A program made the position numbers and the translations under genes. Shown piece by piece: positions 1 to 64,000 of a stretch of 64,000 nucleotides of DNA. The notes beneath the pieces were generated by a model. It did not search any database. It was not told the DNA's origin and saw only the letters and a list, made by a program, of their open reading frames with translations. The stretch is taken from positions 1,981 to 65,980 of the forward strand of contig CALVDI010000006.1 of NCBI GenBank assembly GCA_944326225.1. The letters are read 5' to 3'. The stretch comes from an uncultured Bacteroidales bacterium (GTDB lineage Bacteria > Bacteroidota > Bacteroidia > Bacteroidales > UBA932). How positions within the stretch are numbered: the first letter of the stretch is position 1; the number at the start of each line of letters is the position of its first letter.

Positions 1-478
1 CTTTCCGGCTGCCTTCCACTTCCCCGTACAGGCGGAGAATGCCGGCCAGGGTCTCCTCGTCATAGCTGTTGAGGATGTCCGCCGCATTCTTCCCGGAGGA
101 GGTGTTCATCCTCATATCCAGTTCCGTGTCAAAACGGAACGAGAATCCTCTTTCCGGAGTGTCGAACTGATGGGAGGATACACCGAGATCAGCGAGAATG
201 CCGTCAACGCCATCGTGCCCCAGCAGCCTTATGTAGTTGTGAATAAAGCGGAAGTTGGCTCTAATAGCAGTGATTCTGCTGTCTTTGGGGGCATTGGCTA
301 TGGCATCGCTGTCCTGGTCGAACGCTATCAGCCGGCCCTGTCCGCCGAGTCTTGCCAGTATGGCACGGCTGTGTCCGCCGCCGCCGAGTGTGGCGTCGAC
401 ATACACTCCGGAGGGAACCACCCCCAGCAGTTCCATGCTTTCGTCAAGCATGACGGGAATATGATAAGACTCAGACAT
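1..478 (-). CDS. rsmH: 16S rRNA (cytosine1402-N4)-methyltransferase RsmH, N-terminal part (runs off window)
   Basis: Hand translation from ATG at 478: MSESYHIPVMLDESMELLGVVPSGVYVDATLGGGGHS..., the RsmH N-terminus with a SAM-binding G-rich loop. Lies directly downstream of mraZ. Confidence 0.85.
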   Translation of the reverse strand, partial: MSESYHIPVMLDESMELLGVVPSGVYVDATLGGGGHSRAILARLGGQGRLIAFDQDSDAIANAPKDSRITAIRANFRFIHNYIRLLGHDGVDGILADLGVSSHQFDTPERGFSFRFDTELDMRMNTSSGKNAADILNSYDEETLAGILRLYGEVEGSRK

Positions 479-488
479 GGCGGACTTG

Positions 489-935
489 TTATCCTAATAT
501 TTTCCTGGCCAGAGCGGCGAATGTTCCCTCGTCCACAAGGGAACTTTCGTAAGTCTCCTTGGCCCATAACTCAATCTTATGGTCGCTGCCGGCGAATATT
601 ACGTCTTTTACGACACCTATGCTGTCCAGCAGCTGGCGCGGAATGGATATTCTGCCCAGTTTTCCGTCCGGCTCTACGACGGCCCTTCCGCTCATGTATC
701 CTCTCCAGAAGAGGGCATGCTCCGGGTTGAAGAAATTGAGCCTGGACTTGATATCCTCCGACTCCCTCTCCCATTCCTCGTATGTGTAGATGTTGAGGCA
801 CGGGGAGAAAAGATCTTTCTTCACGACCAGGCGCACTTGGTGTCCCGACTCCATAAGAGCCTTGAAGGCAGAGGGAAAGACCAGTCTTCCCTTGTCGTCT
901 GTGCGGGCTTTGTATTCACCTATGAACTTGATCAT
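489..935 (-). CDS. mraZ: Transcriptional regulator MraZ
   Basis: MIKFIGEYKARTDDKGRLVFPSAF... plus a second GRISIP repeat, typical of MraZ. Start moved to 935 because a TACTTTTG -7 box lies at 959-966. Confidence 0.9.
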   Translation of the reverse strand: MIKFIGEYKARTDDKGRLVFPSAFKALMESGHQVRLVVKKDLFSPCLNIYTYEEWERESEDIKSRLNFFNPEHALFWRGYMSGRAVVEPDGKLGRISIPRQLLDSIGVVKDVIFAGSDHKIELWAKETYESSLVDEGTFAALARKILG

Positions 936-958
936 CCTGTCGCGAAGTTTATTTCCTG

Positions 959-966
959 CAAAAGTA
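959..966 (-). promoter_or_regulatory. Bacteroidetes -7 promoter box (TACTTTTG) for mraZ
   Basis: Exact TAnnTTTG on the minus strand, 23 nt upstream of the ATG at 935. Confidence 0.5.
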
Positions 967-1030
967 ACGAAAAATCTTACATAATTTTCCACTTTTTTAC
1001 AATTTTTTCCACAATGTCTGAAATATTTTT

Positions 1031-1038
1031 TACATTTG
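1031..1038 (+). promoter_or_regulatory. -7 promoter box (TACATTTG) abutting the M23 peptidase start codon
   Basis: Exact TAnnTTTG only 4 nt before the ATG at 1043. Confidence 0.45.
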
Positions 1039-1042
1039 TACT

Positions 1043-2428
1043 ATGAATTTTCAGGAAATTAAAGATAGAGTGCTGACGGACAGGATGTTTAAGGGTTTCG
1101 TTATAGGAGTGCTGTCCTCTCTTGCAGTCAGCATAATAATACTTCTCGCAGTGACAGTATTCCGGCCATCGCCAGGGCAGGTGCCCGTTGCCGGACAGGA
1201 TGCGGAGGACGTAGATGTCCGGACGCAGCCGCAGAGCGGAGATGGTGAGGAAGATGACGCCGCAGAGTCTCTGACAGACGGAATATACGAGTATGGGGTG
1301 CCGCTTTCCAAGTACCGGAAAGTGGAGGGCAATATACGCAGAGGAGAATTTTTCTCCACTCTGATGACCCGTCTCGGGGCATCTCAGGAAGACATATATG
1401 CTCTGGATGTCAAGTCCAAAGGGGTGTTCGACATGAGGCAGATAAAGGTAGGCTATCACTATCACGCCTATTATCTGCCCGGAGAGCCTGATACTCTGGC
1501 ACAGGTGGTGTACGAGAAAGACAATGCTTCCTACGTGGTGTTCACTCTCGTGGACTCCCTGTCGGTGACTGTCCATGAGAAGGATATTGTCAGCGAGATT
1601 GACTATGTGGAGGTGAGCATTGAGAACTCGTTGTGGCAGGATATCACGGATGCCGGTGCTCCGGCTCTTCTGGCTGTGTCGCTGGCGGATATATATGCCT
1701 GGAGCATTGATTTTTTCGGACTTCAGAAAGGCGACTCATTCAAGGCGGTCTATGAGAGGTCTGTATGTGACGGGGAGATACTCGATGTGGAGCGGGTCCT
1801 GTATGCTGAGTTTGCGCACGGAGACCAGGTGTATAAGTCGTATTGGTTCGATAACGGCAGCGGCAATTATTACTGGAATGAAAAAGGGGAAAGCATGCGG
1901 AAGGCTTTTCTGAAGGCACCTCTGAGCTATACGAGGATAAGTTCCGGATTCACATACAGCAGGAGGCATCCTATCACCAGGAAGGTGCGGCCTCATACCG
2001 GTATTGATTATGCGGCGCCGGCAGGGACTGAGGTGATGAGCATCGGAGACGGAGTCGTGGTGTTCAAGGGTTTCAAGACTGCCGAAGGCAATATGGTGAA
2101 GATCAAGCACAATTCAGTGTATACCTCAGCCTATCTCCATCTCTCGCGATATGGAAAGAACATAAGTGTGGGCCAGAGGGTCAGGCAGGGACAGGTCATA
2201 GGATACGTGGGAAGTACGGGGTACTCTACAGGACCGCATCTTGACTTCCGTATATGGAAGAACGGGACACCTGTCAATCCGCTCAAAATGGAGTCGCCCC
2301 CGGCTGAGCCGCTGGCAGAAAAGGATATGCCGGCATTCATGCAGAGTATGGGGGATTCAGAAAGAGCTGCGGCGAGATTCGAAGCCCGTACGGTGCTGCA
2401 CCGGATGGTGGAGACTGTAAGGCGATAA
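1043..2428 (+). CDS. M23 family metallopeptidase (membrane-anchored)
   Basis: N-terminal TM segment. C-terminal HTGIDYAAPAGTEV ... GSTGYSTGPHLDFRIW motifs of peptidase M23. Confidence 0.85.
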   Translation: MNFQEIKDRVLTDRMFKGFVIGVLSSLAVSIIILLAVTVFRPSPGQVPVAGQDAEDVDVRTQPQSGDGEEDDAAESLTDGIYEYGVPLSKYRKVEGNIRRGEFFSTLMTRLGASQEDIYALDVKSKGVFDMRQIKVGYHYHAYYLPGEPDTLAQVVYEKDNASYVVFTLVDSLSVTVHEKDIVSEIDYVEVSIENSLWQDITDAGAPALLAVSLADIYAWSIDFFGLQKGDSFKAVYERSVCDGEILDVERVLYAEFAHGDQVYKSYWFDNGSGNYYWNEKGESMRKAFLKAPLSYTRISSGFTYSRRHPITRKVRPHTGIDYAAPAGTEVMSIGDGVVVFKGFKTAEGNMVKIKHNSVYTSAYLHLSRYGKNISVGQRVRQGQVIGYVGSTGYSTGPHLDFRIWKNGTPVNPLKMESPPAEPLAEKDMPAFMQSMGDSERAAARFEARTVLHRMVETVRR

Positions 2429-2455
2429 ATATGAGATTGAATTAAAAAATTGTAC

Positions 2456-2463
2456 TATATTTG
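2456..2463 (+). promoter_or_regulatory. -7 promoter box (TATATTTG) for efp
   Basis: Exact TAnnTTTG 29 nt upstream of the ATG at 2493. Confidence 0.5.
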
Positions 2464-2492
2464 CGCTCCAATTACAGAGAAGTTTTTAGTAT

Positions 2493-3059
2493 ATGGCAAC
2501 AACAGCAGATTTCAAAAACGGACTTTATTTCAATTACGAGGGAAAGCCGGTATCCATTATTTGGTTCCAGCATGTGAAGCCGGGGAAAGGCCCTGCTTTC
2601 GTGAAGACAAAATTACGTAATCTTGAGAACGGCAAGATTCTTGACAGGACTTTTACCGCGGGCGAGAAGATTGAGCCCATCAATGTGGAGAGAAGACCTT
2701 ACCAGTACCTGTACAAGGATGACATGGGCTACAACTTTATGCATACGGAGACATACGAGCAGGTCAGCATCCCTGAGGAGATGGTGGAGAACGCCGATCT
2801 TATGAAGGAAGGCCAGTATGTGGAGATGATGTTTCTGGCTGATGAGGAGAAGTGCCTTACCTGCGAGCTTCCTACCTATGTGGAACTCGAGGTCACATAC
2901 ACCGAGCCTGCCGTCAAGGGGGATACTGCTTCCAGCAATGCACTCAAGGCTGCGACACTGGAGACGGGAGCTGAGATCATGGTGCCTCTGTTCATCAATC
3001 AGGGAGACAAGATCCGCGTCAATACAGTAGACAGAAGCTACGGAGAGAGAGTCAAATAG
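2493..3059 (+). CDS. efp: Elongation factor P
   Basis: 188 aa with MATTADFKNGL...VKPGKGPAFVKTKLRNL, the canonical EF-P N-terminus. Confidence 0.95.
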   Translation: MATTADFKNGLYFNYEGKPVSIIWFQHVKPGKGPAFVKTKLRNLENGKILDRTFTAGEKIEPINVERRPYQYLYKDDMGYNFMHTETYEQVSIPEEMVENADLMKEGQYVEMMFLADEEKCLTCELPTYVELEVTYTEPAVKGDTASSNALKAATLETGAEIMVPLFINQGDKIRVNTVDRSYGERVK

Positions 3060-3666
3060 TCCGGGATGCTTTTTTATAGATCAGGGCGAGACCGTCCCTG
3101 ATGGGAAGTATAAGCCTCCTGACCCTCGGGTCGGAGGCTGTTTTGTTGTTGAATCCGATGATGGATGCCGTCTGTCGGTCGGTGTGGCTTCCCGGTTCGG
3201 CCGTCTTGCCGCTCCAGAGTGCGTTGTCTGCCAGTATCCAGCCTCCGGGGCGGACCATGTCGAAGACCTTGTCGTAGTAGGATGAGTATCTGCGTTTGTC
3301 GGCGTCTATGTAGACGATATCGTAGGTCTTGTTCAGCCCTGGAATGATCTCTTCCGCGTCTCCGTGGTGAGCCTTTATCATGTCGGCTCCGGCTATGCTG
3401 AATGCCCTTGAGAATATGTCTGTCATCTCGTCGTCTATCTCGATGGTGTCCAGCACGCCTCCTTCCTTCAGCCCTCTGTACAGGCACAGGGTCGAATATC
3501 CCGTGAACGTGCCGATCTCAAGTATCGCTTCGGGCTTTACCATGAGTGAGAAAGCCTGGAGGAACTCCCCCTGCACTCCGTCGGAGAGCATACGGTAGGA
3601 CTTTGTTCTCAGATGTGTCTCTCTTTCTATGAAAGACAGCGCTTCTTTAAGTTTGTCCGGCTTCAT
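3052..3666 (-). CDS. Class I SAM-dependent O-methyltransferase (caffeoyl-CoA OMT-like)
   Basis: 204 aa. ILEIGTFTGYS SAM motif and IYIDADK, typical of O-methyltransferase family 3. Confidence 0.75.
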   Translation of the reverse strand: MKPDKLKEALSFIERETHLRTKSYRMLSDGVQGEFLQAFSLMVKPEAILEIGTFTGYSTLCLYRGLKEGGVLDTIEIDDEMTDIFSRAFSIAGADMIKAHHGDAEEIIPGLNKTYDIVYIDADKRRYSSYYDKVFDMVRPGGWILADNALWSGKTAEPGSHTDRQTASIIGFNNKTASDPRVRRLILPIRDGLALIYKKASRTI

Positions 3667-3675
3667 ATCAGTCTG

Positions 3676-4899
3676 TCATATATAAAGCAGTCTTGACATA
3701 TTCTCAGGATTGAAGACCTCTGCTGCGGTGCATCGGAGGTCTTCGGCCGTGATGCCGCAGATAAGGTCTGCTGTTTCCGCGTTGCTTATTACCCGGCCGT
3801 AGGTCATCAGGCTCTTGCCCATCGACAGGACCTGTGCCTCACCGTTGTCGGAGGCTATCGCCATCTGTCCCAGCAGTTGCTTTTTTGCACTGTTGAGGGC
3901 TCTTGGCGACAAGGGCGTCTCTCTGAGAGTGCGCAGCTCTTTGTCTATAAGCTCCAGGCATCTGGACACATTGGTCTTCTCGCACCCGAAATATATGGCG
4001 GCTATGCCGGCGTCCGAATACAGGCTGTAGGAGGCGTCCGCACTATAGACCAGGCCGTATCTTTCCCGGAGGGTAAGATTGAGCCTGGAGTTGGCTACCG
4101 GTCCTCCGAGTATGTTGATCAGGAGACTGAGCGGAATCCTGCGGCTGTCATAAGCGGAACAGGCCCGTGCTCCAAGGATGCAGTGTGCCTGATGGCTGTG
4201 CCGCTGGACTGTACGGCTGAACGGAGGATTGAGAGGAAGAAGGTACCGGTCGGGAGTCCCGCAGTCATGCTCCGTTCCGTACTTCAGGCAGTTCCCGCCT
4301 TCAGGAGAGTATTGTGCGAGAGCCTTGCTTACCATCTCCACGGCCCTGCTCTCCTCTATGTCGGCTACGGCGGTGAAAGACATGTTCTCTGACCGGAATC
4401 TTTCGCGATAGTACCGCCAGACAGTCTCCCTGTCCAGCTTTTTCAGATATTTTGACTTGCCCAGAACAGGCATGGAAAGCGGAGTGCCCTCAAATACAGC
4501 CTCCTCGAAGTCATCGTATATCTGTTCTGACGGGGAGTCCCTGTAGGAGCTTATCTCTTCCAGGATGACGCCTCTTTCTTTTTCTATCTCCTTTTCCGGA
4601 AAGATGCATCGGAACGCTATGTCCATCAGCAGTCCTATGGCCTTGCGCAGGTCCTCCTTGAGAACGGTGGCGTGTATCACTGTCTCTTCTTTGGTGGTAT
4701 AGGCGTTGAGCTCTCCGCCGAGTCTCTCGATGTATGAATTGACGGTGCCGGCGCTTCTGGTCTCTGTGCCCTTGAACAGTAGGTGCTCCGTGAAGTGGGC
4801 GAGACCGCCTTGATTCCGGCTCTCATACCTGGTGCCGGTTTTTATGTGCATGGCGCAGTATGCGACAGGGGACGGGCTGCGCTTGAATGCGAACTTCAT
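3676..4899 (-). CDS. M16 family (pitrilysin/insulinase-like) zinc peptidase
   Basis: HFTEHLLFKGT (HxxEH zinc motif) near the N-terminus; 407 aa. Confidence 0.85.
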   Translation of the reverse strand: MKFAFKRSPSPVAYCAMHIKTGTRYESRNQGGLAHFTEHLLFKGTETRSAGTVNSYIERLGGELNAYTTKEETVIHATVLKEDLRKAIGLLMDIAFRCIFPEKEIEKERGVILEEISSYRDSPSEQIYDDFEEAVFEGTPLSMPVLGKSKYLKKLDRETVWRYYRERFRSENMSFTAVADIEESRAVEMVSKALAQYSPEGGNCLKYGTEHDCGTPDRYLLPLNPPFSRTVQRHSHQAHCILGARACSAYDSRRIPLSLLINILGGPVANSRLNLTLRERYGLVYSADASYSLYSDAGIAAIYFGCEKTNVSRCLELIDKELRTLRETPLSPRALNSAKKQLLGQMAIASDNGEAQVLSMGKSLMTYGRVISNAETADLICGITAEDLRCTAAEVFNPENMSRLLYI

Positions 4900-4905
4900 A
4901 TCTGC

Positions 4906-5817
4906 TTATTGTGCTTTGAACTCGGGGGTAATGAGTTTGGAGATGCGTCTGAGGTCTGATTTGAGAAATCCAGGACCTTTTTTAGGGGTGATCCGGTGTC
5001 TTTTGAAGTAGTAAAGTTCATAGGTGTCCGCGCTGATGAGCATCTTGTAGCACCATGAGCCCTTTCCTTCCGAGGGCGGAGCTACGGTGAGCGACACCAG
5101 AGTGCCGGCTGCTGCGTCTTTCATCGCACGGTCGATCTCTTCCTGCGTGACTGTTTCCGCCCTTCCGCGGAAGAGTCTTTCAAAAGTCTGCATGGGCGCC
5201 TTGTAAGCCAGGTCGGAAGAATTGAACAGAATCCTGTTTTTCCTGGATTTGTTGAGAGAGCCCAGATGTATATTACCGTGTCCTAAGGGATATATCCTGC
5301 CGTCAACTATCTTCTGGATGTAGTTCTGTATAATGTTCATATAGGCCGGCAGATATGTGAACACGCGGTCGTTGCCGTCGTCCTCGGGGAACAGGGGGAG
5401 GGCTATGAGCTCCGGCATGGACGACAGGCTCTTGTCGGCTTTCCCGTTGCCTTTAAGGAAGCACACGAACTCCATGACGGGATCGGATGTCCTGCGGTGC
5501 ATCTTGTCGATACGCATGAGGAAATAGTAGCTTGTGTCGGTTTTTATCCTGTCGAACTCTTCCATGCTGCAGAACTCGAAGGGCGAGATGTTCCAGTTTT
5601 CCTCCACGGCGTTGCGGAACAGCAGGTCAGTCATGGAGTTGTCTCCCGAGACCACCACTTTTGTTATGCGGGCGGGAATGTCACCGTAGTACTCTCTGCC
5701 CGAATCTACTTTTTTCTCCTCGAACTGTTTGATTTCCATGTCGATGCCAGGGTTGCTCTGGGCGGATGCGGACATGCATGCGATAAGTGACAGCACTGTG
5801 GCAAGTATCTTTTTCAT
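4906..5817 (-). CDS. Secreted hypothetical protein
   Basis: Signal peptide MKKILATVLSLIACMSASAQ. No motif recognised. Start chosen 23 nt downstream of a TAAATTTG box at 5841-5848. Confidence 0.55.
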   Translation of the reverse strand: MKKILATVLSLIACMSASAQSNPGIDMEIKQFEEKKVDSGREYYGDIPARITKVVVSGDNSMTDLLFRNAVEENWNISPFEFCSMEEFDRIKTDTSYYFLMRIDKMHRRTSDPVMEFVCFLKGNGKADKSLSSMPELIALPLFPEDDGNDRVFTYLPAYMNIIQNYIQKIVDGRIYPLGHGNIHLGSLNKSRKNRILFNSSDLAYKAPMQTFERLFRGRAETVTQEEIDRAMKDAAAGTLVSLTVAPPSEGKGSWCYKMLISADTYELYYFKRHRITPKKGPGFLKSDLRRISKLITPEFKAQ

Positions 5818-5840
5818 CGTATTCGTCAATTAATTTGCTG

Positions 5841-5848
5841 CAAATTTA
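5841..5848 (-). promoter_or_regulatory. -7 promoter box (TAAATTTG) for the 4906-5817 operon
   Basis: Exact TAnnTTTG on the minus strand in the divergent intergenic region. Confidence 0.45.
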
Positions 5849-5859
5849 GATAAATAATT

Positions 5860-5867
5860 TACATTTG
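5860..5867 (+). promoter_or_regulatory. -7 promoter box (TACATTTG) abutting the cmk start codon
   Basis: Exact TAnnTTTG with TTTG 22 nt upstream (5834-5837). Only 4 nt before the ATG at 5872. Confidence 0.5.
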
Positions 5868-5871
5868 TAGT

Positions 5872-6579
5872 ATGACTTCACGCATCATAATAGCCATTGA
5901 CGGATATTCGTCCACCGGCAAGAGTACGTTTGCCAAAGCCATAGCGAAAGAGTTGGGCTACGTGTATATCGATACGGGAGCCATGTACAGGGCCGTGGCG
6001 CTTTTCGCCCTGCGCGGCGGCTGCGTGTCCGGGGATAATGCCGTGGACGAGACCGCGCTCAGGAGGCTGCTTATGGACGGCAGCCCGGTGGATATTTCAT
6101 TCCGGGCATCCGGGCCCGGAGGCGGGAGCGAGACTTGGCTGGACGGGGAGAATGTCGAGAAGGAGATACGAACTTTGGAGATATCAAGGATAGTCAGTCA
6201 TGTGGCGGCACTTCCGTTTGTCCGCGAGTATGTGGACAGGAGGCTCAGGGAGATAGGAGCAGGTAAGGGAGTGGTGATGGACGGCAGGGACATTGGCACA
6301 GCTGTGTTCCCGGATGCGGAGCTCAAGATATTCATGACGGCCAGACCCGAGGTGAGGGCACACCGTCGCTACGAGGAGATGAGCGCGCGCGGACACAGTG
6401 TCTCCTATGAGGATATTCTGGTAAATCTGAGCGAGCGGGACTATATCGACACCCACCGTGAGACAGCCCCTCTGCGTATGGCTGAGGATGCGGTGCTGCT
6501 GGACAACAGTGACATGACTGTGGAGGATCAGCTGGAGTGGTTCCGGGATCTATTGAAGGAACGTAATCTATGCGGGTGA
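5872..6579 (+). CDS. cmk: Cytidylate kinase
   Basis: IIIAIDGYSSTGKSTFAKAIA P-loop and overall CMK layout; 235 aa. Confidence 0.95.
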   Translation: MTSRIIIAIDGYSSTGKSTFAKAIAKELGYVYIDTGAMYRAVALFALRGGCVSGDNAVDETALRRLLMDGSPVDISFRASGPGGGSETWLDGENVEKEIRTLEISRIVSHVAALPFVREYVDRRLREIGAGKGVVMDGRDIGTAVFPDAELKIFMTARPEVRAHRRYEEMSARGHSVSYEDILVNLSERDYIDTHRETAPLRMAEDAVLLDNSDMTVEDQLEWFRDLLKERNLCG

Positions 6580-7436
6580 TTATAGACGGGCATTCGGGGT
6601 GCTGCAGCGGAGTGCGCAGGGCCATATCGGCTGCGGAGGACTATCTGGACGGGCACGGGAGTCTGTATTCGCTCGGGGCGATAGTCCATAACGACGCGGA
6701 GATCCGCCGGCTGGAGCACATAGGACTCAAGACGGTCGGGTACGCGGATTTTCCCTCCCTGAGAGGCTCTACAGTGCTGATACGGGCACATGGTGAGCCG
6801 CCGTCCACTTATAGACTGGCCGAGGCATCCGGGGTAAGCCTCATCGACTGCACCTGCCCGGTAGTGCTTGCACTTCAGAAGAAGATAGCTGCAAAGTATC
6901 TGGAACTCAGCAGTGCCGGCGGTCAGGTGATAATCTTCGGCAAACGCGGACATGCGGAGGTCAACGGTCTGGTAGGGCAGACGGACGGTCATGCCGTGGT
7001 GGTGGAGAGCATGGCGGATCTGGAGGAAAAGCTCTCTGCCGGGGTGATAGAGCCGTCCCGTCCGCTGGCCCTGTTCTCCCAGACCACGAAAGACCCTGAG
7101 GAGTTCGCCGCAGTCGCTGCCCGCCTGCGGCAGGCTGCTTCCGGCCTGGAGGTATTCGATACTATCTGCCGCAATGTCTCATCCCGTCACAAGGCTCTGC
7201 GCGAATTCGCGGTCTCCTGCTCGGTCATCATCTTCGTGTGCGGTCGTGAAAGTTCCAACGGCAAAGTGCTTTTTGATCTTTGCCGCTCTGTCAATCCACG
7301 TTCTTATAAGGTGGAGAGTGCTGAGGAAATCCCGGCCGGCATCTTCCGCCCGGATGACACCGTAGGCATCTGCGGTGCCACTTCAACTACCCGCTGGCAG
7401 CTCGAGAAAGCCGCAGAAAGCATATCCTGTCTTTAA
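6570..7436 (+). CDS. ispH: 4-hydroxy-3-methylbut-2-enyl diphosphate reductase
   Basis: 288 aa. [18 protein letters not shown] motifs (the three Fe-S Cys regions of IspH). Overlaps cmk by 10 nt. Confidence 0.9.
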
Positions 7437-8182
7437 TTGTCGCGGGGACGGAGGACAGCTTTGCGGAGCTCGAAGTTCTGGCCGAGATACTTTTTCCTTA
7501 CTTCAGGATTGGACGCCAGTTCTTCGGCCGTGCCGCTTTCCAGGATACTGCCCTCGTATAGAAGATATGCCCTGTCTGTGATGGCAAGGGTCTCGTGGAC
7601 GTTGTGGTCGGTGATGATCACGCCTATGTTCTTGAGCTTGAGCTTTGCTATGATGTGCTGGATGTCCTCCACGGCGATGGGGTCAACTCCGGCGAACGGC
7701 TCGTCCAGCAGGATAAACTTGGGGTCTATGGCCAGGGCACGGGCTATCTCGCAGCGGCGCCGTTCGCCTCCGGAGAGCTGTATACCGTAACTCTTCCTGA
7801 CCTTTGCCAGACCGAACTCGTCTATAAGGGATTCGAGTCTGTCCCTGCGCTCCTTTTTGCTGAAATGCGAGAACTCCATGACGGACATGATATTGTTCTC
7901 GACCGACATCTTGCGGAAGACGGATGCCTCCTGTGCCAGATAGCCCAGACCCTTCTGCGCCCTGCGGTACATGGGCAGGTCGGTGATCTCCTCATCGTTG
8001 AGGAATATGCGTCCGGCATTGGGTTTGATGAGGCCGGTTATCATGTAGAAGCTGGTGGTCTTGCCGGCTCCGTTGGGCCCGAGCAGTCCGACTATCTCGC
8101 CCTGCTCTACGTTGATGGATACGCCTTTTACGACTGTTCTGGCTCCGTATTTCTTGACTAAGTTGTCGCTGTAAAGTCTCAT
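7433..8182 (-). CDS. lptB: LPS export ABC transporter ATP-binding protein LptB
   Basis: 249 aa. [12 protein letters not shown] Walker A, LSGGERRR signature, ILLDEPF Walker B; size and C-terminus typical of LptB. Confidence 0.85.
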
Positions 8183-8191
8183 ATAAATGTG

Positions 8192-9985
8192 CTATTTAAC
8201 GTCCAGGTCCAGGTCTTTTACGAGCTCTCCCAGCTCAGGCTTCTTGTTTACCAGAAACTGGGCTTTCCCGGTGGAAGTGTATGGTATTGCTTTTTTCTTA
8301 TCGCTGTCTTCCGATTCGTGTGTCCGGACATCTATTTTTATTGTTCTGTTATTTAAAGTCCTGCGCAGTGATGCTTCCATCTTTGGCAGATTCCTCTCCC
8401 GGATGAAATCCCGTTGCGCATCATTGCTGACATAAAAAGTCAGTGTCGCACTATCAAGATCTATGCCCGGACTGTAGAGCATCATCGCCGTGTACATGCT
8501 GGCTTTGCCGGCCGCCTTCCAGGATTCGGCCAGACTCTGCCAGGCGTTCATTATGCCCTCGAATGTCAGCGGCTCGTCGGTAAGGTTCTCCGTGCCTGAT
8601 TTTTCAGAATATTCATTCTCCCTGGCCCGGCTCATCATGTCCTTCAGGCTCAGACCCGGTACTTTTATTCCGGAGGCTGTCCCGGCTGCGCGGGGCTGCT
8701 GCGGAGGTGTCTGTGCGGAATCCTCTACAGTGGTCCTGGCGGTTACGGAAGGTCCGGCCGGTGATGACGGTGCCGGCTCTGTCTGAGTGACAGCCGGTGC
8801 AGGAGCCTGGGATACCGTCTGTGCCAGGGTGGCTTTTTCTGCCGCTGAGTGTGCGGATACAGGCGGAGCTGGTGCTGCGTCGGGCTGTTGGGGCAGGGCC
8901 TTCTCGGCCAGCCGCATCAGAGCGAATTCTATGAGCAGCCGCTGGTTGCCGCTCTGGCGGTATGCCGCCTCGCAGCCCATGGTGATGTTCAGGGACGAGA
9001 AGATAAACGGCACGGAGCAGCGCGAGGCCTGTTCCCTGTACCTGTCAATCAGGGTAGGAGGCAGTGAGAGCAGGGCAGAGCTGCCTGAGCTGCGGCATAC
9101 GAGCAGATCCCTCAGGTGCGAGCTCAGGCCCGAGACGAAATACAGGGCATTGAAGCCTTTGGACAGTATCTCGTCGAAAAGCAGCAGGGAGGATATGTAG
9201 TCTCCTGCCAGGGAATTGTCTATGATCTTGAAATAATATTCGTAGTCCAGCACGTTGAGATCCCGGATCACGTCGTCGTACTTCACGTCCTTGCCGCAGA
9301 ATGCCACTATCTGGTCGAATATGGTCAGGGCGTCCCTCATGGCTCCGTCTGCCTTTACGGCTATGACGTGCAGGCTGGCGCTGTCGATGGCTATGCATTC
9401 CTTGGAGGCTATGTCCTCCAGGTTGCGCACTATGTCGGGGACGGATATGCGGTTGAAGTCAAATGTCTGGCAGCGGGACAGGATCGTGGGCAGTATCTTG
9501 TGCTTCTCGGTGGTGGCCAGAATGAAGATGGCGTGGGCCGGCGGCTCTTCCAGGGTCTTCAGAAAGGCGTTGAACGCGGCGGAGGAGAGCATGTGGACCT
9601 CATCGATGATGTAGACGCTGTACTTGCCGATCTGGGGCGGTATGCGGACCATCTCGGTAAGGTTGCGGATGTCGTCCACGGAGTTGTTGGAGGCGGCGTC
9701 CAGCTCATGGATACAGTAGGAGCGGCCCTCGGAGAAGGACAGGCAGGACTCACACTTGCCGCACGGCTCCATGTCGGGACCAGGGTTGAGGCAGTTGATG
9801 GACTTGGCGAAGATCCTGGCAGTGGTGGTCTTGCCGACCCCGCGCGGACCGCAGAAGAGGTATGCGTGGGCCAGCTGCCCGCGCAGGATGGAGTTCTTCA
9901 AGGTCCTGGCGATGTTCTCCTGGCCTATGAGTGACTCGAAAGTGTCCGGTCTGTATTTCCTGGCTGATACTATAAACTGTTCCAT
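8192..9985 (-). CDS. dnaX: DNA polymerase III subunit gamma/tau
   Basis: MEQFIVSARKYRP...GPRGVGKTT...CGKCESC; Pro/Ala-rich linker. Start set at 9985 because a TATATTTG box lies at 10000-10007. Confidence 0.9.
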   Translation of the reverse strand: MEQFIVSARKYRPDTFESLIGQENIARTLKNSILRGQLAHAYLFCGPRGVGKTTTARIFAKSINCLNPGPDMEPCGKCESCLSFSEGRSYCIHELDAASNNSVDDIRNLTEMVRIPPQIGKYSVYIIDEVHMLSSAAFNAFLKTLEEPPAHAIFILATTEKHKILPTILSRCQTFDFNRISVPDIVRNLEDIASKECIAIDSASLHVIAVKADGAMRDALTIFDQIVAFCGKDVKYDDVIRDLNVLDYEYYFKIIDNSLAGDYISSLLLFDEILSKGFNALYFVSGLSSHLRDLLVCRSSGSSALLSLPPTLIDRYREQASRCSVPFIFSSLNITMGCEAAYRQSGNQRLLIEFALMRLAEKALPQQPDAAPAPPVSAHSAAEKATLAQTVSQAPAPAVTQTEPAPSSPAGPSVTARTTVEDSAQTPPQQPRAAGTASGIKVPGLSLKDMMSRARENEYSEKSGTENLTDEPLTFEGIMNAWQSLAESWKAAGKASMYTAMMLYSPGIDLDSATLTFYVSNDAQRDFIRERNLPKMEASLRRTLNNRTIKIDVRTHESEDSDKKKAIPYTSTGKAQFLVNKKPELGELVKDLDLDVK

Positions 9986-9999
9986 AACCGATAATCGTA

Positions 10000-10007
10000 C
10001 AAATATA
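10000..10007 (-). promoter_or_regulatory. -7 promoter box (TATATTTG) for dnaX-lptB
   Basis: Exact TAnnTTTG 14 nt upstream of the ATG at 9985. Confidence 0.5.
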
Positions 10008-10062
10008 GTCACTACTTCCCGAACTCCTGCAAAATTCCTCGCAAATAGGCATTAAAATTGTA

Positions 10063-10070
10063 TATATTTG
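10063..10070 (+). promoter_or_regulatory. -7 promoter box (TATATTTG) for the response regulator
   Basis: Exact TAnnTTTG 21 nt upstream of the ATG at 10092. Confidence 0.5.
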
Positions 10071-10091
10071 CCGATAGTTGATTTTACGGTT

Positions 10092-11249
10092 ATGAAGATT
10101 CTTATTATAGATGATGAGCGGAGTATCCGCAATACACTTAAGGAGATACTGGAGTTCGAGGGACATGTGATATCGCTGGCCGAGGACGGCGCGTCGGGGC
10201 TGGAGGCTGCGGCATCCGGCAATTTCGATGTGATATTCTGCGACATCAAGATGCCGGGTATGGACGGAGTGGAGGTGCTGGACAAGCTGTCCGAAAGCGG
10301 CAACGAGGCCCCTGTGGTGATGATCTCCGGGCACGGTTCCATCGATACGGCCGTGGAGTGTATAAAGAAAGGAGCTTATGATTTCATCCAGAAACCGTTG
10401 GATCTGAACAGGATACTTATCACTCTGAAAAATGCCACGGACAAGAGTACGCTGGTCCGCGAGACCAAGGCTCTTAAGAAGAAAGTGGGCGGAGTGCAGG
10501 AGATCATAGGCGAGTCACCGGCCATCGTCCGTATCAAGAATATGATAGACCGGGTGGCCCCGACCGATGCGAGGGTGCTCATAACGGGAGCCAACGGTAC
10601 CGGCAAGGAGCTCGTGGCCCGTTGGTTGCACGAGAAGAGCGACCGCTCGTCGATGCCTTTTATCGAGGTCAACTGTGCGGCCATCCCGAGCGAGCTTATC
10701 GAGAGCGAGCTCTTCGGTCACGAGAAGGGTGCGTTCACCGGAGCCCAGAAGCAGCATAAGGGCAAGTTCGAGCAGGCTGACGGCGGCACTCTTTTCCTGG
10801 ATGAGATCGGCGATATGTCCCTGGCGGCCCAGGCCAAGGTGCTCCGCGTGCTGCAGGAAAACAAACTCACCAAGGTCGGCGGAGACAAGGACATAACGGT
10901 CAATGTCAGGGTGGTGGCGGCTACCAACAAGAACCTCCGGGAGGAGATAGCCAAGGGCAATTTCCGCGAGGACCTCTACCACCGTATAAGCGTCATCGTC
11001 ATAAGGGTGCCTTCGCTGGCGGAGAGACGGGAGGACATACCGCTGCTGATAGACTACTTCATCAGGCAGATCTGCCGCGAGTCCGGCAAGCCGGTCAAGG
11101 AGATAGACGCGGATGCCGTAGAGGAACTGTGCGCCCATGCCTGGAGCGGCAATATCCGCGAGCTGCACAACGTGGTGGAGCGTCTGCTGATCCTATCCAA
11201 CGCACGCATCACCAAGGATGACGTGATGATGTTTGCCCTTCCCAACTAG
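10092..11249 (+). CDS. Sigma-54-dependent response regulator (NtrX/NtrC-like, receiver + AAA+), no recognisable C-terminal HTH
   Basis: MKILIIDDE receiver with DIKMPGMDG. GANGTGKE Walker A, GAFTGA sigma-54 contact loop. Ends about 15 aa after the AAA+ module. Confidence 0.85.
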   Translation: MKILIIDDERSIRNTLKEILEFEGHVISLAEDGASGLEAAASGNFDVIFCDIKMPGMDGVEVLDKLSESGNEAPVVMISGHGSIDTAVECIKKGAYDFIQKPLDLNRILITLKNATDKSTLVRETKALKKKVGGVQEIIGESPAIVRIKNMIDRVAPTDARVLITGANGTGKELVARWLHEKSDRSSMPFIEVNCAAIPSELIESELFGHEKGAFTGAQKQHKGKFEQADGGTLFLDEIGDMSLAAQAKVLRVLQENKLTKVGGDKDITVNVRVVAATNKNLREEIAKGNFREDLYHRISVIVIRVPSLAERREDIPLLIDYFIRQICRESGKPVKEIDADAVEELCAHAWSGNIRELHNVVERLLILSNARITKDDVMMFALPN

Positions 11250-14200
11250 GTGTTGTCGTCGTCTGCGACGGTGTGTATAGGAAGTCTGACTGAGAAATCG
11301 GCACCGCCCAGTGATGCTGACGGGTAATAGTTTATCTCTCCATGACTCTGCGTTATGATGCTTTTGCAGATGGCCAGTCCGAGTCCGGAGCCTCTGGTCT
11401 TGGTGGTGAAGTTGGGATGGAACAGTTTCTCCATATTTTCCTTTGAGACACCCTCTCCGTTATCTTCCACATCTACCTGATAGTATCCGGAGATGACTCT
11501 CAGCGTGATGTTTATTATTCCGTTCTCCTTACTCTCCACTGCCTGGATGGCATTGGTTATGAGATTGACGAAAGTCCTTGTAATCTGTTCTTTCCTGGCC
11601 AGGACCACGGCTTTCTCTACCTGGCTGCGGAAGTTCATTTCTATATTGTCTCTATTGTCGAACAGGACTTCCTGCTCTGACAGAATTTCTACCAGATCGA
11701 CCTCAGTCTGCTCTTCCTGATACAGCTTGGCGAAGCTGGAGAACTCACTGGCGGTGTTGGACAGTATGTCTATCTGCTCGATGAGCATGGAGGCCAGGGC
11801 ATCGAAACGCTCCTTCCACTCCGGATTGCCCTGCTTCTTTATGAAGACCAGATGCTGTATGCTTATCTTCATTGGGGTAAGCGGGTTCTTGATCTCGTGG
11901 GCAATCTGGCGGGCCATCTCGCTCCAGGCTTTCTCTCTTTCGTTCTGGGCCAGCTCTTTTGTGCTGCGGTCCAGGTCGTCAATCATCTGATTGTAGGTCT
12001 TGACCAGCAGGCCCAGCTCGTCGTCGGCCTTGTAGTTGATGTGCTCGGCCTTGTGCGTGATGTCCATCTCAAGCATGTTGCGGTTGATCTCTTTCAGAGG
12101 TCTGGTTATGGAGTTGGAAATGGCCATGCCTATCAGGATTGCGGCTATGATGAAGAGTATGTAGAGGTTGATTATGGCGGCCACGATGGGCGAGGTGTCA
12201 TATTCGAAATTGGTCTCGGATATGAAGTACGGGATGTTGGCTATGGCTATCAGTCTGCCGTCGCTGTTGTATACGGGGGTGTACAGGGAATAGTAGCTGA
12301 GCGCGGATATGTGCTCTTCCTGCATGACCTGGGTCCTCTTGTTGATGGCCAGCTCGTAGAACGCTTCGGAGTTCATCCTGGTGCTGAGGAGATATTCGTT
12401 GAACACTTCCGGCTTGGTGGTGTGGATGAGCCTGCCTTTCGGGTCGTAGATGTTGATGTCCATCTGGGCGCTTCTGGAGATGTCGTTGATGACGCTGAGA
12501 ATCTCGGTCGCGCTGTGCTCGCTGTAGGAGTCGGTATTCTTTGATATCTGTGCGAGCGTGTTCTGTACGGACAGCACTTTCTCCTCCATCATGGTGCTGT
12601 TGTTGGTGTCCATATAGCCGATGATGATGACGACGCTGCCGATGGCCATCATGATCAGGGCGATCACCGTGAAAGCCGTGATGAATATGGTCATCTTCAT
12701 GCGGAATGACCGTTTCGGCCTCAGCAAGGACTCCTTGTGCCTTTTCTTTAGCAGGGCCGGGATTCCGATGACGGCCAGTGCCAGGAGCAGGAACAGGTAG
12801 GAGAAGGAGATGAGTGACGGGAACAGGCCGCGGGCCGGTCTGCTTACAGCTATCAGGTTGGTTCCGGGCAGCTTGTTGATGAAGACCACGTTGTCCTTGT
12901 AGAAATAGTGCGAGAAGCCGTCCTCGTATATGTTGACGTTGATTGAGACGGGAAAGTTGTACCGTCCCTGATGACTGGTCAGCCTGCCGTTGTGGTACCG
13001 TGCGACTGAATAGGGGTAGGCTATGGAGGACAGGGGGCGCGGGTTGTTCAGCAGAACCGAGGGATATCCGATGTTGTCCGAGCTTACCTTGGACTCGATC
13101 TCTATGTACATGTCGTACCTGACTTCTTTTCGGAAGATGCTGAATGCTCCCAGATAGCTTATGTAGTCCCGGAAATAGTCCAGATAATAGAATGCGGATA
13201 CGTCTGTAAGCGGTATTCCGTAATTGTCTACGATCTCCTCGTAATGCCTGAAGCAGTTCTTGGGCGATGAATACTCGTCCGGCTTTATATTCTGGTAGGC
13301 ATTGCATATGGTGAGGCGGATGTCGTATTCGGGCAGTATGTTGTAAAAATATCTTTCGGCCAGCCTGTTCAGGATGATGCCCTCGTAATCCTGATTGCCG
13401 ATCAGTCTGCGGATAAACGGGTCGGATATGATGCTCTTCTCTATGGCCTGAAGCTGCATCTCCAGATTCAGATCTCTCTCAATGGCCATGCGTCCGGTGA
13501 GCACTCTGATGTTCTCGCATTCTTTCTGGAATCCGTAGATCCCGACGGCTCCGCTCATGTAGACTGCGACGGTCAGGATGTAGATAAGTACCGGTTTCTT
13601 GGAGTGTCTGCGTCTTTTCCGGAGATAGTGCTTACTGGCTGTCGGCACAAGTATATCCAGCAGAAACAGCACGGCAAGTGCCAGCAGACTGTATGCAAAA
13701 TATGTTAAGACAGTATAATAGGAGATGTCGTTGATGCGGTACAGGTCGAAGTTGATGCTGGAGTTGAATATCAGCGAGCGGAATGTGTGGTGTATATATA
13801 TAGCCAGTAGGATAGTGCTGATACCCAGTGCGGTTATCTTGGACTTCCGGATTATGGGCCGGGACGAGAAAATGTTCCTTATGACCGCCTTGCGGGACAT
13901 GAAGACCACCGCGCAGTAGAGAAATATGAAAATGTGGAACAGCATCAGGGCACCGAACGAATTAAAGTACTCGTCGGCATAGATCATGGGAGAGAAAAAG
14001 TCGGAACTCAGCGGAACTCTGTTTACCATCATGGATGTGCATATCTGAAGTACCAGCAGGCCTCCCAGACCGAAAAACATGGTCCTGATGCCCTTGTTGG
14101 TGTGCTGATAGTAGATGATGGCAAGCGTAGCCAGCAGAAGGGCGAGCCATCTGAACGTAGAGGCGGTATCGTTGCCTGAGAGCGTATTGTCCCCGACTAC

Positions 14201-14845
14201 GGAAAAGACCGGTGTTCCGTCCGACGTGTGGACGACGCTGGTCCCGTCGATATACGGAGGTACTGCCGAGAACTTGTCGTTAAGTCCCAGTTTTCTGTTA
14301 CACGAGTTCTCCAGAGCGGCATTCTCAGATGGGTACTGTTCCATGACCTCGATGGCCGCGATTACGTACATGTTGCCCTGGCGGGCCGTCTTGATCACAT
14401 ACCATTTCGGACCGAGACTGACGTATTGGACATCATAATGGAGGAAGGCCAGCGGTATGTTGAATATGTTCTTGTTGCCCAGGTCGTGAATCCTGTACCA
14501 TGAGGACGGTATGCCGATGTTGTCGTTGCTTATGGGGAAAGTGTTGACCCAGCTCTGCAGGGTGTTGCCGATATACCGGTAGAGGACCATGTCCTCCGGA
14601 AATTTCTCGTACCTTATCCATTCGTCAGCCGGGACCTCAAAGGCTTTGTCCACATATGACTGCAGTACTTTCTCTCTCTTGTGCAGTAGTTTCTCTACTT
14701 TCTGGGCTCTTCTGTCCTCTGAGGTCGGGTTGAACTGGAAAAACGAGAGGAGGAAACAGCATATGGCCATTGTCCACAAGATGGATGTCAGCTTGCGGGA
14801 GATATGTCCGAATATGTTTTTTACGGTACCGGTCATAGTCGTCAT
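11246..14845 (-). CDS. Large multi-pass membrane sensor histidine kinase (NtrY-like H-box)
   Basis: 1199 aa. Many TM segments, HAMP-like linker, SEMARQIAHEIKNPLTP H-box, G-boxes near the C-terminus. Confidence 0.85.
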   Translation of the reverse strand: MTTMTGTVKNIFGHISRKLTSILWTMAICCFLLSFFQFNPTSEDRRAQKVEKLLHKREKVLQSYVDKAFEVPADEWIRYEKFPEDMVLYRYIGNTLQSWVNTFPISNDNIGIPSSWYRIHDLGNKNIFNIPLAFLHYDVQYVSLGPKWYVIKTARQGNMYVIAAIEVMEQYPSENAALENSCNRKLGLNDKFSAVPPYIDGTSVVHTSDGTPVFSVVGDNTLSGNDTASTFRWLALLLATLAIIYYQHTNKGIRTMFFGLGGLLVLQICTSMMVNRVPLSSDFFSPMIYADEYFNSFGALMLFHIFIFLYCAVVFMSRKAVIRNIFSSRPIIRKSKITALGISTILLAIYIHHTFRSLIFNSSINFDLYRINDISYYTVLTYFAYSLLALAVLFLLDILVPTASKHYLRKRRRHSKKPVLIYILTVAVYMSGAVGIYGFQKECENIRVLTGRMAIERDLNLEMQLQAIEKSIISDPFIRRLIGNQDYEGIILNRLAERYFYNILPEYDIRLTICNAYQNIKPDEYSSPKNCFRHYEEIVDNYGIPLTDVSAFYYLDYFRDYISYLGAFSIFRKEVRYDMYIEIESKVSSDNIGYPSVLLNNPRPLSSIAYPYSVARYHNGRLTSHQGRYNFPVSINVNIYEDGFSHYFYKDNVVFINKLPGTNLIAVSRPARGLFPSLISFSYLFLLLALAVIGIPALLKKRHKESLLRPKRSFRMKMTIFITAFTVIALIMMAIGSVVIIIGYMDTNNSTMMEEKVLSVQNTLAQISKNTDSYSEHSATEILSVINDISRSAQMDINIYDPKGRLIHTTKPEVFNEYLLSTRMNSEAFYELAINKRTQVMQEEHISALSYYSLYTPVYNSDGRLIAIANIPYFISETNFEYDTSPIVAAIINLYILFIIAAILIGMAISNSITRPLKEINRNMLEMDITHKAEHINYKADDELGLLVKTYNQMIDDLDRSTKELAQNEREKAWSEMARQIAHEIKNPLTPMKISIQHLVFIKKQGNPEWKERFDALASMLIEQIDILSNTASEFSSFAKLYQEEQTEVDLVEILSEQEVLFDNRDNIEMNFRSQVEKAVVLARKEQITRTFVNLITNAIQAVESKENGIINITLRVISGYYQVDVEDNGEGVSKENMEKLFHPNFTTKTRGSGLGLAICKSIITQSHGEINYYPSASLGGADFSVRLPIHTVADDDNT

Positions 14846-15315
14846 TCATTGTGGTATGGCTCGCCTTTGATTATTGTCATGGCCCTGTACAGCTGCTCCT
14901 CGAAGAACAGACGTATGATCTGGTGGGAGAAGGTCATATCCGACAGAGACAGTGTCTCGTCGGCCCGTTCCCTCACCTTGTCGGAGAAGCCGTAGGCTCC
15001 GCCGATGATGAAGACGAGGCTTTTGGTGCCTGTGTCCATCAGATGCCCTATGTGGCCGGCCCAGCCTGTCGAGGTGAAGCGGCGGCCTTTCTCGTCCAGT
15101 ATCACGACCCGGTCTTCCGGCTTCACCTTCTTCAATATGAGCTCTCCCTCCCTGCGTTTTACCTCTTCATGGGAAAGGGATGAGGTGCTCTGGAGCGCAG
15201 GTACTTCTGTCCGTGAGAAATTGAGGTATCGGCCTATCCGTTTCTCGTATATGGACATACCTTCTCTTATATAGTCGAAGGTGGTTTTGCCTGTCGTTAT
15301 CAGAGTGATTCTCAT
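14842..15315 (-). CDS. rlmH: 23S rRNA (pseudouridine1915-N3)-methyltransferase RlmH
   Basis: 157 aa, SPOUT-type C-terminus ...LSLSDMTFSHQIIRLFFEEQLYRA. Overlaps the HK start by 4 nt. Confidence 0.9.
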   Translation of the reverse strand: MRITLITTGKTTFDYIREGMSIYEKRIGRYLNFSRTEVPALQSTSSLSHEEVKRREGELILKKVKPEDRVVILDEKGRRFTSTGWAGHIGHLMDTGTKSLVFIIGGAYGFSDKVRERADETLSLSDMTFSHQIIRLFFEEQLYRAMTIIKGEPYHNE

Positions 15316-15337
15316 GTCGGTACAATATATCAGCCTA

Positions 15338-15345
15338 CAAATGTA
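15338..15345 (-). promoter_or_regulatory. -7 promoter box (TACATTTG) for rlmH-HK
   Basis: Exact TAnnTTTG 22 nt upstream of the ATG at 15315. Confidence 0.5.
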
Positions 15346-15408
15346 AGAAAATTTACAGCACAGTGGCCTGAATTTTGCTAAAGTAAGAGGACAAATATGG
15401 AATAACAG

Positions 15409-15828
15409 ATGATGAGCAGACTGATTGCGATAACCGGATTGTTGCTTCTTTTCCCGTTCGTGTCATCGTCCCAGAGCATAAGAGTGTGCGAGGACGACGA
15501 TGACAATAATGTGTTTATTCCGATTTCAAAGTATATGCAGAAAGGAGACGCGGATTGTCTGGCGGTATGGTTCGCTGACAATCTTCAGGTGGATGTCATG
15601 GGAACGGTCTCCAACTGCAGCCGCAATCAGGCCCGTCAGATTATCCGTAATTTCTTCACCAACTATACCCCGCGCTGCTTCGAGATAGTCTATAAGAGCG
15701 GCACCTATCCGATGAAGTATGCTGTCGGCAATCTGGACAGCGGAGGCAATATGTTCACGGTGACTATTCTGGTCAAGACCTACGACGCAGGCAACTACAT
15801 TGAGCAGTTAAAAATCGAAAAGCAGTAG
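15409..15828 (+). CDS. Secreted small protein, DUF4783-like
   Basis: Signal peptide. The ...SRNQARQIIRNFF... pattern and position next to rlmH recall DUF4783 (from memory only). Confidence 0.5.
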   Translation: MMSRLIAITGLLLLFPFVSSSQSIRVCEDDDDNNVFIPISKYMQKGDADCLAVWFADNLQVDVMGTVSNCSRNQARQIIRNFFTNYTPRCFEIVYKSGTYPMKYAVGNLDSGGNMFTVTILVKTYDAGNYIEQLKIEKQ

Positions 15829-16032
15829 CCGCGTCTTATCGCTCAACCTGTCCCGCTGCGTGTGGCTGTCTTGCTTACCGCCGTCCGACGGCATAGGTCT
15901 CCATCAGGCCGGCCGGCATGATACCTGATATCGGTATTGCGCTTGCGAAAAATTTTGCGCCGGATCGGTCTGTGAGTGGCAATGCGTTTATTGTCAGGTT
16001 GTTGAGCTATGCAAAAGGTGCCCTGTTGAGGT

Positions 16033-16078
16033 TTGAAAGCCGGACAGGGCACCTTTTTATAAGGTTAAGTTATTGAGA
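16033..16078. terminator. Bidirectional rho-independent terminator hairpin
   Basis: AAAAGGTGCCCTG ... CAGGGCACCTTTT: 13-nt arms with a 19-nt loop, an A-run before and a T-run after. Confidence 0.6.
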
Positions 16079-16151
16079 GCCAGAGCAATCGCGCTCTAGC
16101 AGGATTCCCGCCGTGTGCGGTCAGAATCGTTGTTAAAATCTGTGGTCGCCA

Positions 16152-16215
16152 GAAAGGAAAGGCCGCCCTCCGGATCAGACTGTCATAATATGTGTTGAGA
16201 GCGGCCTTTCCATAA
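16152..16215 (-). repeat. 64-nt hairpin module, copy 1 (GGAAAGGCCGC-N33-GCGGCCTTTCC), after the stop of 16226-16690
   Basis: The same module recurs at 18215-18278 and, degenerate, at 21043-21104, each directly 3' of a different minus-strand gene. Confidence 0.7.
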
Positions 16216-16225
16216 AATGTGCTAA

Positions 16226-16690
16226 TCAAAGCGAGTCGAGCCACTGAAGGTATTCTTCCTCAGTCATACCGTAGGGCAGTTGAGTCATGTGGATTCCCCA
16301 ATCGAAGAGGTCCGGGTCATCCGGGGTGTAGTAGACAGATATCTCTCTTGTCAGGGACTCGCTGGTGTTCTCCGAGAACGATACCTTGATGTTCCTTCCC
16401 TCTTGCCATATCCTGCACCATGAGTTTTCCCAGCAGTTGTCCTCGGCATTGAACACCACCGAACCGTATTCTACCTGCTCTCCTTTTTCTGTACTCAGAT
16501 CGCAGATACTGAACCTGACTTCAGTGATGGAATAGCCTGTACGGCCTTCGGGAACGCATGTGACTGTCTGAGCGTTGCTGGAGACGTACTTGGGCACGTC
16601 AAATGGAAGGATCGGATCGAAGTCCCTACATCCAGTTGCGGCCATGGCCGCCGATACTGTGAAAAGCAGTATGTATAATGTCCGTTTCAT
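16226..16690 (-). CDS. Small lipoprotein, family L150 copy 1 (BACON-like C-terminal pattern)
   Basis: Lipobox AATGC. Near-identical central region to 21847-22299. W..W...G..I.V.FSENTS...R.I.V pattern. Confidence 0.7.
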   Translation of the reverse strand: MKRTLYILLFTVSAAMAATGCRDFDPILPFDVPKYVSSNAQTVTCVPEGRTGYSITEVRFSICDLSTEKGEQVEYGSVVFNAEDNCWENSWCRIWQEGRNIKVSFSENTSESLTREISVYYTPDDPDLFDWGIHMTQLPYGMTEEEYLQWLDSL

Positions 16691-16739
16691 GATCTGATTA
16701 AAGAGAGGTTGTGTGCTGTTATTCTTATTGTGCCAATTA

Positions 16740-17240
16740 TTAGAATGTGTAAGTGAAAACCTTCGAGTACTTACTGGGCTCTGTCAGAGTATATGCCCTG
16801 CGGTCACAGATATTGTTCTGCTCCGGAGTGAAATGCCCGAACAGGTCGGTAGTCTCATGTGTGACGGAATCGGTCCCGTTGTATACGATGACGGCTTTGT
16901 ACAGAGCCTCACGTGGAGTCGTACCGTTGTAGTCATACGGATGGACCCAGTTGAGGTCGAGGTCGACAGGCCATACCCCCATTGCCTCATGGAAGAATTC
17001 CTCAGTCTCTCCCGGGGCGAGGTGGATTATCTCAAGAGTGTCCCCGGCAGTGACACTTCCAACAATGGTGGATGTGTAGACCTGCATTACGCGGATGTCG
17101 CATTCGGAAGAGTTCTCGTAGACAAACCGCACTGAGTATCCGTAGTCAGTCTCAGTGTTGCATCCGGAAAATAAGACAATGACGGCAGATATAAGTGTAA
17201 ATGCGGCTGCTGCGGTGAGAAGTTTCAGGATGGTTCTCAT
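16740..17240 (-). CDS. Lipoprotein, hypothetical (166 aa)
   Basis: Signal peptide ending LFSGC. No recognised domain. Confidence 0.6.
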   Translation of the reverse strand: MRTILKLLTAAAAFTLISAVIVLFSGCNTETDYGYSVRFVYENSSECDIRVMQVYTSTIVGSVTAGDTLEIIHLAPGETEEFFHEAMGVWPVDLDLNWVHPYDYNGTTPREALYKAVIVYNGTDSVTHETTDLFGHFTPEQNNICDRRAYTLTEPSKYSKVFTYTF

Positions 17241-17317
17241 AAGGTATGGAATTTAAAATTATTGGGTTAATAGATGTTTACTAAAAAGATGCATAAAAGT
17301 CAGATATCGCTGCACGG

Positions 17318-17890
17318 TCAGTCGTAGTATAGTTCGATCTCGGTGATGATGCCGTTCTCATCGTAGTAGAACGCGGGATAGCAGTCCCACTCGATCCACG
17401 GCTCGTCGGGACTGCCCTCGGGTGCCCAGTATATGCGGCTGCGGTCTTCTTCCTCCAGGGTCTTGCCTCCCATGTCGTAGACCTTGCTTACGGGGTCTCC
17501 CACCCGTACATAGTCATTGACGGCGAACCTGTCCGAGTATAAAGTGAAGACGCAGATTTTAATGCTGTCGTTTCCGACATCACTGTATCCGAAATCATCG
17601 ACTACATTCTTAGCTGCCCTGACATCGCTTAGGGAGAAATCCCCTGATGCCGGGGCCATGACCATGGTGGTATGATATACAAGGTATTTGTACACTACGT
17701 TGTCTTCCTCGTCAGGCTCACCTAGGGCGTCTATAATCTGCTCCCTTGTGTAGATTTTATATGTGTCCAGTCCGTTGATGCTGACGGAAGAGAAATCGTA
17801 CTGCAGTGTGTCCTGCGCCGCAGCAGTGAGTATGCCTGCCGCAGTCATGGCTGCTGCCGCGGCGGAGAGAAGTTTTAGGATTATTCTCAT
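17318..17890 (-). CDS. Secreted protein, family P190 copy 1
   Basis: Signal peptide MRIILKLLSAAAAAMTAAGILTAAAQ. Paralogs at 19544-20122 and 20132-20719. Confidence 0.7.
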   Translation of the reverse strand: MRIILKLLSAAAAAMTAAGILTAAAQDTLQYDFSSVSINGLDTYKIYTREQIIDALGEPDEEDNVVYKYLVYHTTMVMAPASGDFSLSDVRAAKNVVDDFGYSDVGNDSIKICVFTLYSDRFAVNDYVRVGDPVSKVYDMGGKTLEEEDRSRIYWAPEGSPDEPWIEWDCYPAFYYDENGIITEIELYYD

Positions 17891-18297
17891 TGCGATATTC
17901 TCTATAGTGTTAAATGGTTAATAGTCGTTATTGTTTATTTTGCTGTGTACTTTCAGCTGTGTTTCGTAAGTTTGTCCCCAAAGGTAAGCAAAATATACTT
18001 TCAGCGCAAGGAAAAAAGTTTCACATCGCAAATTTTATAATACTGGTTTACAGTGGTTTGTAAAAGTAGAAAATGTCGTGACTCTAAAAATGTTTCACAT
18101 CGCCGCTTTCCACCTGCCCATCCCGGCCTTATCGGTACCGCTGTACGGTCAGGGCGTAACAAATCACATGTATCAGAACTCTTTTTCTGCGCAATACATA
18201 CTTTGATGGTATGTGAAAGGAAAGGCCGCCCTCCGGATCAGACTGTCATAATATGTGTTGAGAGCGGCCTTTCCATAAGATACATGTTGGAGGATTC
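17891..18297 (-). promoter_or_regulatory. Conserved ~400-nt leader/promoter region Z1 upstream of P190 copy 1
   Basis: TACCTTTG -7 box at 17979-17986. Two 18-nt direct repeats (core GCGATGTGAAAC) at 18018-18029 and 18092-18103. Near-identical copy at 20720-21120. Confidence 0.6.
18215..18278 (-). repeat. 64-nt hairpin module, copy 2, after the stop of 18298-18786
   Basis: Identical to copy 1 by eye across the stem and loop. Confidence 0.7.
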
Positions 18298-18786
18298 CTA
18301 GAAATTGAGCACGAGTCCCATGCCTCCTGACGGAGAGATGAATGACAGCTCGGCGGCCTTGTTGAGCTTGACTGTACCGACCGCATACAGTGGTATGCTC
18401 ACCAGCAGCATTGTACCGCCGACAATAGCTCCGGTAATGGATACTACAGGGACATAGTTGGTCGGTTTCTCAGGGTTGACTGGGTGTGCGGCGTGGTTGA
18501 TAAGGTCGAAGGCGAGAGTACCGACAACGATGCCGGCTCCGATTGAGCTTACGATGATGCCCGAGCGGAACAGTTTGTGTCCCTTGAGGTAGTATTCGTA
18601 GTATGTGTCACTGGACATGTACTGCAGTGCCGTAGATTTATCAATCTTTGCATCGCTTGATGTGAAAAGTTCTCCTCCTTTTCGGTAGACATGACTCTTT
18701 TCACCATTGATCAGTTGTGCGGAAGCCGTCAGACATGCAGTCATGGCAGTGAGTGCCGCCACCGCGTAGATGAATGCTTTTCTCAT
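18298..18786 (-). CDS. Membrane protein with signal peptide and two C-terminal TM helices
   Basis: MRKAFIYAVAALTAMTACLTASAQ; hydrophobic GIIVSSIGAGIVVGTLAF and VVSITGAIVGGTMLLVSIPLYAV. Confidence 0.6.
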   Translation of the reverse strand: MRKAFIYAVAALTAMTACLTASAQLINGEKSHVYRKGGELFTSSDAKIDKSTALQYMSSDTYYEYYLKGHKLFRSGIIVSSIGAGIVVGTLAFDLINHAAHPVNPEKPTNYVPVVSITGAIVGGTMLLVSIPLYAVGTVKLNKAAELSFISPSGGMGLVLNF

Positions 18787-18829
18787 GGATAGATAATATT
18801 TGTCCGGTTAATAAAATAGAATAATCTTG

Positions 18830-19474
18830 TCAGAAGCGGTATCCGATACCAGCGGAGACAAGGCCGGTGTTCAGCGTTCCGACCTCGAAGCGTCCGTATA
18901 GCCTCTGTCCTACGGTGAGTCCAATGAGCCTGAGGTCAAATGTCGGCAGCAGTTTGGTGGAGCGTCCGGCGGCCTCCTCCGCGTTCTCCGCTCCGGCATT
19001 GGTGCTGACGATGCCCAGTCCTACCCCGACCCCGGAGTACATGCGTACCCATTTCCTGTTGAGCCAGTAGAACTTGACGTTGAACGTAGCGGTCGCCAGG
19101 TGCGTCCACTCGTCCCAAGCGTGTGAGTTGTCCTCCTTGTAGAGCATCCGGTAGCTGCCGTAGGAGTAGTTTACGCCAGCTCCGAGGCTGAGCCAGCTGA
19201 GGACGTTGTATCCGTACTCGGCCCTGAAAGTCGGCAGTACGGTCTTGTTCTCTCCGGTGACGATGTCGGACGGACTGATGAAGTTGAATCCGGCGAAAGC
19301 GTCACCGACTATACTTGCGGACCGGAACAGCGGTCCGTAAGGCAGTCCTACGCTGATGTCCACCTCCTGTGTGCCGGTGTAGTCCACCTTCTTGCCTTTG
19401 CTGTCCTGTGCGGACACAGATGGAATGAGCAGCATGAGCACTGCTGCAAGGATGAGTCTTCGTGTGAAATTCAT
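18830..19474 (-). CDS. Outer-membrane beta-barrel protein (porin/OmpW-like)
   Basis: Signal peptide, alternating aromatic/Gly beta-strand pattern, C-terminal ...GIGYRF. Confidence 0.65.
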   Translation of the reverse strand: MNFTRRLILAAVLMLLIPSVSAQDSKGKKVDYTGTQEVDISVGLPYGPLFRSASIVGDAFAGFNFISPSDIVTGENKTVLPTFRAEYGYNVLSWLSLGAGVNYSYGSYRMLYKEDNSHAWDEWTHLATATFNVKFYWLNRKWVRMYSGVGVGLGIVSTNAGAENAEEAAGRSTKLLPTFDLRLIGLTVGQRLYGRFEVGTLNTGLVSAGIGYRF

Positions 19475-19543
19475 ATGAAATCGGTTTGAACGGTTAATAA
19501 ATCTTTCTAAAAAGATGCATAAAAGTCAGATATCGCTGCACGG

Positions 19544-20122
19544 TCAGTCGTAGTACAGTTCTATTTTAATGATTATGCCGTTCTTATCGTACCAGAATGC
19601 GGGGTTGTACATCAAGTCCTCATCCTCTATGTAATCCGTTACGTATGAAGCCCAATACAGTTTGCCGCCGCCATCATTATTCTTGATGTCTCTGACACTT
19701 CCTCCCATGTCGTAGACCTTGGTTACAGGGTCTCCCACGCGGATATAGTCATTTACGGCGAATCTGTCCGAGTTTAAAGTGAAGACACAGAATCTGATGC
19801 TGTCCCGTCCATGGATTCCTCCAAATCCGATACCGTCTGATACTTTTCTGGCGACCCTGAAATCGCTTTCTATGGGATTGGATGCCGGGGTCATGATCAT
19901 GGTTGTATAATATACGAAATAGCTGTACACTACGTTATCCTCTTTGTCAGGTTCACCAAGGGCATCTATAATCTGCTCTGTAGTGTAGTATCTGTCCAGA
20001 ACAAGTCCGTTGATACGGACGGCGGAGAAATCGTACTGCTGTGTGTTCTGCGCAGCAGCGGTGAGTATGCCAGCTAATGCTGCTGCTATAATGCATATGA
20101 TGAGTTTTGATAAATCTTTCAT
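19544..20122 (-). CDS. Secreted protein, family P190 copy 2
   Basis: 192 aa; shares YDFS.V.INGL, FAVNDY.RVGDPV.KVYDMGG and ...IELYYD with the other copies. Confidence 0.7.
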   Translation of the reverse strand: MKDLSKLIICIIAAALAGILTAAAQNTQQYDFSAVRINGLVLDRYYTTEQIIDALGEPDKEDNVVYSYFVYYTTMIMTPASNPIESDFRVARKVSDGIGFGGIHGRDSIRFCVFTLNSDRFAVNDYIRVGDPVTKVYDMGGSVRDIKNNDGGGKLYWASYVTDYIEDEDLMYNPAFWYDKNGIIIKIELYYD

Positions 20123-20131
20123 GGTGCGGAT

Positions 20132-20719
20132 TTAATCGTAATATAGTTCAATCTTAGTGATGATGCCGTTCTTATCGTACCAGAATGCGGGGTTGTACAT
20201 CAAATCTTCATCCTCTATGTAATCCGTTACGAATGAAGCCCACCAATACAATTTGCCACCGCCGTCAGTATTCTTGATGTCTCTGACACTTCCCCCCATG
20301 TCGTAGACTTTGCTTACAGGGTCTCCCACCCTGACATAGCCGTTGACGGCGAACTTGTCCGAGTTTAAAGTGAAGACACAGAATCTGACGCTGTCCCGTC
20401 CATGGATTCCTCCAAATCCGAAATCATCGACAACATTTCTTGCTGCCCTGACATCGCTCAGGGAGAAGTCTCCTGAGGCCGGGGCCATGGCCATGGTGCT
20501 GTTGTATACAAAATAGCTGTACACTACGTCATCCTCTTCGTCAGGTACTCCCAGAGCGTCAATAAGTTGTTCCCTAGTGTAGTATCTGTCCAGTTCCAGT
20601 CCGTTGATGCTGACGGTGGAGAAATCGTATTGTTGTGAGTCCTGCGCCGCGGCAGTGAGTATGCCTGCCGCAGTCATGGCCGCTGCCGCTGCGGAGAGAA
20701 GTTTTAGGATTATTCTCAT
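20132..20719 (-). CDS. Secreted protein, family P190 copy 3 (chimera of copy-1-like N-half and copy-2-like C-half)
   Basis: Signal peptide and APASGDFSLSDVRAA block match copy 1. GFGGIHGRDS and GGSVRDIKN.DGGGKLYW...DYIEDEDLMYNPAFWYDKNGII match copy 2. Confidence 0.7.
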   Translation of the reverse strand: MRIILKLLSAAAAAMTAAGILTAAAQDSQQYDFSTVSINGLELDRYYTREQLIDALGVPDEEDDVVYSYFVYNSTMAMAPASGDFSLSDVRAARNVVDDFGFGGIHGRDSVRFCVFTLNSDKFAVNGYVRVGDPVSKVYDMGGSVRDIKNTDGGGKLYWWASFVTDYIEDEDLMYNPAFWYDKNGIITKIELYYD

Positions 20720-21120
20720 TGCGATATTCTCTCTAGTGTTAAATGGTTAATAGTCGTATTGTTTATTTTGCTGTGTACTTTCAGCTGTGTTTCTTAAGTT
20801 TGTCCCCAAAGGTAAGCAAAATATACTTTCAGCACAAGGAAAAAAGTTTCACATCGCAAATTTTATAATACTGGTTTACAGTGGTTTGTAAAAGTAGAAA
20901 ATGTCGTGACTCTAAAAATGTTTCACATCGCCGCTTTCCACCTGCCCATCCCGGCCTTATCGGTACCGCTGTACGGTCAGGGCGTAACAAATCACATGTA
21001 TCAGAACTGTTTTTCTGCGCAATACATACTTTGATGGTATGTGAAAGGAAAGGCCGCCCTCCGGATTAGACTGTCATAATATTTGTGGAGAGCGGTCCTT
21101 CCTGACATCGTGCTTGTCCG
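20720..21120 (-). promoter_or_regulatory. Conserved leader/promoter region Z2 upstream of P190 copy 3
   Basis: By-eye alignment to Z1 shows about 5 differences in about 345 nt. -7 box at 20807-20814; repeat boxes at 20846-20857 and 20920-20931. Confidence 0.6.
21043..21104 (-). repeat. 64-nt hairpin module, copy 3 (degenerate), after the stop of 21121-21717
   Basis: The left arm is intact; the loop and right arm carry substitutions (GCGGTCCTTCC). Confidence 0.55.
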
Positions 21121-21717
21121 TCAGAATGCGAGGCCGATTCTGTACTGGATGTACGGTGCCACGTACCAGTCGATCTGCCATCCTATGCGTGCTCCGACGG
21201 AGAACTCGCCGAACCAGTTCTTGCCCCATACCCTTCTGATGCCGTACATGGGCGTGATGCTTACATCGACACGCGAACTGAAACTCAAATCCTCGAACTC
21301 GCTTATATCGGGGATGAATCTGTTCCCGAGTGCGGTCTGTACTTTCAGCGCGACGAAGTCGGCGGAGTTCTTGTACGTGCTCTTGCCGAGTCTTTGGCGT
21401 CTGTCGAAGTTGGTGTAGAACCTGGGCTCCACGTTTACACCGAGCTTCATGGCGGCACTATATCCAAAGGAGAAATAGTCGTTAAAGACATAGATACCAG
21501 CCGGAACGAGTCCCGCCCTGAAGACCATTGAGAAACTTCCTCCGAGCTTCTGCTCGTATCCGTACTCGAGTCCGAGAATCTGCATGGAGATGGTGTGGTT
21601 GGACACCGCAGCGGTTTTTTGCACGGAGGCGGTGTCTTTCACAGGTTCAGCCGCTGCCACCGTGAGCACGGTGGTAATGAGGGCTGTGCAGATGGTGAAT
21701 AACTTGATAAGTCTCAT
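21121..21717 (-). CDS. Outer-membrane beta-barrel protein
   Basis: Signal peptide, beta-strand pattern, C-terminal ...YRIGLAF. Confidence 0.6.
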   Translation of the reverse strand: MRLIKLFTICTALITTVLTVAAAEPVKDTASVQKTAAVSNHTISMQILGLEYGYEQKLGGSFSMVFRAGLVPAGIYVFNDYFSFGYSAAMKLGVNVEPRFYTNFDRRQRLGKSTYKNSADFVALKVQTALGNRFIPDISEFEDLSFSSRVDVSITPMYGIRRVWGKNWFGEFSVGARIGWQIDWYVAPYIQYRIGLAF

Positions 21718-21846
21718 GTTCGTTAAAAAGTTGTAGAGAAAAGATTAGATATACGGCCCGCGGCAGGTATGCATTGGACCGTATATACGCGGATAGATTA
21801 AGTGAAGTTACTTTTTGCCGGATTCTTGATTGGATACGGTGTAGGT

Positions 21847-22299
21847 TTACAGGGACTCGTACCATTCGATGTATTCCTCCTCGGTCATGCCGTATGGCAG
21901 TTGAGTCATGTGGACTCCCCAGTCGAAGAGGTCAGGGTCGTCAGGGGTGTAGTCGATAGATATCTCTCTTGTCATGGACCCGCTGGTGTTCTCCGAGAAC
22001 GATACATTGATGTTCCTTCCCTCTTGCCATACCCTGCACCATGAGTTCTCCCAGCAGTTGTCCTCGGCATTGAACACCACCGAACCGTATTCTACCTGCT
22101 CTCCTTTTTCTGTGCTCAGATCGCAGATACTGAACCTGACTTCAGTGATGGAATAGCCTGTACGGCCGTCGGGAACGCACGAGACCGTCTGAGCGTCGCT
22201 GGAGACGTACTCGGGCGCGTCAAATGGAAGAATCCGATTTGTCTTCATGCATCCCGTCGCAACCATGGCGAAAGTCAGTAATAACAAACGCTGTATCAT
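21847..22299 (-). CDS. Small lipoprotein, family L150 copy 2
   Basis: Lipobox VATGC. Long blocks identical to 16226-16690. Starts 4 nt after the C10 fragment stop. Confidence 0.7.
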   Translation of the reverse strand: MIQRLLLLTFAMVATGCMKTNRILPFDAPEYVSSDAQTVSCVPDGRTGYSITEVRFSICDLSTEKGEQVEYGSVVFNAEDNCWENSWCRVWQEGRNINVSFSENTSGSMTREISIDYTPDDPDLFDWGVHMTQLPYGMTEEEYIEWYESL

Positions 22300-22303
22300 T
22301 GTA

Positions 22304-22591
22304 TCAAAGTGAGTAAGTTATGGTTCTGTAGTTCCATGTGTATTTTGCCTTAGTTGTACTGGAGTTCTCATCCACGCCGTTCTCCGTACTTATACGATTG
22401 GTCGTGTCGAAGACCCCCTGGCTGTAGTATCCGTCGCTCTGACCGTGCCATCCCCAGTTGATGTGGAAGAGGTTCTGCCTGCTTGTCTCTCCGTTCGAGA
22501 GCTTGACCTTGTCTCGCACATACAGGCCGTCGATGACCCATGCGTGTCCATCCTTGAGACCTTTTGATCCGAAAGTTAATAAGTGTTTCAT
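22304..22591 (-). pseudogene. C-terminal remnant of a C10 (streptopain/SpeB-like) cysteine peptidase
   Basis: GHAWVIDG ... FHINWGWHGQSDGYY matches the His-region/NWGW motif of family C10. The N-terminal catalytic-Cys half is absent. Confidence 0.65.
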
Positions 22592-22615
22592 TTTTGAAAT
22601 TGAATTTAAGTATCG

Positions 22616-22623
22616 CAAAATTA
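22616..22623 (-). promoter_or_regulatory. Canonical promoter (TTTG-N20-TAATTTTG) driving the C10 remnant and L150 copy 2
   Basis: Exact TAnnTTTG 24 nt upstream of the ATG at 22591, with TTTG 20 nt further upstream. Confidence 0.55.
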
Positions 22624-22730
22624 TACGAAACGGATATTACGCCCAAATCAGAAGTCTAACGCGCGTGTTTTTAGATGACTGATATTCAGTTTATTGCAAA
22701 TGGGTGTTTGAGAAAAGTCTGACGCTGTGA

Positions 22731-24404
22731 TTATCGGGTCTGACGCAATCTGTCAATAAGCTGCCGGAGATGGGTGTCTATGTTGACATCGTGCTCTCCA
22801 AGCCCGAGTTTTTTTCGGATACCGCTGCTTACGGAGTAATGTCTGGCGAGGCCGAGATACTGCCCTATCTCGTTTCCCCGCAGTCCTAAGAGGTACAGGT
22901 TGCAGAAGTCTCTCTCCCGTTCGGAAAGTCCGTGCTCTGTCAGATACGACTCCAGTTCGGGATATGTCATGGAGGTGTACTGCCTCAGATAGTCCAGCAG
23001 CATCTGCCTGTTGTCCACGACAGACTTTATCTCGCTTTCGGATGTGTCGGATATCTTTCCGTAGATGATGACCGAGACGAGGAGTTTGAAGAAGATCTGC
23101 ATCCGCTTGGTAATCATACTCCGCAGTTCGTGGTTGTCCGTAGTCTTGCTTTTCAGCTCGGAGAGCACGGACTCGTATTGCTTCTGAATCGTGTCGTTTG
23201 CGGACGACAGCTCTTGATAGGTCATCTCCAGTGCCTGCATCCGGGTCACGGCCTTTGTGTATCTGTTCTCCGCTTTCAGTCTGGCATTGCGGGAGCGGAG
23301 TATTATCAGATAAGCCGACAGTGCGATGATGACGATGATAAGTGCCGAGGCAACGAGGGATATGGTGAGTCTGTAGTGTTTCCTTTCAGCCTCCAGCTGT
23401 TCCTGCACATATTTCGTATCGTCGTTGACAGCAGCCTGTCTTTTTTTCACTTCAAGATTTGTATATTCGTTTAGGTATTGGAATGCTTTGTTATAATCGC
23501 CTTTCTCTTTCCAGATGTATGAGAGGAGAAGCCAGTAACTTAATTCTGTTTGGAAAACTGGGTCTGGAGGCGTAAGAGCAGTAAGGGCTGAGTCGGGCTC
23601 CCCTATCCGATGCCAGGCTAAGGCTATGGCTATGCGGTCCTGGTATGCGGGGTCGGTGACTGTCGACAGGTATTCGTCCAACGTGGTTCTGATAAGCCTC
23701 ACCGAGTCTTTCGGCAAAGTGTTGAGATATTCCCCGAAGTAGTAGCCCTTCGTCTCCTCCGAGATATGTGGAAAGACCTGTCGGGCATCGTTCAGGTACT
23801 GTCGTGCCCTTATGGTGTCCTTAAGTATAAAGCTGATATTTGCAGCAGTAATCATCTTGTCTGCATACCAGTTGGTGTCCGCAGCTTCGAGATAGGATTC
23901 CGCAGCATTGACGGAAGCCGACAGTGCGGATTCGAACTGATAAACGCTGTAGTAGATGGCCGTCATGGCTGTGTACAGTCTGCCGGCCATCCCGGCATCG
24001 TCACACTTTGATGCATATTTCTCGGCATTGACGAAGCATCGCATCGCGCTTTCGTTGTCACCGGCATTCTGGTATATCCGTCCGAGATAGTACTGTGCCT
24101 TGAGTCTGTCATCCGGACTGCCGTGCCTGGCGTAGTATCTGACGGCAGGCTTTATGATGCTGTCGGTGGAGAGGTCAATCCAGTTCTTGTCGAGGGCCTG
24201 GGAGTAAAGCAGTGCGTGCCGTGCCTTGGCTCCGCGTGTGCGCAGGCGGCTGCGGTCGAGGGTATCGAGCAGGGCGAGCGCGGAGTCCGGATGAGCTTCC
24301 ATGACGGCCTCGGCCCAGTCCAGTTCGGTCACGACGGCACTGTCGTCCACGCAGGACATCACAGCACAACAGGTCAGCACTGCGGCAGTTATCCTGATCA
24401 GCAT
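22731..24404 (-). CDS. TPR-repeat, single-TM, LuxR-family HTH transcriptional regulator
   Basis: N-terminal lipoprotein-like signal, TPR-like repeats, internal TM (LVASALIIVIIALSAYLIIL), C-terminal LuxR HTH (SERERDFCNLYLLGLRGNEIGQYLG). Confidence 0.75.
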   Translation of the reverse strand: MLIRITAAVLTCCAVMSCVDDSAVVTELDWAEAVMEAHPDSALALLDTLDRSRLRTRGAKARHALLYSQALDKNWIDLSTDSIIKPAVRYYARHGSPDDRLKAQYYLGRIYQNAGDNESAMRCFVNAEKYASKCDDAGMAGRLYTAMTAIYYSVYQFESALSASVNAAESYLEAADTNWYADKMITAANISFILKDTIRARQYLNDARQVFPHISEETKGYYFGEYLNTLPKDSVRLIRTTLDEYLSTVTDPAYQDRIAIALAWHRIGEPDSALTALTPPDPVFQTELSYWLLLSYIWKEKGDYNKAFQYLNEYTNLEVKKRQAAVNDDTKYVQEQLEAERKHYRLTISLVASALIIVIIALSAYLIILRSRNARLKAENRYTKAVTRMQALEMTYQELSSANDTIQKQYESVLSELKSKTTDNHELRSMITKRMQIFFKLLVSVIIYGKISDTSESEIKSVVDNRQMLLDYLRQYTSMTYPELESYLTEHGLSERERDFCNLYLLGLRGNEIGQYLGLARHYSVSSGIRKKLGLGEHDVNIDTHLRQLIDRLRQTR

Positions 24405-24428
24405 ATGTGACAGTCTTAATCTCACGTG

Positions 24429-24600
24429 GCAAATATACGCAGAAGCCGAGAGCAATGCAAATGAACTTGTTCGGTTTGCACTGCCGAGGCGTGAACAGTA
24501 TAAATGACGAAGTCAAATATAGCAAGAAGCCGAGAGCAATGCAAGTTCACTTGCGATTGCCGAGGCGCAACAGTATTGAGGGGCGGTTGTGCTGGCAAGA
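24429..24600 (-). repeat. Tandem ~84-nt duplication of the regulator promoter region
   Basis: AGAAGCCGAGAGCAATGCAA at 24441 and 24525. Each unit carries TATATTTG on the minus strand (24430-24437 and 24514-24521). Confidence 0.65.
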
Positions 24601-24710
24601 TGCTGACTGCTGGCTCTCGCATCGGGACGTGAAATACAAGTTTTTCTGCAGTATATTGATTGACAGCGATTTGGAAAACCATGTGCGATTTACGGTCGCT
24701 CACAACATGG

Positions 24711-24775
24711 CGAAAAATGCAGGCCGTCTTACAAGCGCCTTGATATTAGGTGTATACGAAGCGGCCTGCATTTCT
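24711..24775 (-). terminator. Long-loop terminator hairpin after der
   Basis: AAATGCAGGCCG-N35-CGGCCTGCATTT followed by TT on the minus strand. Confidence 0.45.
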
Positions 24776-24796
24776 CAGGATGGTGCTTTGTAAGCT

Positions 24797-26107
24797 CTAT
24801 TTCTGGCGCATGAAGATGCGTATGGGGCAGCCGGTGAAGTCGAAGTGGCTGCGCAGCTTGTTCTCCAGGAATCTCTTGTACGGTGCCCCGATGTACTGGG
24901 GCAGATTGCAGAAGAAGGCAAATGACGGACAGGGCGTCGGCAGTTGGGTGATATACTTGATCTTGATGAACTTGCCCTTTGTGGAGGGGGGAGGATAGTT
25001 GTCTATCTCCTCGAGCATAACCTCGTTCAGAGTGGATGTGGGAATCTTCTTGGAGTAATTGTCATAGACCTTGGCCGCCGCGTCCAGCACATCGAGGATT
25101 CTTTGCTTTTTGATGACCGATGTGAAGATGACGGGGATATCGCTGAAAGGCGCGAGCCGCTTGCGTATGGCCTCGGCGTATTCCTTCATGGTGTTGCCGG
25201 TCTTGTTCTCTATCAGGTCCCATTTGTTGACCGCCACCACGCAGCCTTTGCTGTTGCGCAGGATGAGATTGAAGATGGACATATCCTGAGCCTCGACTCC
25301 GTATTGGGCATCGATCATCAGGATGCAGATGTCAGCGTGCTCTATGGCCCTGATGGCCCTCATCACGGAGTAGAACTCCAAGTCCTCGTTGACCTTGCTT
25401 TTCTTGCGCAGTCCGGCGGTGTCCACCAGGATGAACTCGTGTCCGAATTTGTTGTAGTAGGACTCCACCGCGTCCCGGGTCGTCCCGGCCACGGGGGTTA
25501 CGATGTTGCGCTCCTCTCCGAGGAAAGCGTTGGTGATGGATGACTTGCCGGCGTTGGGCCTGCCTACTATGGCGATACGGGGTACTCCCGCGTGCTCTTC
25601 CTCCTCCTCTTTGGAGTCGGGCAGCATGGACACGAGCCGGTCCAGCATGTCGCCGGTGCCGCTGCCGTTGGCCGAGGAGATGTCCCACGGGTCGCCCAGC
25701 CCCAGGGAGTAGAACTGGTATGAGTCGAAGCGCTTGTCCGCCGAGTCCACCTTGTTGACCACCAGCAGGACGGGCTTATCACTGCGGCGCAGGATATCGG
25801 CTATCTCCTCGTCGAAATCGGTGATGCCGGTGCCCACTTCCACTAAGAACAGGATGACATCGGCCTCCTCGATGGCTATCATCACCTGCTTGCGTATCTC
25901 CTCCTCGAACACGTCTTCGGAGTTGACCGTATAGCCTCCTGTATCCACTACAGAGAATGTCGTGCCGCACCACTCGCACTTGCCGTAATGGCGGTCGCGC
26001 GTTACACCAGCCGTCTCATCGACGATGGCCTGCCGCATACCGACAAGCCTGTTGAAAAGGGTTGATTTGCCCACGTTGGGCCGTCCTACTATGGCAACTA
26101 AACTCAT
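24797..26107 (-). CDS. der: Ribosome-associated GTPase Der (EngA)
   Basis: Two tandem GTPase domains (GRPNVGKST and GRPNAGKSS) plus a KH-like C-terminus; 436 aa. Confidence 0.95.
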
Positions 26108-26110
26108 ACT

Positions 26111-26377
26111 CTATTGTTTATCAGATATATTGCATCCAGTACCGTTCAAGTTCAGGCCGCAGCTTCCGCAGGAGCCGCTGCAGCCGCCGGTGCTTCCTTT
26201 CTTCGGGCCCCACAGCCTCATCTCCTCCTCGCGGGCGCAGATGATGCCCCTCTTGCGGAGCTCCTTGTTGTGCTCTATCTCTCCGTCAGGAAAAGGCTTC
26301 TTCCTGAAGATGATGTTGAAGCACATGATGAATACCGCAAAACCGACGAATACTATGGCCGCTATCAATATTTCCAT
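26111..26377 (-). CDS. Small membrane protein with Cys-rich C-terminus
   Basis: N-terminal TM helix, then GGCSGSCGSCG...GC. 3-nt gaps to both der and nadE. Confidence 0.5.
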   Translation of the reverse strand: MEILIAAIVFVGFAVFIMCFNIIFRKKPFPDGEIEHNKELRKRGIICAREEEMRLWGPKKGSTGGCSGSCGSCGLNLNGTGCNISDKQ

Positions 26378-26380
26378 ATC

Positions 26381-27232
26381 TTACATTGTTTTTGGCTCCA
26401 CCCATTTGCTGCGGTCAAGCAGCGGGCAGGAGCTGACCGTTATCTCAGGGGCCAGCTGATGGACCTTGAACGCGGCTGCCTTTCTAAGCCGCAGGATCCT
26501 TTCCACCAAGGCCTTGTCCACACCTTCCTGCAAAATCTGTTCCGCGCTCCTGCCTCCTTCATTGAGGCTGTAGAGTACAGGGTCCAGCACATCGTAGGGC
26601 GGCAGGGAGTCTGTGTCCTTCTGTCCGTCACGCAACTCGGCCGAAGGGGCCTTGGTGATGGTGGACAGGGGGATCAGCTCTTTCTCCCGGTTGATATACG
26701 CCGCCAGTTCGTACACCTCGGTCTTGTAGAGGTCCGCGATGACCATCAGGGAGCCGCACAGGTCCCCGTACAGGGTGCCGTAGCCCATCGACAGCTCGCT
26801 CTTGTTGGTGGTGTTCAGCAGCAGGGCTCCATGCCTGTTGGAGTAGAGCATCAGTATGGTGCCGCGGATGCGGGCCTGAAGGTTCTCCTGGGTGGTGTCC
26901 CAGTGGAAATCCCCTTCGAACAGCGGCTCGGTCTCCTTGATGAACCGGTCGTAGACGGCCCCGATGGGGATGATGTGGTACTTGATGCCGAGGTTGTCCG
27001 CCAGTTCCACGGCATCGTTGACCGAGTGTACGGTAGACCAGGAGGATGGCATGAGGATGCCGGTGACATGGTCCTTGCCCAGGGCCTCCGCAGCTAGGGA
27101 GGCCACTACGGCCGAGTCAATGCCGCCTGACAGGCCGAGCACGGCCCGGGACATTCCCGCCTGAGCGAAGAAGTCCCGGACAGCCCGTACTATCCTGTCG
27201 TGTATGTCTTCTACTCTAGAACCCGAAAGCAT
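26381..27232 (-). CDS. nadE: Ammonia-dependent NAD+ synthetase
   Basis: GLSGGIDSAVVASLA PP-loop motif; 283 aa. Confidence 0.9.
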   Translation of the reverse strand: MLSGSRVEDIHDRIVRAVRDFFAQAGMSRAVLGLSGGIDSAVVASLAAEALGKDHVTGILMPSSWSTVHSVNDAVELADNLGIKYHIIPIGAVYDRFIKETEPLFEGDFHWDTTQENLQARIRGTILMLYSNRHGALLLNTTNKSELSMGYGTLYGDLCGSLMVIADLYKTEVYELAAYINREKELIPLSTITKAPSAELRDGQKDTDSLPPYDVLDPVLYSLNEGGRSAEQILQEGVDKALVERILRLRKAAAFKVHQLAPEITVSSCPLLDRSKWVEPKTM

Positions 27233-28178
27233 CGCTTATGGACTTGTAGTTGTAGATGCGGTCAATGACCTCTGCGAACATGTCCGCCACGGACAGGACG
27301 GTGAATTTGGAGAGGTCCGTACCGGCGGGGGCTCTAAGGGGAAGGGTGTCGGTAACAACCACCTCCTGAAGGGCGGACTTGTTGATGCGCTCGTAGGCCT
27401 GGCCGGAGAATACCGGATGGGTGGCCATGGCCCTTACGCTGAGTGCGCCTTTCTCCATAAGCATGTCGGCTGCTTTTGTTATGGTGCCGGCTGTGTCTAT
27501 CATGTCGTCGATGATCACGATGTTGCGTCCCTCGACGTCACCGATGGCGGTCATGGAGCCTACCACGTTGGGCCTCTCACGCGACTTGTGGCAGATGATC
27601 ATGGGGCAGCCCAGTACGCGGGAGTAGGCGTTGGCCCTCTTGGCGCCTCCCATGTCCGGGGCGGCTATGGAGAGGTTGTCCAGCTGCATGTCCCTCAGGT
27701 AAGGCAGGAAAATGGTGCTTGCGTATATGTGGTCTACCGGAAAATCGAAGAATCCCTGGATCTGGTCGGCATGCAGGTCGGTGGTGATCACGCGGTCGCA
27801 TCCTGCGGCTACAAGAAGGTTGGCCACCAGCTTGGCTCCGATGGAGACTCTGGGACGGTCCTTGCGGTCCTGACGGGCCCAGCCGAAGTAGGGGATGACG
27901 GCAATGACCTTGTAGGCCGATGCCCTGCGGGCCGCGTCAATCATGAGCAGGAGCTCAAAGAGGTTGTCCAGCGGCGGAAATGTGGACTGGACTATGAATG
28001 TGGTGGTTCCGCGGACGGATTCGTTGAATGCCGGCTGGAACTCGCCGTCGCTGAAGTCGGTTACTACTGAGTCTCCAAGCTCGAGACCGAGGGATTTGGC
28101 GATTCTCTCAGCCAGATAGCGTGAGCCTCTGCATGAGAAGATCTTGATGCTGTGTGTGTGGTTGGCAGTGTGTTTCAT
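27216..28178 (-). CDS. prs: Ribose-phosphate pyrophosphokinase
   Basis: FSDGE..., RQDRK, and the DDMIDTAGT PRPP-binding loop. Confidence 0.95.
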   Translation of the reverse strand: MKHTANHTHSIKIFSCRGSRYLAERIAKSLGLELGDSVVTDFSDGEFQPAFNESVRGTTTFIVQSTFPPLDNLFELLLMIDAARRASAYKVIAVIPYFGWARQDRKDRPRVSIGAKLVANLLVAAGCDRVITTDLHADQIQGFFDFPVDHIYASTIFLPYLRDMQLDNLSIAAPDMGGAKRANAYSRVLGCPMIICHKSRERPNVVGSMTAIGDVEGRNIVIIDDMIDTAGTITKAADMLMEKGALSVRAMATHPVFSGQAYERINKSALQEVVVTDTLPLRAPAGTDLSKFTVLSVADMFAEVIDRIYNYKSISDAFGF

Positions 28179-28199
28179 ATCGTATCAGTGTTTCGTGTA

Positions 28200-28811
28200 T
28201 TACTTGGTTGTTGGTATTCTGTTGTTTTTCAGGTCAGCCTCTATAAGGTCCAGTACAGCGTCCTTTCCGGTCTTCTTCTCGGAGGATGTGGGGATGACTG
28301 TAATGCCGGGCTTTATTGCGTCCAGACTGGCCTGTATGGATGCTGCGTTCCTCTCCAGTGCGGACTTGGACAGCTTGTCGCTTTTTGTCAGTATGACGGT
28401 GAAAGGGATGTTCGCTCCGGCTACTGCGGATATGAAGCTGCGGTCTATCTCCATCATCTCGTGCCGCGAGTCCAGCAGTATGAACAGCATGGCCAGCTCC
28501 TCGGAGTGACTCACGTAGTCCTCTATCATGGCTTTCAGCGTGGCCTGCGCCTTCTTGGAGGCCTTGGCGAAGCCGTAGCCCGGCAGGTCTACCAGATACC
28601 AGCTGTCATTGATGAGGAAGTGGTTGACCAGTATGGTCTTGCCTGGCATGGCCGAGGTCTTCGCCAGGCTCTTCTGAGCGCACAGCATGTTGATGAGCGA
28701 GGACTTGCCGACGTTGGACCGTCCGATGAAGGCGTACTCGGGTGCTCTGAGTTTCGGCTTCTGCTCCACTTTTGTGCTGCTTCCCTTGAATATGGCTGTC
28801 TTGATAATCAT
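28200..28811 (-). CDS. engB: Ribosome biogenesis GTP-binding protein YihA/YsxC
   Basis: GRSNVGKSSLIN, DLPGYGFA, TKSDK motifs. Confidence 0.9.
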   Translation of the reverse strand: MIIKTAIFKGSSTKVEQKPKLRAPEYAFIGRSNVGKSSLINMLCAQKSLAKTSAMPGKTILVNHFLINDSWYLVDLPGYGFAKASKKAQATLKAMIEDYVSHSEELAMLFILLDSRHEMMEIDRSFISAVAGANIPFTVILTKSDKLSKSALERNAASIQASLDAIKPGITVIPTSSEKKTGKDAVLDLIEADLKNNRIPTTK

Positions 28812-28826
28812 TCTGCTTTAAAACGG

Positions 28827-28834
28827 CAAAAATA
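28827..28834 (-). promoter_or_regulatory. -7 box (TATTTTTG) for engB-prs-nadE
   Basis: Exact TAnnTTTG 15 nt upstream of the ATG at 28811. Confidence 0.5.
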
Positions 28835-28881
28835 GCAAAATTTTCCACTCCCTCCCAATACTTTCTTTGGCGTATTTGTGT

Positions 28882-28889
28882 TAAATTTG
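28882..28889 (+). promoter_or_regulatory. -7 box (TAAATTTG) for xseA
   Basis: Exact TAnnTTTG 15 nt upstream of the ATG at 28905. Confidence 0.5.
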
Positions 28890-28904
28890 TTCGTGGAATA
28901 AAAT

Positions 28905-30242
28905 ATGATAAATGGTATGCGGGAATATATTTCATTGGCGCAGTTGTTGATGAGGGTGAAAGGCGCAGTGGCCGAGGCACTTCCAGGGCCCGTGTGGGTG
29001 AAAGCCGAGATACATGAGCTGAGGATTCACGGCAACGGGCACTGCTATATGGAACTGGTGGAGAAGGGTTCGGGCCGGGATGTGTTCAGCGCGAAGGTGT
29101 CGGCTGTCATCTGGCGGTCCAGGCGCGCGCTGGTGGAGGCGGCTTTCTATCAGGGAACCGGGCGCAGGCTGGAGGCCGGTATGACAGTGCTGGTGCAGGT
29201 GCGGGTGCAGTATTCGGAACTATACGGTATGAGCCTGAGTGTCGAGGACATTGATCCTGCTTTTACACTGGGGGAGGTGGAGCTGGCCCGGCAACGTACT
29301 TTGGAAAGGCTTTCCCGAGAGGGGCTTCTGGAGTTGAACAAAGCCCTGCCCATGCCCGGTCTGCCGAGAAGGTTTGCCCTGATAACTTCCGAGACGGCCG
29401 CCGGTTACGGGGACTTTATGAATCATCTTTACGATAACGGCTACGGATTCCGTTTTTATACAAGGTTGTATCCGGCTCCGATGCAGGGAGCTGCGGCTCC
29501 GGCCGGAATTATAGACGCTCTGAACAGCGTGCTGGATGACCTGGCCGAGGGGGCTGAGTATGATGCGGTGCTGTTGCTGCGCGGAGGCGGGGCGGTAGCG
29601 GATCTGGTGTGCTTTGACGATTACGACCTGGCGGTCAGTATTGCCCGCTTTCCGCTGCCGGTGCTGGTGGCCGTGGGACATGAGCGGGACAGGCATATCT
29701 GTGACATGGTGGCGGCCAGGTCTCTCAAGACCCCGACTGCCCTTGCCGACTACATAGTGGATGCTTTCGTGGCAGAGGACGCTTCCCTGACGGCTCTGTC
29801 CGACCGTCTGCGTTCGTCGGTCACGCTCAGGATGGAGAATCTGCGCCTGCGTCAGGAGCAGACGGCCCGTCGGCTCCAGTCCGGGACGGCCATGCGCTGC
29901 CGTCTGGAAGGCAACCGTATGGATATGCTGCTCATGCGTGTCAGGAAAGGAGTGACGGTGCGTTCCGGCAATGAGCAGAACGGACTGAACATGTTGTGGA
30001 TGAGAGCCAGGAGCGGTGTGACTCTGCGTCTTAAGGCGGAGTCGGGCAGATTGGACATGCTGGAGCTCCGCATCCGCAAGGGTGATCCTGTGGCCATGCT
30101 CCGGCCCGGCAGCGCCTATGTGCTGCGCGGAGGGCGTCCGGTGGAGTCTGCCGCCCTCCTCGCGCCCGGAGACAGCATAGACCTGCTTCTGAGTGACGGC
30201 ACCGCCCGCTGCCTCGTCGAGGACATCCGTCAGCAGAAATAA
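28905..30242 (+). CDS. xseA: Exodeoxyribonuclease VII large subunit
   Basis: OB-fold N-terminus (VWVKAEI...GHCYMELV), catalytic core, repetitive coiled C-terminal region. Its last ~80 nt contain direct repeat copy 1. Confidence 0.9.
   Translation: MINGMREYISLAQLLMRVKGAVAEALPGPVWVKAEIHELRIHGNGHCYMELVEKGSGRDVFSAKVSAVIWRSRRALVEAAFYQGTGRRLEAGMTVLVQVRVQYSELYGMSLSVEDIDPAFTLGEVELARQRTLERLSREGLLELNKALPMPGLPRRFALITSETAAGYGDFMNHLYDNGYGFRFYTRLYPAPMQGAAAPAGIIDALNSVLDDLAEGAEYDAVLLLRGGGAVADLVCFDDYDLAVSIARFPLPVLVAVGHERDRHICDMVAARSLKTPTALADYIVDAFVAEDASLTALSDRLRSSVTLRMENLRLRQEQTARRLQSGTAMRCRLEGNRMDMLLMRVRKGVTVRSGNEQNGLNMLWMRARSGVTLRLKAESGRLDMLELRIRKGDPVAMLRPGSAYVLRGGRPVESAALLAPGDSIDLLLSDGTARCLVEDIRQQK
30164..30217. 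repeat. 54-bp perfect direct repeat, left copy (inside the xseA 3' end)
   Basis: GCCCGGAGACAGCATAGACCTGCTTCTGAGTGACGGCACCGCCCGCTGCCTCGT, identical to 32287-32340. Confidence 0.95.
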
Positions 30243-30762
30243 GCAGTGATTGGCTACAGGCTTTTAGCCAATGAACATCCCGCAGGTGTCTGCTGTGACT
30301 CCTTCGGAAGGAGTGGCGCATTCCCGTCTTTTTGACACTCCTTCCGAAGGAGTGATCGGTTCAAGAACATGCAAGGTAATGATGCCGGCCGGGCGTAAAC
30401 AGCTTTAGGGATATTTACTGGTGTTTTTGCAGAGTGCTTGATTTACAATGACTTTTATCGCTGAATATCAGCCATATGAGAAAATAACGGTACAACTATC
30501 AGTTAAGGAAAAGAGGGAGTGAAAAAATTGCTTTGAGGGAATGAAAATTTTAGAAAAGACTTGAGTTTGAGCTGTAATATTTAACTAAATATTAACAGTT
30601 CATTAGTGTTTTTTGTAGGTGGTGGACGCCTTGAGGTAAAAATGTCGGCTAATACGGATTTAGGTGACTAACAATCCACCAAGTGAATAGAGAACGAGGA
30701 ACCTACAAGCACAATAGCTTCAAATATCATTCATGGAGAGTGTGTATTCACCTGATTATTAC

Positions 30763-30770
30763 TACTTTTG
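30763..30770 (+). promoter_or_regulatory. -7 box (TACTTTTG) for the ECF sigma gene
   Basis: Exact TAnnTTTG 39 nt upstream of the ATG at 30810. Confidence 0.45.
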
Positions 30771-30809
30771 CAGAGAGAAACAAAAAAATACCTAAAATAA
30801 ATCGCGTTT

Positions 30810-31352
30810 ATGAAACTTTCGGGGCTAAATCTGCATCTAACGAGGCAAAACAAACGAAGTATGACAGACCCACCAACTAACGAAAGGGATTTTGCCTCGC
30901 TCATAAAGCAGCACTCCCGAATTATCAACAAGGTCAGCTATTTCTATGCTACCGACAAATTGCCGTTTGATGACCTTCGGCAAGAAATCTATGTCAACAT
31001 CTGGCTGGGATTAAAACAGTTCCGAGGTGACAGCAAAATATCTACATGGATTTATCGGGTAGCAGTAAATTCGGCATTCATGGCCTTGCGTTCGTCAAAA
31101 TCAAACATAGAAACTGCATCGGTTGATTTTGGTCTGCTCGACCTCTCTTCCGAGATTGACGATGCGCAAAAGGAGAATCTTCAAGTTCTACACTCACTAA
31201 TTAATAGACTTGAAGATATGGAGAAAGCTATCATACTCCTTTGGCTTGATGAGTATTCGTATGATGAAATAGCTGATACACTTGGCATTAAACGCAATAC
31301 TGTTGCAGTTAAAATCCACCGTATTAAAGACAAACTTTCAAAACAGATGTAA
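30810..31352 (+). CDS. ECF-type RNA polymerase sigma-70 family factor
   Basis: Region 2 (DLRQEIYVNIWLGLKQFRG...STWIYRVAVN) and region 4 (YDEIADTLGIKRNTVAVKIHR). An alternative start lies at 30861. Confidence 0.8.
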   Translation: MKLSGLNLHLTRQNKRSMTDPPTNERDFASLIKQHSRIINKVSYFYATDKLPFDDLRQEIYVNIWLGLKQFRGDSKISTWIYRVAVNSAFMALRSSKSNIETASVDFGLLDLSSEIDDAQKENLQVLHSLINRLEDMEKAIILLWLDEYSYDEIADTLGIKRNTVAVKIHRIKDKLSKQM

Positions 31353-31353
31353 T

Positions 31354-31905
31354 ATGAAACTCAACGAACTTAAAAAAAGCATGTCAACGCTTGAGCAGGT
31401 GCTCGCCAAGACAAACACTGATATAAAGATAAACGTGTCAGCCTCCAAAACAGCGCAGACCAAGATACTAAAAGAATTCCGCAAGGCATATACATCTTTG
31501 CTCTTAGTAGCTATTATATTTGTGGCTGCGGCAATCTACAACATCAATCCAATCTCGTTTCCTCTCTATCTGAAAATATACCTGTCTTCGTTCCTCGCTA
31601 TCGGTGCAATATGGTACATTTATCTGTACTGCAAATTAAAGAGCATCAACATAGCCGTCCTCTCTCCCAAACAACTTTTTTCAAAAACTGCAACTATCAA
31701 GTTGCTGACATTATCGGGTGAAATATTCATCGGCATGTGTCTTGTTTTCTTTTTCGCCCTTCTTTTGCCGAGCGTATGGACTTTTCACCGTATTGGCTTC
31801 TGGATAATGACAATTGGACTGATTTTAGGCATTGTTTACAGCATATTCCATTATTGGCCGCAATACATAAAACTGTTCCGTGACCTCAATTCCATAAAGG
31901 AATAA
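31354..31905 (+). CDS. Four-TM membrane protein, possible anti-sigma partner
   Basis: Starts 1 nt after the sigma stop. About 45-aa cytoplasmic N-terminus, then four hydrophobic helices. No zf-HC2 motif. Confidence 0.55.
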   Translation: MKLNELKKSMSTLEQVLAKTNTDIKINVSASKTAQTKILKEFRKAYTSLLLVAIIFVAAAIYNINPISFPLYLKIYLSSFLAIGAIWYIYLYCKLKSINIAVLSPKQLFSKTATIKLLTLSGEIFIGMCLVFFFALLLPSVWTFHRIGFWIMTIGLILGIVYSIFHYWPQYIKLFRDLNSIKE

Positions 31906-31929
31906 ATCCAGTCTATTCATACTCTTCAA

Positions 31930-31960
31930 GAAAGCCGCTCACAATCCGAGCGGCTTTCTT
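31930..31960. terminator. Terminator hairpin after the cassette genes
   Basis: GAAAGCCGCTC-acaatcc-GAGCGGCTTTC followed by TT. Confidence 0.6.
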
Positions 31961-32286
31961 ATATCGTAAACCACCTATTGCAGTCCCCTTAAAGGAAAGT
32001 TGAAAATGCGAAGGACTTGTCCATGAACGTATCACGCACGGACTGCTTGTAGTTAGCTGCTGGAATGAGCCGCCGTTTCGCCGGGCTGCCCATTGCTTTC
32101 TTCTTTCCCTCCTGTCGTGTGAGGGCTGTTTCTTCTGTCGTTTGCATATCTTCTTTCATCTTCCCTTTTGTCTTTTTCCCCTGCTTGGCGAATACTGAAA
32201 CGCTCCGCTTGCAGTAGGTTGTTTCCTTAATCATCAGGAAGAAATCCTCCTTGGTGATTAGCGTAATGTGGTATGTTATCCTGCAA

Positions 32287-32340
32287 GCCCGGAGACAGCA
32301 TAGACCTGCTTCTGAGTGACGGCACCGCCCGCTGCCTCGT
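32287..32340. repeat. 54-bp perfect direct repeat, right copy
   Basis: Identical to 30164-30217. Continues into a different short tail (…LVDSVRSDKCGGN stop), an alternative xseA C-terminus. Confidence 0.95.
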
Positions 32341-32416
32341 TGACTCTGTCAGGAGCGACAAGTGTGGTGGAAATTAAAAAAATCAAGAATGTTTCCTGAA
32401 AAGGAACGGAATTTGT

Positions 32417-32424
32417 TACATTTG
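32417..32424 (+). promoter_or_regulatory. -7 box (TACATTTG) for the toxin-antitoxin pair
   Basis: Exact TAnnTTTG 17 nt upstream of the ATG at 32442. Confidence 0.5.
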
Positions 32425-32441
32425 CATTAGATTAAAGTTGT

Positions 32442-32804
32442 ATGGTAGGACGGGAAAGATTTAAAGTGTTGTATTTGAAAGAGGCGGTAGAGTTTTTAGA
32501 GTCATTGGATGGAAAGGCCAGGGAAAAAATAGTCTTTAACATCAGTAAGGCGATGCATGTGGTGGATAAAGATTTGTTTAAGAAGATGGGAGACTCTGAC
32601 ATATGGGAATTCCGCACTTTATATAGGGGGATTGCGTATCGCCTTTTAGCCTTTTGGGATACAGAGTCGGAGACACTTGTGGTTGTGGCGCACGGGTTTG
32701 TGAAAAAGACTCAGAAAACGCCTAAAAGAGAGATAGAAAGGGCGGACGGGATAAGAAAACGATATTTTGATTTTAAAAGAAAATACAATGGAGAAAATCG
32801 GTAA
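32442..32804 (+). CDS. RelE/HigB-type toxin (phage Gp49-like family)
   Basis: 120 aa. ...IWEFRTLYRGIAYRLLAFWD....LVVVAHGFVKKTQKTP pattern typical of Gp49/HigB-like toxins. Confidence 0.7.
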   Translation: MVGRERFKVLYLKEAVEFLESLDGKAREKIVFNISKAMHVVDKDLFKKMGDSDIWEFRTLYRGIAYRLLAFWDTESETLVVVAHGFVKKTQKTPKREIERADGIRKRYFDFKRKYNGENR

Positions 32805-33114
32805 TATGGAGCTCTTTACTCATGAAGAGGTGTTGGATCGGGTTGTTGGAGAAAAAGGTACTTCTGCACGTGCGGAGTTTGATCAGAGGATGGATGAATT
32901 TCTTATAGGGGACGCTATCAGGCATACGCGGGAAGCCAACCATCTGACACAGGAACAACTTGGAGAGCTTATGGGAGTGAAGCGGGCTCAAATTTCAAAG
33001 ATTGAAAGTGGAAAAAGCATTACTTATTCCACTATTGTAAGAGCTTTTAAAGCCATGGGCGTAAAGACCGCCAGTCTGGATATGGGAGCGATGGGCAAGG
33101 TCGCGTTGTGGTGA
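32788..33114 (+). CDS. XRE-family HTH antitoxin (HigA-like)
   Basis: LTQEQLGELMGVKRAQISKIESGK HTH. Overlaps the toxin 3' end; toxin-first order as in higBA. Confidence 0.7.
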   Translation: MEKIGNMELFTHEEVLDRVVGEKGTSARAEFDQRMDEFLIGDAIRHTREANHLTQEQLGELMGVKRAQISKIESGKSITYSTIVRAFKAMGVKTASLDMGAMGKVALW

Positions 33115-33135
33115 TTATAGACCAAATCAAAGATA

Positions 33136-33330
33136 ATGGAAATGGAGAATATGAAGTATGAGGAGGCGCTCGGGCGTCTGGAGAAGATAGTGGCGGAGAT
33201 AGAGAATCCGCAGACCGCCGTCGGAGATATACCGGCGAAGGTCAGGGAGGCGGCCGCGCTGCTGGCATACTGCCGCAGGATGCTCAAGGAGAGCGAGGAG
33301 AGTATCGGCAGGATACTTGAGGAACAGTAA
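33136..33330 (+). CDS. xseB: Exodeoxyribonuclease VII small subunit
   Basis: 64 aa; YEEALGRLEKIVAEIE is the XseB signature region. Confidence 0.9.
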   Translation: MEMENMKYEEALGRLEKIVAEIENPQTAVGDIPAKVREAAALLAYCRRMLKESEESIGRILEEQ

Positions 33331-33413
33331 CCGCCGGGCGGGTGTGTCCCGAAAGCCTGCCGGAACGGCTGGGTGTGACGGAATATTGAAGTACGATAAA
33401 AACGACAGAAGTT

Positions 33414-35384
33414 ATGATTTACGATGCGGATCCGTATCTGGCCCCGTACCGGGAACAGATAGACAGACGTTACAGAAACATAGTGTTTCAGAAGCAGGAG
33501 ACGGCCGGTTATGGCCGCAGGCTCACCGATGCGGTGAACAATCATCTGTACTACGGAGTCCATCGGGAGAAGGACAGTGTGGTGTTCCGCGAGTGGGCTC
33601 CCAATGCCACGGCCGTATACCTGATAGGAGACGTCAATGGGTGGCGGAAGGATGAGCGTTACCGCCTTGCCGGTATCGGGAGCGGTGACTGGGAGCTGCG
33701 TCTTCCGGCAGCGGAGATGCCGCACGGCTCACTGTTCAAATGGTACGTGGAGTGGAACGGCGGCGGCGGCGAGAGGCTTCCGGCCTATGCGGTCCGCTGT
33801 GTCCAGGATCCTGAGACCAAGGTATTCGCAGCCCAGGTGTGGCTGCCTTCGAAGAGATACCGCTGGAAGCACGGATTTGTGCCTCATAACGGCAATCCTC
33901 TTATCTACGAGGCCCATATAGGCATGAGTTCCGAGCAGGAGAAGGTCGCTTCTTTCGACGAATTCCGTCGGAATGTACTGCCGCGTGTCCATGAGCTGGG
34001 CTACAACACCCTGCAGCTTATGGCCCTGCAGGAACATCCCTATTACGGGTCGTTCGGCTATCAGGTCTCTAATTTTTTCGCCCTCAGCTCGCGTTTCGGC
34101 ACTCCGGAGGAGTTCAAGGCTCTGGTAGACGAGGCGCATGGCCTGGGCATTGCAGTGGTGATGGATATCGTGCATTCCCATGCCGTGGACAACGAGGTGG
34201 AGGGCATAGGCATGCTGGACGGTACAGACTGCATGTACTGCCACAGCGGACCGAGAGGCCGTCATCCTGCATGGGGCTCCAGATGTTTCAATTACGGCAA
34301 GCCGGCCACGGTGCATTTCCTGCTCTCGAACATCAAGTTCTGGATGGAGGAGTACCATATCGACGGCTTCCGCTTTGACGGAGTGACCAGCATGATATAC
34401 CTGGATCACGGCCTGGGCAGGGACTTTACGGACTATTCCTGCTATTTCGACGGAGGTCAGGACGAGGATGCGCTGACTTATCTCGGGCTGGCCAATATCC
34501 TGGTCAAGGAGATCAACCCCAAGGCCATAACCATAGCCGAGGACGTGAGCGGTATGCCGGGTCTGGCGGCTCCCCTCAGGGACGGCGGTACAGGTTTCGA
34601 CTTCCGGCTCAGCATGGGCATAGCCGACCACTGGATCAAGTGGATAAAGGAGCGCCGGGATGAGGACTGGAGCATGGGGGAGATATACTATGAGCTGACC
34701 AACAAGCGTCAGGACGAGCGTACCGTCAGCTATGCGGAATGTCACGACCAGGCGCTTGTGGGGGACAAGACGATCATCTTCCGGCTGATGGACAAGGAGA
34801 TGTACACGGCCATGAACAGAGGCTCGCAGAATCTGACGGTGGAGCGAGGCATGGCCCTGCACAAGATGATACGCCTGGTGACCCTGGCTACGGCCGGGGA
34901 CGGATACCTCAATTTCATGGGCAATGAGTTCGGCCATCCCGAGTGGATAGACTTTCCGAGAGAGGGGAACGGCTGGTCGTATTTCTACGCCCGCCGGCAG
35001 TGGTCTCTGGCCGACAATCCCGATCTGCGGTACGGTCAGCTGCTGCAGTTCGACAAGGCCATGATACATCTTTTCTCGGAGAATGGAATACTGAGGGACA
35101 GACCTGTCCAACTTTATGTGGATGAGCGGCAAAAAGTTTTGATTTTTGGCAGAGGATATTTTATCTTTGCACTGAATTTCCATCCTGAGCGTTCTGTCTC
35201 AGATTTCAGGTTCCGCGCTGCGGCCGGAGAGTACAGGCAGGTGCTCGATTCCGATGATCCGGTGTTCGGAGGTTTCGGTAGAAATGATGGAAGTGTGTCT
35301 CACTTCACCGTGAGAGAAGGGGACTGCGACCTGCTGTCACTCTATCTGCCCAGCAGGTCGGCCATTGTCCTGAAAAGACATTAA
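33414..35384 (+). CDS. glgB: 1,4-alpha-glucan branching enzyme (GH13)
   Basis: CBM48-like N-terminus. GH13 motifs DIVHSHA, GFRFDGVTSM, IAEDVSG, YAECHDQ. Confidence 0.85.
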   Translation: MIYDADPYLAPYREQIDRRYRNIVFQKQETAGYGRRLTDAVNNHLYYGVHREKDSVVFREWAPNATAVYLIGDVNGWRKDERYRLAGIGSGDWELRLPAAEMPHGSLFKWYVEWNGGGGERLPAYAVRCVQDPETKVFAAQVWLPSKRYRWKHGFVPHNGNPLIYEAHIGMSSEQEKVASFDEFRRNVLPRVHELGYNTLQLMALQEHPYYGSFGYQVSNFFALSSRFGTPEEFKALVDEAHGLGIAVVMDIVHSHAVDNEVEGIGMLDGTDCMYCHSGPRGRHPAWGSRCFNYGKPATVHFLLSNIKFWMEEYHIDGFRFDGVTSMIYLDHGLGRDFTDYSCYFDGGQDEDALTYLGLANILVKEINPKAITIAEDVSGMPGLAAPLRDGGTGFDFRLSMGIADHWIKWIKERRDEDWSMGEIYYELTNKRQDERTVSYAECHDQALVGDKTIIFRLMDKEMYTAMNRGSQNLTVERGMALHKMIRLVTLATAGDGYLNFMGNEFGHPEWIDFPREGNGWSYFYARRQWSLADNPDLRYGQLLQFDKAMIHLFSENGILRDRPVQLYVDERQKVLIFGRGYFIFALNFHPERSVSDFRFRAAAGEYRQVLDSDDPVFGGFGRNDGSVSHFTVREGDCDLLSLYLPSRSAIVLKRH

Positions 35385-35395
35385 TTATACAATAT

Positions 35396-37339
35396 ATGTC
35401 GTATCTTAAATTTGACAAAGCAGAGTTGGTGAACCTGGAGTATTCCCTGGTTCGGGAGATTCTCGCCACCAACAAGACCGGCGGATACCTCAACACCACC
35501 ATTGTCGGTTGCAACACACGGAAATACCACGGTCTTTTCGTACTCCCCGTCAAGAATTTCGACAGCAGAAGGTATGTCCTCCTGTCATCTCTGGACGAGA
35601 CCCTGATCCAGCATGACAGGGACTTCAACCTCGGCATCCGCTGTTACGGCAAGAACAATTATGAGCCGCGCGGACACAAGTACATAGTGGACTTCGAGTT
35701 CGACAGGTATCCCGTCATCACCTACCGCGTCGGAGGCATCCTGATGAGCAAGTCTTTCCTCTTTCTGCACAACAAGGAGCAGTTGCTCATAAAGTACACC
35801 CTGCTGGATGCACATTCGGCCACTACGTTGCGTCTCAGGCCGTTCCTGGCATTCAGGGAGATACATGCGCTGACCCATGCCAATGACGCCGCTGACCGTA
35901 ACTACGCTGCTGTGGACGGAGGCGCGGCTTTCAGACTGTATGACGGATTTCCCGCCGTCAATATCCAGATAAACCGTAAGAACGACTATTTTCATAATCC
36001 GGACTGGTATTACAATGTCGAGTACCAGGAGGAGAAACGCAGGGGCTTCCCCTACGAGGAGGACCTGTTCACTCCGGGATATTTCGAGCTTCCTATAAAG
36101 AAAGGCGAGTCCGTGATAGTCTCGGTCTCCACGTCCCCGGCGGCGGTCAAGGGACTGGCGGGAGTATTTACCAGGGAGGAGGCCAGTAGGATATCCCTGC
36201 AGAGCTACGACGACTGTCTCAGACGGGCGGCCAAGCAGTTCATCATCAACAGCGGACGCGGGCTTAAAGAGATATACAGCGGCTATACCTGGCTGGGGAA
36301 AGGGCTGAGGGAGACGATGATAGCCCTGCCCGGCCTTACTTTGTCGGCAGAAGGGGATACCGGCACTTTCGAGGAGGTCATGGAGAGTGCTTTCAGGATA
36401 TACGGTCAGCAGATTCTGCACGGCTCCAGGCAGGCTGATGCGGCTCTTTGGATAATATGGGCGGTGCAGCAGTATGCGTCCTTTACGGGAGACACGCAGG
36501 GAGTATGGCTGAAATACAGGGACAGGCTCAGGGCCATAGTCCGGAGTTTCCTGGAAGGGGGCAGGATGGGAGTCCGTCTCGACGACAACGGCCTGCTCTG
36601 GGTCAGGATGAACGGTGTGGCCATGTCGTGGATGAACGCTTATGACAGCGAGGGCAATCCCGTGACCGAGCGGGCAGGGTATCAGGTGGAGACCAATGCT
36701 TTCTGGTACAATGCTGTGGCCTATGTGCTGGATATGGAGTCCCGTTACGGCAACGATACACGTCTGCTCTATGCCCTGCAGTCACTGAAAGACCGTATGG
36801 ATACTTCTTTCTACGATATGTTCTGGGATGAGGGACGCGGTCATCTGGCGGACTATGTGGACGAGCGCGGCAGGAATCTCTATATGAGGCCCAATCAGAT
36901 ATTTGCCTGTGCGCTGGAGTATTCGCCGCTTTCCGAGGAAGTCCGGGCAAATGTCATGGATGCTGTCAAGCGCGAGCTGCTGACCTCGCGGGGCATCCGC
37001 ACCCTTTCGCCGAAAAATCCCCTTTACAAAGGCGTATATGACGGAAACCAGAACCAGCGCGACCACGCCTATCATCAGGGCTCTACCAGGGTCTGGCTGC
37101 TGACATTCTACATAGAGGCCATGCTCAGACTGTATGGCGGCATGTTTGTCAGAAGGGCAGAGGAACTGACCGGTGCTTTTGAGGAGGATATAGAGCGTCA
37201 CGGAGTCGGCAGCATCTGCGAGCTTTACGACGGAGATCCCCCGCACAACCCTCACGGAGCTATCTCCAGTGCGGTGGCCACAGCGTCGCTTCTGCGTTCG
37301 GAATATCTGGTGGAACAATATAAAAAGGAGGAGTTATGA
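35396..37339 (+). CDS. Glycogen debranching enzyme (GDE_N + amylo-alpha-1,6-glucosidase GDE_C type)
   Basis: N-terminal GGY..TTIVGCNTRKYHGL pattern and an (alpha/alpha)6-type C-terminus. Confidence 0.75.
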   Translation: MSYLKFDKAELVNLEYSLVREILATNKTGGYLNTTIVGCNTRKYHGLFVLPVKNFDSRRYVLLSSLDETLIQHDRDFNLGIRCYGKNNYEPRGHKYIVDFEFDRYPVITYRVGGILMSKSFLFLHNKEQLLIKYTLLDAHSATTLRLRPFLAFREIHALTHANDAADRNYAAVDGGAAFRLYDGFPAVNIQINRKNDYFHNPDWYYNVEYQEEKRRGFPYEEDLFTPGYFELPIKKGESVIVSVSTSPAAVKGLAGVFTREEASRISLQSYDDCLRRAAKQFIINSGRGLKEIYSGYTWLGKGLRETMIALPGLTLSAEGDTGTFEEVMESAFRIYGQQILHGSRQADAALWIIWAVQQYASFTGDTQGVWLKYRDRLRAIVRSFLEGGRMGVRLDDNGLLWVRMNGVAMSWMNAYDSEGNPVTERAGYQVETNAFWYNAVAYVLDMESRYGNDTRLLYALQSLKDRMDTSFYDMFWDEGRGHLADYVDERGRNLYMRPNQIFACALEYSPLSEEVRANVMDAVKRELLTSRGIRTLSPKNPLYKGVYDGNQNQRDHAYHQGSTRVWLLTFYIEAMLRLYGGMFVRRAEELTGAFEEDIERHGVGSICELYDGDPPHNPHGAISSAVATASLLRSEYLVEQYKKEEL

Positions 37340-38616
37340 GAGTCTTGATGTTCGGGTGGGAGTTCCCCCCTCACATAGCCGGAGGTCTCGGAACAGCCTG
37401 TTACGGAATGGTCCGGGGTCTGGCCAACAACGGAGTGGACGTGCTGTTCGTGATGCCCTCGGCCTCCGGAGACGAGGACGGCAGGGTGGCGCGCATCATC
37501 AATGCCAGTGACGTGGAGGCTGCGGACATAACCTGCTCTCCTCTGGATTTTCTGGAACGGATCAATTTCCTGAGAATAGGGACAAACATGATTCCCTATG
37601 TCGATCCGGAGGACTTTACGGAGATGGTGGAGAAGGACCGGCATTCACAGGCGCAGGAGTTCAGGATCAATTTCAAACAGAAGTACAAGTTCTCCGGAAA
37701 GTACGGTACGAACCTTATGGAGGAGGTTGCCCGCTATGCTCTGGTGGGCGGAACTATTGCCATGCAGAATCAGTTCGATGTGATACATGCACATGACTGG
37801 CTTACCTATCCGGCCGGAGTGGCGGCCAAGAGGCTTACGGGCAAGCCGCTGGTGATACATGTCCATGCCACTGAGTATGACCGCAGCGGAGAGAACGTCA
37901 ATACTCAGGTGTATGCCCTTGAGAAGATGGGTATGGAGGCTGCTGACAGGGTCATAACGGTGAGCAACCTTACCCGCAACATAGTCATCAACCGTTACGG
38001 CATATCTCCGGACAAAGTCTTTACCGTCCACAATGCGGTGGACTTCAGCGGCCGCAGTGAGCTGGACGTACACCGGGGAGTGCCGGAAAAGGTAGTTACA
38101 TTCCTCGGCAGGATTACCTTCCAGAAGGGCCCGGAGTATTTCATAGAGGCGGCGAACAAGGTCTTGAAATACTATAAGAACGTCAGGTTCGTGATGGCAG
38201 GCAGCGGAGACCTGCTCAACCGCTCGATCCGCCGGGTGGCCAAGCTGGGCATATCCGACAGATTCCATTTCACCGGATTTCTCAGAGGAGCCGACGTGCA
38301 GCGTATGTTCGCTATGTCGGATGTGTATGTGATGCCGTCGGTGTCGGAGCCGTTCGGCATATCGCCCCTGGAGGCCATGAGGACCGGCGTACCGACCATC
38401 ATCTCGAAGCAGTCCGGCGTGGCTGAGGTGCTCAGACATTCCATCAAGGTGGACTTCTGGGATATAGACGCCATGGCCGATGCCATATACGGCATCCTCA
38501 GATATCCGGCTCTCGGAGTCATGGCCTCGCGCTGCGGTCTGGACGAGGTCAATACCCTCAAATGGAACAACGCGGCCAAGAAGATAAAGGAGATATATTT
38601 GTCAACAATCGATTAA
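37336..38616 (+). CDS. GT4 family glycosyltransferase (glycogen-synthase-like)
   Basis: FPPHIAGGLGTACYG N-terminus and C-terminal E-x7-E region (SEPFGISPLEAM). Confidence 0.75.
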   Translation: MRVLMFGWEFPPHIAGGLGTACYGMVRGLANNGVDVLFVMPSASGDEDGRVARIINASDVEAADITCSPLDFLERINFLRIGTNMIPYVDPEDFTEMVEKDRHSQAQEFRINFKQKYKFSGKYGTNLMEEVARYALVGGTIAMQNQFDVIHAHDWLTYPAGVAAKRLTGKPLVIHVHATEYDRSGENVNTQVYALEKMGMEAADRVITVSNLTRNIVINRYGISPDKVFTVHNAVDFSGRSELDVHRGVPEKVVTFLGRITFQKGPEYFIEAANKVLKYYKNVRFVMAGSGDLLNRSIRRVAKLGISDRFHFTGFLRGADVQRMFAMSDVYVMPSVSEPFGISPLEAMRTGVPTIISKQSGVAEVLRHSIKVDFWDIDAMADAIYGILRYPALGVMASRCGLDEVNTLKWNNAAKKIKEIYLSTID

Positions 38617-38627
38617 AACAAGCAATT

Positions 38628-39833
38628 ATGGAAACAAAACCCTCAATCTGCATATATTTTCAGGTGCATCAGCCTGACAGGCTCAGACAGTACCGCTTCT
38701 TCGATATAGGAAACGATCAGCACTATTACGATGACTTCGCCAACAGGACCATTCTGCGCCGTGTGGCCGACAGATGCTACCTGCCCATGAACAGGCTTCT
38801 GCTGGACGTGATAGCCGCCTGCGGCAAGAAATTCAAGGTGGCCTTCTCCATTTCCGGCTCAGTAATAGAGCAGTTCGAGGCCTATGCTCCGGAAGTTCTG
38901 GACAGTTTCAAGGAACTTGCCGGGACCGGCTGTGTGGAGTTCATCGCCGAGACATATTCCCATACACTTGCCTCCCTGTTCTCCATGAGTGAGTTCGAAA
39001 AGCAGGTCAAGCTGCATTCGGCCCTTATAGCCAAGCATTTCGGCAAGAAGCCCAAATGCTTCCGCAATACCGAGCTGATATACTCCGACGAGATCGGGGC
39101 TGCGGTCAGCAGGATGGGCTACACCTGTATGCTGACCGAGGGAGCCAGGCACATCCTGGGCTGGAAATCCCCCAACTACGTGTATGCCAACGCCGTCAAT
39201 CCGAAACTGAAACTGCTTCTGCGCAATTTTACCCTTAGCGATGACATCGCCTTCCGTTTCTCCGACCGTTCGTGGGAGAAATGGCCGGTGGATACGGGCA
39301 AGTATGTCTCATGGCTGCAGGATTCGATAAAGGACGGAGAGGTGATCAACCTCTTCATGGACTACGAGACGTTCGGGGAGCATCAGAGCGCGTCCACAGG
39401 TATATTCGAGTTCATGAAGGCCCTGCCCGAGGCAGTTCTTTCGCAGACAGACTTTGAGTTCTGCACCCCTTCTCAGGTCATTAAAAAGCATCAGCCGGTG
39501 GCTCCGCTCAACGTGCCGTTCCCTATATCCTGGGCCGACGAGGAGAGGGATACCACCGCATGGCTGGGCAATGAGCTGCAGAACGAGGCTTCCTCGAAGC
39601 TCTATGCCCTTACGGACAAAGTAATTGCCGCTGAAGACCCGAATATAGCCAGGGACTTCCTGAAGCTGCAGGAGAGCGACCATTTCTACTATATGTGTAC
39701 CAAGTTCTTCTCGGACGGCGCCGTACACAATTACTTCAATCCGTACGATACCCCTTACGAGGCGTTCATCAATTATATGAATGTCCTGAGTGACTTTATT
39801 CTGAGGGTGGACCGCAGACTTAAACAGGAATAG
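38628..39833 (+). CDS. GH57 family alpha-glucan-active enzyme (alpha-amylase / 4-alpha-glucanotransferase type)
   Basis: ICIYFQVHQP..., FMDYETFGEH motifs typical of GH57. Confidence 0.75.
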   Translation: METKPSICIYFQVHQPDRLRQYRFFDIGNDQHYYDDFANRTILRRVADRCYLPMNRLLLDVIAACGKKFKVAFSISGSVIEQFEAYAPEVLDSFKELAGTGCVEFIAETYSHTLASLFSMSEFEKQVKLHSALIAKHFGKKPKCFRNTELIYSDEIGAAVSRMGYTCMLTEGARHILGWKSPNYVYANAVNPKLKLLLRNFTLSDDIAFRFSDRSWEKWPVDTGKYVSWLQDSIKDGEVINLFMDYETFGEHQSASTGIFEFMKALPEAVLSQTDFEFCTPSQVIKKHQPVAPLNVPFPISWADEERDTTAWLGNELQNEASSKLYALTDKVIAAEDPNIARDFLKLQESDHFYYMCTKFFSDGAVHNYFNPYDTPYEAFINYMNVLSDFILRVDRRLKQE

Positions 39834-39860
39834 CAATAGTTACCGATATTTTGAATATTT

Positions 39861-42800
39861 ATGAGTACTGAAAAAGTAGTGATGCCCGACTATCTGTTCG
39901 AGGCAAGCTGGGAGGTGTGCAACAAGGTAGGAGGCATCCATACCGTTTTGGCCTCCAAGTCGCTGAATCTTTCCAAGGAATTAAAAAACAACCACATCCA
40001 TATAGGTCCGGATGTCTGGATGGATACTGCCCAGAACCCGGAATTCACCGAAGACCCCATTCTTTTCCGTACATGGCGCATGGCCGCAGCGGAGGAAGGA
40101 CTGAGGCTCAGGGTAGGCCGCTGGAACATCCCGGGCAAGCCCATAGCCGTGCTGGTGGATTTCTCGCAGTTCATCCCGAAGAAGAACGAGATATTCACCT
40201 CGCTGTGGGAGAAGTTCAAGCTGGACTCCATATCCGGGCAATGGGACTTTATAGAGTCGGCCCTGTTCGGCTATGCGGCCGGAAAGGTGATAGAGAGTTT
40301 CGTGCGCTTCAATCTCCAGCCGCATCACAAGGTCGTGGCTCATTTCCACGAGTGGATGACCGGTGCCGGTATCCTTTATCTCAAGAGCGTGAAGGCTCAT
40401 GTGGCCACTATCTTCACCACACACGCAACGGTGATCGGACGCTGCCTGGCCTGCAACAACGTGCCCCTGTACGATTCCCTGTCCAACTGCAACGCCGATG
40501 AGAAGGCCCGCTATTACAATGTGACCGCGAAACATTCCATGGAGAAGTGCGCGGCCTTGAACGCGGACGTATTCACCACGGTAAGCGACATTACGGCTAC
40601 GGAATGTGAGAAACTGCTGGGCAAGAAGGTGGACCTGATTACGCCCAACGGCTTTGACAACGGAATCGTGCCGCCCAAGGACAAACTTCAGAAGGCTGCC
40701 GCGGAGGGCAGGAAAGTCCTGCTTGACCTGGCCGGTGCCATGTGCGGAGAGGACTGCTCCGATGCGTTTATCCTGGGTATAAGCGGCCGCTATGAGTACA
40801 AGAACAAGGGCATAGACGTATTCCTGGACGTGCTGGGTAGACTGGGCAACTCCGGCTACAGCGGCCGTACAGTAGTGGCGTTCATCATGGTGCCCTCCGG
40901 TCACAACGGTCCGGACAAGGAGCTGGCGGCCAAGCTTGCCGGCAACGGCTCCGATTACCGTACTCTTACCACGCATCAGCTCCAGGACCCCGATTCGGAC
41001 ATCATCCTCAACCGTATGAAGGCCCTGAATCTGGTAAACAGGGAGGGCAGCAAGGTCAAGGTGTTCTTCGTCCCTTCATATCTCAACGGAGACGACGGCA
41101 TCATAGGCCGGAAATACTACGAGCTGCTGATGTCCATGGACATGACCCTCTTCCCTTCGTATTACGAGCCTTGGGGATATACTCCGCTGGAGTCCCTGGC
41201 CTTCGGTGTGCCGACACTGACGACGACTCTGGCCGGCTTCGGCCTGTGGGTGCGCAGCCATTACAATGCGGCCCATCCGTCCATCACCATAGTTCCCCGC
41301 AATGACTCCAACTACGGGCAGGTGGTGGACAATGTGCTCAAGGCCGTGATGGAGATGACCGCACTCTCCCCGGAGACCGTCCGTCAGTATAAGGACAATG
41401 CCGTAGAGGTATCGGAGATAGCTCTGTGGAAGCACAATATCTACTATTACAAGCAGGCCTATTCCCTGGCGATAGAGAGACTGGTGGAGGAGATGGGCGC
41501 CTTCCCCGAGTACAAGGAGGACCAGGTGCAGAACTATCACCGCTTTGAGGTGAACAGGCCGTCATGGAGCCGGATTCTGGTCACGAGGGACATGCCTGAG
41601 AGGCTCAAGGCTCTGGATGTCATATCGAAGAATCTCTGGTGGTGCTGGAACCAGGAGGCGATGGACCTGTTCCGTAGCATCAATGCGGATCTGTGGAAGG
41701 AGTGCGAGCGCAACCCCATAGCCCTGCTGGACAGACTTACGCTGGACGATTACAACCGCCTGGAGGCGGATACGGATTTCCTGGCCCGGATGGATGCCGT
41801 ATATGATATATTCAACACCTATATGGACGGCAAGAAAGACCGCAAGTCTCCCTCTATAGCTTATTTCAGCATGGAGTATGGTCTGGACACCTCCCTTAAG
41901 ATATATTCCGGAGGTCTGGGTATCCTCGCCGGAGACTACCTCAAGGAGTCCAGCGACATGAAGGTCAGGATGACTGGTGTCGGCCTGCTGTACCGTTACG
42001 GCTATTTCAGCCAGAGACTTACGGCGCAGGGAGATCAGGTGGCCGACTATGAGCCTCAGGATTTCTTCAAGATACCGGCCATGCCCGTGCGCGACGGGAG
42101 CGGCAACTGGAAGACTGTGTCGATAGTCTTCCCCGGCCGTACCGTATATGCCCGGATATGGAGGGTGGACGTAGGCCGTACCGAACTGTATCTGCTTGAT
42201 ACCGACTTTGAGGACAACCTGCCCGAGGACCGTCAGATCACCCATCATCTCTACGGAGGTGACTGGGAGAACCGCCTGAAGCAGGAGCTTCTGCTCGGTA
42301 TCGGAGGCATCCGGGCTCTGAGGACGCTGGGTATCCAGTGCGATATATATCACTGCAACGAGGGTCATGCCGCCTTTATCGGACTGGAGCGACTGCGGGA
42401 GTACGTGGCTCAGAATCTTTCGTTCTCCGAGGCTATGGAGCTCGTCAGATGCTCATCCCTCTTTACGACCCATACTCCGGTGCCGGCCGGACACGATGCC
42501 TTCAGCGAGGATATGCTCAGGACTTATATCAATCATTACCCTCAGAGGATGAAGATTGACTGGGAGACCCTGATGGCCCTGGGCAAGACCAATCCCGCCG
42601 ACCGCAACGAGAAGTTCTCCATGAGCAATCTGGCCTGCAACCTGTCACAGGAGGTCAACGGCGTGAGCTGGATGCACGGCAAGGTCAGCCAGCAGGTTCT
42701 GGGCGGTCTGTGGCCCGGTTATCTGCCGGAGGAACTGCACATAGGCTATGTGACCAACGGAGTGCATTATCCCACATGGACCGCGCCTCAGTGGAAGGAG

Positions 42801-44096
42801 ATTCACGCCAAGGTATTCGGCCCCGAGTTCGCCGCCCACAAATACGACAAGAAGTGCTTCGAGGGTATCTACAATGTAGACGACAGTGTGATCTGGAACG
42901 TGCGCAACGAGCTTCGTGCCAGGATGATAGAGGTGGTCAAGAAACGTATATCCAATACGGACATATCCAGCCACTACTCGCCTCATCAGATAGTGACCAT
43001 CCTGGACACTCTCCGCTCCGATGTGCTGACCATAGGCTTTGCCCGCAGATTCGCCACCTACAAGAGGGCGCATCTGCTGTTCCGCGACCTGAACCGCCTC
43101 AATGAGATAGTCAACAATCCGGACCGTCCGGTGCAGTTCATCTTCGCCGGTAAGGCGCATCCGGCCGACAAGGCTGGTCAGGATCTGATCAAGCGCATCG
43201 TGGACATATCCAAGATGCCTCAGTTCATAGGAAAGATAGTCTTTGTCCCCAACTATGACATGAATCTGGCCAAGGCTCTCGTACAGGGTGTGGACGTATG
43301 GATGAACACGCCTACCAGGCCTCTGGAGGCCTCCGGTACGTCCGGTGAGAAGGCCGCGATGAACGGAGTCATGCACTTCTCGGTACTTGACGGCTGGTGG
43401 ATAGAGGGCTATAAGAAGGATGCCGGCTGGGCTCTTCCCATGGAGAAGACCTACGATGACCAGAACTTCCAGGATGAGCTGGATGCCGCGACCATCTACA
43501 ACATCATAGAGAACGAGATAGCTCCGGGGTACTATGACGAGCGGGACAGGAAGACCGGAATCCCGTCCAGGTGGATTCAGTACATCAAGAACACGATTGC
43601 GCTCGTAGCCTCCAACTTCACTACCAACCGGATGCTGACGGATTATCTGGAGAAATATTACATGCCTCTTTATGAGAGGACACTCAGGCTCAATGCCGAT
43701 GACTGCGCCGTGGCCAAGGAGATAGCTTTCTGGAAGAAGAATATCCGCCACAGCTGGCAGCATATCGAGATAAAGGACTATGTGCGTCCTACGGACTCCA
43801 ACGACCAGCCGATGCTCGGCAAGGAGAGAGTCTTCCGGCTGGAACTCTTTATCGGGGATATCAATCCTCATGATATAGGTGTCGAACTGGTATGGGCGGA
43901 GCAGGACCGCAAGGGCGTGTTCCATGTACGCAAGTGCTTCACCTTCGACTATGAGTCGGGCGGAGACGGAACGGCCCGGTACGTCTGCCGTCTGGTGCCT
44001 ACCGCCACTGGAGTCTACTATCTTACAGTCAGGGTGTTCGCTAAGAATGATCTCCTGCCTCACCGTCAGGACTTAGAGTTGGTGAGATGGTTGTAG
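39861..44096 (+). CDS. Fusion protein: GT3 glycogen synthase (N, about 560 aa) + GT35 alpha-glucan phosphorylase (C, about 850 aa)
   Basis: N: LFEASWEVCNKVGGIHTVL (GT3). C: NLWWCWNQEA, YFSMEYGL..SGGLGILAGDYLK, NEGHAAF, SGTSGEKAAMNG (PLP-Lys region). One uninterrupted 1411-aa ORF. Confidence 0.8.
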   Translation: MSTEKVVMPDYLFEASWEVCNKVGGIHTVLASKSLNLSKELKNNHIHIGPDVWMDTAQNPEFTEDPILFRTWRMAAAEEGLRLRVGRWNIPGKPIAVLVDFSQFIPKKNEIFTSLWEKFKLDSISGQWDFIESALFGYAAGKVIESFVRFNLQPHHKVVAHFHEWMTGAGILYLKSVKAHVATIFTTHATVIGRCLACNNVPLYDSLSNCNADEKARYYNVTAKHSMEKCAALNADVFTTVSDITATECEKLLGKKVDLITPNGFDNGIVPPKDKLQKAAAEGRKVLLDLAGAMCGEDCSDAFILGISGRYEYKNKGIDVFLDVLGRLGNSGYSGRTVVAFIMVPSGHNGPDKELAAKLAGNGSDYRTLTTHQLQDPDSDIILNRMKALNLVNREGSKVKVFFVPSYLNGDDGIIGRKYYELLMSMDMTLFPSYYEPWGYTPLESLAFGVPTLTTTLAGFGLWVRSHYNAAHPSITIVPRNDSNYGQVVDNVLKAVMEMTALSPETVRQYKDNAVEVSEIALWKHNIYYYKQAYSLAIERLVEEMGAFPEYKEDQVQNYHRFEVNRPSWSRILVTRDMPERLKALDVISKNLWWCWNQEAMDLFRSINADLWKECERNPIALLDRLTLDDYNRLEADTDFLARMDAVYDIFNTYMDGKKDRKSPSIAYFSMEYGLDTSLKIYSGGLGILAGDYLKESSDMKVRMTGVGLLYRYGYFSQRLTAQGDQVADYEPQDFFKIPAMPVRDGSGNWKTVSIVFPGRTVYARIWRVDVGRTELYLLDTDFEDNLPEDRQITHHLYGGDWENRLKQELLLGIGGIRALRTLGIQCDIYHCNEGHAAFIGLERLREYVAQNLSFSEAMELVRCSSLFTTHTPVPAGHDAFSEDMLRTYINHYPQRMKIDWETLMALGKTNPADRNEKFSMSNLACNLSQEVNGVSWMHGKVSQQVLGGLWPGYLPEELHIGYVTNGVHYPTWTAPQWKEIHAKVFGPEFAAHKYDKKCFEGIYNVDDSVIWNVRNELRARMIEVVKKRISNTDISSHYSPHQIVTILDTLRSDVLTIGFARRFATYKRAHLLFRDLNRLNEIVNNPDRPVQFIFAGKAHPADKAGQDLIKRIVDISKMPQFIGKIVFVPNYDMNLAKALVQGVDVWMNTPTRPLEASGTSGEKAAMNGVMHFSVLDGWWIEGYKKDAGWALPMEKTYDDQNFQDELDAATIYNIIENEIAPGYYDERDRKTGIPSRWIQYIKNTIALVASNFTTNRMLTDYLEKYYMPLYERTLRLNADDCAVAKEIAFWKKNIRHSWQHIEIKDYVRPTDSNDQPMLGKERVFRLELFIGDINPHDIGVELVWAEQDRKGVFHVRKCFTFDYESGGDGTARYVCRLVPTATGVYYLTVRVFAKNDLLPHRQDLELVRWL

Positions 44097-44989
44097 CCGC
44101 TACGGGATTCTTCGACGGAGTTCATGCCGGACACCGGGCCGTGCTTCAGGTGCTGAAGGACACGGCCCGGGAAGAAGGCGAGGAGAGTGCCGTGATAACA
44201 TTCTGGCCTCATCCGCGCAATGTCCTGCAGCAGGATGCATCTACTTTCCGTCTGCTCAATACCCTGGAGGAGAAGAAGGCCCTGATACGGAATTTCGGCA
44301 TCGACCGGTTTCACGTCATACCGTTCACCAGGGATTTCAGCCGGTTGGATACTGCCGGCTTTATGAAGGAGTATCTGGTGGACCGTTTTCATGTGGACAC
44401 TCTCATCATCGGCTACGACCACCGTCTGGGCCGTTCGTCCACGGCGTCCAGGGAAGAGCTGGCGGCCATCGCCTCCACTGTCGGGCTGCGTACCCGCATA
44501 GTGGAGGAGGTACACTGCGATGAGCGGAAAGTCAGCTCCACTCAGATCCGCAACCTGCTCTCGGCCGGAGACGTGGTGACCGCCGCCCAGATGCTGGGCT
44601 ACCGGTATTCCCTGCTGGGAGTGGTGGTCTCCGGCAACATGCTGGGCAGGACGATGGGTTTCCCTACGGCAAATATGCAGCTCTACGAACCGTTGAAGAT
44701 GGTGCCTGCCGACGGAGTCTATGCGGTAAACGTGGATGTCCTGGGACAGCGGCGCGGAGGTATCTGCAACATCGGTACCCGCCCTACAGTCTCGGAAGGC
44801 AATGCCCGCACGATCGAGACCAATATCTTCGACTTCAACGAGAACATATACGGTCTCGACATCCGCATTGAGTTTGTGGCCCGCATCCGCGACGAGCACC
44901 GCTTCGCATCCCTTGACGACTTGCGGCATCAGCTGGAGAAAGATAGGGAATTAGCGGAGAAAATGTTATCTTTGTCCCGGAACGTATAA
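44087..44989 (+). CDS. ribF: Bifunctional riboflavin kinase / FMN adenylyltransferase
   Basis: GFFDGVHAGH, GYDHRLG, and C-terminal kinase GFPTAN...IETNIFDF. Confidence 0.9.
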   Translation: MVVAATGFFDGVHAGHRAVLQVLKDTAREEGEESAVITFWPHPRNVLQQDASTFRLLNTLEEKKALIRNFGIDRFHVIPFTRDFSRLDTAGFMKEYLVDRFHVDTLIIGYDHRLGRSSTASREELAAIASTVGLRTRIVEEVHCDERKVSSTQIRNLLSAGDVVTAAQMLGYRYSLLGVVVSGNMLGRTMGFPTANMQLYEPLKMVPADGVYAVNVDVLGQRRGGICNIGTRPTVSEGNARTIETNIFDFNENIYGLDIRIEFVARIRDEHRFASLDDLRHQLEKDRELAEKMLSLSRNV

Positions 44990-44999
44990 ATTGACGCAA

Positions 45000-45395
45000 A
45001 TGGAAGACTGGTTAGGTATTGTATTGGGAATCCTGTTTATTCTGGGACCGGCTCTGCTGGAGAAAGGCAGCAGGAAGAAAAAGCGCGGACAGAGACATGA
45101 ACGGCAGTTGCCGCAGCAGGATGAGGTGTATGGGCCGGAGCCGGTTCTGCGGCCTGAGACGACTGAGTCTCAGCTGCCCGAGGTAAGGCCGGTATATGTT
45201 CCGGTTCCGTCCGAAGAACCGATGACGTTCCCTGAGGAGACGGTCTCCAGTGAACCTGTTGCCCGGGAATCTGCTGCACCGGACAAGGCTGTTCCCGTTC
45301 CGGACCGCGGGAGCAATCCCCCTGCCCGCAGGAAACGCCGCTTCAATGGACGGGACATGATAATTTATTCCGAGATACTGAAGCCGAAATTTTAA
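45000..45395 (+). CDS. Small membrane-anchored Pro/Glu-rich protein
   Basis: N-terminal TM (WLGIVLGILFILGPALL), low-complexity middle, basic C-terminus. Confidence 0.5.
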   Translation: MEDWLGIVLGILFILGPALLEKGSRKKKRGQRHERQLPQQDEVYGPEPVLRPETTESQLPEVRPVYVPVPSEEPMTFPEETVSSEPVARESAAPDKAVPVPDRGSNPPARRKRRFNGRDMIIYSEILKPKF

Positions 45396-48025
45396 AATTT
45401 TACCTGCACACCCAGCAGTATGTTAAGAGGGCGTATTTTGTATTCGAAATGTGTTATCTGCATAGGCTGTAGGCTGGTGTATGAGAAGTTACGTTGATCA
45501 GTGAGGTTCTTCGCGTGAATGAAAACCTGAATATCAGGATTGATATAGTACCACGCTGATGCATTTATGAAGTAAGCCGAGAAGTGTGTATCGGTGCCGT
45601 ATTTGTTTAGATAGAAGTCACATGACAGATCAATGTCAAGCTTGTCAAAAGGAAGCAAGGTAAATGTTATGTTGTGGTCTGTGGAATGATTTGCAATTAT
45701 ACTTTCTGATTTACCGATGACGTAAGTCGAATATTCGTAACTGCCGGAGTAGTTTATACCGAGCCATCGTGTAATGTTTCCTTTGTATTGGATACCGACA
45801 ACATAATAGGATCCAGTGTATTCGTTTTGGATGTTGTTCTGAGATATGGTTGAGTTCATTCGTGAGAAGTCGAAAGTTCCTGTCAGTTTACTGGCGGATT
45901 TAAAGAAAGTTTTTGATATCTCGGTGCTCGAACTGCCTATTACGTAGTTGCTGATGTTGTTGGACAGAACATTTACGATATAGTCGTCATTCAAAAAGTA
46001 CCGTGTCTGTTCAAAGTCTTTTCCGGCAGAGTATCTCCCTTTGCCTTTTATGAACCATCCTTTCAGCGGATCGCGGTACTCCAGCTCCATATTTATGCTG
46101 TATCCGGGAAGTTGTCCGAGATCAGTGCGCCCTTGAGTGAGATATTTGTAATCCTGCATAATCAGACCTGAGAATATCTGCTGTTCGTCTATGGCTGACA
46201 TGGTGTAGTCTGTCATGGCCTTGACTGTGAATCTCGGACCGAAGTCGTATTTCATTTCTATTGATGGATTGACAGCAAAGTTATGTTTGTCCGTATCATC
46301 TGATGTGAGTTTGTAATTGATGTACTGATACCATGCATCAATGTAAATATATGCACTAAATCTTCTTGCAGTGAAGTTGAGTGTCAGATATTCCTTAGGC
46401 TGCAGGTACTGAAGCACGGCATCGTTGCTGTAAGTCTCGGGCGGCAGGCCCAGATTCAGGCCGTTAAACCAGGTGATAAGATGACGGCGCATATACGGCA
46501 GTTCGGTTTGAGAACTGAGCCTGAACCATTTGACAGGATTATAGGTGTGGCTGTATTTGATGTTGTTGTAGAAATACTCACCCTGTATATCCTGGACAGC
46601 ATCTTCATTATCGCTGTCAGAGAGGATATTCATGTTTTCAGTCTGCTTTGTGTATTGTGTGAACATCTGCATGCCGAATCCTGATTTCTCAAGCCGTCTG
46701 AAAAACCGAAGATAATTAAGAACGTTGAGACCATTAATATCTGAGTCTTCTTTTTTTGATGCGGTTCCGGTAAGATTATTATTTGCATTGCTGCCGGAAA
46801 ATTCAATCTGAAAATTATTCCTTAAATAGAGTTTTTTTGTATTAAGTTCAGCTGTGATATTACCGTATCCCAGGTATGCTGCGGAGCATGTGTTGTTGTA
46901 TTCGGTAAATTCTGCAGATTTTCCATCATCAATCATAAATTTCTGGACAACTGAATTATATGAAGAGAGAACCTCGTGCTCGAATAGTCCGGATATACCT
47001 ATTTTAAGGTTTTTACGTTTCCCGATCGAAAATTTATTGTTTGTGGTTGCCGAGTAGCTGGTGTTGAAACGTGTTCTTTCATCCTGTATGGGGGCTGACA
47101 AGTGATATATGCCGGTGAAGAGTCGCGGAGTATAGCGTTCACTGAGTTCCACGTTACTCCAGTCAGTGGAGAGCCCTGTGCCGTCAAGCGTGGAGGTAAT
47201 GTCGTTCCCTGCGGCATCCGTCTTCAGTGTGTTGATGGTCTGGAATTTCCTGCTTATGTTCATAAGCATCCCGCCGGCGGAATATGGAACCCATGGCTCT
47301 TCTGTACTACCCCCTGCTTCAGCCTGCAGAGTCCCAATCCATTTTGCTCTGGAATCGTTTTTCAATATAATATCAATTGCTGCTTGGTCGCTTTCAACAA
47401 TGCCTTCCAATGCCCTGACCGGCTGATGATTCTCGTATATTTTCACTTCTTTTATATCCTTAGGACTGATATTTTTAGTGGCAATGTTGTAGCGGCCTTC
47501 CAGCAGATCGTTGCCTTCAATGTATAATTTATTGATAGGCCGTCCGTACGCTTTTACGAATCCTTCTCTGTCCACACTTATTCCCGGTAGTTTTGTCAGT
47601 ACGTCACCAAGTACACGATCATCATTTGAAACAAGTGTCGGAATATAGTATGTGATGGTGTCTCCTGTTTTTTTCACTTGTTCAGCCTTGATAATAGTTT
47701 CGTTTAGTGTGATAATGTCTTCCGTCAGTTGTATTTCCATATATTCTTCAAACGGAGGCAGAAGCCTATAGGGCTTATATCCCATTATCCTGGCCTCCAG
47801 CGTGGTGCTGTCAGTTTCTGCCGACTGTATGCGCAATGTGAATATTCCGTCGGAATCGGTGAAAGAGTATGAGACAGGTATGCCTTTAAAATTTTTCAGA
47901 ATGACAGTAACTCCTTCAATTGGTTTCATTGTTTTACTGTCCGTTATTCTGCCTTTGATTTCGTCAGCAGATGCACTGATTGATAATGCGAGGAGTATAA
48001 TAATGGAGAATAGTCTTATTTTCAT
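45392..48025 (-). CDS. CarboxypepD_reg-domain outer-membrane beta-barrel (TonB-dependent-receptor-like)
   Basis: Signal peptide. IKGRITDSKTMKPIEGVTVILKN...DSDGIFTL, plug-like region, long beta-barrel ending ...GVQVKF. Confidence 0.75.
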   Translation of the reverse strand: MKIRLFSIIILLALSISASADEIKGRITDSKTMKPIEGVTVILKNFKGIPVSYSFTDSDGIFTLRIQSAETDSTTLEARIMGYKPYRLLPPFEEYMEIQLTEDIITLNETIIKAEQVKKTGDTITYYIPTLVSNDDRVLGDVLTKLPGISVDREGFVKAYGRPINKLYIEGNDLLEGRYNIATKNISPKDIKEVKIYENHQPVRALEGIVESDQAAIDIILKNDSRAKWIGTLQAEAGGSTEEPWVPYSAGGMLMNISRKFQTINTLKTDAAGNDITSTLDGTGLSTDWSNVELSERYTPRLFTGIYHLSAPIQDERTRFNTSYSATTNNKFSIGKRKNLKIGISGLFEHEVLSSYNSVVQKFMIDDGKSAEFTEYNNTCSAAYLGYGNITAELNTKKLYLRNNFQIEFSGSNANNNLTGTASKKEDSDINGLNVLNYLRFFRRLEKSGFGMQMFTQYTKQTENMNILSDSDNEDAVQDIQGEYFYNNIKYSHTYNPVKWFRLSSQTELPYMRRHLITWFNGLNLGLPPETYSNDAVLQYLQPKEYLTLNFTARRFSAYIYIDAWYQYINYKLTSDDTDKHNFAVNPSIEMKYDFGPRFTVKAMTDYTMSAIDEQQIFSGLIMQDYKYLTQGRTDLGQLPGYSINMELEYRDPLKGWFIKGKGRYSAGKDFEQTRYFLNDDYIVNVLSNNISNYVIGSSSTEISKTFFKSASKLTGTFDFSRMNSTISQNNIQNEYTGSYYVVGIQYKGNITRWLGINYSGSYEYSTYVIGKSESIIANHSTDHNITFTLLPFDKLDIDLSCDFYLNKYGTDTHFSAYFINASAWYYINPDIQVFIHAKNLTDQRNFSYTSLQPMQITHFEYKIRPLNILLGVQVKF

Positions 48026-48039
48026 TATGTTTCCGCGGA

Positions 48040-48726
48040 TTATTTGTAAGAAATAATGAACTCTTCAGGAAGAAAGCCCCAGCTGCGGCTGTCATAGGAC
48101 TGTGTCATGTTGTCTCCGCATACAAAATAGTAATCATGAGTGAATACGTGGATACTGTCCATGCGGGGTATACTGTCGTTTTCGTACTCAAAATCTATGA
48201 TTTTATTGTAAATATGCCATAAATGGTGGTCTCTCTTATACAGAGTGTCGCCTTTTTTCGGTATGTAAATCCAAGACATATTGAGTAGATCATCGTCACT
48301 GGAATAGCTGTTGTTAGTTATGACAGAATAGAATAATGGTGACGGATTGAGTGGCGCAGGTATCTGCCTGCAATGATATGTGGAGATGCCTGTCCGTCTG
48401 TTTAAGACAACACCATTGTCTATGCGTAGAGAATCTCCAGGGCCGGCGATACATCTTTTTATAAGCAGGTGATTGGTGTCGGGGGAAATAGTGGGCTTGT
48501 AGTCTTTGTACGGAAAATAGAAGATGACAACTTTGTCTGTAAGATTTTTTCTCCTTCCTTGCTTCAATCTGTAGGCCAGGATTTTATCTCCATCTTCAAG
48601 ATAAGGAGACATAGAACTGTCATGGATTCTGTATATGTCAAACTTGCATGATCCGATTATCATCAAGATTATAACGGCAGCTGCAGATACTGCAGTTGCA
48701 ACTCTATTTAATGTTCCACGATGCAT
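48040..48726 (-). CDS. S26 family signal peptidase I (accessory copy)
   Basis: N-terminal TM. SSMSP (Ser box), IKRCIAGPGD (Lys box), GDNMTQSYDSRSWG (box E): all catalytic motifs intact. Confidence 0.8.
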   Translation of the reverse strand: MHRGTLNRVATAVSAAAVIILMIIGSCKFDIYRIHDSSMSPYLEDGDKILAYRLKQGRRKNLTDKVVIFYFPYKDYKPTISPDTNHLLIKRCIAGPGDSLRIDNGVVLNRRTGISTYHCRQIPAPLNPSPLFYSVITNNSYSSDDDLLNMSWIYIPKKGDTLYKRDHHLWHIYNKIIDFEYENDSIPRMDSIHVFTHDYYFVCGDNMTQSYDSRSWGFLPEEFIISYK

Positions 48727-49198
48727 AATTGATTATTCTACCGTTGTAGACAAGGTATATTCCGTCTTGGGAATAAGTCTCCTCCGGTATGAATATAGTT
48801 GTTATATTTTCAGTCAGTTCATTTATATCTTCTTTTTCCATATAATATCTGAAAACTTCTTCTCCGCCTTTTACAAGAAGTAACTTGAACTCTTTGTCGT
48901 TGTGCATATCATAGTAGGTGCGTATAAAGTCAAATGCATCGGCTATGCAGAAAGAGCAGTCACCTGTTGCGACATATGCGATATATGGTTCTTCTGATTC
49001 TATATTGGCGGCAGCCGTTCTCCAAAGAGTGTCTGTACGTACCATTTTCTGTATGGGGATACATTCTATGTCGTAGATAAAGGAAACGGCATTGATTGTT
49101 TTATGTTTTTTAGCTGTTTGGATATCAGTGCAGCCGTTAATGGCGGACAGACATCCGTGGCTGAAAAGCATGATGAGAATAATCAGTACTTTATACAT
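48704..49198 (-). CDS. Secreted thioredoxin-fold-like protein with a CxxC motif
   Basis: Signal peptide; ...YIAYVATGDCSFCIADA... places CxxC after a beta-strand, as in TlpA/DsbE-type proteins. Confidence 0.5.
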   Translation of the reverse strand: MYKVLIILIMLFSHGCLSAINGCTDIQTAKKHKTINAVSFIYDIECIPIQKMVRTDTLWRTAAANIESEEPYIAYVATGDCSFCIADAFDFIRTYYDMHNDKEFKLLLVKGGEEVFRYYMEKEDINELTENITTIFIPEETYSQDGIYLVYNGRIINYASWNIK

Positions 49199-49199
49199 A

Positions 49200-50099
49200 T
49201 TATAAATCCGTCTCAATAAAGTCGTTGCCTAAAGGAGTGAAAGAGGCATAGCTCTCTGGAGTGTTCTCAACAAAAACAGCAGAGTTGACAAGGTAGACCT
49301 CACTGGCGACCCAGTATCTTGTCTCGTGAAGAATCTTTGCCTCCATATATTTCTTCCGGCTAGTTTTGAGATACAGGTAATCCGGCAGATAGATGTCACC
49401 TTCGGTAAAATAAATATTGTCCAGTGTAAACCTGTAGTATCCGTCTTTATCGGATACAGATATGATTAGCCCCGGAAGACCGTGGAATTTCCAGGGCCCG
49501 GCCTGGGAGGGAATCTCTGTCGTGAACCATGCGGTATAGTCTCTGCCCCTGAAAGTGCATGTAGCCATTACGGCATTGTATCCGGCTATTATTTTAGTAC
49601 TGTCTTGGATAGACCATTCGATATTCATGGATTTTTCTTTATACAGAAAGTCCTGAGTGATTATCCTGCCTGTACAAGTCCATTCGTCATTTTGAAGATT
49701 GTGTATGAAGGTCTCATAGAAAGTCAGCAGACCCACTTTTGAGCCGGCTATTTTCTTATTACCAAGATAACTGGATACGATACCATGACGAACCAGTGAG
49801 TCTGTCTCAAAGAACAGCCGGTTGTAGTACTTGGTGTAGGTTCTGCCGATTTCCAATGTGGCTTGCCCTTCTTCTGTTGCTCCTGTCAAAGTGTCTTTGA
49901 CAAAAGCATAGGAATATCCTGCTCTCATGATAATCCTGTCAAGAGAATCGGCCGGATAGATTTTACTGTCCATAAACAGGACGCTCTCGTATTGGCCGGG
50001 AATGTCACTGTCCATGAAAATCATTGTACTCTGAGCCTTGACTTGCAATATGCAGCAACAGATAACGATGATTAAGACAAAGAATGGCTTGTAGCTCAT
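49200..50099 (-). CDS. GLPGLI family protein
   Basis: Signal peptide and the eponymous motif WKFHGLPGLIISV. Confidence 0.8.
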   Translation of the reverse strand: MSYKPFFVLIIVICCCILQVKAQSTMIFMDSDIPGQYESVLFMDSKIYPADSLDRIIMRAGYSYAFVKDTLTGATEEGQATLEIGRTYTKYYNRLFFETDSLVRHGIVSSYLGNKKIAGSKVGLLTFYETFIHNLQNDEWTCTGRIITQDFLYKEKSMNIEWSIQDSTKIIAGYNAVMATCTFRGRDYTAWFTTEIPSQAGPWKFHGLPGLIISVSDKDGYYRFTLDNIYFTEGDIYLPDYLYLKTSRKKYMEAKILHETRYWVASEVYLVNSAVFVENTPESYASFTPLGNDFIETDL

Positions 50100-51154
50100 T
50101 ATATGGCGAATCTTGTTAATCGCGTAATGCCGTTATTGTCGGTTACTGCGGCATAGATATATCCGTCAGAGTAGGTCATATAGTAATAAATAACCCCGTT
50201 TATTCTATATGCTCCCTTATAGTTGCCATCCCAATCAAAATTGATGAGGTAAGTGTAGAGACTGTCGCTGTCATCACTCATCCCAAGGTATGCCGCATAT
50301 ACATCAGACCCATCGCTGCATGCGCATAAATATGTGTTGCAGAAACCTCCTGACTGCATAGGAATATTGTTTTCGTCAATATTCTTAGGAAATGTAAAGA
50401 CAGGCTGTACATTGTCCGGTCCCGTAATCTTTCTTATAATATTCAGGGAATAATCGTACACTTCAAGCAAGTCGTCAAATCTGTCGAAATAGAGTATCCT
50501 GTCTTTTTCCTTGTTGGAAATCAAGATGCCGGCAGAAATATTCAGTGTCAAGTATTTTCCGTCTTCCCAACCGGGAGTGAAGCCAGGACCGGTAACAAGA
50601 AATTTATCTCCGGCTTCTTGTTTGCTTACTCTTTGGTCATCCGTCCAGTACGGGCTTAAATAGAGGAGTCTGTCCTTGTAGGGCATTATCTGGTTTGTCC
50701 AGAAATCTATCCCGATAACGTCAGGACTGTATCCGCTGTCACTGATTGCACGCCTGAGGTCAACAATAGTGATGCAGTCCTTTATCACGTCGTGCAATAT
50801 AAGTGTATCACCATGAATATAGGGTTGTGCTGAAAGGAGTTGTCCTTGTCCTCTGCCGAACTCTACCGCTGTGTAGATAGGCTCTGCGTTGTTGAATGTG
50901 TATATTTTCAGAAGTTTGTCGCCAGGAGTTTCAGAAGATACGTTTATACAGATTATGCAGCTGTCATTGTATGTCAGCATAAACGGTGCGTCAAGAGTGT
51001 CATACTTAAAGCCGGTGCGTACAGGCTCGGAGGCCAATTCCTTAGCGGAAAGTTTGATTTCCTGTGGAATGGCTGTCGTATCGATGTCTTTTGCAAAAGA
51101 GCATCGGCACAATACCGCAAGGACGCATACTGCGGTAATAAAGTACCTGTTCAT
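50099..51154 (-). CDS. Secreted beta-propeller protein (BF3164 / 6-bladed TolB-like type)
   Basis: Signal peptide. Repeated hydrophobic-strand/Asp-Gly pattern resembling Bacteroidales 6-bladed propeller lipoproteins (recall only). Stop overlaps the next start (TAATG). Confidence 0.55.
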   Translation of the reverse strand: MNRYFITAVCVLAVLCRCSFAKDIDTTAIPQEIKLSAKELASEPVRTGFKYDTLDAPFMLTYNDSCIICINVSSETPGDKLLKIYTFNNAEPIYTAVEFGRGQGQLLSAQPYIHGDTLILHDVIKDCITIVDLRRAISDSGYSPDVIGIDFWTNQIMPYKDRLLYLSPYWTDDQRVSKQEAGDKFLVTGPGFTPGWEDGKYLTLNISAGILISNKEKDRILYFDRFDDLLEVYDYSLNIIRKITGPDNVQPVFTFPKNIDENNIPMQSGGFCNTYLCACSDGSDVYAAYLGMSDDSDSLYTYLINFDWDGNYKGAYRINGVIYYYMTYSDGYIYAAVTDNNGITRLTRFAI

Positions 51155-51186
51155 AAGATTGTTATGTTTGAAATTTCTTATTCGGT

Positions 51187-51462
51187 TCAGTTTTCAGTAT
51201 TACCGCCAAGACCTGGTGTGCCGCCGTTCTCATTTTTCGGTTCAGCCTTACCGTAGCATTTGAATGTTGAGCCACTGGTTGTAACCCCTTTCATGCAGGT
51301 CAGGACTTTCCCTTTGCAGACATAGTCAGTACCGTCCATTGTAAATGAACAGATCTCAGCCTGAACGTTTCGTATGTTGTTAATCTTGCTGATTGTTGTC
51401 AATACTGCGCCGGCAGTAATTGCAAATGCGATGATGATTGCAGTGGCACTGTTTTTTTTCAT
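51187..51462 (-). CDS. Signal-anchored 4-Cys peptide precursor (NVEALA-like leader)
   Basis: MKKNSATAIIIAFAITAGAVLTTISKINNIRNVQA then EICSF...VCKG...TCMKG...KCYG... and a Gly/Asn-rich tail. First gene of the operon. Confidence 0.6.
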   Translation of the reverse strand: MKKNSATAIIIAFAITAGAVLTTISKINNIRNVQAEICSFTMDGTDYVCKGKVLTCMKGVTTSGSTFKCYGKAEPKNENGGTPGLGGNTEN

Positions 51463-51564
51463 TGTGATTGGTTTTAAAAAGTTAAACATATCGTAAAGAT
51501 ATACATAAAAAAACTAAAAAGCAAGTATTGGCAGTAAAAGATTGTTTGATTTGGAAAATTTATT

Positions 51565-51572
51565 TACCTTTG
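51565..51572 (+). promoter_or_regulatory. -7 box (TACCTTTG) for greA
   Basis: Exact TAnnTTTG 71 nt upstream of the greA ATG, far longer than the 4-39 nt at the other plain -7 boxes (only the 84-nt P190 leader is comparable). Confidence 0.5.
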
Positions 51573-51580
51573 CAAAAGAA

Positions 51581-51611
51581 AGAGTCCTGCTCAGGTGCGG
51601 GATTCTTTTTT
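51581..51611 (+). terminator. Intrinsic-terminator-like hairpin in the greA leader (attenuator)
   Basis: 10-bp stem (AGAGTCCTGC / GCGGGATTCT, with two G-U pairs), 6-nt loop, then TTTTTATATTTTAT. Confidence 0.55.
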
Positions 51612-51643
51612 ATATTTTATAAACTCATAAGCAAGATTGTATC

Positions 51644-52114
51644 ATGTCCGAGATTCATTATGTAACATCAGAAGGTCTTGATAAACTCAAGGCCGAACTG
51701 GCAGAGGCTATAAGCCAGAGACCTGTAATATCCAGACAGATTGCCGAGGCAAGGGATAAGGGAGACCTCTCCGAGAATGCAGAGTACGACGCCGCCAAGG
51801 AGGCCCAGGGACTGTTGGAGCTCAAGATATCCAAGCTGGAGAATCTGGTGGCCAATGCCCGCGTAATCGACGAGTCCAAGATCAATACCGACCATGTGCA
51901 GATGCTTACGAAGGTGACCCTCAAGAACCTGCTCAACAACACCACGGTCCAGTACACGCTGGTGGGAGAGAGCGAGGCCAATTTCCGTGAGGGGAAGCTG
52001 GCGGCCGGTACTCCGATAGGCAAAGCCCTTATAGGCAGGCGGAAAGGTGATGTCGTGGAGGTGAAGGTGCCTTCAGGAGTCCTCAAGTTTGAAATTCTCG
52101 ATATCTCACTCTAA
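51644..52114 (+). CDS. greA: Transcription elongation factor GreA
   Basis: 156 aa. ...AEARDKGDLSENAEYDAAKE... coiled-coil tip with the acidic residues. Confidence 0.95.
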   Translation: MSEIHYVTSEGLDKLKAELAEAISQRPVISRQIAEARDKGDLSENAEYDAAKEAQGLLELKISKLENLVANARVIDESKINTDHVQMLTKVTLKNLLNNTTVQYTLVGESEANFREGKLAAGTPIGKALIGRRKGDVVEVKVPSGVLKFEILDISL

Positions 52115-52125
52115 AGCATATAGTC

Positions 52126-52527
52126 ATGTCATCTGTTTTTACCAGAATAGTCAACGGGGAGATTCCTTCCTACAAGGTGGCCGAGACGGAGCACTGCTAC
52201 GCGTTTCTGGATATCAATCCGCTGAAGGAGGGACATACTCTGGTCATCCCCAAGAAGGAGGTCGATTATCTCTTTGATCTGGACGAGGCGCTTTATTCTG
52301 AGCTGATGCTTTTCGCCCGTAAGGTGGCTGCCGCTGTACGGGCCGCCGTGCCCTGCAAAAGGGTAGGCGTGGCTGTACTCGGTATGGAAGTACCTCATGC
52401 CCACATCCATCTTGTACCGCTGGATACAGAAGGGGATCTGGACTTCAGAAAGCAGAAACTGGAACTTACGCCCGAGCGTTTCAAGGAGATATCCGCATCC
52501 ATAGCCGCAGAATATGCAAAACTCTGA
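52126..52527 (+). CDS. HIT family (histidine triad) protein
   Basis: HAHIHLVP histidine triad. Confidence 0.9.
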   Translation: MSSVFTRIVNGEIPSYKVAETEHCYAFLDINPLKEGHTLVIPKKEVDYLFDLDEALYSELMLFARKVAAAVRAAVPCKRVGVAVLGMEVPHAHIHLVPLDTEGDLDFRKQKLELTPERFKEISASIAAEYAKL

Positions 52528-52531
52528 GTCT

Positions 52532-53701
52532 ATGAGATCGAAGTACTACTGGATTGGTATGTTCACCCTGCCGTTGTTCGTGGCTCTTATGACGATGTGC
52601 GGAGACAGGGATACAGCGCGTATAAGTCTTACAGTAAAAGGTGCTCCCGACAGTACTCAGGTAGTGGTCTCACGCTTGGCATTGAATCAGATGCAGGTAC
52701 TGGATACAGTCTGCACCGTCGGGGGGAAGGCGGAGTGCCGTGTGACGGTCAATCCGGGTTCTCCCGAGTTCATATATCTGACTTTTGGCAGTGACGGCGT
52801 GGTCTCCCTGCTTCTGCAGGGCAGGGACAGGGTAAGCGTTGCGGCGGACTGGTCCCGGCCGTCGGTCGTGTCGATTGATGGTTCCGAGGAGTCGGTGCTT
52901 ATGCAGGAGGTGAATGACGGCATCCGGACTTTCAATCACAAGTTCGATTCCCTGTTCGCGGAGATGTCTTCGGCCGAGGCGGAGGAAGATGTAGACAGAA
53001 GTTCCGCTCTCAGGCGCGAACTCGGATTGCTGTATGTGAGGCACAAGCAGGATGCCCTGCAGTATGTGCTGCGGCATAGGGGCTCGATGACGGTAATCCC
53101 GGTGCTGTATCAGGTGGCTCCGAACGGACAGTGGATATTCTCTGAAATGACCGACGCTCTTGTCATGGAGCAGGTGTATGATACTCTGCATACGCTTTAT
53201 CCTGTCTCGCCGTATCTGGCCGCTCTGGCCGACGAGGTCCAGTCAAGGCGCAATGTCATGGATATGGGCAATATTCTTTCGGATGCGGAGGAAGTGGATT
53301 TTCCGGAGATAGCCCTGGCCGATGTGAACGGAGAAATGCGGAGTCTGACAGCCCTCAAGGGCAGGGTGGTCGTGCTGTATTTTTGGGACCCCTCGGTGAT
53401 GGAGCAGCGTATCTTCAATGTCGGGCTGAAAGAACTTTATGAGAAGTACAGTGGCCGTGGCCTGGAGATATACCAGGTGGCCGTGACCCAGGACAAGACT
53501 GCGTGGGCCATGCAGGTCAAGGAACAGGAACTGCCGTGGATCAGTGTCTGCGATCCTTCCGGAGCGTCGTCAGCGGCGGTAGTGATGTACAATGTGTCAC
53601 AGTTGCCGGCCATGTACGTTATCTCCAGAGACGGAGTGATAACGGCCAGAGACCTGTTTGAGACTGATAAGCTGGGACAGGAAATCAGCCGTCTGTTATG
53701 A
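52532..53701 (+). CDS. TlpA/AhpC-like thioredoxin-fold protein lacking the CxxC motif
   Basis: C-terminal VVVLYFWDPSVMEQRIFN sits where FWASWCGPC is expected. N-terminal TM/lipoprotein-like anchor. Confidence 0.6.
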   Translation: MRSKYYWIGMFTLPLFVALMTMCGDRDTARISLTVKGAPDSTQVVVSRLALNQMQVLDTVCTVGGKAECRVTVNPGSPEFIYLTFGSDGVVSLLLQGRDRVSVAADWSRPSVVSIDGSEESVLMQEVNDGIRTFNHKFDSLFAEMSSAEAEEDVDRSSALRRELGLLYVRHKQDALQYVLRHRGSMTVIPVLYQVAPNGQWIFSEMTDALVMEQVYDTLHTLYPVSPYLAALADEVQSRRNVMDMGNILSDAEEVDFPEIALADVNGEMRSLTALKGRVVVLYFWDPSVMEQRIFNVGLKELYEKYSGRGLEIYQVAVTQDKTAWAMQVKEQELPWISVCDPSGASSAAVVMYNVSQLPAMYVISRDGVITARDLFETDKLGQEISRLL

Positions 53702-54427
53702 TCTGTCCGGATGCAGGACGGCATCCAGTTTCCTGGACGGACTGGCTGCGATAAATTCTTTAAGGTAGAACGGTTCGAAGTAGGCTGCATCTTCGAACCG
53801 TTTTTCCGTATATGCCCTGCGGGCCGGTTCCGCCATATATGCGGCATCGGGATGGCTTGCTGTAAATGTGCACCTGTCCAGGTACTCAGGATTGATGACC
53901 TGCCTGTATTTCCCGGCTCCGTCTCCGGTGAATATCAGGTGTCCGTATCCGGCTATCTCTCCGGCGAATGTATCCGGCTCAAGGATGACTGCTTTTGTGT
54001 CGGATATCCTGCGTCCCGATGAGTCGAACAGGGCCGTGTACACCTCCATCCTTCTGGCATCAATCATGGGAATAATCAGGGTATCAGCGGATATGTTCCC
54101 GGTACTCAAGGCGCCGCAGGCTATTGCTTCCAGGGTTTCTACCGCGATAAGCGGCAGGCCTGCTCCGAAGCAAATGCCTTTTGCGGTCGATACGCCTACC
54201 CGGAGTCCAGTGTAGGAACCCGGTCCGGAGCTGACGGCTACGGCCGACAGATCTTTGGCGGAAAGACCGGCCTTTTTCAGGACTTCGTCAATCATCGGAG
54301 CGAGTCCTGATGCCTGACTCTTGGGCTCGGATGTGTATCTGGCGGAAATAATCCCTTTTCCGTCTGTTATGGCTGCGGAACATACGTCCGTGGCCGTCTC
54401 AATAAGCAGTATCTTATCGTTCATCAT
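53696..54427 (-). CDS. tsaB: tRNA t6A37 biosynthesis protein TsaB
   Basis: ILLIETATDVCSAAI..., GPGSYTGLRVG motifs. Confidence 0.9.
   Translation of the reverse strand: MMNDKILLIETATDVCSAAITDGKGIISARYTSEPKSQASGLAPMIDEVLKKAGLSAKDLSAVAVSSGPGSYTGLRVGVSTAKGICFGAGLPLIAVETLEAIACGALSTGNISADTLIIPMIDARRMEVYTALFDSSGRRISDTKAVILEPDTFAGEIAGYGHLIFTGDGAGKYRQVINPEYLDRCTFTASHPDAAYMAEPARRAYTEKRFEDAAYFEPFYLKEFIAASPSRKLDAVLHPDRS
53769..53805 (+). terminator. Rho-independent terminator for the plus-strand gene, embedded in the convergent tsaB CDS
   Basis: AACGGTTCGAAG-taggctgcat-CTTCGAACCGTT followed by TTT; about 70 nt past the stop at 53701. Confidence 0.55.
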
Positions 54428-55637
54428 CGTTGTGTTTTTCTATATCGGCATTGACTTTCATCCCGTCCTCCAGTACTCTGTTCACGGTGCTGTACGGTCC
54501 GGTGACGATCCAGGTGGAGTCCGCGTCTTCCAGGCCTCCTGTTATCTGGATGTTCTCTATGCTCTGGATGCCCGTGCTCACCTTGACGGAGCTGACGGTG
54601 GCCGTGGACGGGTCGTATGTGAATATGCATTCTTCGGAAGTAACGGCCTGCAGGGGTACGGTCAGGGCATTGTCCTGTCTGTCAGTCTCTATCTCTACCG
54701 ATGCGGACATGCCCGGCCTGAACGGGATGGGGTCTTTTTCCAGCAGGTCTGCATAGGATGCCGGCAGCAGCCGGATCCTGACCTCGAAGTTGGTTACGTC
54801 CGTAAGGGCGGAGGTGGCTGCAGTAAGGTTTTTCGCCGAATTGGCAATCTGAGTGACCACTCCCTTGAAACGTCTGCCCGGGTATGCGTCCACGTCGATA
54901 TCGGCCGTGTCGCCTTTTGTTATGCGTATGATGTCATTCTCGTTGACATCCACGAGCACTTCCATCATGTTGAAGTCGGCTATCCGCAGCATCTCGGTTC
55001 CGGCCATCTGGGAGGTGCCCACGACCCTTTCTCCTTTCTCTACGCTAAGGCTGGATATGATGCCGTCGATAGGGGAGTATATGACGGTCTTGGTCAGGTT
55101 CTCCTCGGCCTCGCTCAATGAAGCGGTGGCGCTTTCAATGTTGTACTCGGCGGCCTTCAGCTGTTCCGCGGCCATTCCGTACTCAGCAGTGCTGGCCTCG
55201 AACTCCTGCAGGGAGATGGCCCGCTTCTCATAGAGGTCCCGGTTGCGGTTGTAATTCTGCTCGGCCTGGTCAAAAGCGGCTTTCTGCTGACGGTACTGGG
55301 CCTTCGTGGAGTTGAGGGATGCCTCCGCCCTGTCTCTCAAGGATATGTAGACATCCTGCCGGATCTTGATGATCAGGTCTCCTTTCCGGACTCTGTCGCC
55401 CTCCTCCACGTTGAGCTCGATGATCTCTCCTGAGACATCGGGACTTATCTTTACTTCCGTCACAGGACGTATCTTTCCGTTTGCAGGTATCTTTTCTATG
55501 ATGGTCTCTCTCGTCGGACGGTTGATGACGACAGGCTCGCCCTTGTCCGTCCTTAGCAGAGCAAACAGGACGGCGGCCGTCACAGCTGCGGCCATGGCGA
55601 TGAGAGTGTATCTTATGCCTTTTCTTTTCTTTCCCAT
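54414..55637 (-). CDS. Membrane fusion protein (HlyD/MacA-type periplasmic adaptor)
   Basis: N-terminal TM, lipoyl-like and coiled-coil hairpin, beta-barrel domain; 407 aa. Confidence 0.8.
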   Translation of the reverse strand: MGKKRKGIRYTLIAMAAAVTAAVLFALLRTDKGEPVVINRPTRETIIEKIPANGKIRPVTEVKISPDVSGEIIELNVEEGDRVRKGDLIIKIRQDVYISLRDRAEASLNSTKAQYRQQKAAFDQAEQNYNRNRDLYEKRAISLQEFEASTAEYGMAAEQLKAAEYNIESATASLSEAEENLTKTVIYSPIDGIISSLSVEKGERVVGTSQMAGTEMLRIADFNMMEVLVDVNENDIIRITKGDTADIDVDAYPGRRFKGVVTQIANSAKNLTAATSALTDVTNFEVRIRLLPASYADLLEKDPIPFRPGMSASVEIETDRQDNALTVPLQAVTSEECIFTYDPSTATVSSVKVSTGIQSIENIQITGGLEDADSTWIVTGPYSTVNRVLEDGMKVNADIEKHNDDER

Positions 55638-55639
55638 AA

Positions 55640-56974
55640 TTATAGTGACATAGGTATCCCTTTATAAAAGTCTATGATTTTCAATTGGAATACGAATTGG
55701 TACCTGGCCTGCAGGTATTCTGACCTGGCTTTGAACAGGTTGGCCCTGGCTACGGTATAGTCGGTGCCGTTCAGGACACCGGAGTTGAACTTCTCCTCCA
55801 CGTATCTGAAAGACTCCTGCATGGATGCGACATTGGCCTCGGCTGCTTCCATCTGACGGTAATAGGTCTCGGCTTCAGTAACGGCGGTCTGTATCTCCTT
55901 GTAGAGAGTCTGCTCCTTGGCCCTGAGCTCCAGTTCCAGGCTCTCTCTGGCCAGCCTGGCGTTTCTGACGTTGGTCTTGACGCTCCAGTTGTTGAAGATC
56001 GGGATACTCAGGCCGACGGTTATGGACGGATTGATGTTGTCCCGGAACTGCTCGAAGAACGGATATACGCTTCCGTCCGGGGCAAAGGTTGAGGAACTGT
56101 AGAAGGTCCCGTAGCTGGCGGACAGGGATATCTTCGGATAGAGCTGGCCTTTGGCTGACTTCAGATCCAGCTCTCCTTTGTCCAGGGCCAGTCTGGCACT
56201 CTGTATCACGGGCATGGACAGAGCTCCGGCATAGATCTCGTCGATATTGTCGGCAGTGTATCCCTGTATGATGTAATCTATATCCGGCACAGCTATGCGG
56301 AAGTCCGGACTGTACTGCAGATCCAGCAGCTGCTGAAGGGCCAGGGTGTTGGTCCTGACCTGGCTCTCGGCCGTGACAACCTGCACTCTCTCGGAGGCCA
56401 GCTGGGACTCTATGTCCAGCAGGGAAGTGTAGGGCTGACTGCCGGCCTCTACCAGCAGCCGGGTCCTGTCTCTCTGCTCCTGGAGCGAATGGAAACTCTC
56501 TTCCGCAGCGGCAAGTATTTCCCGGGCCAGAAGTATCTGCAGGTAACTCTTGGCGATGGAGACGGATATCTCGTCCTTGAGCCTCTCGACTTCCTGTATG
56601 GAGATCTCCAGACTCTTCTGACTGCTTTTAAGACCGTACAGCTTTGACAGACCGTCCAGCAGGTATATTGAGGCATTTGCCGACGCGCTGGTGCTCTGGG
56701 ACAGCTTGTTGTGTATGATTTCCAGGTTCTGGAGGTCTACTGAGCGGCCCCAGTTGAGGTTGTGCCCGAAAGAGACATTGAGACTGGGAGCAAAGTCCAG
56801 CTTGTCCTGAAGCAGCTGGGCCTCGCTTCGGGAGACCTCGATGTTCTGCTGCTTGATGGACAGGTTGTTGCTCCAGGCATATTCAATACACCTTTCCAGG
56901 GTCCATGTCTCCTGGGCAAGAGCGGTCTGGCTCAGAACCAGAGCTGAAAGTATTAAGCATATCCTGTAGTTCAT
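55640..56974 (-). CDS. TolC family outer-membrane channel
   Basis: Signal peptide MNYRICLILSALVLSQTALAQ and two tandem OEP repeats. Start set 27 nt downstream of a TATTTTTG box. Confidence 0.85.
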   Translation of the reverse strand: MNYRICLILSALVLSQTALAQETWTLERCIEYAWSNNLSIKQQNIEVSRSEAQLLQDKLDFAPSLNVSFGHNLNWGRSVDLQNLEIIHNKLSQSTSASANASIYLLDGLSKLYGLKSSQKSLEISIQEVERLKDEISVSIAKSYLQILLAREILAAAEESFHSLQEQRDRTRLLVEAGSQPYTSLLDIESQLASERVQVVTAESQVRTNTLALQQLLDLQYSPDFRIAVPDIDYIIQGYTADNIDEIYAGALSMPVIQSARLALDKGELDLKSAKGQLYPKISLSASYGTFYSSSTFAPDGSVYPFFEQFRDNINPSITVGLSIPIFNNWSVKTNVRNARLARESLELELRAKEQTLYKEIQTAVTEAETYYRQMEAAEANVASMQESFRYVEEKFNSGVLNGTDYTVARANLFKARSEYLQARYQFVFQLKIIDFYKGIPMSL

Positions 56975-57001
56975 GCCTTTCCTGTCTATCCTATCGTCGT
57001 G

Positions 57002-57009
57002 CAAAAATA
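57002..57009 (-). promoter_or_regulatory. -7 box (TATTTTTG) for tolC-MFP(-tsaB), formed by the T-tract of the preceding terminator
   Basis: Exact TAnnTTTG on the minus strand, 27 nt upstream of the ATG at 56974. Confidence 0.45.
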
Positions 57010-57057
57010 ATAAAAATAAAGAGGCTGTGGCCGAAATTCGCGCCCGGTCACAGCCTC
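57003..57057 (-). terminator. Rho-independent terminator after the second GG-leader peptide gene
   Basis: GAGGCTGTGACC...GGCCACAGCCTC stem (about 12 bp) followed by TTTATTTTTATTATTTTT on the minus strand. Confidence 0.7.
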
Positions 57058-57062
57058 AATTA

Positions 57063-57233
57063 TCAGAATGCCGAAGCGGTCTGAGGTTTCTTACCGTTTC
57101 TGAGCAAGTCATAAAGAGCCCTGAGAGCCGCGCCTACAAGCCGGCCGAGCATACGTGCCACATTACCCTCTGAGCTGCCTCCTCCTATTATCGAGCAGGA
57201 TTCACTTCTTCTAAGTACGATGAACTGTTCCAT
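57063..57233 (-). CDS. Double-glycine-leader peptide B (56 aa, absent from the ORF track)
   Basis: Codon-by-codon hand translation: MEQFIVLRRSESCSIIGG / GSSEGNVARMLGRLVGAALRALYDLLRNGKKPQTASAF. Leader has L(-12) E(-8) I(-4) GG. 8 nt after peptide A. Confidence 0.65.
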   Translation of the reverse strand: MEQFIVLRRSESCSIIGGGSSEGNVARMLGRLVGAALRALYDLLRNGKKPQTASAF

Positions 57234-57241
57234 AGCAGCGA

Positions 57242-57430
57242 TCAGTTACCGGTTGAACATGCTGCCTCCTTTCCGGTCCACCCCTCGATGAATCCCAACA
57301 GGAACTGATCGATGTTGTCGACGAAGAATTTTACGATTTTGCCCCATAGGCCGGCACCCCCGCGGACGGTGGCGCAAAGGTCAGAATTAACACATTCAAA
57401 CCCTTCATACCTTTGAATAATTCTTTCCAT
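57242..57430 (-). CDS. Double-glycine-leader peptide A (62 aa)
   Basis: MERIIQRYEGFECVNSDLCATVRGG / AGLWGKIVKFFVDNIDQFLLGFIEGWTGKEAACSTGN. Lies 45 nt downstream of the C39-ABC gene. Confidence 0.65.
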   Translation of the reverse strand: MERIIQRYEGFECVNSDLCATVRGGAGLWGKIVKFFVDNIDQFLLGFIEGWTGKEAACSTGN

Positions 57431-57475
57431 GATGCTAGATTTTAATGTTGTGCCGCAGATAAAAGGCGCTGCGGC

Positions 57476-59572
57476 TTACGCCTGTGAACGCGCGTTCTTA
57501 TGTGATAGATCTATTATGTTGTCGGCAATGTCCAGTGCCTGCTCCTCGTGGGATATGAGCACTGTCGTGATATTGTGCTCTTTAAGAAGACAGATAGTGT
57601 CAGTCAGCCTCTTGCGGCTCTCCTGGTCCAGAAATGTGGCCGCCTCGTCCAGAATCAGCACTTTGGGCTGGCGGTACAGGGCTCTGGCCAGGGCTATCTT
57701 CTGTCTTTCTCCCCCGGACAGTCTGCATCCATGCTCTCCGGTATGGGCCGTTATACCGCCCGGCAGGCTCTCTATCGTGCGGGCCAGACCGGCCATGGCG
57801 CATACTGCAGTGACGGAACGCATGTCGTAGTCCCTGTCTCCCATTACTATGTTGTCCAGGATGCTTCCGTCGGATATTTCCGGCTTCTGCGGGACTATCG
57901 AGATGTATTTCCGCCAGGTGTCCAGCGGGATGGTCTGTATGTCCACTCCGCCGGCGGTGATGCTTCCGCTATGGGGCGCATAGCCCCGCATCAGCAGTGC
58001 CGCGACGGTGCTCTTGCCGCTGCCGTTGGCTCCGAGTATGAGGTTGGTCTTTCCGGGCAGGATCCTGAACGAGAGTCCGTCCAGCAGTTGCTCTCTTCCG
58101 GGGAATGAGAAGCAGATGTCTCTGGCCTCGATGATGTCGTCCTGTGCCGGCTGGAACCTTACTGTCCCTGTGGGCTCTTCCCCCTCCAGGTCCAGGATGT
58201 CGAATATCCTCTCCGCTGATATCCGTGCTTCGGCAATCTCACGGCTGCTCTCGATGAGCAGGACTACGGGAGAGCTGAAGACGGTGGTCATGGATATGAA
58301 GGATACCAGTTCTCCTACGGTCAGCTCGGAATTCAGTACGAAAAACGCTCCCGCAAGCAGGGTCGTAAGATATACTGCCCGGCTGACAGTGTCGGAGACG
58401 GAGGCTACGGCCGATGCCAGCACTCCTCCACCGTACAGTGCGGATGCCGTCCTGAAGTACTGTGTCTCTATCTTTCTTACGGCCTCTCTCTCGGAGTTGA
58501 AATATTTTACGTCCCTGACTGCGGAGAGCTGCTCGATGCTGGTCTGCTCGAACCTGGCGTTCTCCTCTATGATCCGCCGGTTGACTTTTCTGTTGAGCCT
58601 GTCCGAGACTATGTACAGCAGGACGAACAGCGGTATGAAGCTCAGGACGATCAGTGTGAGTTTCCAGTAGAAGGTCATGAGCACGGCGGTGGCTATGGTC
58701 AGGGTGATGACGCTTATTGTCATCAGCAGCAGTCTCTCGGTGATGAACGACCGTATGCGGTAGGCGTCTGATACTCTGGAGTTGAGCTCTCCGCTGCTCA
58801 TGGAGTTGAAGAACGACAGCGGCAGCGAGAACACTTTGCGGAAATATTCCGTGATGAGGCGGCAGTCTATCTTGATGCTTGTACGTACCAGCAGGACAGA
58901 CCTTACGTAGGATATGTACCAGCACAGCAGGGCAAGGCATATCATGACGGCTCCTGCGGTCAGCAGTCCGTTGCGGTTACCTGCCGGTATGACCGAGTCG
59001 ATGATCCTCTGCAGGAATACGGATATGCTCAGAGTGGCGGCTATGTAGGCGGCCGAGCCGGCCAGTACCAGTGCCAGCTCCTTTCTGTAGAACGTGAGAA
59101 TGTCCTTGAACCGGCCGAGGATGTCGGTCCTCATGTCTCCCTTTTTGAACATCGGCGAAGGGGTGACGGCGATGATGTAGCCGCTCCATTCTTCTTCCAG
59201 TTCTTTCAGACTGGTCCTGTGCATCCTTCCGTCCTCTGGGTCCATGATCCGGGCATGGTCCTTGTCCATCCCGTAGAGGACCACGAAGTGCAGCCATCCG
59301 CTTTTCTTCTCCAGATGCAGTATGACTGGCCTCTCCACATTACGGAGACTGTCCATGTCCTTGTCCTTCGCCTTCAGTCCGGCCGCTTCAAGTCCCAGCT
59401 TGCCGCAGGCATCGATGACGCCCTGCATGGTGGTGCCGTCCGCGTTTGTCCCGCAGGCCTCCCGTATCCTTATAAGGGGCAGCCTGAGTCCGTAATGGGC
59501 GCATACTGACGCGACGCATGCGGCGGCGCAGTCATTCCGGTCCTGTTGTCTGATTCTGATCTCCTTCTCCAT
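57476..59572 (-). CDS. C39 peptidase-domain ABC transporter (bacteriocin/GG-peptide exporter)
   Basis: QQDRNDCAAACVASV (catalytic Cys), WLHFVVLYG (His), six TM helices, GANGSGKST, LSGGERQKIALARAL, VLILDEA. Confidence 0.9.
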   Translation of the reverse strand: MEKEIRIRQQDRNDCAAACVASVCAHYGLRLPLIRIREACGTNADGTTMQGVIDACGKLGLEAAGLKAKDKDMDSLRNVERPVILHLEKKSGWLHFVVLYGMDKDHARIMDPEDGRMHRTSLKELEEEWSGYIIAVTPSPMFKKGDMRTDILGRFKDILTFYRKELALVLAGSAAYIAATLSISVFLQRIIDSVIPAGNRNGLLTAGAVMICLALLCWYISYVRSVLLVRTSIKIDCRLITEYFRKVFSLPLSFFNSMSSGELNSRVSDAYRIRSFITERLLLMTISVITLTIATAVLMTFYWKLTLIVLSFIPLFVLLYIVSDRLNRKVNRRIIEENARFEQTSIEQLSAVRDVKYFNSEREAVRKIETQYFRTASALYGGGVLASAVASVSDTVSRAVYLTTLLAGAFFVLNSELTVGELVSFISMTTVFSSPVVLLIESSREIAEARISAERIFDILDLEGEEPTGTVRFQPAQDDIIEARDICFSFPGREQLLDGLSFRILPGKTNLILGANGSGKSTVAALLMRGYAPHSGSITAGGVDIQTIPLDTWRKYISIVPQKPEISDGSILDNIVMGDRDYDMRSVTAVCAMAGLARTIESLPGGITAHTGEHGCRLSGGERQKIALARALYRQPKVLILDEAATFLDQESRKRLTDTICLLKEHNITTVLISHEEQALDIADNIIDLSHKNARSQA

Positions 59573-59599
59573 GTCCCGCTCCTCCAGAATGTGTCTTGA

Positions 59600-59749
59600 T
59601 TATATAAAAGGAGTGAACGGCAGTGCGGACAGCAGAAACGCCGCAGCTGCAGCAATCTTGTACCTGATGATTTTCCTGGATGCCATCGGCGGCAGTACGG
59701 ATTCTGCCAGCCGGCCTGTGATCTCCCTCAAACTCTTCTCTTCTTCCAT
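59600..59749 (-). CDS. Small tail-anchored membrane protein (49 aa), first ORF of the exporter transcript
   Basis: MEEEKSLREITGRLAESVLPPMASRKIIRYK then the hydrophobic IAAAAAFLLSALPFTPFI. Near-consensus ATACTTTG box at 59769-59776. Confidence 0.35.
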   Translation of the reverse strand: MEEEKSLREITGRLAESVLPPMASRKIIRYKIAAAAAFLLSALPFTPFI

Positions 59750-59849
59750 ATCATTGAATTTTCTGATGCAAAGTATGGAAAAATATTTCACATTCCGTTA
59801 CCACTTTTGACAAAATCGAAAAAGTTTTTACGGAAGTGGTTGAAAAAGG

Positions 59850-60344
59850 CTAGATTTTGAACAGTTCCTTGATATAGGGGAATACGGAGTCGGTGATGGA
59901 GGTTATGATCTGTACGCCTTTGGAGCCCTCCAGGGCCTCTTTGGGGACGAGAGTGAACCAGGTGTCATTGACGTATTCTATCAATGACAGCAGGACTCCG
60001 ATGAGGAGCACGGTCGTGGCTATGGACAGCACCATGCCCAGAATCCTGTTGACCCATCCCAGTGTGGCGAGCTGAATGATCTTCTCAAGCAGTTTGCCCA
60101 GCAGGTGCATGCACAGGCATGTAGCAATGATTATCAGGATAAATGCTATGATCTTTACTATATTCTCCGAGGCGTTGACCCACTGGCCGAGCCAGTCTGC
60201 GAGCAGTGATGAGAATCTGCCGGCAAGGATGATTCCTATGAAAAGTCCCGCTATGCCGCCTATCTGGCGGATCAGTCCGTCCTTAAGTCCCTTTATTACT
60301 GCCAGTGCGAGCAGTACAAGGATGATAATGTCAATAACAGCCAT
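59850..60344 (-). CDS. cvpA: CvpA family membrane protein
   Basis: MAVIDIIILVLLALAVIKGLKDG... four TM helices. The ORF-track TTG start at 60353 was replaced by the ATG at 60344. Confidence 0.8.
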   Translation of the reverse strand: MAVIDIIILVLLALAVIKGLKDGLIRQIGGIAGLFIGIILAGRFSSLLADWLGQWVNASENIVKIIAFILIIIATCLCMHLLGKLLEKIIQLATLGWVNRILGMVLSIATTVLLIGVLLSLIEYVNDTWFTLVPKEALEGSKGVQIITSITDSVFPYIKELFKI

Positions 60345-60350
60345 AATGGG

Positions 60351-60358
60351 CAAAATTA
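60351..60358 (-). promoter_or_regulatory. -7 box (TAATTTTG) 6 nt upstream of the cvpA ATG
   Basis: Exact TAnnTTTG on the minus strand. Confidence 0.45.
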
Positions 60359-60431
60359 GTAATATTTTCTTTTATTATAGGCATGAGGATGATAAGATTG
60401 AGATTTTTCTTGCAGATTTATGGTTTTTACC

Positions 60432-60439
60432 TAATTTTG
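60432..60439 (+). promoter_or_regulatory. -7 box (TAATTTTG) for the lipoprotein gene
   Basis: Exact TAnnTTTG 27 nt upstream of the ATG at 60467. Confidence 0.5.
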
Positions 60440-60466
60440 CGCAAAGTTAATTTAAATGTTTTGAAG

Positions 60467-60808
60467 ATGAGAAAAGGTATAATCTGTATTCTCGCCGCAG
60501 TGATGGGCATACTGCCGTTTCTGACAAGTTGCGAGGAGGAAAGTAAAGTTGAGCATCCCGGACTCTGGCTTTCTGCGGACAAGACCACTATAACCGCTGA
60601 CGGAGAGGATATGGTCACATTCACAGTTACACTTGATGATGAGGACGTGACATCACAATGTACGTTCTGCTCCCAGTCCGAATGCTATGGTAGGAATGTA
60701 TTCACTACCACAACAGCCGGCGAGTATGTGTTCCACGCCACTTATCAGGGGGAGAACAGCGACTATCAGGGACAGAACAGCAATGAGGTGACGATTACTG
60801 CCCAGTAA
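60467..60808 (+). CDS. Small lipoprotein with an Ig-like (Big-type) pattern
   Basis: Lipobox LTSC; ...LSADKTTITADGEDMVTFTVTLD... resembles bacterial Ig-like domains. Confidence 0.6.
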   Translation: MRKGIICILAAVMGILPFLTSCEEESKVEHPGLWLSADKTTITADGEDMVTFTVTLDDEDVTSQCTFCSQSECYGRNVFTTTTAGEYVFHATYQGENSDYQGQNSNEVTITAQ

Positions 60809-60832
60809 CGCCTGTTACTAAAGAAGAGAGTT

Positions 60833-60867
60833 AAGCCGGGTCAAGTCAATTTGGACCGGCTTTTTTG
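60833..60867 (+). terminator. Rho-independent terminator
   Basis: AAGCCGG...CCGGCTT stem followed by TTTTTG. Confidence 0.6.
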
Positions 60868-60889
60868 TCTGAATAATACGAAATCTTTA

Positions 60890-60897
60890 TATCTTTG
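60890..60897 (+). promoter_or_regulatory. -7 box (TATCTTTG) for ileS
   Basis: Exact TAnnTTTG 18 nt upstream of the ATG at 60916. Confidence 0.5.
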
Positions 60898-60915
60898 CCC
60901 GTTAAAATTCAGAAT

Positions 60916-63900
60916 ATGTTTAAAGAATATAAAGGATTGGACCTTACGGGCCTGTCGGCCGAGGTTCTGGACAGCTGGAAGAAGCAGGATATATTTCACA
61001 AGACCCTTCAGATGAGGGAGGGAGCGCCTGAGTATGTGTTTTTCGAGGGACCTCCTTCGGCCAACGGTATGCCGGGCATCCACCATGTGATGGCCCGCTC
61101 GATAAAGGATGTGATATGCCGCTTCAAGACTCAGTCCGGATATCATGTCAGCCGCAAGGCCGGATGGGACACACACGGTCTGCCCGTGGAGTTGGGAGTG
61201 GAGAAGATGCTCGGCATCACCAAGGATGACATAGGCAAGAAGATATCCGTAGCCGAATACAACTCCATCTGCCGCCGCGAGGTCATGAAATACACCAAGG
61301 AATGGGTCAACCTGACCGAGCGCGTGGGCTACTGGGTGGATACCGACAATCCTTATATCACATACGACAACCGTTACATAGAGACACTGTGGTATCTGCT
61401 CAAGGAGATATACAAGAAAGGTTATCTGTATAAGGGATACTCCATACAGCCTTATTCTCCGGCAGCGGGTACAGGCCTGAGTACACACGAGCTCAACCAG
61501 CCCGGCTGCTACCGGGACGTGAAGGACACGACTGCGGTCGTACAGTTCAAGGTAATCCGTGACGATGTTTCCGAGCCGTTTTTTCAGAAAGCCGGAGGGG
61601 ATCCCCTCTACTTCATCGCCTGGACTACTACCCCCTGGACCCTGCCTTCCAATACCGCCCTGTGTGTAGGCCCCGGCATCGAGTACGTCCTGGTGCGCTC
61701 CTCGAATCCCTACACCGGTCTTCCCGGTGTCTATGTCGTCGCAAAGGCGCTGGTTCACGACCATTTCAACGGAAAAGTGCCTTTCGAAGTGCTTGAAGGC
61801 TCATATAAGGGCACCGACCTTGTAGGTATGCGCTACGAGCAGCTGATCCCCTGGGTACGTCCGGACGAGGGTGCTTTCCGAGTGATTCCCGGAGACTACG
61901 TGACCACGGACGAGGGCACCACAGGTATTGTCCACATTGCCCCTACATTCGGTGCCGACGACGCCAAGGTGGCCCGCCAGAGCGGAGTGCCCGCCCTGAT
62001 GGTGCGTGATGCTGCCGGAGTGATGCAGGCCCAGGTGGACCGTCACGGCAAGATGTACCGCATAGAGGACCTTGATCCGGAATTTGTCCGCGAGAGGGTG
62101 GACGTGGATCTGTACAGGGAGTTCGCCGGACGTTATGTCAAGAATGCCTACGATCCGGAGGCTACGCCCGAGACTCCGACTATCGACGTGGATATCTGCG
62201 TGATGCTCAAGGGCCAGAACAAGGCCTTCAAGATAGAGAAGCACGTACACTCCTATCCTCATTGCTGGAGGACCGACAAGCCCGTGCTGTATTATCCTTT
62301 GGATTCGTGGTTTATCCGCACTACCGCAGTGCAGGACCGTCTGATAGAACTCAACAGGACCATAGAGTGGAAGCCGGCCTCCACCGGCAGCGGCCGTTTC
62401 GGCAAGTGGCTGGAGAACCTGCAGGACTGGAATCTTTCCCGCAGCCGTTATTGGGGAACCCCCCTGCCTGTATGGAGGACAGAAGACGGAGCCGAGGAGA
62501 AGTGCATAGGTTCCGTAGCGGAACTCTACGCCGAGATAGACAAGGCGGTGGCCGCCGGCATCATGCAGGAGAATCCGCTGGCCGCAGCCGGATTTGTTCC
62601 CGGAGATTATTCCAAGGAGAATTACGACCGCATCGATCTGCACAGGCCGTATGTGGATGAGATATATCTGGTGTCCGACAAGGGACGGAAGATGGTGCGT
62701 GAGACCGACCTGATAGACGTGTGGTTCGACTCAGGCTCCATGCCCTATGCCCAGGAGGGGCTGCAGGCTCTCGGCACTCCCAAGTTCGGCCAGACCGCTG
62801 ACTTCATAGCCGAGGGAGTGGACCAGACCCGCGGATGGTTCTTCACTTTGCACGCCATCCATACGATGATAAGCGACAGCGTGGCTTTCAGAAGAGTCAT
62901 CTCCAACGGACTGGTGCTGGACAAGGACGGCAACAAGATGAGCAAGCGTCTGGGCAATGCCGTAGACCCGTTCAAGGCTCTGGACAATTACGGTCCGGAT
63001 GCACTGCGCTGGTACATGCTCACCAACTCCCAGCCCTGGGACAACCTCAAGTTCGACGAGGCCGGTGTGGACGAGGTGCGCCGCAAGTTCTTCGGAACTC
63101 TCTATAATACATATTCGTTCTTTGCCCTTTATGCCAATGTGGATGGATTTGACGGCAAGAACATGTCTCCGGTACCGGTGGCGGAGAGGCCGGAGATAGA
63201 CCGCTGGCTGATGTCCCTGCTCAATACCCTGGTCAAGAACGTCAGGGCCTGCTACGAGGATTACGACATCACCGGAGCCGGCAGGCTGATTCAGGACTTC
63301 GTATGCGACAACCTCAGCAACTGGTACGTGCGCCTGAACCGCAAGCGTTTCTGGGGCGGAAAGATGGATGCGGACAAGATGGCCGCTTATCAGACCCTTT
63401 ACTGCGCTCTGGAGACTGTGGCCGTACTGGCCGCTCCTATCGCGCCTTTCTACATGGACCGCCTGTTCTGTGACCTCAATGCCGGAACTTCCCGTCATAG
63501 CGTGGAGTCCGTGCATATGATGCCCATGCCCGAGTGCGACACCTCGTGCATCGACTCCGATCTAGAGGCCCGCATGGCTCTGGCACAGAAATCCTCCTCG
63601 ATGGTGCTGGCCCTGCGCCGCAAGGTCAACATCAAGGTCCGTCAGCCTCTGTCGCGCATGATAATCCCCGTACTGGACCCCAAGGTGGAGGAACAGTTTG
63701 AGAAGGTCCGTAATCTCGTGCTCGGCGAGGTCAATGTCAAGGAAGTGGAATATATAAAGGACACCACGGGGCTCATCACCAAGAAGATAAAACCCAATTT
63801 CAAGACTCTCGGCAAGCGTTACGGCAAGCAGATGAAGGAGATAGCGGCGTCATTCGGTACGCTGTCCCAGCAGGATATCGCTGCGGTGGAACAGGCCGGT

Positions 63901-64000
63901 CTGAAGGGCAGTCCGTATACGCTGCGTCTGCCGTCGGGAGATGTGGTTCTGGAGCCGTCCGATTACGAGGTGTCTTCTGAGGATATGCCCGGAAGGCTGG
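60916..64000 (+). CDS. ileS: Isoleucine--tRNA ligase (3' end beyond window)
   Basis: Hand translation MFKEYKGLDL...FFEGPPSANGMPGIHHVMAR (HIGH) and ...DKDGNKMSKRLGN (KMSKS). Open to the window end. Confidence 0.9.
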   Translation, partial: MFKEYKGLDLTGLSAEVLDSWKKQDIFHKTLQMREGAPEYVFFEGPPSANGMPGIHHVMARSIKDVICRFKTQSGYHVSRKAGWDTHGLPVELGVEKMLGITKDDIGKKISVAEYNSICRREVMKYTKEWVNLTERVGYWVDTDNPYITYDNRYIETLWYLLKEIYKKGYLYKGYSIQPYSPAAGTGLSTHELNQPGCYRDVKDTTAVVQFKVIRDDVSEPFFQKAGGDPLYFIAWTTTPWTLPSNTALCVGPGIEYVLVRSSNPYTGLPGVYVVAKALVHDHFNGKVPFEVLEGSYKGTDLVGMRYEQLIPWVRPDEGAFRVIPGDYVTTDEGTTGIVHIAPTFGADDAKVARQSGVPALMVRDAAGVMQAQVDRHGKMYRIEDLDPEFVRERVDVDLYREFAGRYVKNAYDPEATPETPTIDVDICVMLKGQNKAFKIEKHVHSYPHCWRTDKPVLYYPLDSWFIRTTAVQDRLIELNRTIEWKPASTGSGRFGKWLENLQDWNLSRSRYWGTPLPVWRTEDGAEEKCIGSVAELYAEIDKAVAAGIMQENPLAAAGFVPGDYSKENYDRIDLHRPYVDEIYLVSDKGRKMVRETDLIDVWFDSGSMPYAQEGLQALGTPKFGQTADFIAEGVDQTRGWFFTLHAIHTMISDSVAFRRVISNGLVLDKDGNKMSKRLGNAVDPFKALDNYGPDALRWYMLTNSQPWDNLKFDEAGVDEVRRKFFGTLYNTYSFFALYANVDGFDGKNMSPVPVAERPEIDRWLMSLLNTLVKNVRACYEDYDITGAGRLIQDFVCDNLSNWYVRLNRKRFWGGKMDADKMAAYQTLYCALETVAVLAAPIAPFYMDRLFCDLNAGTSRHSVESVHMMPMPECDTSCIDSDLEARMALAQKSSSMVLALRRKVNIKVRQPLSRMIIPVLDPKVEEQFEKVRNLVLGEVNVKEVEYIKDTTGLITKKIKPNFKTLGKRYGKQMKEIAASFGTLSQQDIAAVEQAGLKGSPYTLRLPSGDVVLEPSDYEVSSEDMPGRL

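What the first reader, a model, noticed from the sequence alone, without database searches (positions are those of the whole stretch)
54414..59749. Tripartite C39-ABC / MFP / TolC exporter with two tandem double-glycine peptides (candidate two-peptide bacteriocin)
On the minus strand the order is: small TM ORF, C39-peptidase ABC transporter (catalytic Cys, His and Asp regions present), peptide A, peptide B, strong terminator, then TolC and a HlyD/MacA-type adaptor with their own promoter. No MacB-type pump follows the adaptor, so the C39-ABC is the only inner-membrane partner nearby. That gives a Gram-negative type-I-like route, as in colicin V CvaAB-TolC. Both peptides have GG leaders. Their predicted ~37-38-aa cores contain GxxxG motifs (GFIEG in A; GSSEG and GRLVG in B), a hallmark of class IIb two-peptide bacteriocins. 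No obvious immunity gene is present, and GC content looks core-like. The cores do not resemble the Bacteroidetocin description I recall (N-terminal disulfide).
Basis: partly seen in the sequence, partly recalled or inferred. Interest (0 to 1): 0.75.

Follow-up and report, generated by a model that had tools for sequence, protein, structure and literature searches.

The report
Conserved two-peptide export locus in Bacteroidales
An uncultured gut Bacteroidales bacterium carries an old, vertically inherited gene cluster that most likely cleaves and exports two small helical peptides acting together, probably as a bacteriocin; the kind is known, but its deep conservation and its fixed position beside cvpA and a TolC/adaptor pair are unusual.

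Summary
On the minus strand lie cvpA, a 49-aa membrane ORF, a C39-peptidase ABC exporter (PCAT) with an intact catalytic Cys/His/Asp, two GG-leader peptide genes (62 and 56 aa), a hairpin plus T-run, a TolC-like gene, a MacA-like adaptor and tsaB.

Both peptides are real genes. They recur in the same slot in every related locus examined that carries the PCAT. GG is kept (Ala-Gly in two pepB). One GxxxG sits at the same aligned position in 27/27 pepA and 21/23 pepB sequences, and dN/dS is below 1.

The locus is core and syntenic, not an island. One sister clade has an Abi/CPBP gene, the family of class IIb immunity proteins, right after peptide B. A conspecific genome carries a sharply bounded, about 410-bp divergent allele: 63% identity against 98% in the flank.

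The weak point is the tripartite claim. The adaptor is MacA/YknX-type, not HlyD-type. The TolC–adaptor–tsaB trio also occurs in 25 related loci without any PCAT, and it evolves out of step with the PCAT.

Verdict: a new variant of a known kind, resembling class IIb bacteriocins, Cdz and class II microcins. Antibacterial activity and the outer-membrane route are untested.

The parts
59850..60353 (-). cvpA (colicin V production protein family membrane protein); first gene of the conserved block
   Evidence: Pfam PF02674 Colicin_V, E 2.5e-30. It lies directly upstream of the PCAT in 55 of 58 informative PCAT loci. Its divergence tracks that of the PCAT (r 0.89).
59600..59749 (-). 49-aa tail-anchored membrane ORF (MEEEKSLREITGRLAESVLPP...TM); candidate immunity or accessory protein
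   Evidence: ORF. No Pfam or NCBIfam family. Homologous or analogous ORFs occupy the same slot in several clades but are absent in others. dN/dS is 0.2-0.42.
57476..59572 (-). Peptidase-containing ABC transporter (PCAT): C39 domain, 6-TM exporter domain and NBD
   Evidence: Pfam C39, ABC_membrane and ABC_tran. Best solved relative is PCAT1, 4RY2 (E 2e-101), with Cys/His/Asp motifs aligned. NCBIfam TIGR01193 scores 365 bits and TIGR03796 373 bits, both below their curated cutoffs.
57464..57483 (-). short conserved hairpin overlapping the PCAT stop codon, upstream of pepA; function unknown
   Evidence: Terminator-like hit. The sequence is identical in the window, L011 and L023.
57242..57430 (-). 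pepA precursor, 62 aa: 25-aa GG leader plus 37-aa core AGLWGKIVKFFVDNIDQFLLGFIEGWTGKEAACSTGN (net charge -1)
   Evidence: Homologs. Family motif [Y/N]xxxFxxG[FLY]xxGW in 27 sequences. dN/dS 0.11-0.52. The AF2 model is helical but of low confidence.
57063..57233 (-). pepB precursor, 56 aa: 18-aa GG leader plus 38-aa cationic amphipathic core GSSEGNVARMLGRLVGAALRALYDLLRNGKKPQTASAF (net charge +4)
   Evidence: Homologs. GxxxG (GRLVG) column conserved in 21/23 sequences. dN/dS 0.04-0.58. AF2 predicts a single helix at residues 22-46, pLDDT up to 88.
57003..57057 (-). GC-rich hairpin (57057-57021) plus T-run (57020-57003): intrinsic terminator or attenuator between pepB and tolC
   Evidence: Sequence. 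-23.5 kcal/mol for the folded 75-nt stretch. A hairpin plus T-run is present after pepB in all 16 loci folded, with different stem sequences.
57002..57009 (-). TATTTTTG, a match to the Bacteroidetes -7 promoter consensus TAnnTTTG, 28 nt before the tolC ATG
   Evidence: Read. Conserved in close relatives but absent in L019, L025 and L038, where the ATG follows the hairpin by about 10 nt. Motif match only. The consensus is from my own knowledge.
55640..56974 (-). TolC-like outer-membrane factor (444 aa from the ATG at 56974, with signal peptide)
   Evidence: Pfam OEP, E 6e-52. TIGR01844 scores 127 bits, below its cutoff of 225. Always directly downstream of the peptide genes in PCAT loci.
54414..55637 (-). 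MacA/YknX-type periplasmic adaptor (MFP) with N-terminal membrane anchor
   Evidence: TIGR01730 RND_mfp scores 177.5 bits, above its cutoff of 94.9. TIGR01843 type_I_hlyD scores 78 bits, below 208.65. Best PDB matches are MacA 4DK0 and 5NIK.
53696..54427 (-). tsaB (t6A tRNA modification, TsaB/YeaZ), overlapping the MFP gene by 14 nt; last gene of the conserved block
   Evidence: TIGR03725 scores 172.7 bits, above its cutoff of 69.3. Directly downstream of the MFP in 82 of 93 loci.
56915..57321 (.). sharply bounded divergent (recombinant) block: 3' half of pepA, all of pepB, hairpin, promoter region and tolC signal-peptide codons
   Evidence: 62.6% identity to the conspecific genome L011 (OZ006987.1), measured over 56905-57322, against 98.1% immediately upstream. 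L011 against L023 is 87.5% in the same block. pepB dS is 2.8 against 0.04-0.08 in the PCAT, MFP and tsaB genes.

Best explanation
This is a chromosomal, vertically inherited secretion module of an uncultured Coprenecus-like Bacteroidales bacterium. The gene order is cvpA, a 49-aa TM protein, PCAT, pepA, pepB, a hairpin, tolC, a MacA-like MFP and tsaB.

Proposed mechanism, step by step:
1. pepA and pepB are translated as precursors with 25- and 18-residue double-glycine leaders. The genes, the conservation and the purifying selection are shown. Translation itself is inferred.
2. The C39 domain of the PCAT cuts after GG, and the transporter exports the 37- and 38-aa cores across the inner membrane. 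This is inferred from the intact catalytic motifs and from established PCAT biology.
3. The two helical cores, each with one deeply conserved GxxxG, pair helix to helix. They act together on a membrane or a membrane protein of competing relatives, as class IIb two-peptide bacteriocins and the Caulobacter CdzC/D pair do. This is inferred.
4. The outer membrane is most likely crossed through the co-located TolC-like channel and MacA-like adaptor. These would be expressed by read-through of the conserved hairpin and/or from a promoter behind it. This is the least secure step.
5. Self-protection would come from the small TM protein, from cvpA, or from a gene elsewhere. A sister clade uses an Abi/CPBP protein placed right after pepB.
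For: PCAT identity:
- C39, ABC_membrane and ABC_tran domains, with catalytic motifs aligned to PCAT1.

The peptides are real genes:
- Homologs at 58-86% identity in Coprenecus MAGs.
- Both found by HMM in all 25 loci from L001-L024 and L039.
- Two GG-leader ORFs occupy the same slot in L025 and L038 and in 32 of 33 metagenomic PCAT loci. L100 shows only one.
- dN/dS 0.04-0.58.

Class IIb-like traits:
- Adjacent genes. Leaders of 15-28 aa in all but one sequence; the exception comes from a crude first-GG split.
- One GxxxG at a fixed column in 27/27 pepA and 21/23 pepB.
- Helical models.
- These match the definition in PMC2850506.

Immunity hint:
- A PF02517 Abi/CPBP gene lies between pepB and tolC in 10 loci, with a fragment at the contig start of an eleventh. 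PlnI, PlnL and SkkI belong to this family (PMC8538875).

Allele switching:
- A divergent block of about 410 bp covers the peptide cores inside an otherwise 96-100% identical conspecific genome.

Link to TolC/MFP:
- The PCAT-peptide cassette lies immediately upstream of tolC in every PCAT locus.
- The hairpin is conserved in structure but not in sequence. In L019, L025 and L038 the tolC ATG follows it by about 10 nt.
- No other exporter lies in the window.

Precedent:
- Class II microcins use PCAT, MFP and TolC (PMC12219008).
- Bacteroidales RiPP clusters with PCAT, MFP and OMP genes have been described (PMC10352776).
- Cdz is a two-protein GxxxG toxin exported by a T1SS (PMC5380434).
Against: - There is no experimental or expression evidence of any kind.
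- The locus is core-genome and syntenic across lineages whose PCATs are only about 32-40% identical. Its content is constant and under purifying selection. Accessory bacteriocin loci do not usually behave this way.
- No recognisable immunity gene lies in this window. The 49-aa ORF is missing from several clades.
- pepA is not cationic (net -1).
- The divergent allele differs mostly at synonymous sites (pepB dS 2.8, dN 0.10). That indicates import of an old allele, not diversifying selection in place.
- The adaptor is MacA/YknX-type and fails the type I HlyD model.
- TolC-MFP-tsaB exists without a PCAT in 25 informative loci. One of them, L067, is otherwise syntenic: a 1153-aa ORF in the IleRS position, then cvpA, tolC, MFP and tsaB.
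- PCAT-MFP distances correlate less (r 0.63) than PCAT-tsaB distances (r 0.83).
- The peptides match no Pfam or NCBIfam family.
Confidence: 0.5

Rival explanations
1. The two exported peptides serve a conserved, non-antagonistic function. Candidates are a cell-cell signal with allelic 'pherotypes', a surfactant or biofilm peptide like the staphylococcal phenol-soluble modulins, or an envelope function linked to cvpA. Processing and export by the PCAT would be as in the main explanation.
For: - Deep vertical conservation in a housekeeping neighbourhood (IleRS, cvpA, tsaB, HIT, GreA, RibF).
- PCAT divergence tracks tsaB and cvpA (r 0.83 and 0.89), so no horizontal transfer of the cassette is apparent.
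- Purifying selection on both cores.
- No recognisable immunity gene in the window.
- Allelic replacement at the cores is also typical of pheromone loci.
- A weak sub-threshold PSMalpha hit for pepA (E 0.088).
Against: - No sensor kinase or regulator lies next to the locus in any lineage. The nearest histidine kinase is about 40 kb away.
- Cores of 33-51 aa are longer than typical GG-type pheromones (own knowledge).
- Fixed GxxxG motifs in both peptides are the class IIb hallmark.
- An Abi/CPBP gene of the bacteriocin-immunity family is inserted after pepB in one clade.
- The cassette is cleanly absent in an otherwise syntenic lineage (L067), so it is dispensable.
Confidence: 0.25
2. The TolC-like channel and MacA-like adaptor are not the PCAT's partners. 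They are an old housekeeping pair, fixed next to tsaB, that serves a MacB-type or other pump encoded elsewhere. The PCAT-peptide cassette merely sits, or was inserted, between cvpA and tolC. The peptides then reach the outside by another outer-membrane factor, or stay periplasmic or cell-associated.
For: - The adaptor passes TIGR01730 and best matches MacA structures, with YknX-type domain hits. It fails TIGR01843 and TIGR03794.
- TolC-MFP-tsaB occurs without a PCAT and without a nearby MacB in 25 informative loci, down to 42% MFP identity.
- TolC and MFP co-vary tightly (r 0.95) but only loosely with the PCAT (r 0.63-0.64).
- A conserved terminator-like hairpin separates the two gene sets, and a promoter-like box follows it in most lineages.
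- ColV and Cdz systems use a TolC encoded elsewhere.
Against: - In all informative PCAT loci the cassette is immediately upstream of tolC.
- In L019, L025 and L038 no promoter space exists between the hairpin and the tolC ATG, which implies co-transcription.
- No HlyD-type adaptor or other pump gene lies in the 64-kb window.
- A PCAT in a diderm needs some adaptor and channel to reach the outside (established T1SS knowledge; PMC12219008).
Confidence: 0.35
3. The small ORFs are chance reading frames and the PCAT exports something else.
For: No family hit for either peptide in Pfam or NCBIfam. No expression data.
Against: - Both ORFs are kept, in order and on the same strand, in the related PCAT loci examined (L100 shows only one). 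The cleavage motif is conserved and motifs sit at fixed columns.
- dN/dS is well below 1 even where synonymous sites are saturated.
Confidence: 0.02

Closest known systems
Class IIb (two-peptide, unmodified) bacteriocins of Gram-positive bacteria, e.g. lactococcin G, plantaricin EF/JK (review PMC2850506)
   Same: - Two adjacent small genes.
- Double-glycine leaders of 15-30 residues, removed by a dedicated C39-ABC transporter.
- Helical cores of about 30-50 aa.
- A GxxxG in each peptide.
- In one sister clade, an Abi/CPBP protein of the same family as PlnI, PlnL and SkkI lies next to the peptide genes.
   Different: - The host is a diderm Bacteroidales, so an outer membrane must be crossed. 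A TolC/MFP pair is adjacent.
- No detectable sequence similarity to any class IIb family.
- pepA is not cationic.
- The locus is core, syntenic and vertically inherited across deep divergence. It is not an accessory locus.
- No immunity gene is recognisable in this window. Activity is untested.
Caulobacter crescentus CdzABCD/CdzI contact-dependent two-protein bacteriocin (PMC5380434)
   Same: - A Gram-negative system.
- Two small unmodified proteins with GxxxG motifs that are both needed for killing.
- Export by a type I system made of an ABC protein and an adaptor.
- A small TM immunity protein.
- CaaX proteases are noted near Cdz-like systems.
   Different: - CdzC/D are 84-86 aa with extended hydrophobic glycine zippers and RTX-like N-terminal signals.
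- Here the cores are 37-38 aa, amphipathic, with a single GxxxG and classical GG leaders cut by a C39 domain.
- Cdz-like systems are mainly proteobacterial and often horizontally acquired, and their TolC is encoded elsewhere.
- Here TolC is adjacent and inheritance is vertical.
Class II microcins with the CvaAB-TolC type I system, e.g. colicin V / MccV (PMC12219008)
   Same: - A GG-leader small protein.
- A PCAT that cleaves and exports.
- An MFP and TolC that complete the route.
- A chromosomal cvpA gene has been linked to colicin V secretion in E. coli, and here a cvpA homolog is the first gene of the block.
   Different: - Microcins are single peptides with a dedicated immunity gene, and are mostly plasmid or island borne.
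- CvaA is a HlyD-type adaptor (own knowledge), while the adaptor here is MacA/YknX-type and fails TIGR01843.
- No sequence similarity to known microcins was found.
Bacteroidetocins (PMC6671954, PMC8546649)
   Same: - Bacteroidales host.
- An unmodified peptide with a GG leader.
- A PCAT is required.
- No classical immunity protein.
- A small TM protein gene lies in the locus.
   Different: - Bacteroidetocins are single peptides with at least two Cys and disulfide bonds. They need a thiol oxidoreductase and sit in a four-gene region without MFP or TolC.
- Here there are two peptides, no conserved Cys pair, and TolC/MFP adjacent.
- A thioredoxin-like gene (52514-53701) is nearby but convergent, and it belongs to the housekeeping synteny.
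MacAB-TolC tripartite efflux pump
   Same: The adaptor's best solved relatives are MacA proteins (4DK0, 5NIK). It is paired with a TolC-family gene.
   Different: No MacB (FtsX-type permease with ATPase) lies next to the pair, either in the window or in 25 PCAT-less relatives. The neighbouring ABC protein is a PCAT of the exporter (type IV) fold.

Membership tests
PCAT / AMS bacteriocin-type ABC transporter | N-terminal C39 peptidase domain with catalytic Cys and His (plus Asp and an oxyanion Gln) | tested here: met
   PF03412, E 8e-30. RQQDRNDC, HFVVLY and IMDP align to the matching motifs of PCAT1, 4RY2.
PCAT / AMS bacteriocin-type ABC transporter | Exporter-type transmembrane domain plus a nucleotide-binding domain with Walker A/B and signature motifs | tested here: met
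   PF00664 (1e-43) and PF00005 (2e-26). GANGSGKST, LSGGERQ and ILDEA are visible in the alignment.
PCAT / AMS bacteriocin-type ABC transporter | Score above the curated cutoff of NCBIfam TIGR01193 (peptide cleavage/export ABC transporter) or TIGR03796 | tested here: not met
   364.9 bits against a cutoff of 523.85, and 373.2 against 853.3. The domain architecture fits, but the protein is a divergent branch.
Class IIb two-peptide bacteriocin | Two different peptide genes next to each other in one operon | tested here: met
   pepA and pepB are separated by 8 nt on the same strand. The arrangement is kept in the related PCAT loci, except L100 where only one peptide ORF was found.
Class IIb two-peptide bacteriocin | Double-glycine leader of 15-30 residues, processed by a dedicated ABC transporter | tested here: inconclusive
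   Leaders of 25 and 18 aa end in GG and lie next to a PCAT. The cleavage motif is conserved in alignments, with Ala-Gly in two pepB. Cleavage itself was not tested.
Class IIb two-peptide bacteriocin | GxxxG (or AxxxA/SxxxS) helix-helix motif in both peptides | tested here: met
   Present at a fixed aligned column in 27/27 pepA and 21/23 pepB. The other two pepB have AxxxG.
Class IIb two-peptide bacteriocin | Immunity gene in the same operon | tested here: inconclusive
   No known immunity family in the window. The conserved 49-aa TM ORF is a candidate. An Abi/CPBP gene follows pepB only in a sister clade.
Class IIb two-peptide bacteriocin | Both peptides needed, in about equal amounts, for antibacterial activity | not testable with these tools
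   Requires synthetic or purified peptides and indicator strains.
Class IIb two-peptide bacteriocin | Sequence membership in a described class II family (Pfam or NCBIfam models, including the GG-leader and lactococcin G-type models) | tested here: not met
   No hit for the window peptides at E up to 10. A distant relative (L113) gives only sub-threshold leader-region hits, for example NF038034 at 16 bits against a cutoff of 37.
Class II microcin type I secretion system (CvaAB-TolC type) | HlyD/CvaA-family type I adaptor | tested here: not met
   TIGR01843 scores 77.9 bits against a cutoff of 208.65. The best families are TIGR01730 RND_mfp (177.5, above 94.9) and MacA.
Class II microcin type I secretion system (CvaAB-TolC type) | PCAT, adaptor and TolC-family channel acting together | not testable with these tools
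   All three genes are adjacent. Functional coupling is unproven, and the comparative evidence is mixed.
Bacteroidetocin | Core with at least two Cys forming disulfide bond(s), and a thiol oxidoreductase in the locus required for activity | tested here: not met
   The pepA core has one non-conserved Cys and the pepB core has none. Family description from PMC6671954.
MacAB-TolC efflux pump | MacB-type ABC pump encoded with the MacA-like adaptor | tested here: not met
   tsaB follows the adaptor. The only other ABC ATPase in the window is LptB. The MacA equivalog model NF008606 scores 111.8 against a cutoff of 342.

The most novel reading that the evidence does not exclude
The block cvpA-PCAT-pepA-pepB-tolC-MFP-tsaB may be an ancient, family-wide housekeeping secretion module of Bacteroidales and not a strain-level weapon. 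On this reading cvpA is a working partner of PCAT-type export. That would give the first natural genomic context for the unexplained link between E. coli cvpA and colicin V secretion. The two GxxxG peptides would do a conserved job at the cell envelope or in kin recognition.
Probability: 0.2. Interest if true: 0.8.

Novelty: new variant of a known kind. Interest (0 to 1): 0.6.

Why it matters
If the two peptides are a bacteriocin, this would to my knowledge be the first two-peptide, class IIb-like system in Bacteroidales. It would also be a rare case where the PCAT, the adaptor and the TolC-like channel are all encoded together. That would give a defined route across the outer membrane, which bacteroidetocin loci do not show.

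The locus is core and conserved across a wide set of gut, rumen and digester Bacteroidales. It could therefore shape competition, or kin recognition, in a whole family of uncultured gut bacteria.

Two further points are of general interest:
- cvpA is almost always adjacent to the PCAT and diverges in step with it. This makes the unexplained cvpA–colicin V link testable in a new setting.
- A PCAT paired with a MacA-type adaptor, if real, would be a non-canonical tripartite assembly.

Tried and rejected
- The third homologous-protein search, with the MFP, was saturated by relatives at 73% identity or more. It gave no outgroup context.
- The profile search with the pepA alignment against 1.84 billion representatives found only 10 hits at E of 0.001 or better. 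Six are short pepA-like peptides, and the long proteins look like chance repeats. The result carries no genomic context.
- Pfam and NCBIfam scans of the peptides at E up to 10 found nothing usable. The PSMalpha hit (E 0.088) and the leader-only hits to ComC and lactococcin G-beta models are below threshold.
- Rfam at gathering threshold found no RNA family anywhere in the window.
- The simple terminator scan missed the pepB-tolC hairpin because of its long loop. I read it from the sequence and folded it separately.
- I looked for a MacB partner downstream or upstream of the TolC-MFP pair in PCAT-less relatives. The neighbours are unrelated housekeeping genes: YgjP-like, EF-P, DUF3108, a SpoIIE-type phosphatase, a helicase and a carboxyltransferase.
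- I looked for a second pump in the window and found only LptB.
- I considered the thioredoxin-like gene at 52514-53701 as a counterpart of the bacteroidetocin oxidoreductase. I rejected this because the gene is convergent, belongs to the housekeeping synteny, and the cores have no Cys pair.
- I considered a RiPP. I rejected this because no modifying enzyme lies in the locus in any lineage.
- AF2 on the single peptides gives helices but low confidence (pLDDT 57 and 63). I did not run fold searches on such models.

Full report
**1. What is there**

On the minus strand of window 53.7-60.4 kb the reading frames are:
- cvpA, 59850-60353
- a 49-aa ORF with a C-terminal membrane helix, 59600-59749
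- a 698-aa ABC protein, 57476-59572
- two small ORFs, pepA (57242-57430, 62 aa) and pepB (57063-57233, 56 aa)
- a TolC-family gene, 55640-56974 (counted from the ATG that starts a signal peptide)
- a membrane-fusion (adaptor) protein, 54414-55637
- tsaB, 53696-54427, overlapping the adaptor gene by 14 nt

Pfam finds Peptidase_C39, ABC_membrane and ABC_tran in the ABC protein. It finds OEP in the TolC-like protein, HlyD_D23/HlyD_3 in the adaptor, Colicin_V in cvpA and TsaD in tsaB. It finds nothing in the three small ORFs.

The best solved relative of the ABC protein is the peptidase-containing transporter PCAT1 (4RY2, E 2e-101). In that alignment the C39 motifs RQQDRNDC, HFVVLY and IMDP match PCAT1's, so the protease should be active.

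The adaptor passes NCBIfam TIGR01730 (177.5 bits, cutoff 94.9). Its best solved relatives are MacA proteins. It fails the type I HlyD model TIGR01843 (78 bits, cutoff 208.65).

Between pepB and tolC lie three signals:
- a GC-rich hairpin, 57057-57021
- a T-run, 57020-57003
- the sequence TATTTTTG, 57009-57002, which matches the Bacteroidetes -7 promoter consensus TAnnTTTG (consensus from my own knowledge), 28 nt before the ATG

GC content (0.53-0.56) is like the flanks.

**2. The small ORFs are genes**

Each peptide has homologs of 58-86% identity in metagenomes and in Candidatus Coprenecus MAGs (NCBI: Rikenellaceae incertae sedis). GG is invariant.

Profile searches on loci fetched with the PCAT found both peptides, in order, directly after the PCAT in all 25 loci from L001-L024 and L039. 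In the most distant genomic relatives, L025 and L038 (PCAT about 40% identical), the profiles fail. Two GG-leader ORFs nevertheless occupy the same slot.

A second scan, with the adaptor as query on metagenomes, brought in 33 more PCAT loci. All but one (L100) show two GG-leader ORFs in the gap between the PCAT and tolC.

Nei-Gojobori estimates give dN/dS of 0.11-0.52 for pepA and 0.04-0.58 for pepB, even where synonymous sites are saturated. The 49-aa ORF gives 0.2-0.42.

**3. Two old peptide families**

An alignment of 27 pepA-type and 23 pepB-type sequences shows leaders of 15-28 residues in all but one sequence (that value comes from a crude first-GG split) and cores of 33-51 residues. Each family has one GxxxG at a fixed column:
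- pepA carries ...[Y/N]xxxFxxG[FLY]xxGW near its C-terminus in 27/27 sequences.
- pepB carries G-x-x-x-G about 12 residues after the cut in 21/23 sequences. The other two have AxxxG.

AlphaFold2 predicts one long helix for the pepB core (residues 22-46, pLDDT up to 88). It predicts helices at low confidence for pepA. In the window, pepB is cationic (+4) and strongly amphipathic, while pepA is about neutral (-1).

Neither peptide matches any Pfam or NCBIfam family.

Adjacent genes, GG leaders of 15-30 residues, a dedicated C39-ABC transporter, helical cores and a GxxxG in each peptide are the published definition of class IIb two-peptide bacteriocins (PMC2850506).

**4. Context: a core, vertically inherited block**

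In all close and intermediate relatives the neighbourhood is the same: IleRS, cvpA, small ORF, PCAT, pepA, pepB, tolC, MFP, tsaB, a thioredoxin-like gene, HIT, GreA and RibF.

Counts over all loci:
- cvpA is directly upstream of the PCAT in 55 of 58 informative PCAT loci. Many of these are close relatives of each other.
- tsaB directly follows the adaptor in 82 of 93 loci.

Pairwise protein distances over 35 representative loci:
- PCAT divergence tracks cvpA (r 0.89) and tsaB (r 0.83).
- TolC and the adaptor track each other (r 0.95) but track the PCAT only loosely (r 0.63-0.64).

So the PCAT cassette looks vertically inherited, and TolC/MFP have a partly separate history.

**5. The TolC-adaptor pair also exists without the PCAT**

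Twenty-five informative loci, with adaptors 42-57% identical, have TolC-MFP, mostly followed by tsaB, but no PCAT. One of them, L067, is otherwise syntenic. A 1153-aa ORF sits in the IleRS position, followed by cvpA, tolC, MFP and tsaB, with the 2.8-kb cassette simply missing.

Their neighbours are unrelated housekeeping genes. No MacB-type pump is nearby. In the window itself the only other ABC ATPase is LptB.

The pair must therefore be able to work with a pump encoded elsewhere, and the PCAT is not its only conceivable partner.

On the other side, the cassette is always immediately upstream of tolC. A hairpin plus T-run follows pepB in all 16 loci folded, with different stem sequences. In L019, L025 and L038 the tolC ATG comes about 10 nt after the hairpin, which leaves no room for a separate promoter and implies read-through. 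I read the hairpin as an attenuator that allows high peptide and lower transporter expression. This is inference.

**6. Two observations that favour a bacteriocin-type role**

First, in one clade a 240-aa membrane protein of family PF02517 (Rce1-like/CPBP, 'Abi'; 57-61 bits, cutoff 22.4) sits between pepB and tolC. The clade comprises 10 loci (L077-L081, L086, L088-L090, L092), plus a fragment at the contig start of L075. The class IIb immunity proteins PlnI, PlnL and SkkI belong to this family (PMC8538875).

Second, a conspecific complete genome (L011, OZ006987.1) is 96-100% identical to the window across the locus, except for a sharply bounded block at window 57321 to about 56915.
- Identity there is 62.6%, against 98.1% just upstream.
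- The block covers the 3' half of pepA, all of pepB, the hairpin, the promoter region and the tolC signal peptide.
- pepB dS is 2.8, against 0.04-0.08 in the PCAT, MFP and tsaB genes, while dN is only 0.10.
- In this block L011 resembles C. pullicola (87.5%).

The window's allele therefore looks imported from an unsampled lineage. Cassette replacement of this kind is typical of bacteriocin and pheromone loci (own knowledge). The excess is synonymous, though, so it shows exchange of old alleles and not diversifying selection in place.

**7. What argues for caution**

- No expression, cleavage or activity data exist.
- A constant two-peptide content kept in the core genome under purifying selection, across lineages whose PCATs are only about 32-40% identical, is not the usual behaviour of accessory bacteriocin loci.
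- The window has no recognisable immunity gene. The 49-aa ORF recurs in several clades but is missing in others.
- The adaptor is of the MacA/YknX type, which normally serves MacB-type pumps.

A conserved non-antagonistic role (signal, surfactant or envelope function) and an unrelated TolC/MFP pair therefore remain live alternatives.

**8. Comparison with known systems**

The system works most like a class IIb two-peptide bacteriocin placed in a diderm. Among Gram-negative systems it is closest to the Caulobacter CdzABCD/I two-protein GxxxG toxin, which is exported by a type I system (PMC5380434), and to class II microcins exported by PCAT-MFP-TolC (PMC12219008).

It differs from these and from bacteroidetocins as follows:
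- Bacteroidetocins are single, disulfide-bonded peptides. They sit in a four-gene locus with an oxidoreductase and without MFP or TolC (PMC6671954).
- Cdz proteins are about 85 aa with extended glycine zippers. The systems are often horizontally acquired, and TolC is encoded elsewhere.
- Microcins are single peptides. Their adaptor CvaA is HlyD-type (own knowledge), and they are borne on plasmids or islands.

PCAT, MFP and OMP gene sets have been noted in Bacteroidales RiPP clusters (PMC10352776). The text searches I ran turned up no description of this unmodified two-peptide, cvpA- and tsaB-linked module. The library is incomplete, so this is not proof of absence.

**9. The cvpA link**

E. 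coli cvpA was linked early to colicin V secretion, and its function is still largely unknown (bioRxiv 10.1101/2020.09.25.314492, abstract seen).

Here a cvpA homolog is the first gene of the block in nearly all PCAT loci and diverges in step with the PCAT. In contrast, 22 of the 25 PCAT-less TolC-MFP loci have no cvpA within reach. Much of this could be inherited synteny, so it is a lead and not a finding.

**10. Verdict**

- Observation: confirmed.
- Interpretation: partly supported.
- PCAT with two GG/GxxxG peptide substrates: very likely (about 0.9).
- Antibacterial two-peptide function: about 0.5.
- Export through the adjacent MacA-like adaptor and TolC: about 0.55.
- Novelty: a new variant of a known kind.
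- Interest: 0.6.

Noticed in passing
window 53696-55637 and loci L058-L137: tsaB, a tRNA t6A modification gene, overlaps the adaptor gene by 14 nt. It directly follows a TolC-MFP pair in 82 of 93 loci, down to 42% adaptor identity. An outer-membrane channel, an adaptor and a tRNA-modification gene thus form a very widely conserved trio with no pump gene beside it.
   Followed up: partly
L075, L077-L081, L086, L088-L090, L092 (e.g. L077:6865-7587): In one clade of the same module a 240-aa PF02517 (CPBP/Abi) membrane protein is inserted between pepB and tolC. This is the family that includes class IIb immunity proteins.
   Followed up: yes
window 60200-60400 and 60700-60900: Conspecific genomes L010 and L011 are 96-100% identical to the window in the other 100-nt bins of the locus, apart from the peptide block in L011. 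Inside cvpA they drop to about 84-85%, and just beyond it to about 71-90%. Recombination mosaics are thus not confined to the peptide block.
   Followed up: no
window 57464-57483: A short hairpin (GCCGCAG...CTGCGGC) overlaps the PCAT stop codon, 35 nt before the pepA ATG. It is identical in the window, L011 and L023. Its function (processing site, attenuator or part of a peptide promoter) is unknown.
   Followed up: no
window 16226-22299, minus strand: There is a run of nine small (150-214 aa) ORFs with signal-peptide or lipoprotein-like N-termini. The seven that were scanned have no Pfam family. The run includes two paralog groups: 16226-16690 matches 21847-22299 at 82% identity, and 17318-17890, 19544-20122 and 20132-20719 match each other at 59-81%.
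   Followed up: partly
L027-L029, L031, L037: The PCAT has homologs of about 30% identity, with the C39 domain, in Methanomassiliicoccales archaea (Candidatus Methanoplasma MAGs from termite guts). No TolC or MFP lies nearby.
   Followed up: no
L070 and L068: In these loci cvpA lies inverted directly after tsaB instead of before the PCAT. The gene stays linked to the block through a rearrangement.
   Followed up: no
L025, L038, L094, L097, L100, L113 compared with L062-L090: Relative to the window, one group of lineages has a slightly closer PCAT, cvpA and tsaB but a much more divergent TolC (p-distance 0.63-0.71 against 0.47-0.57). TolC/MFP either evolved faster or were replaced in that group. 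This is unexplained.
   Followed up: partly
window 45000-52000: A lower-GC stretch (0.39-0.46, against about 0.55 around it) holds an 877-aa CarboxypepD_reg-domain protein, an S26 signal peptidase and two proteins of 299 and 351 aa that were not scanned against any family library.
   Followed up: no
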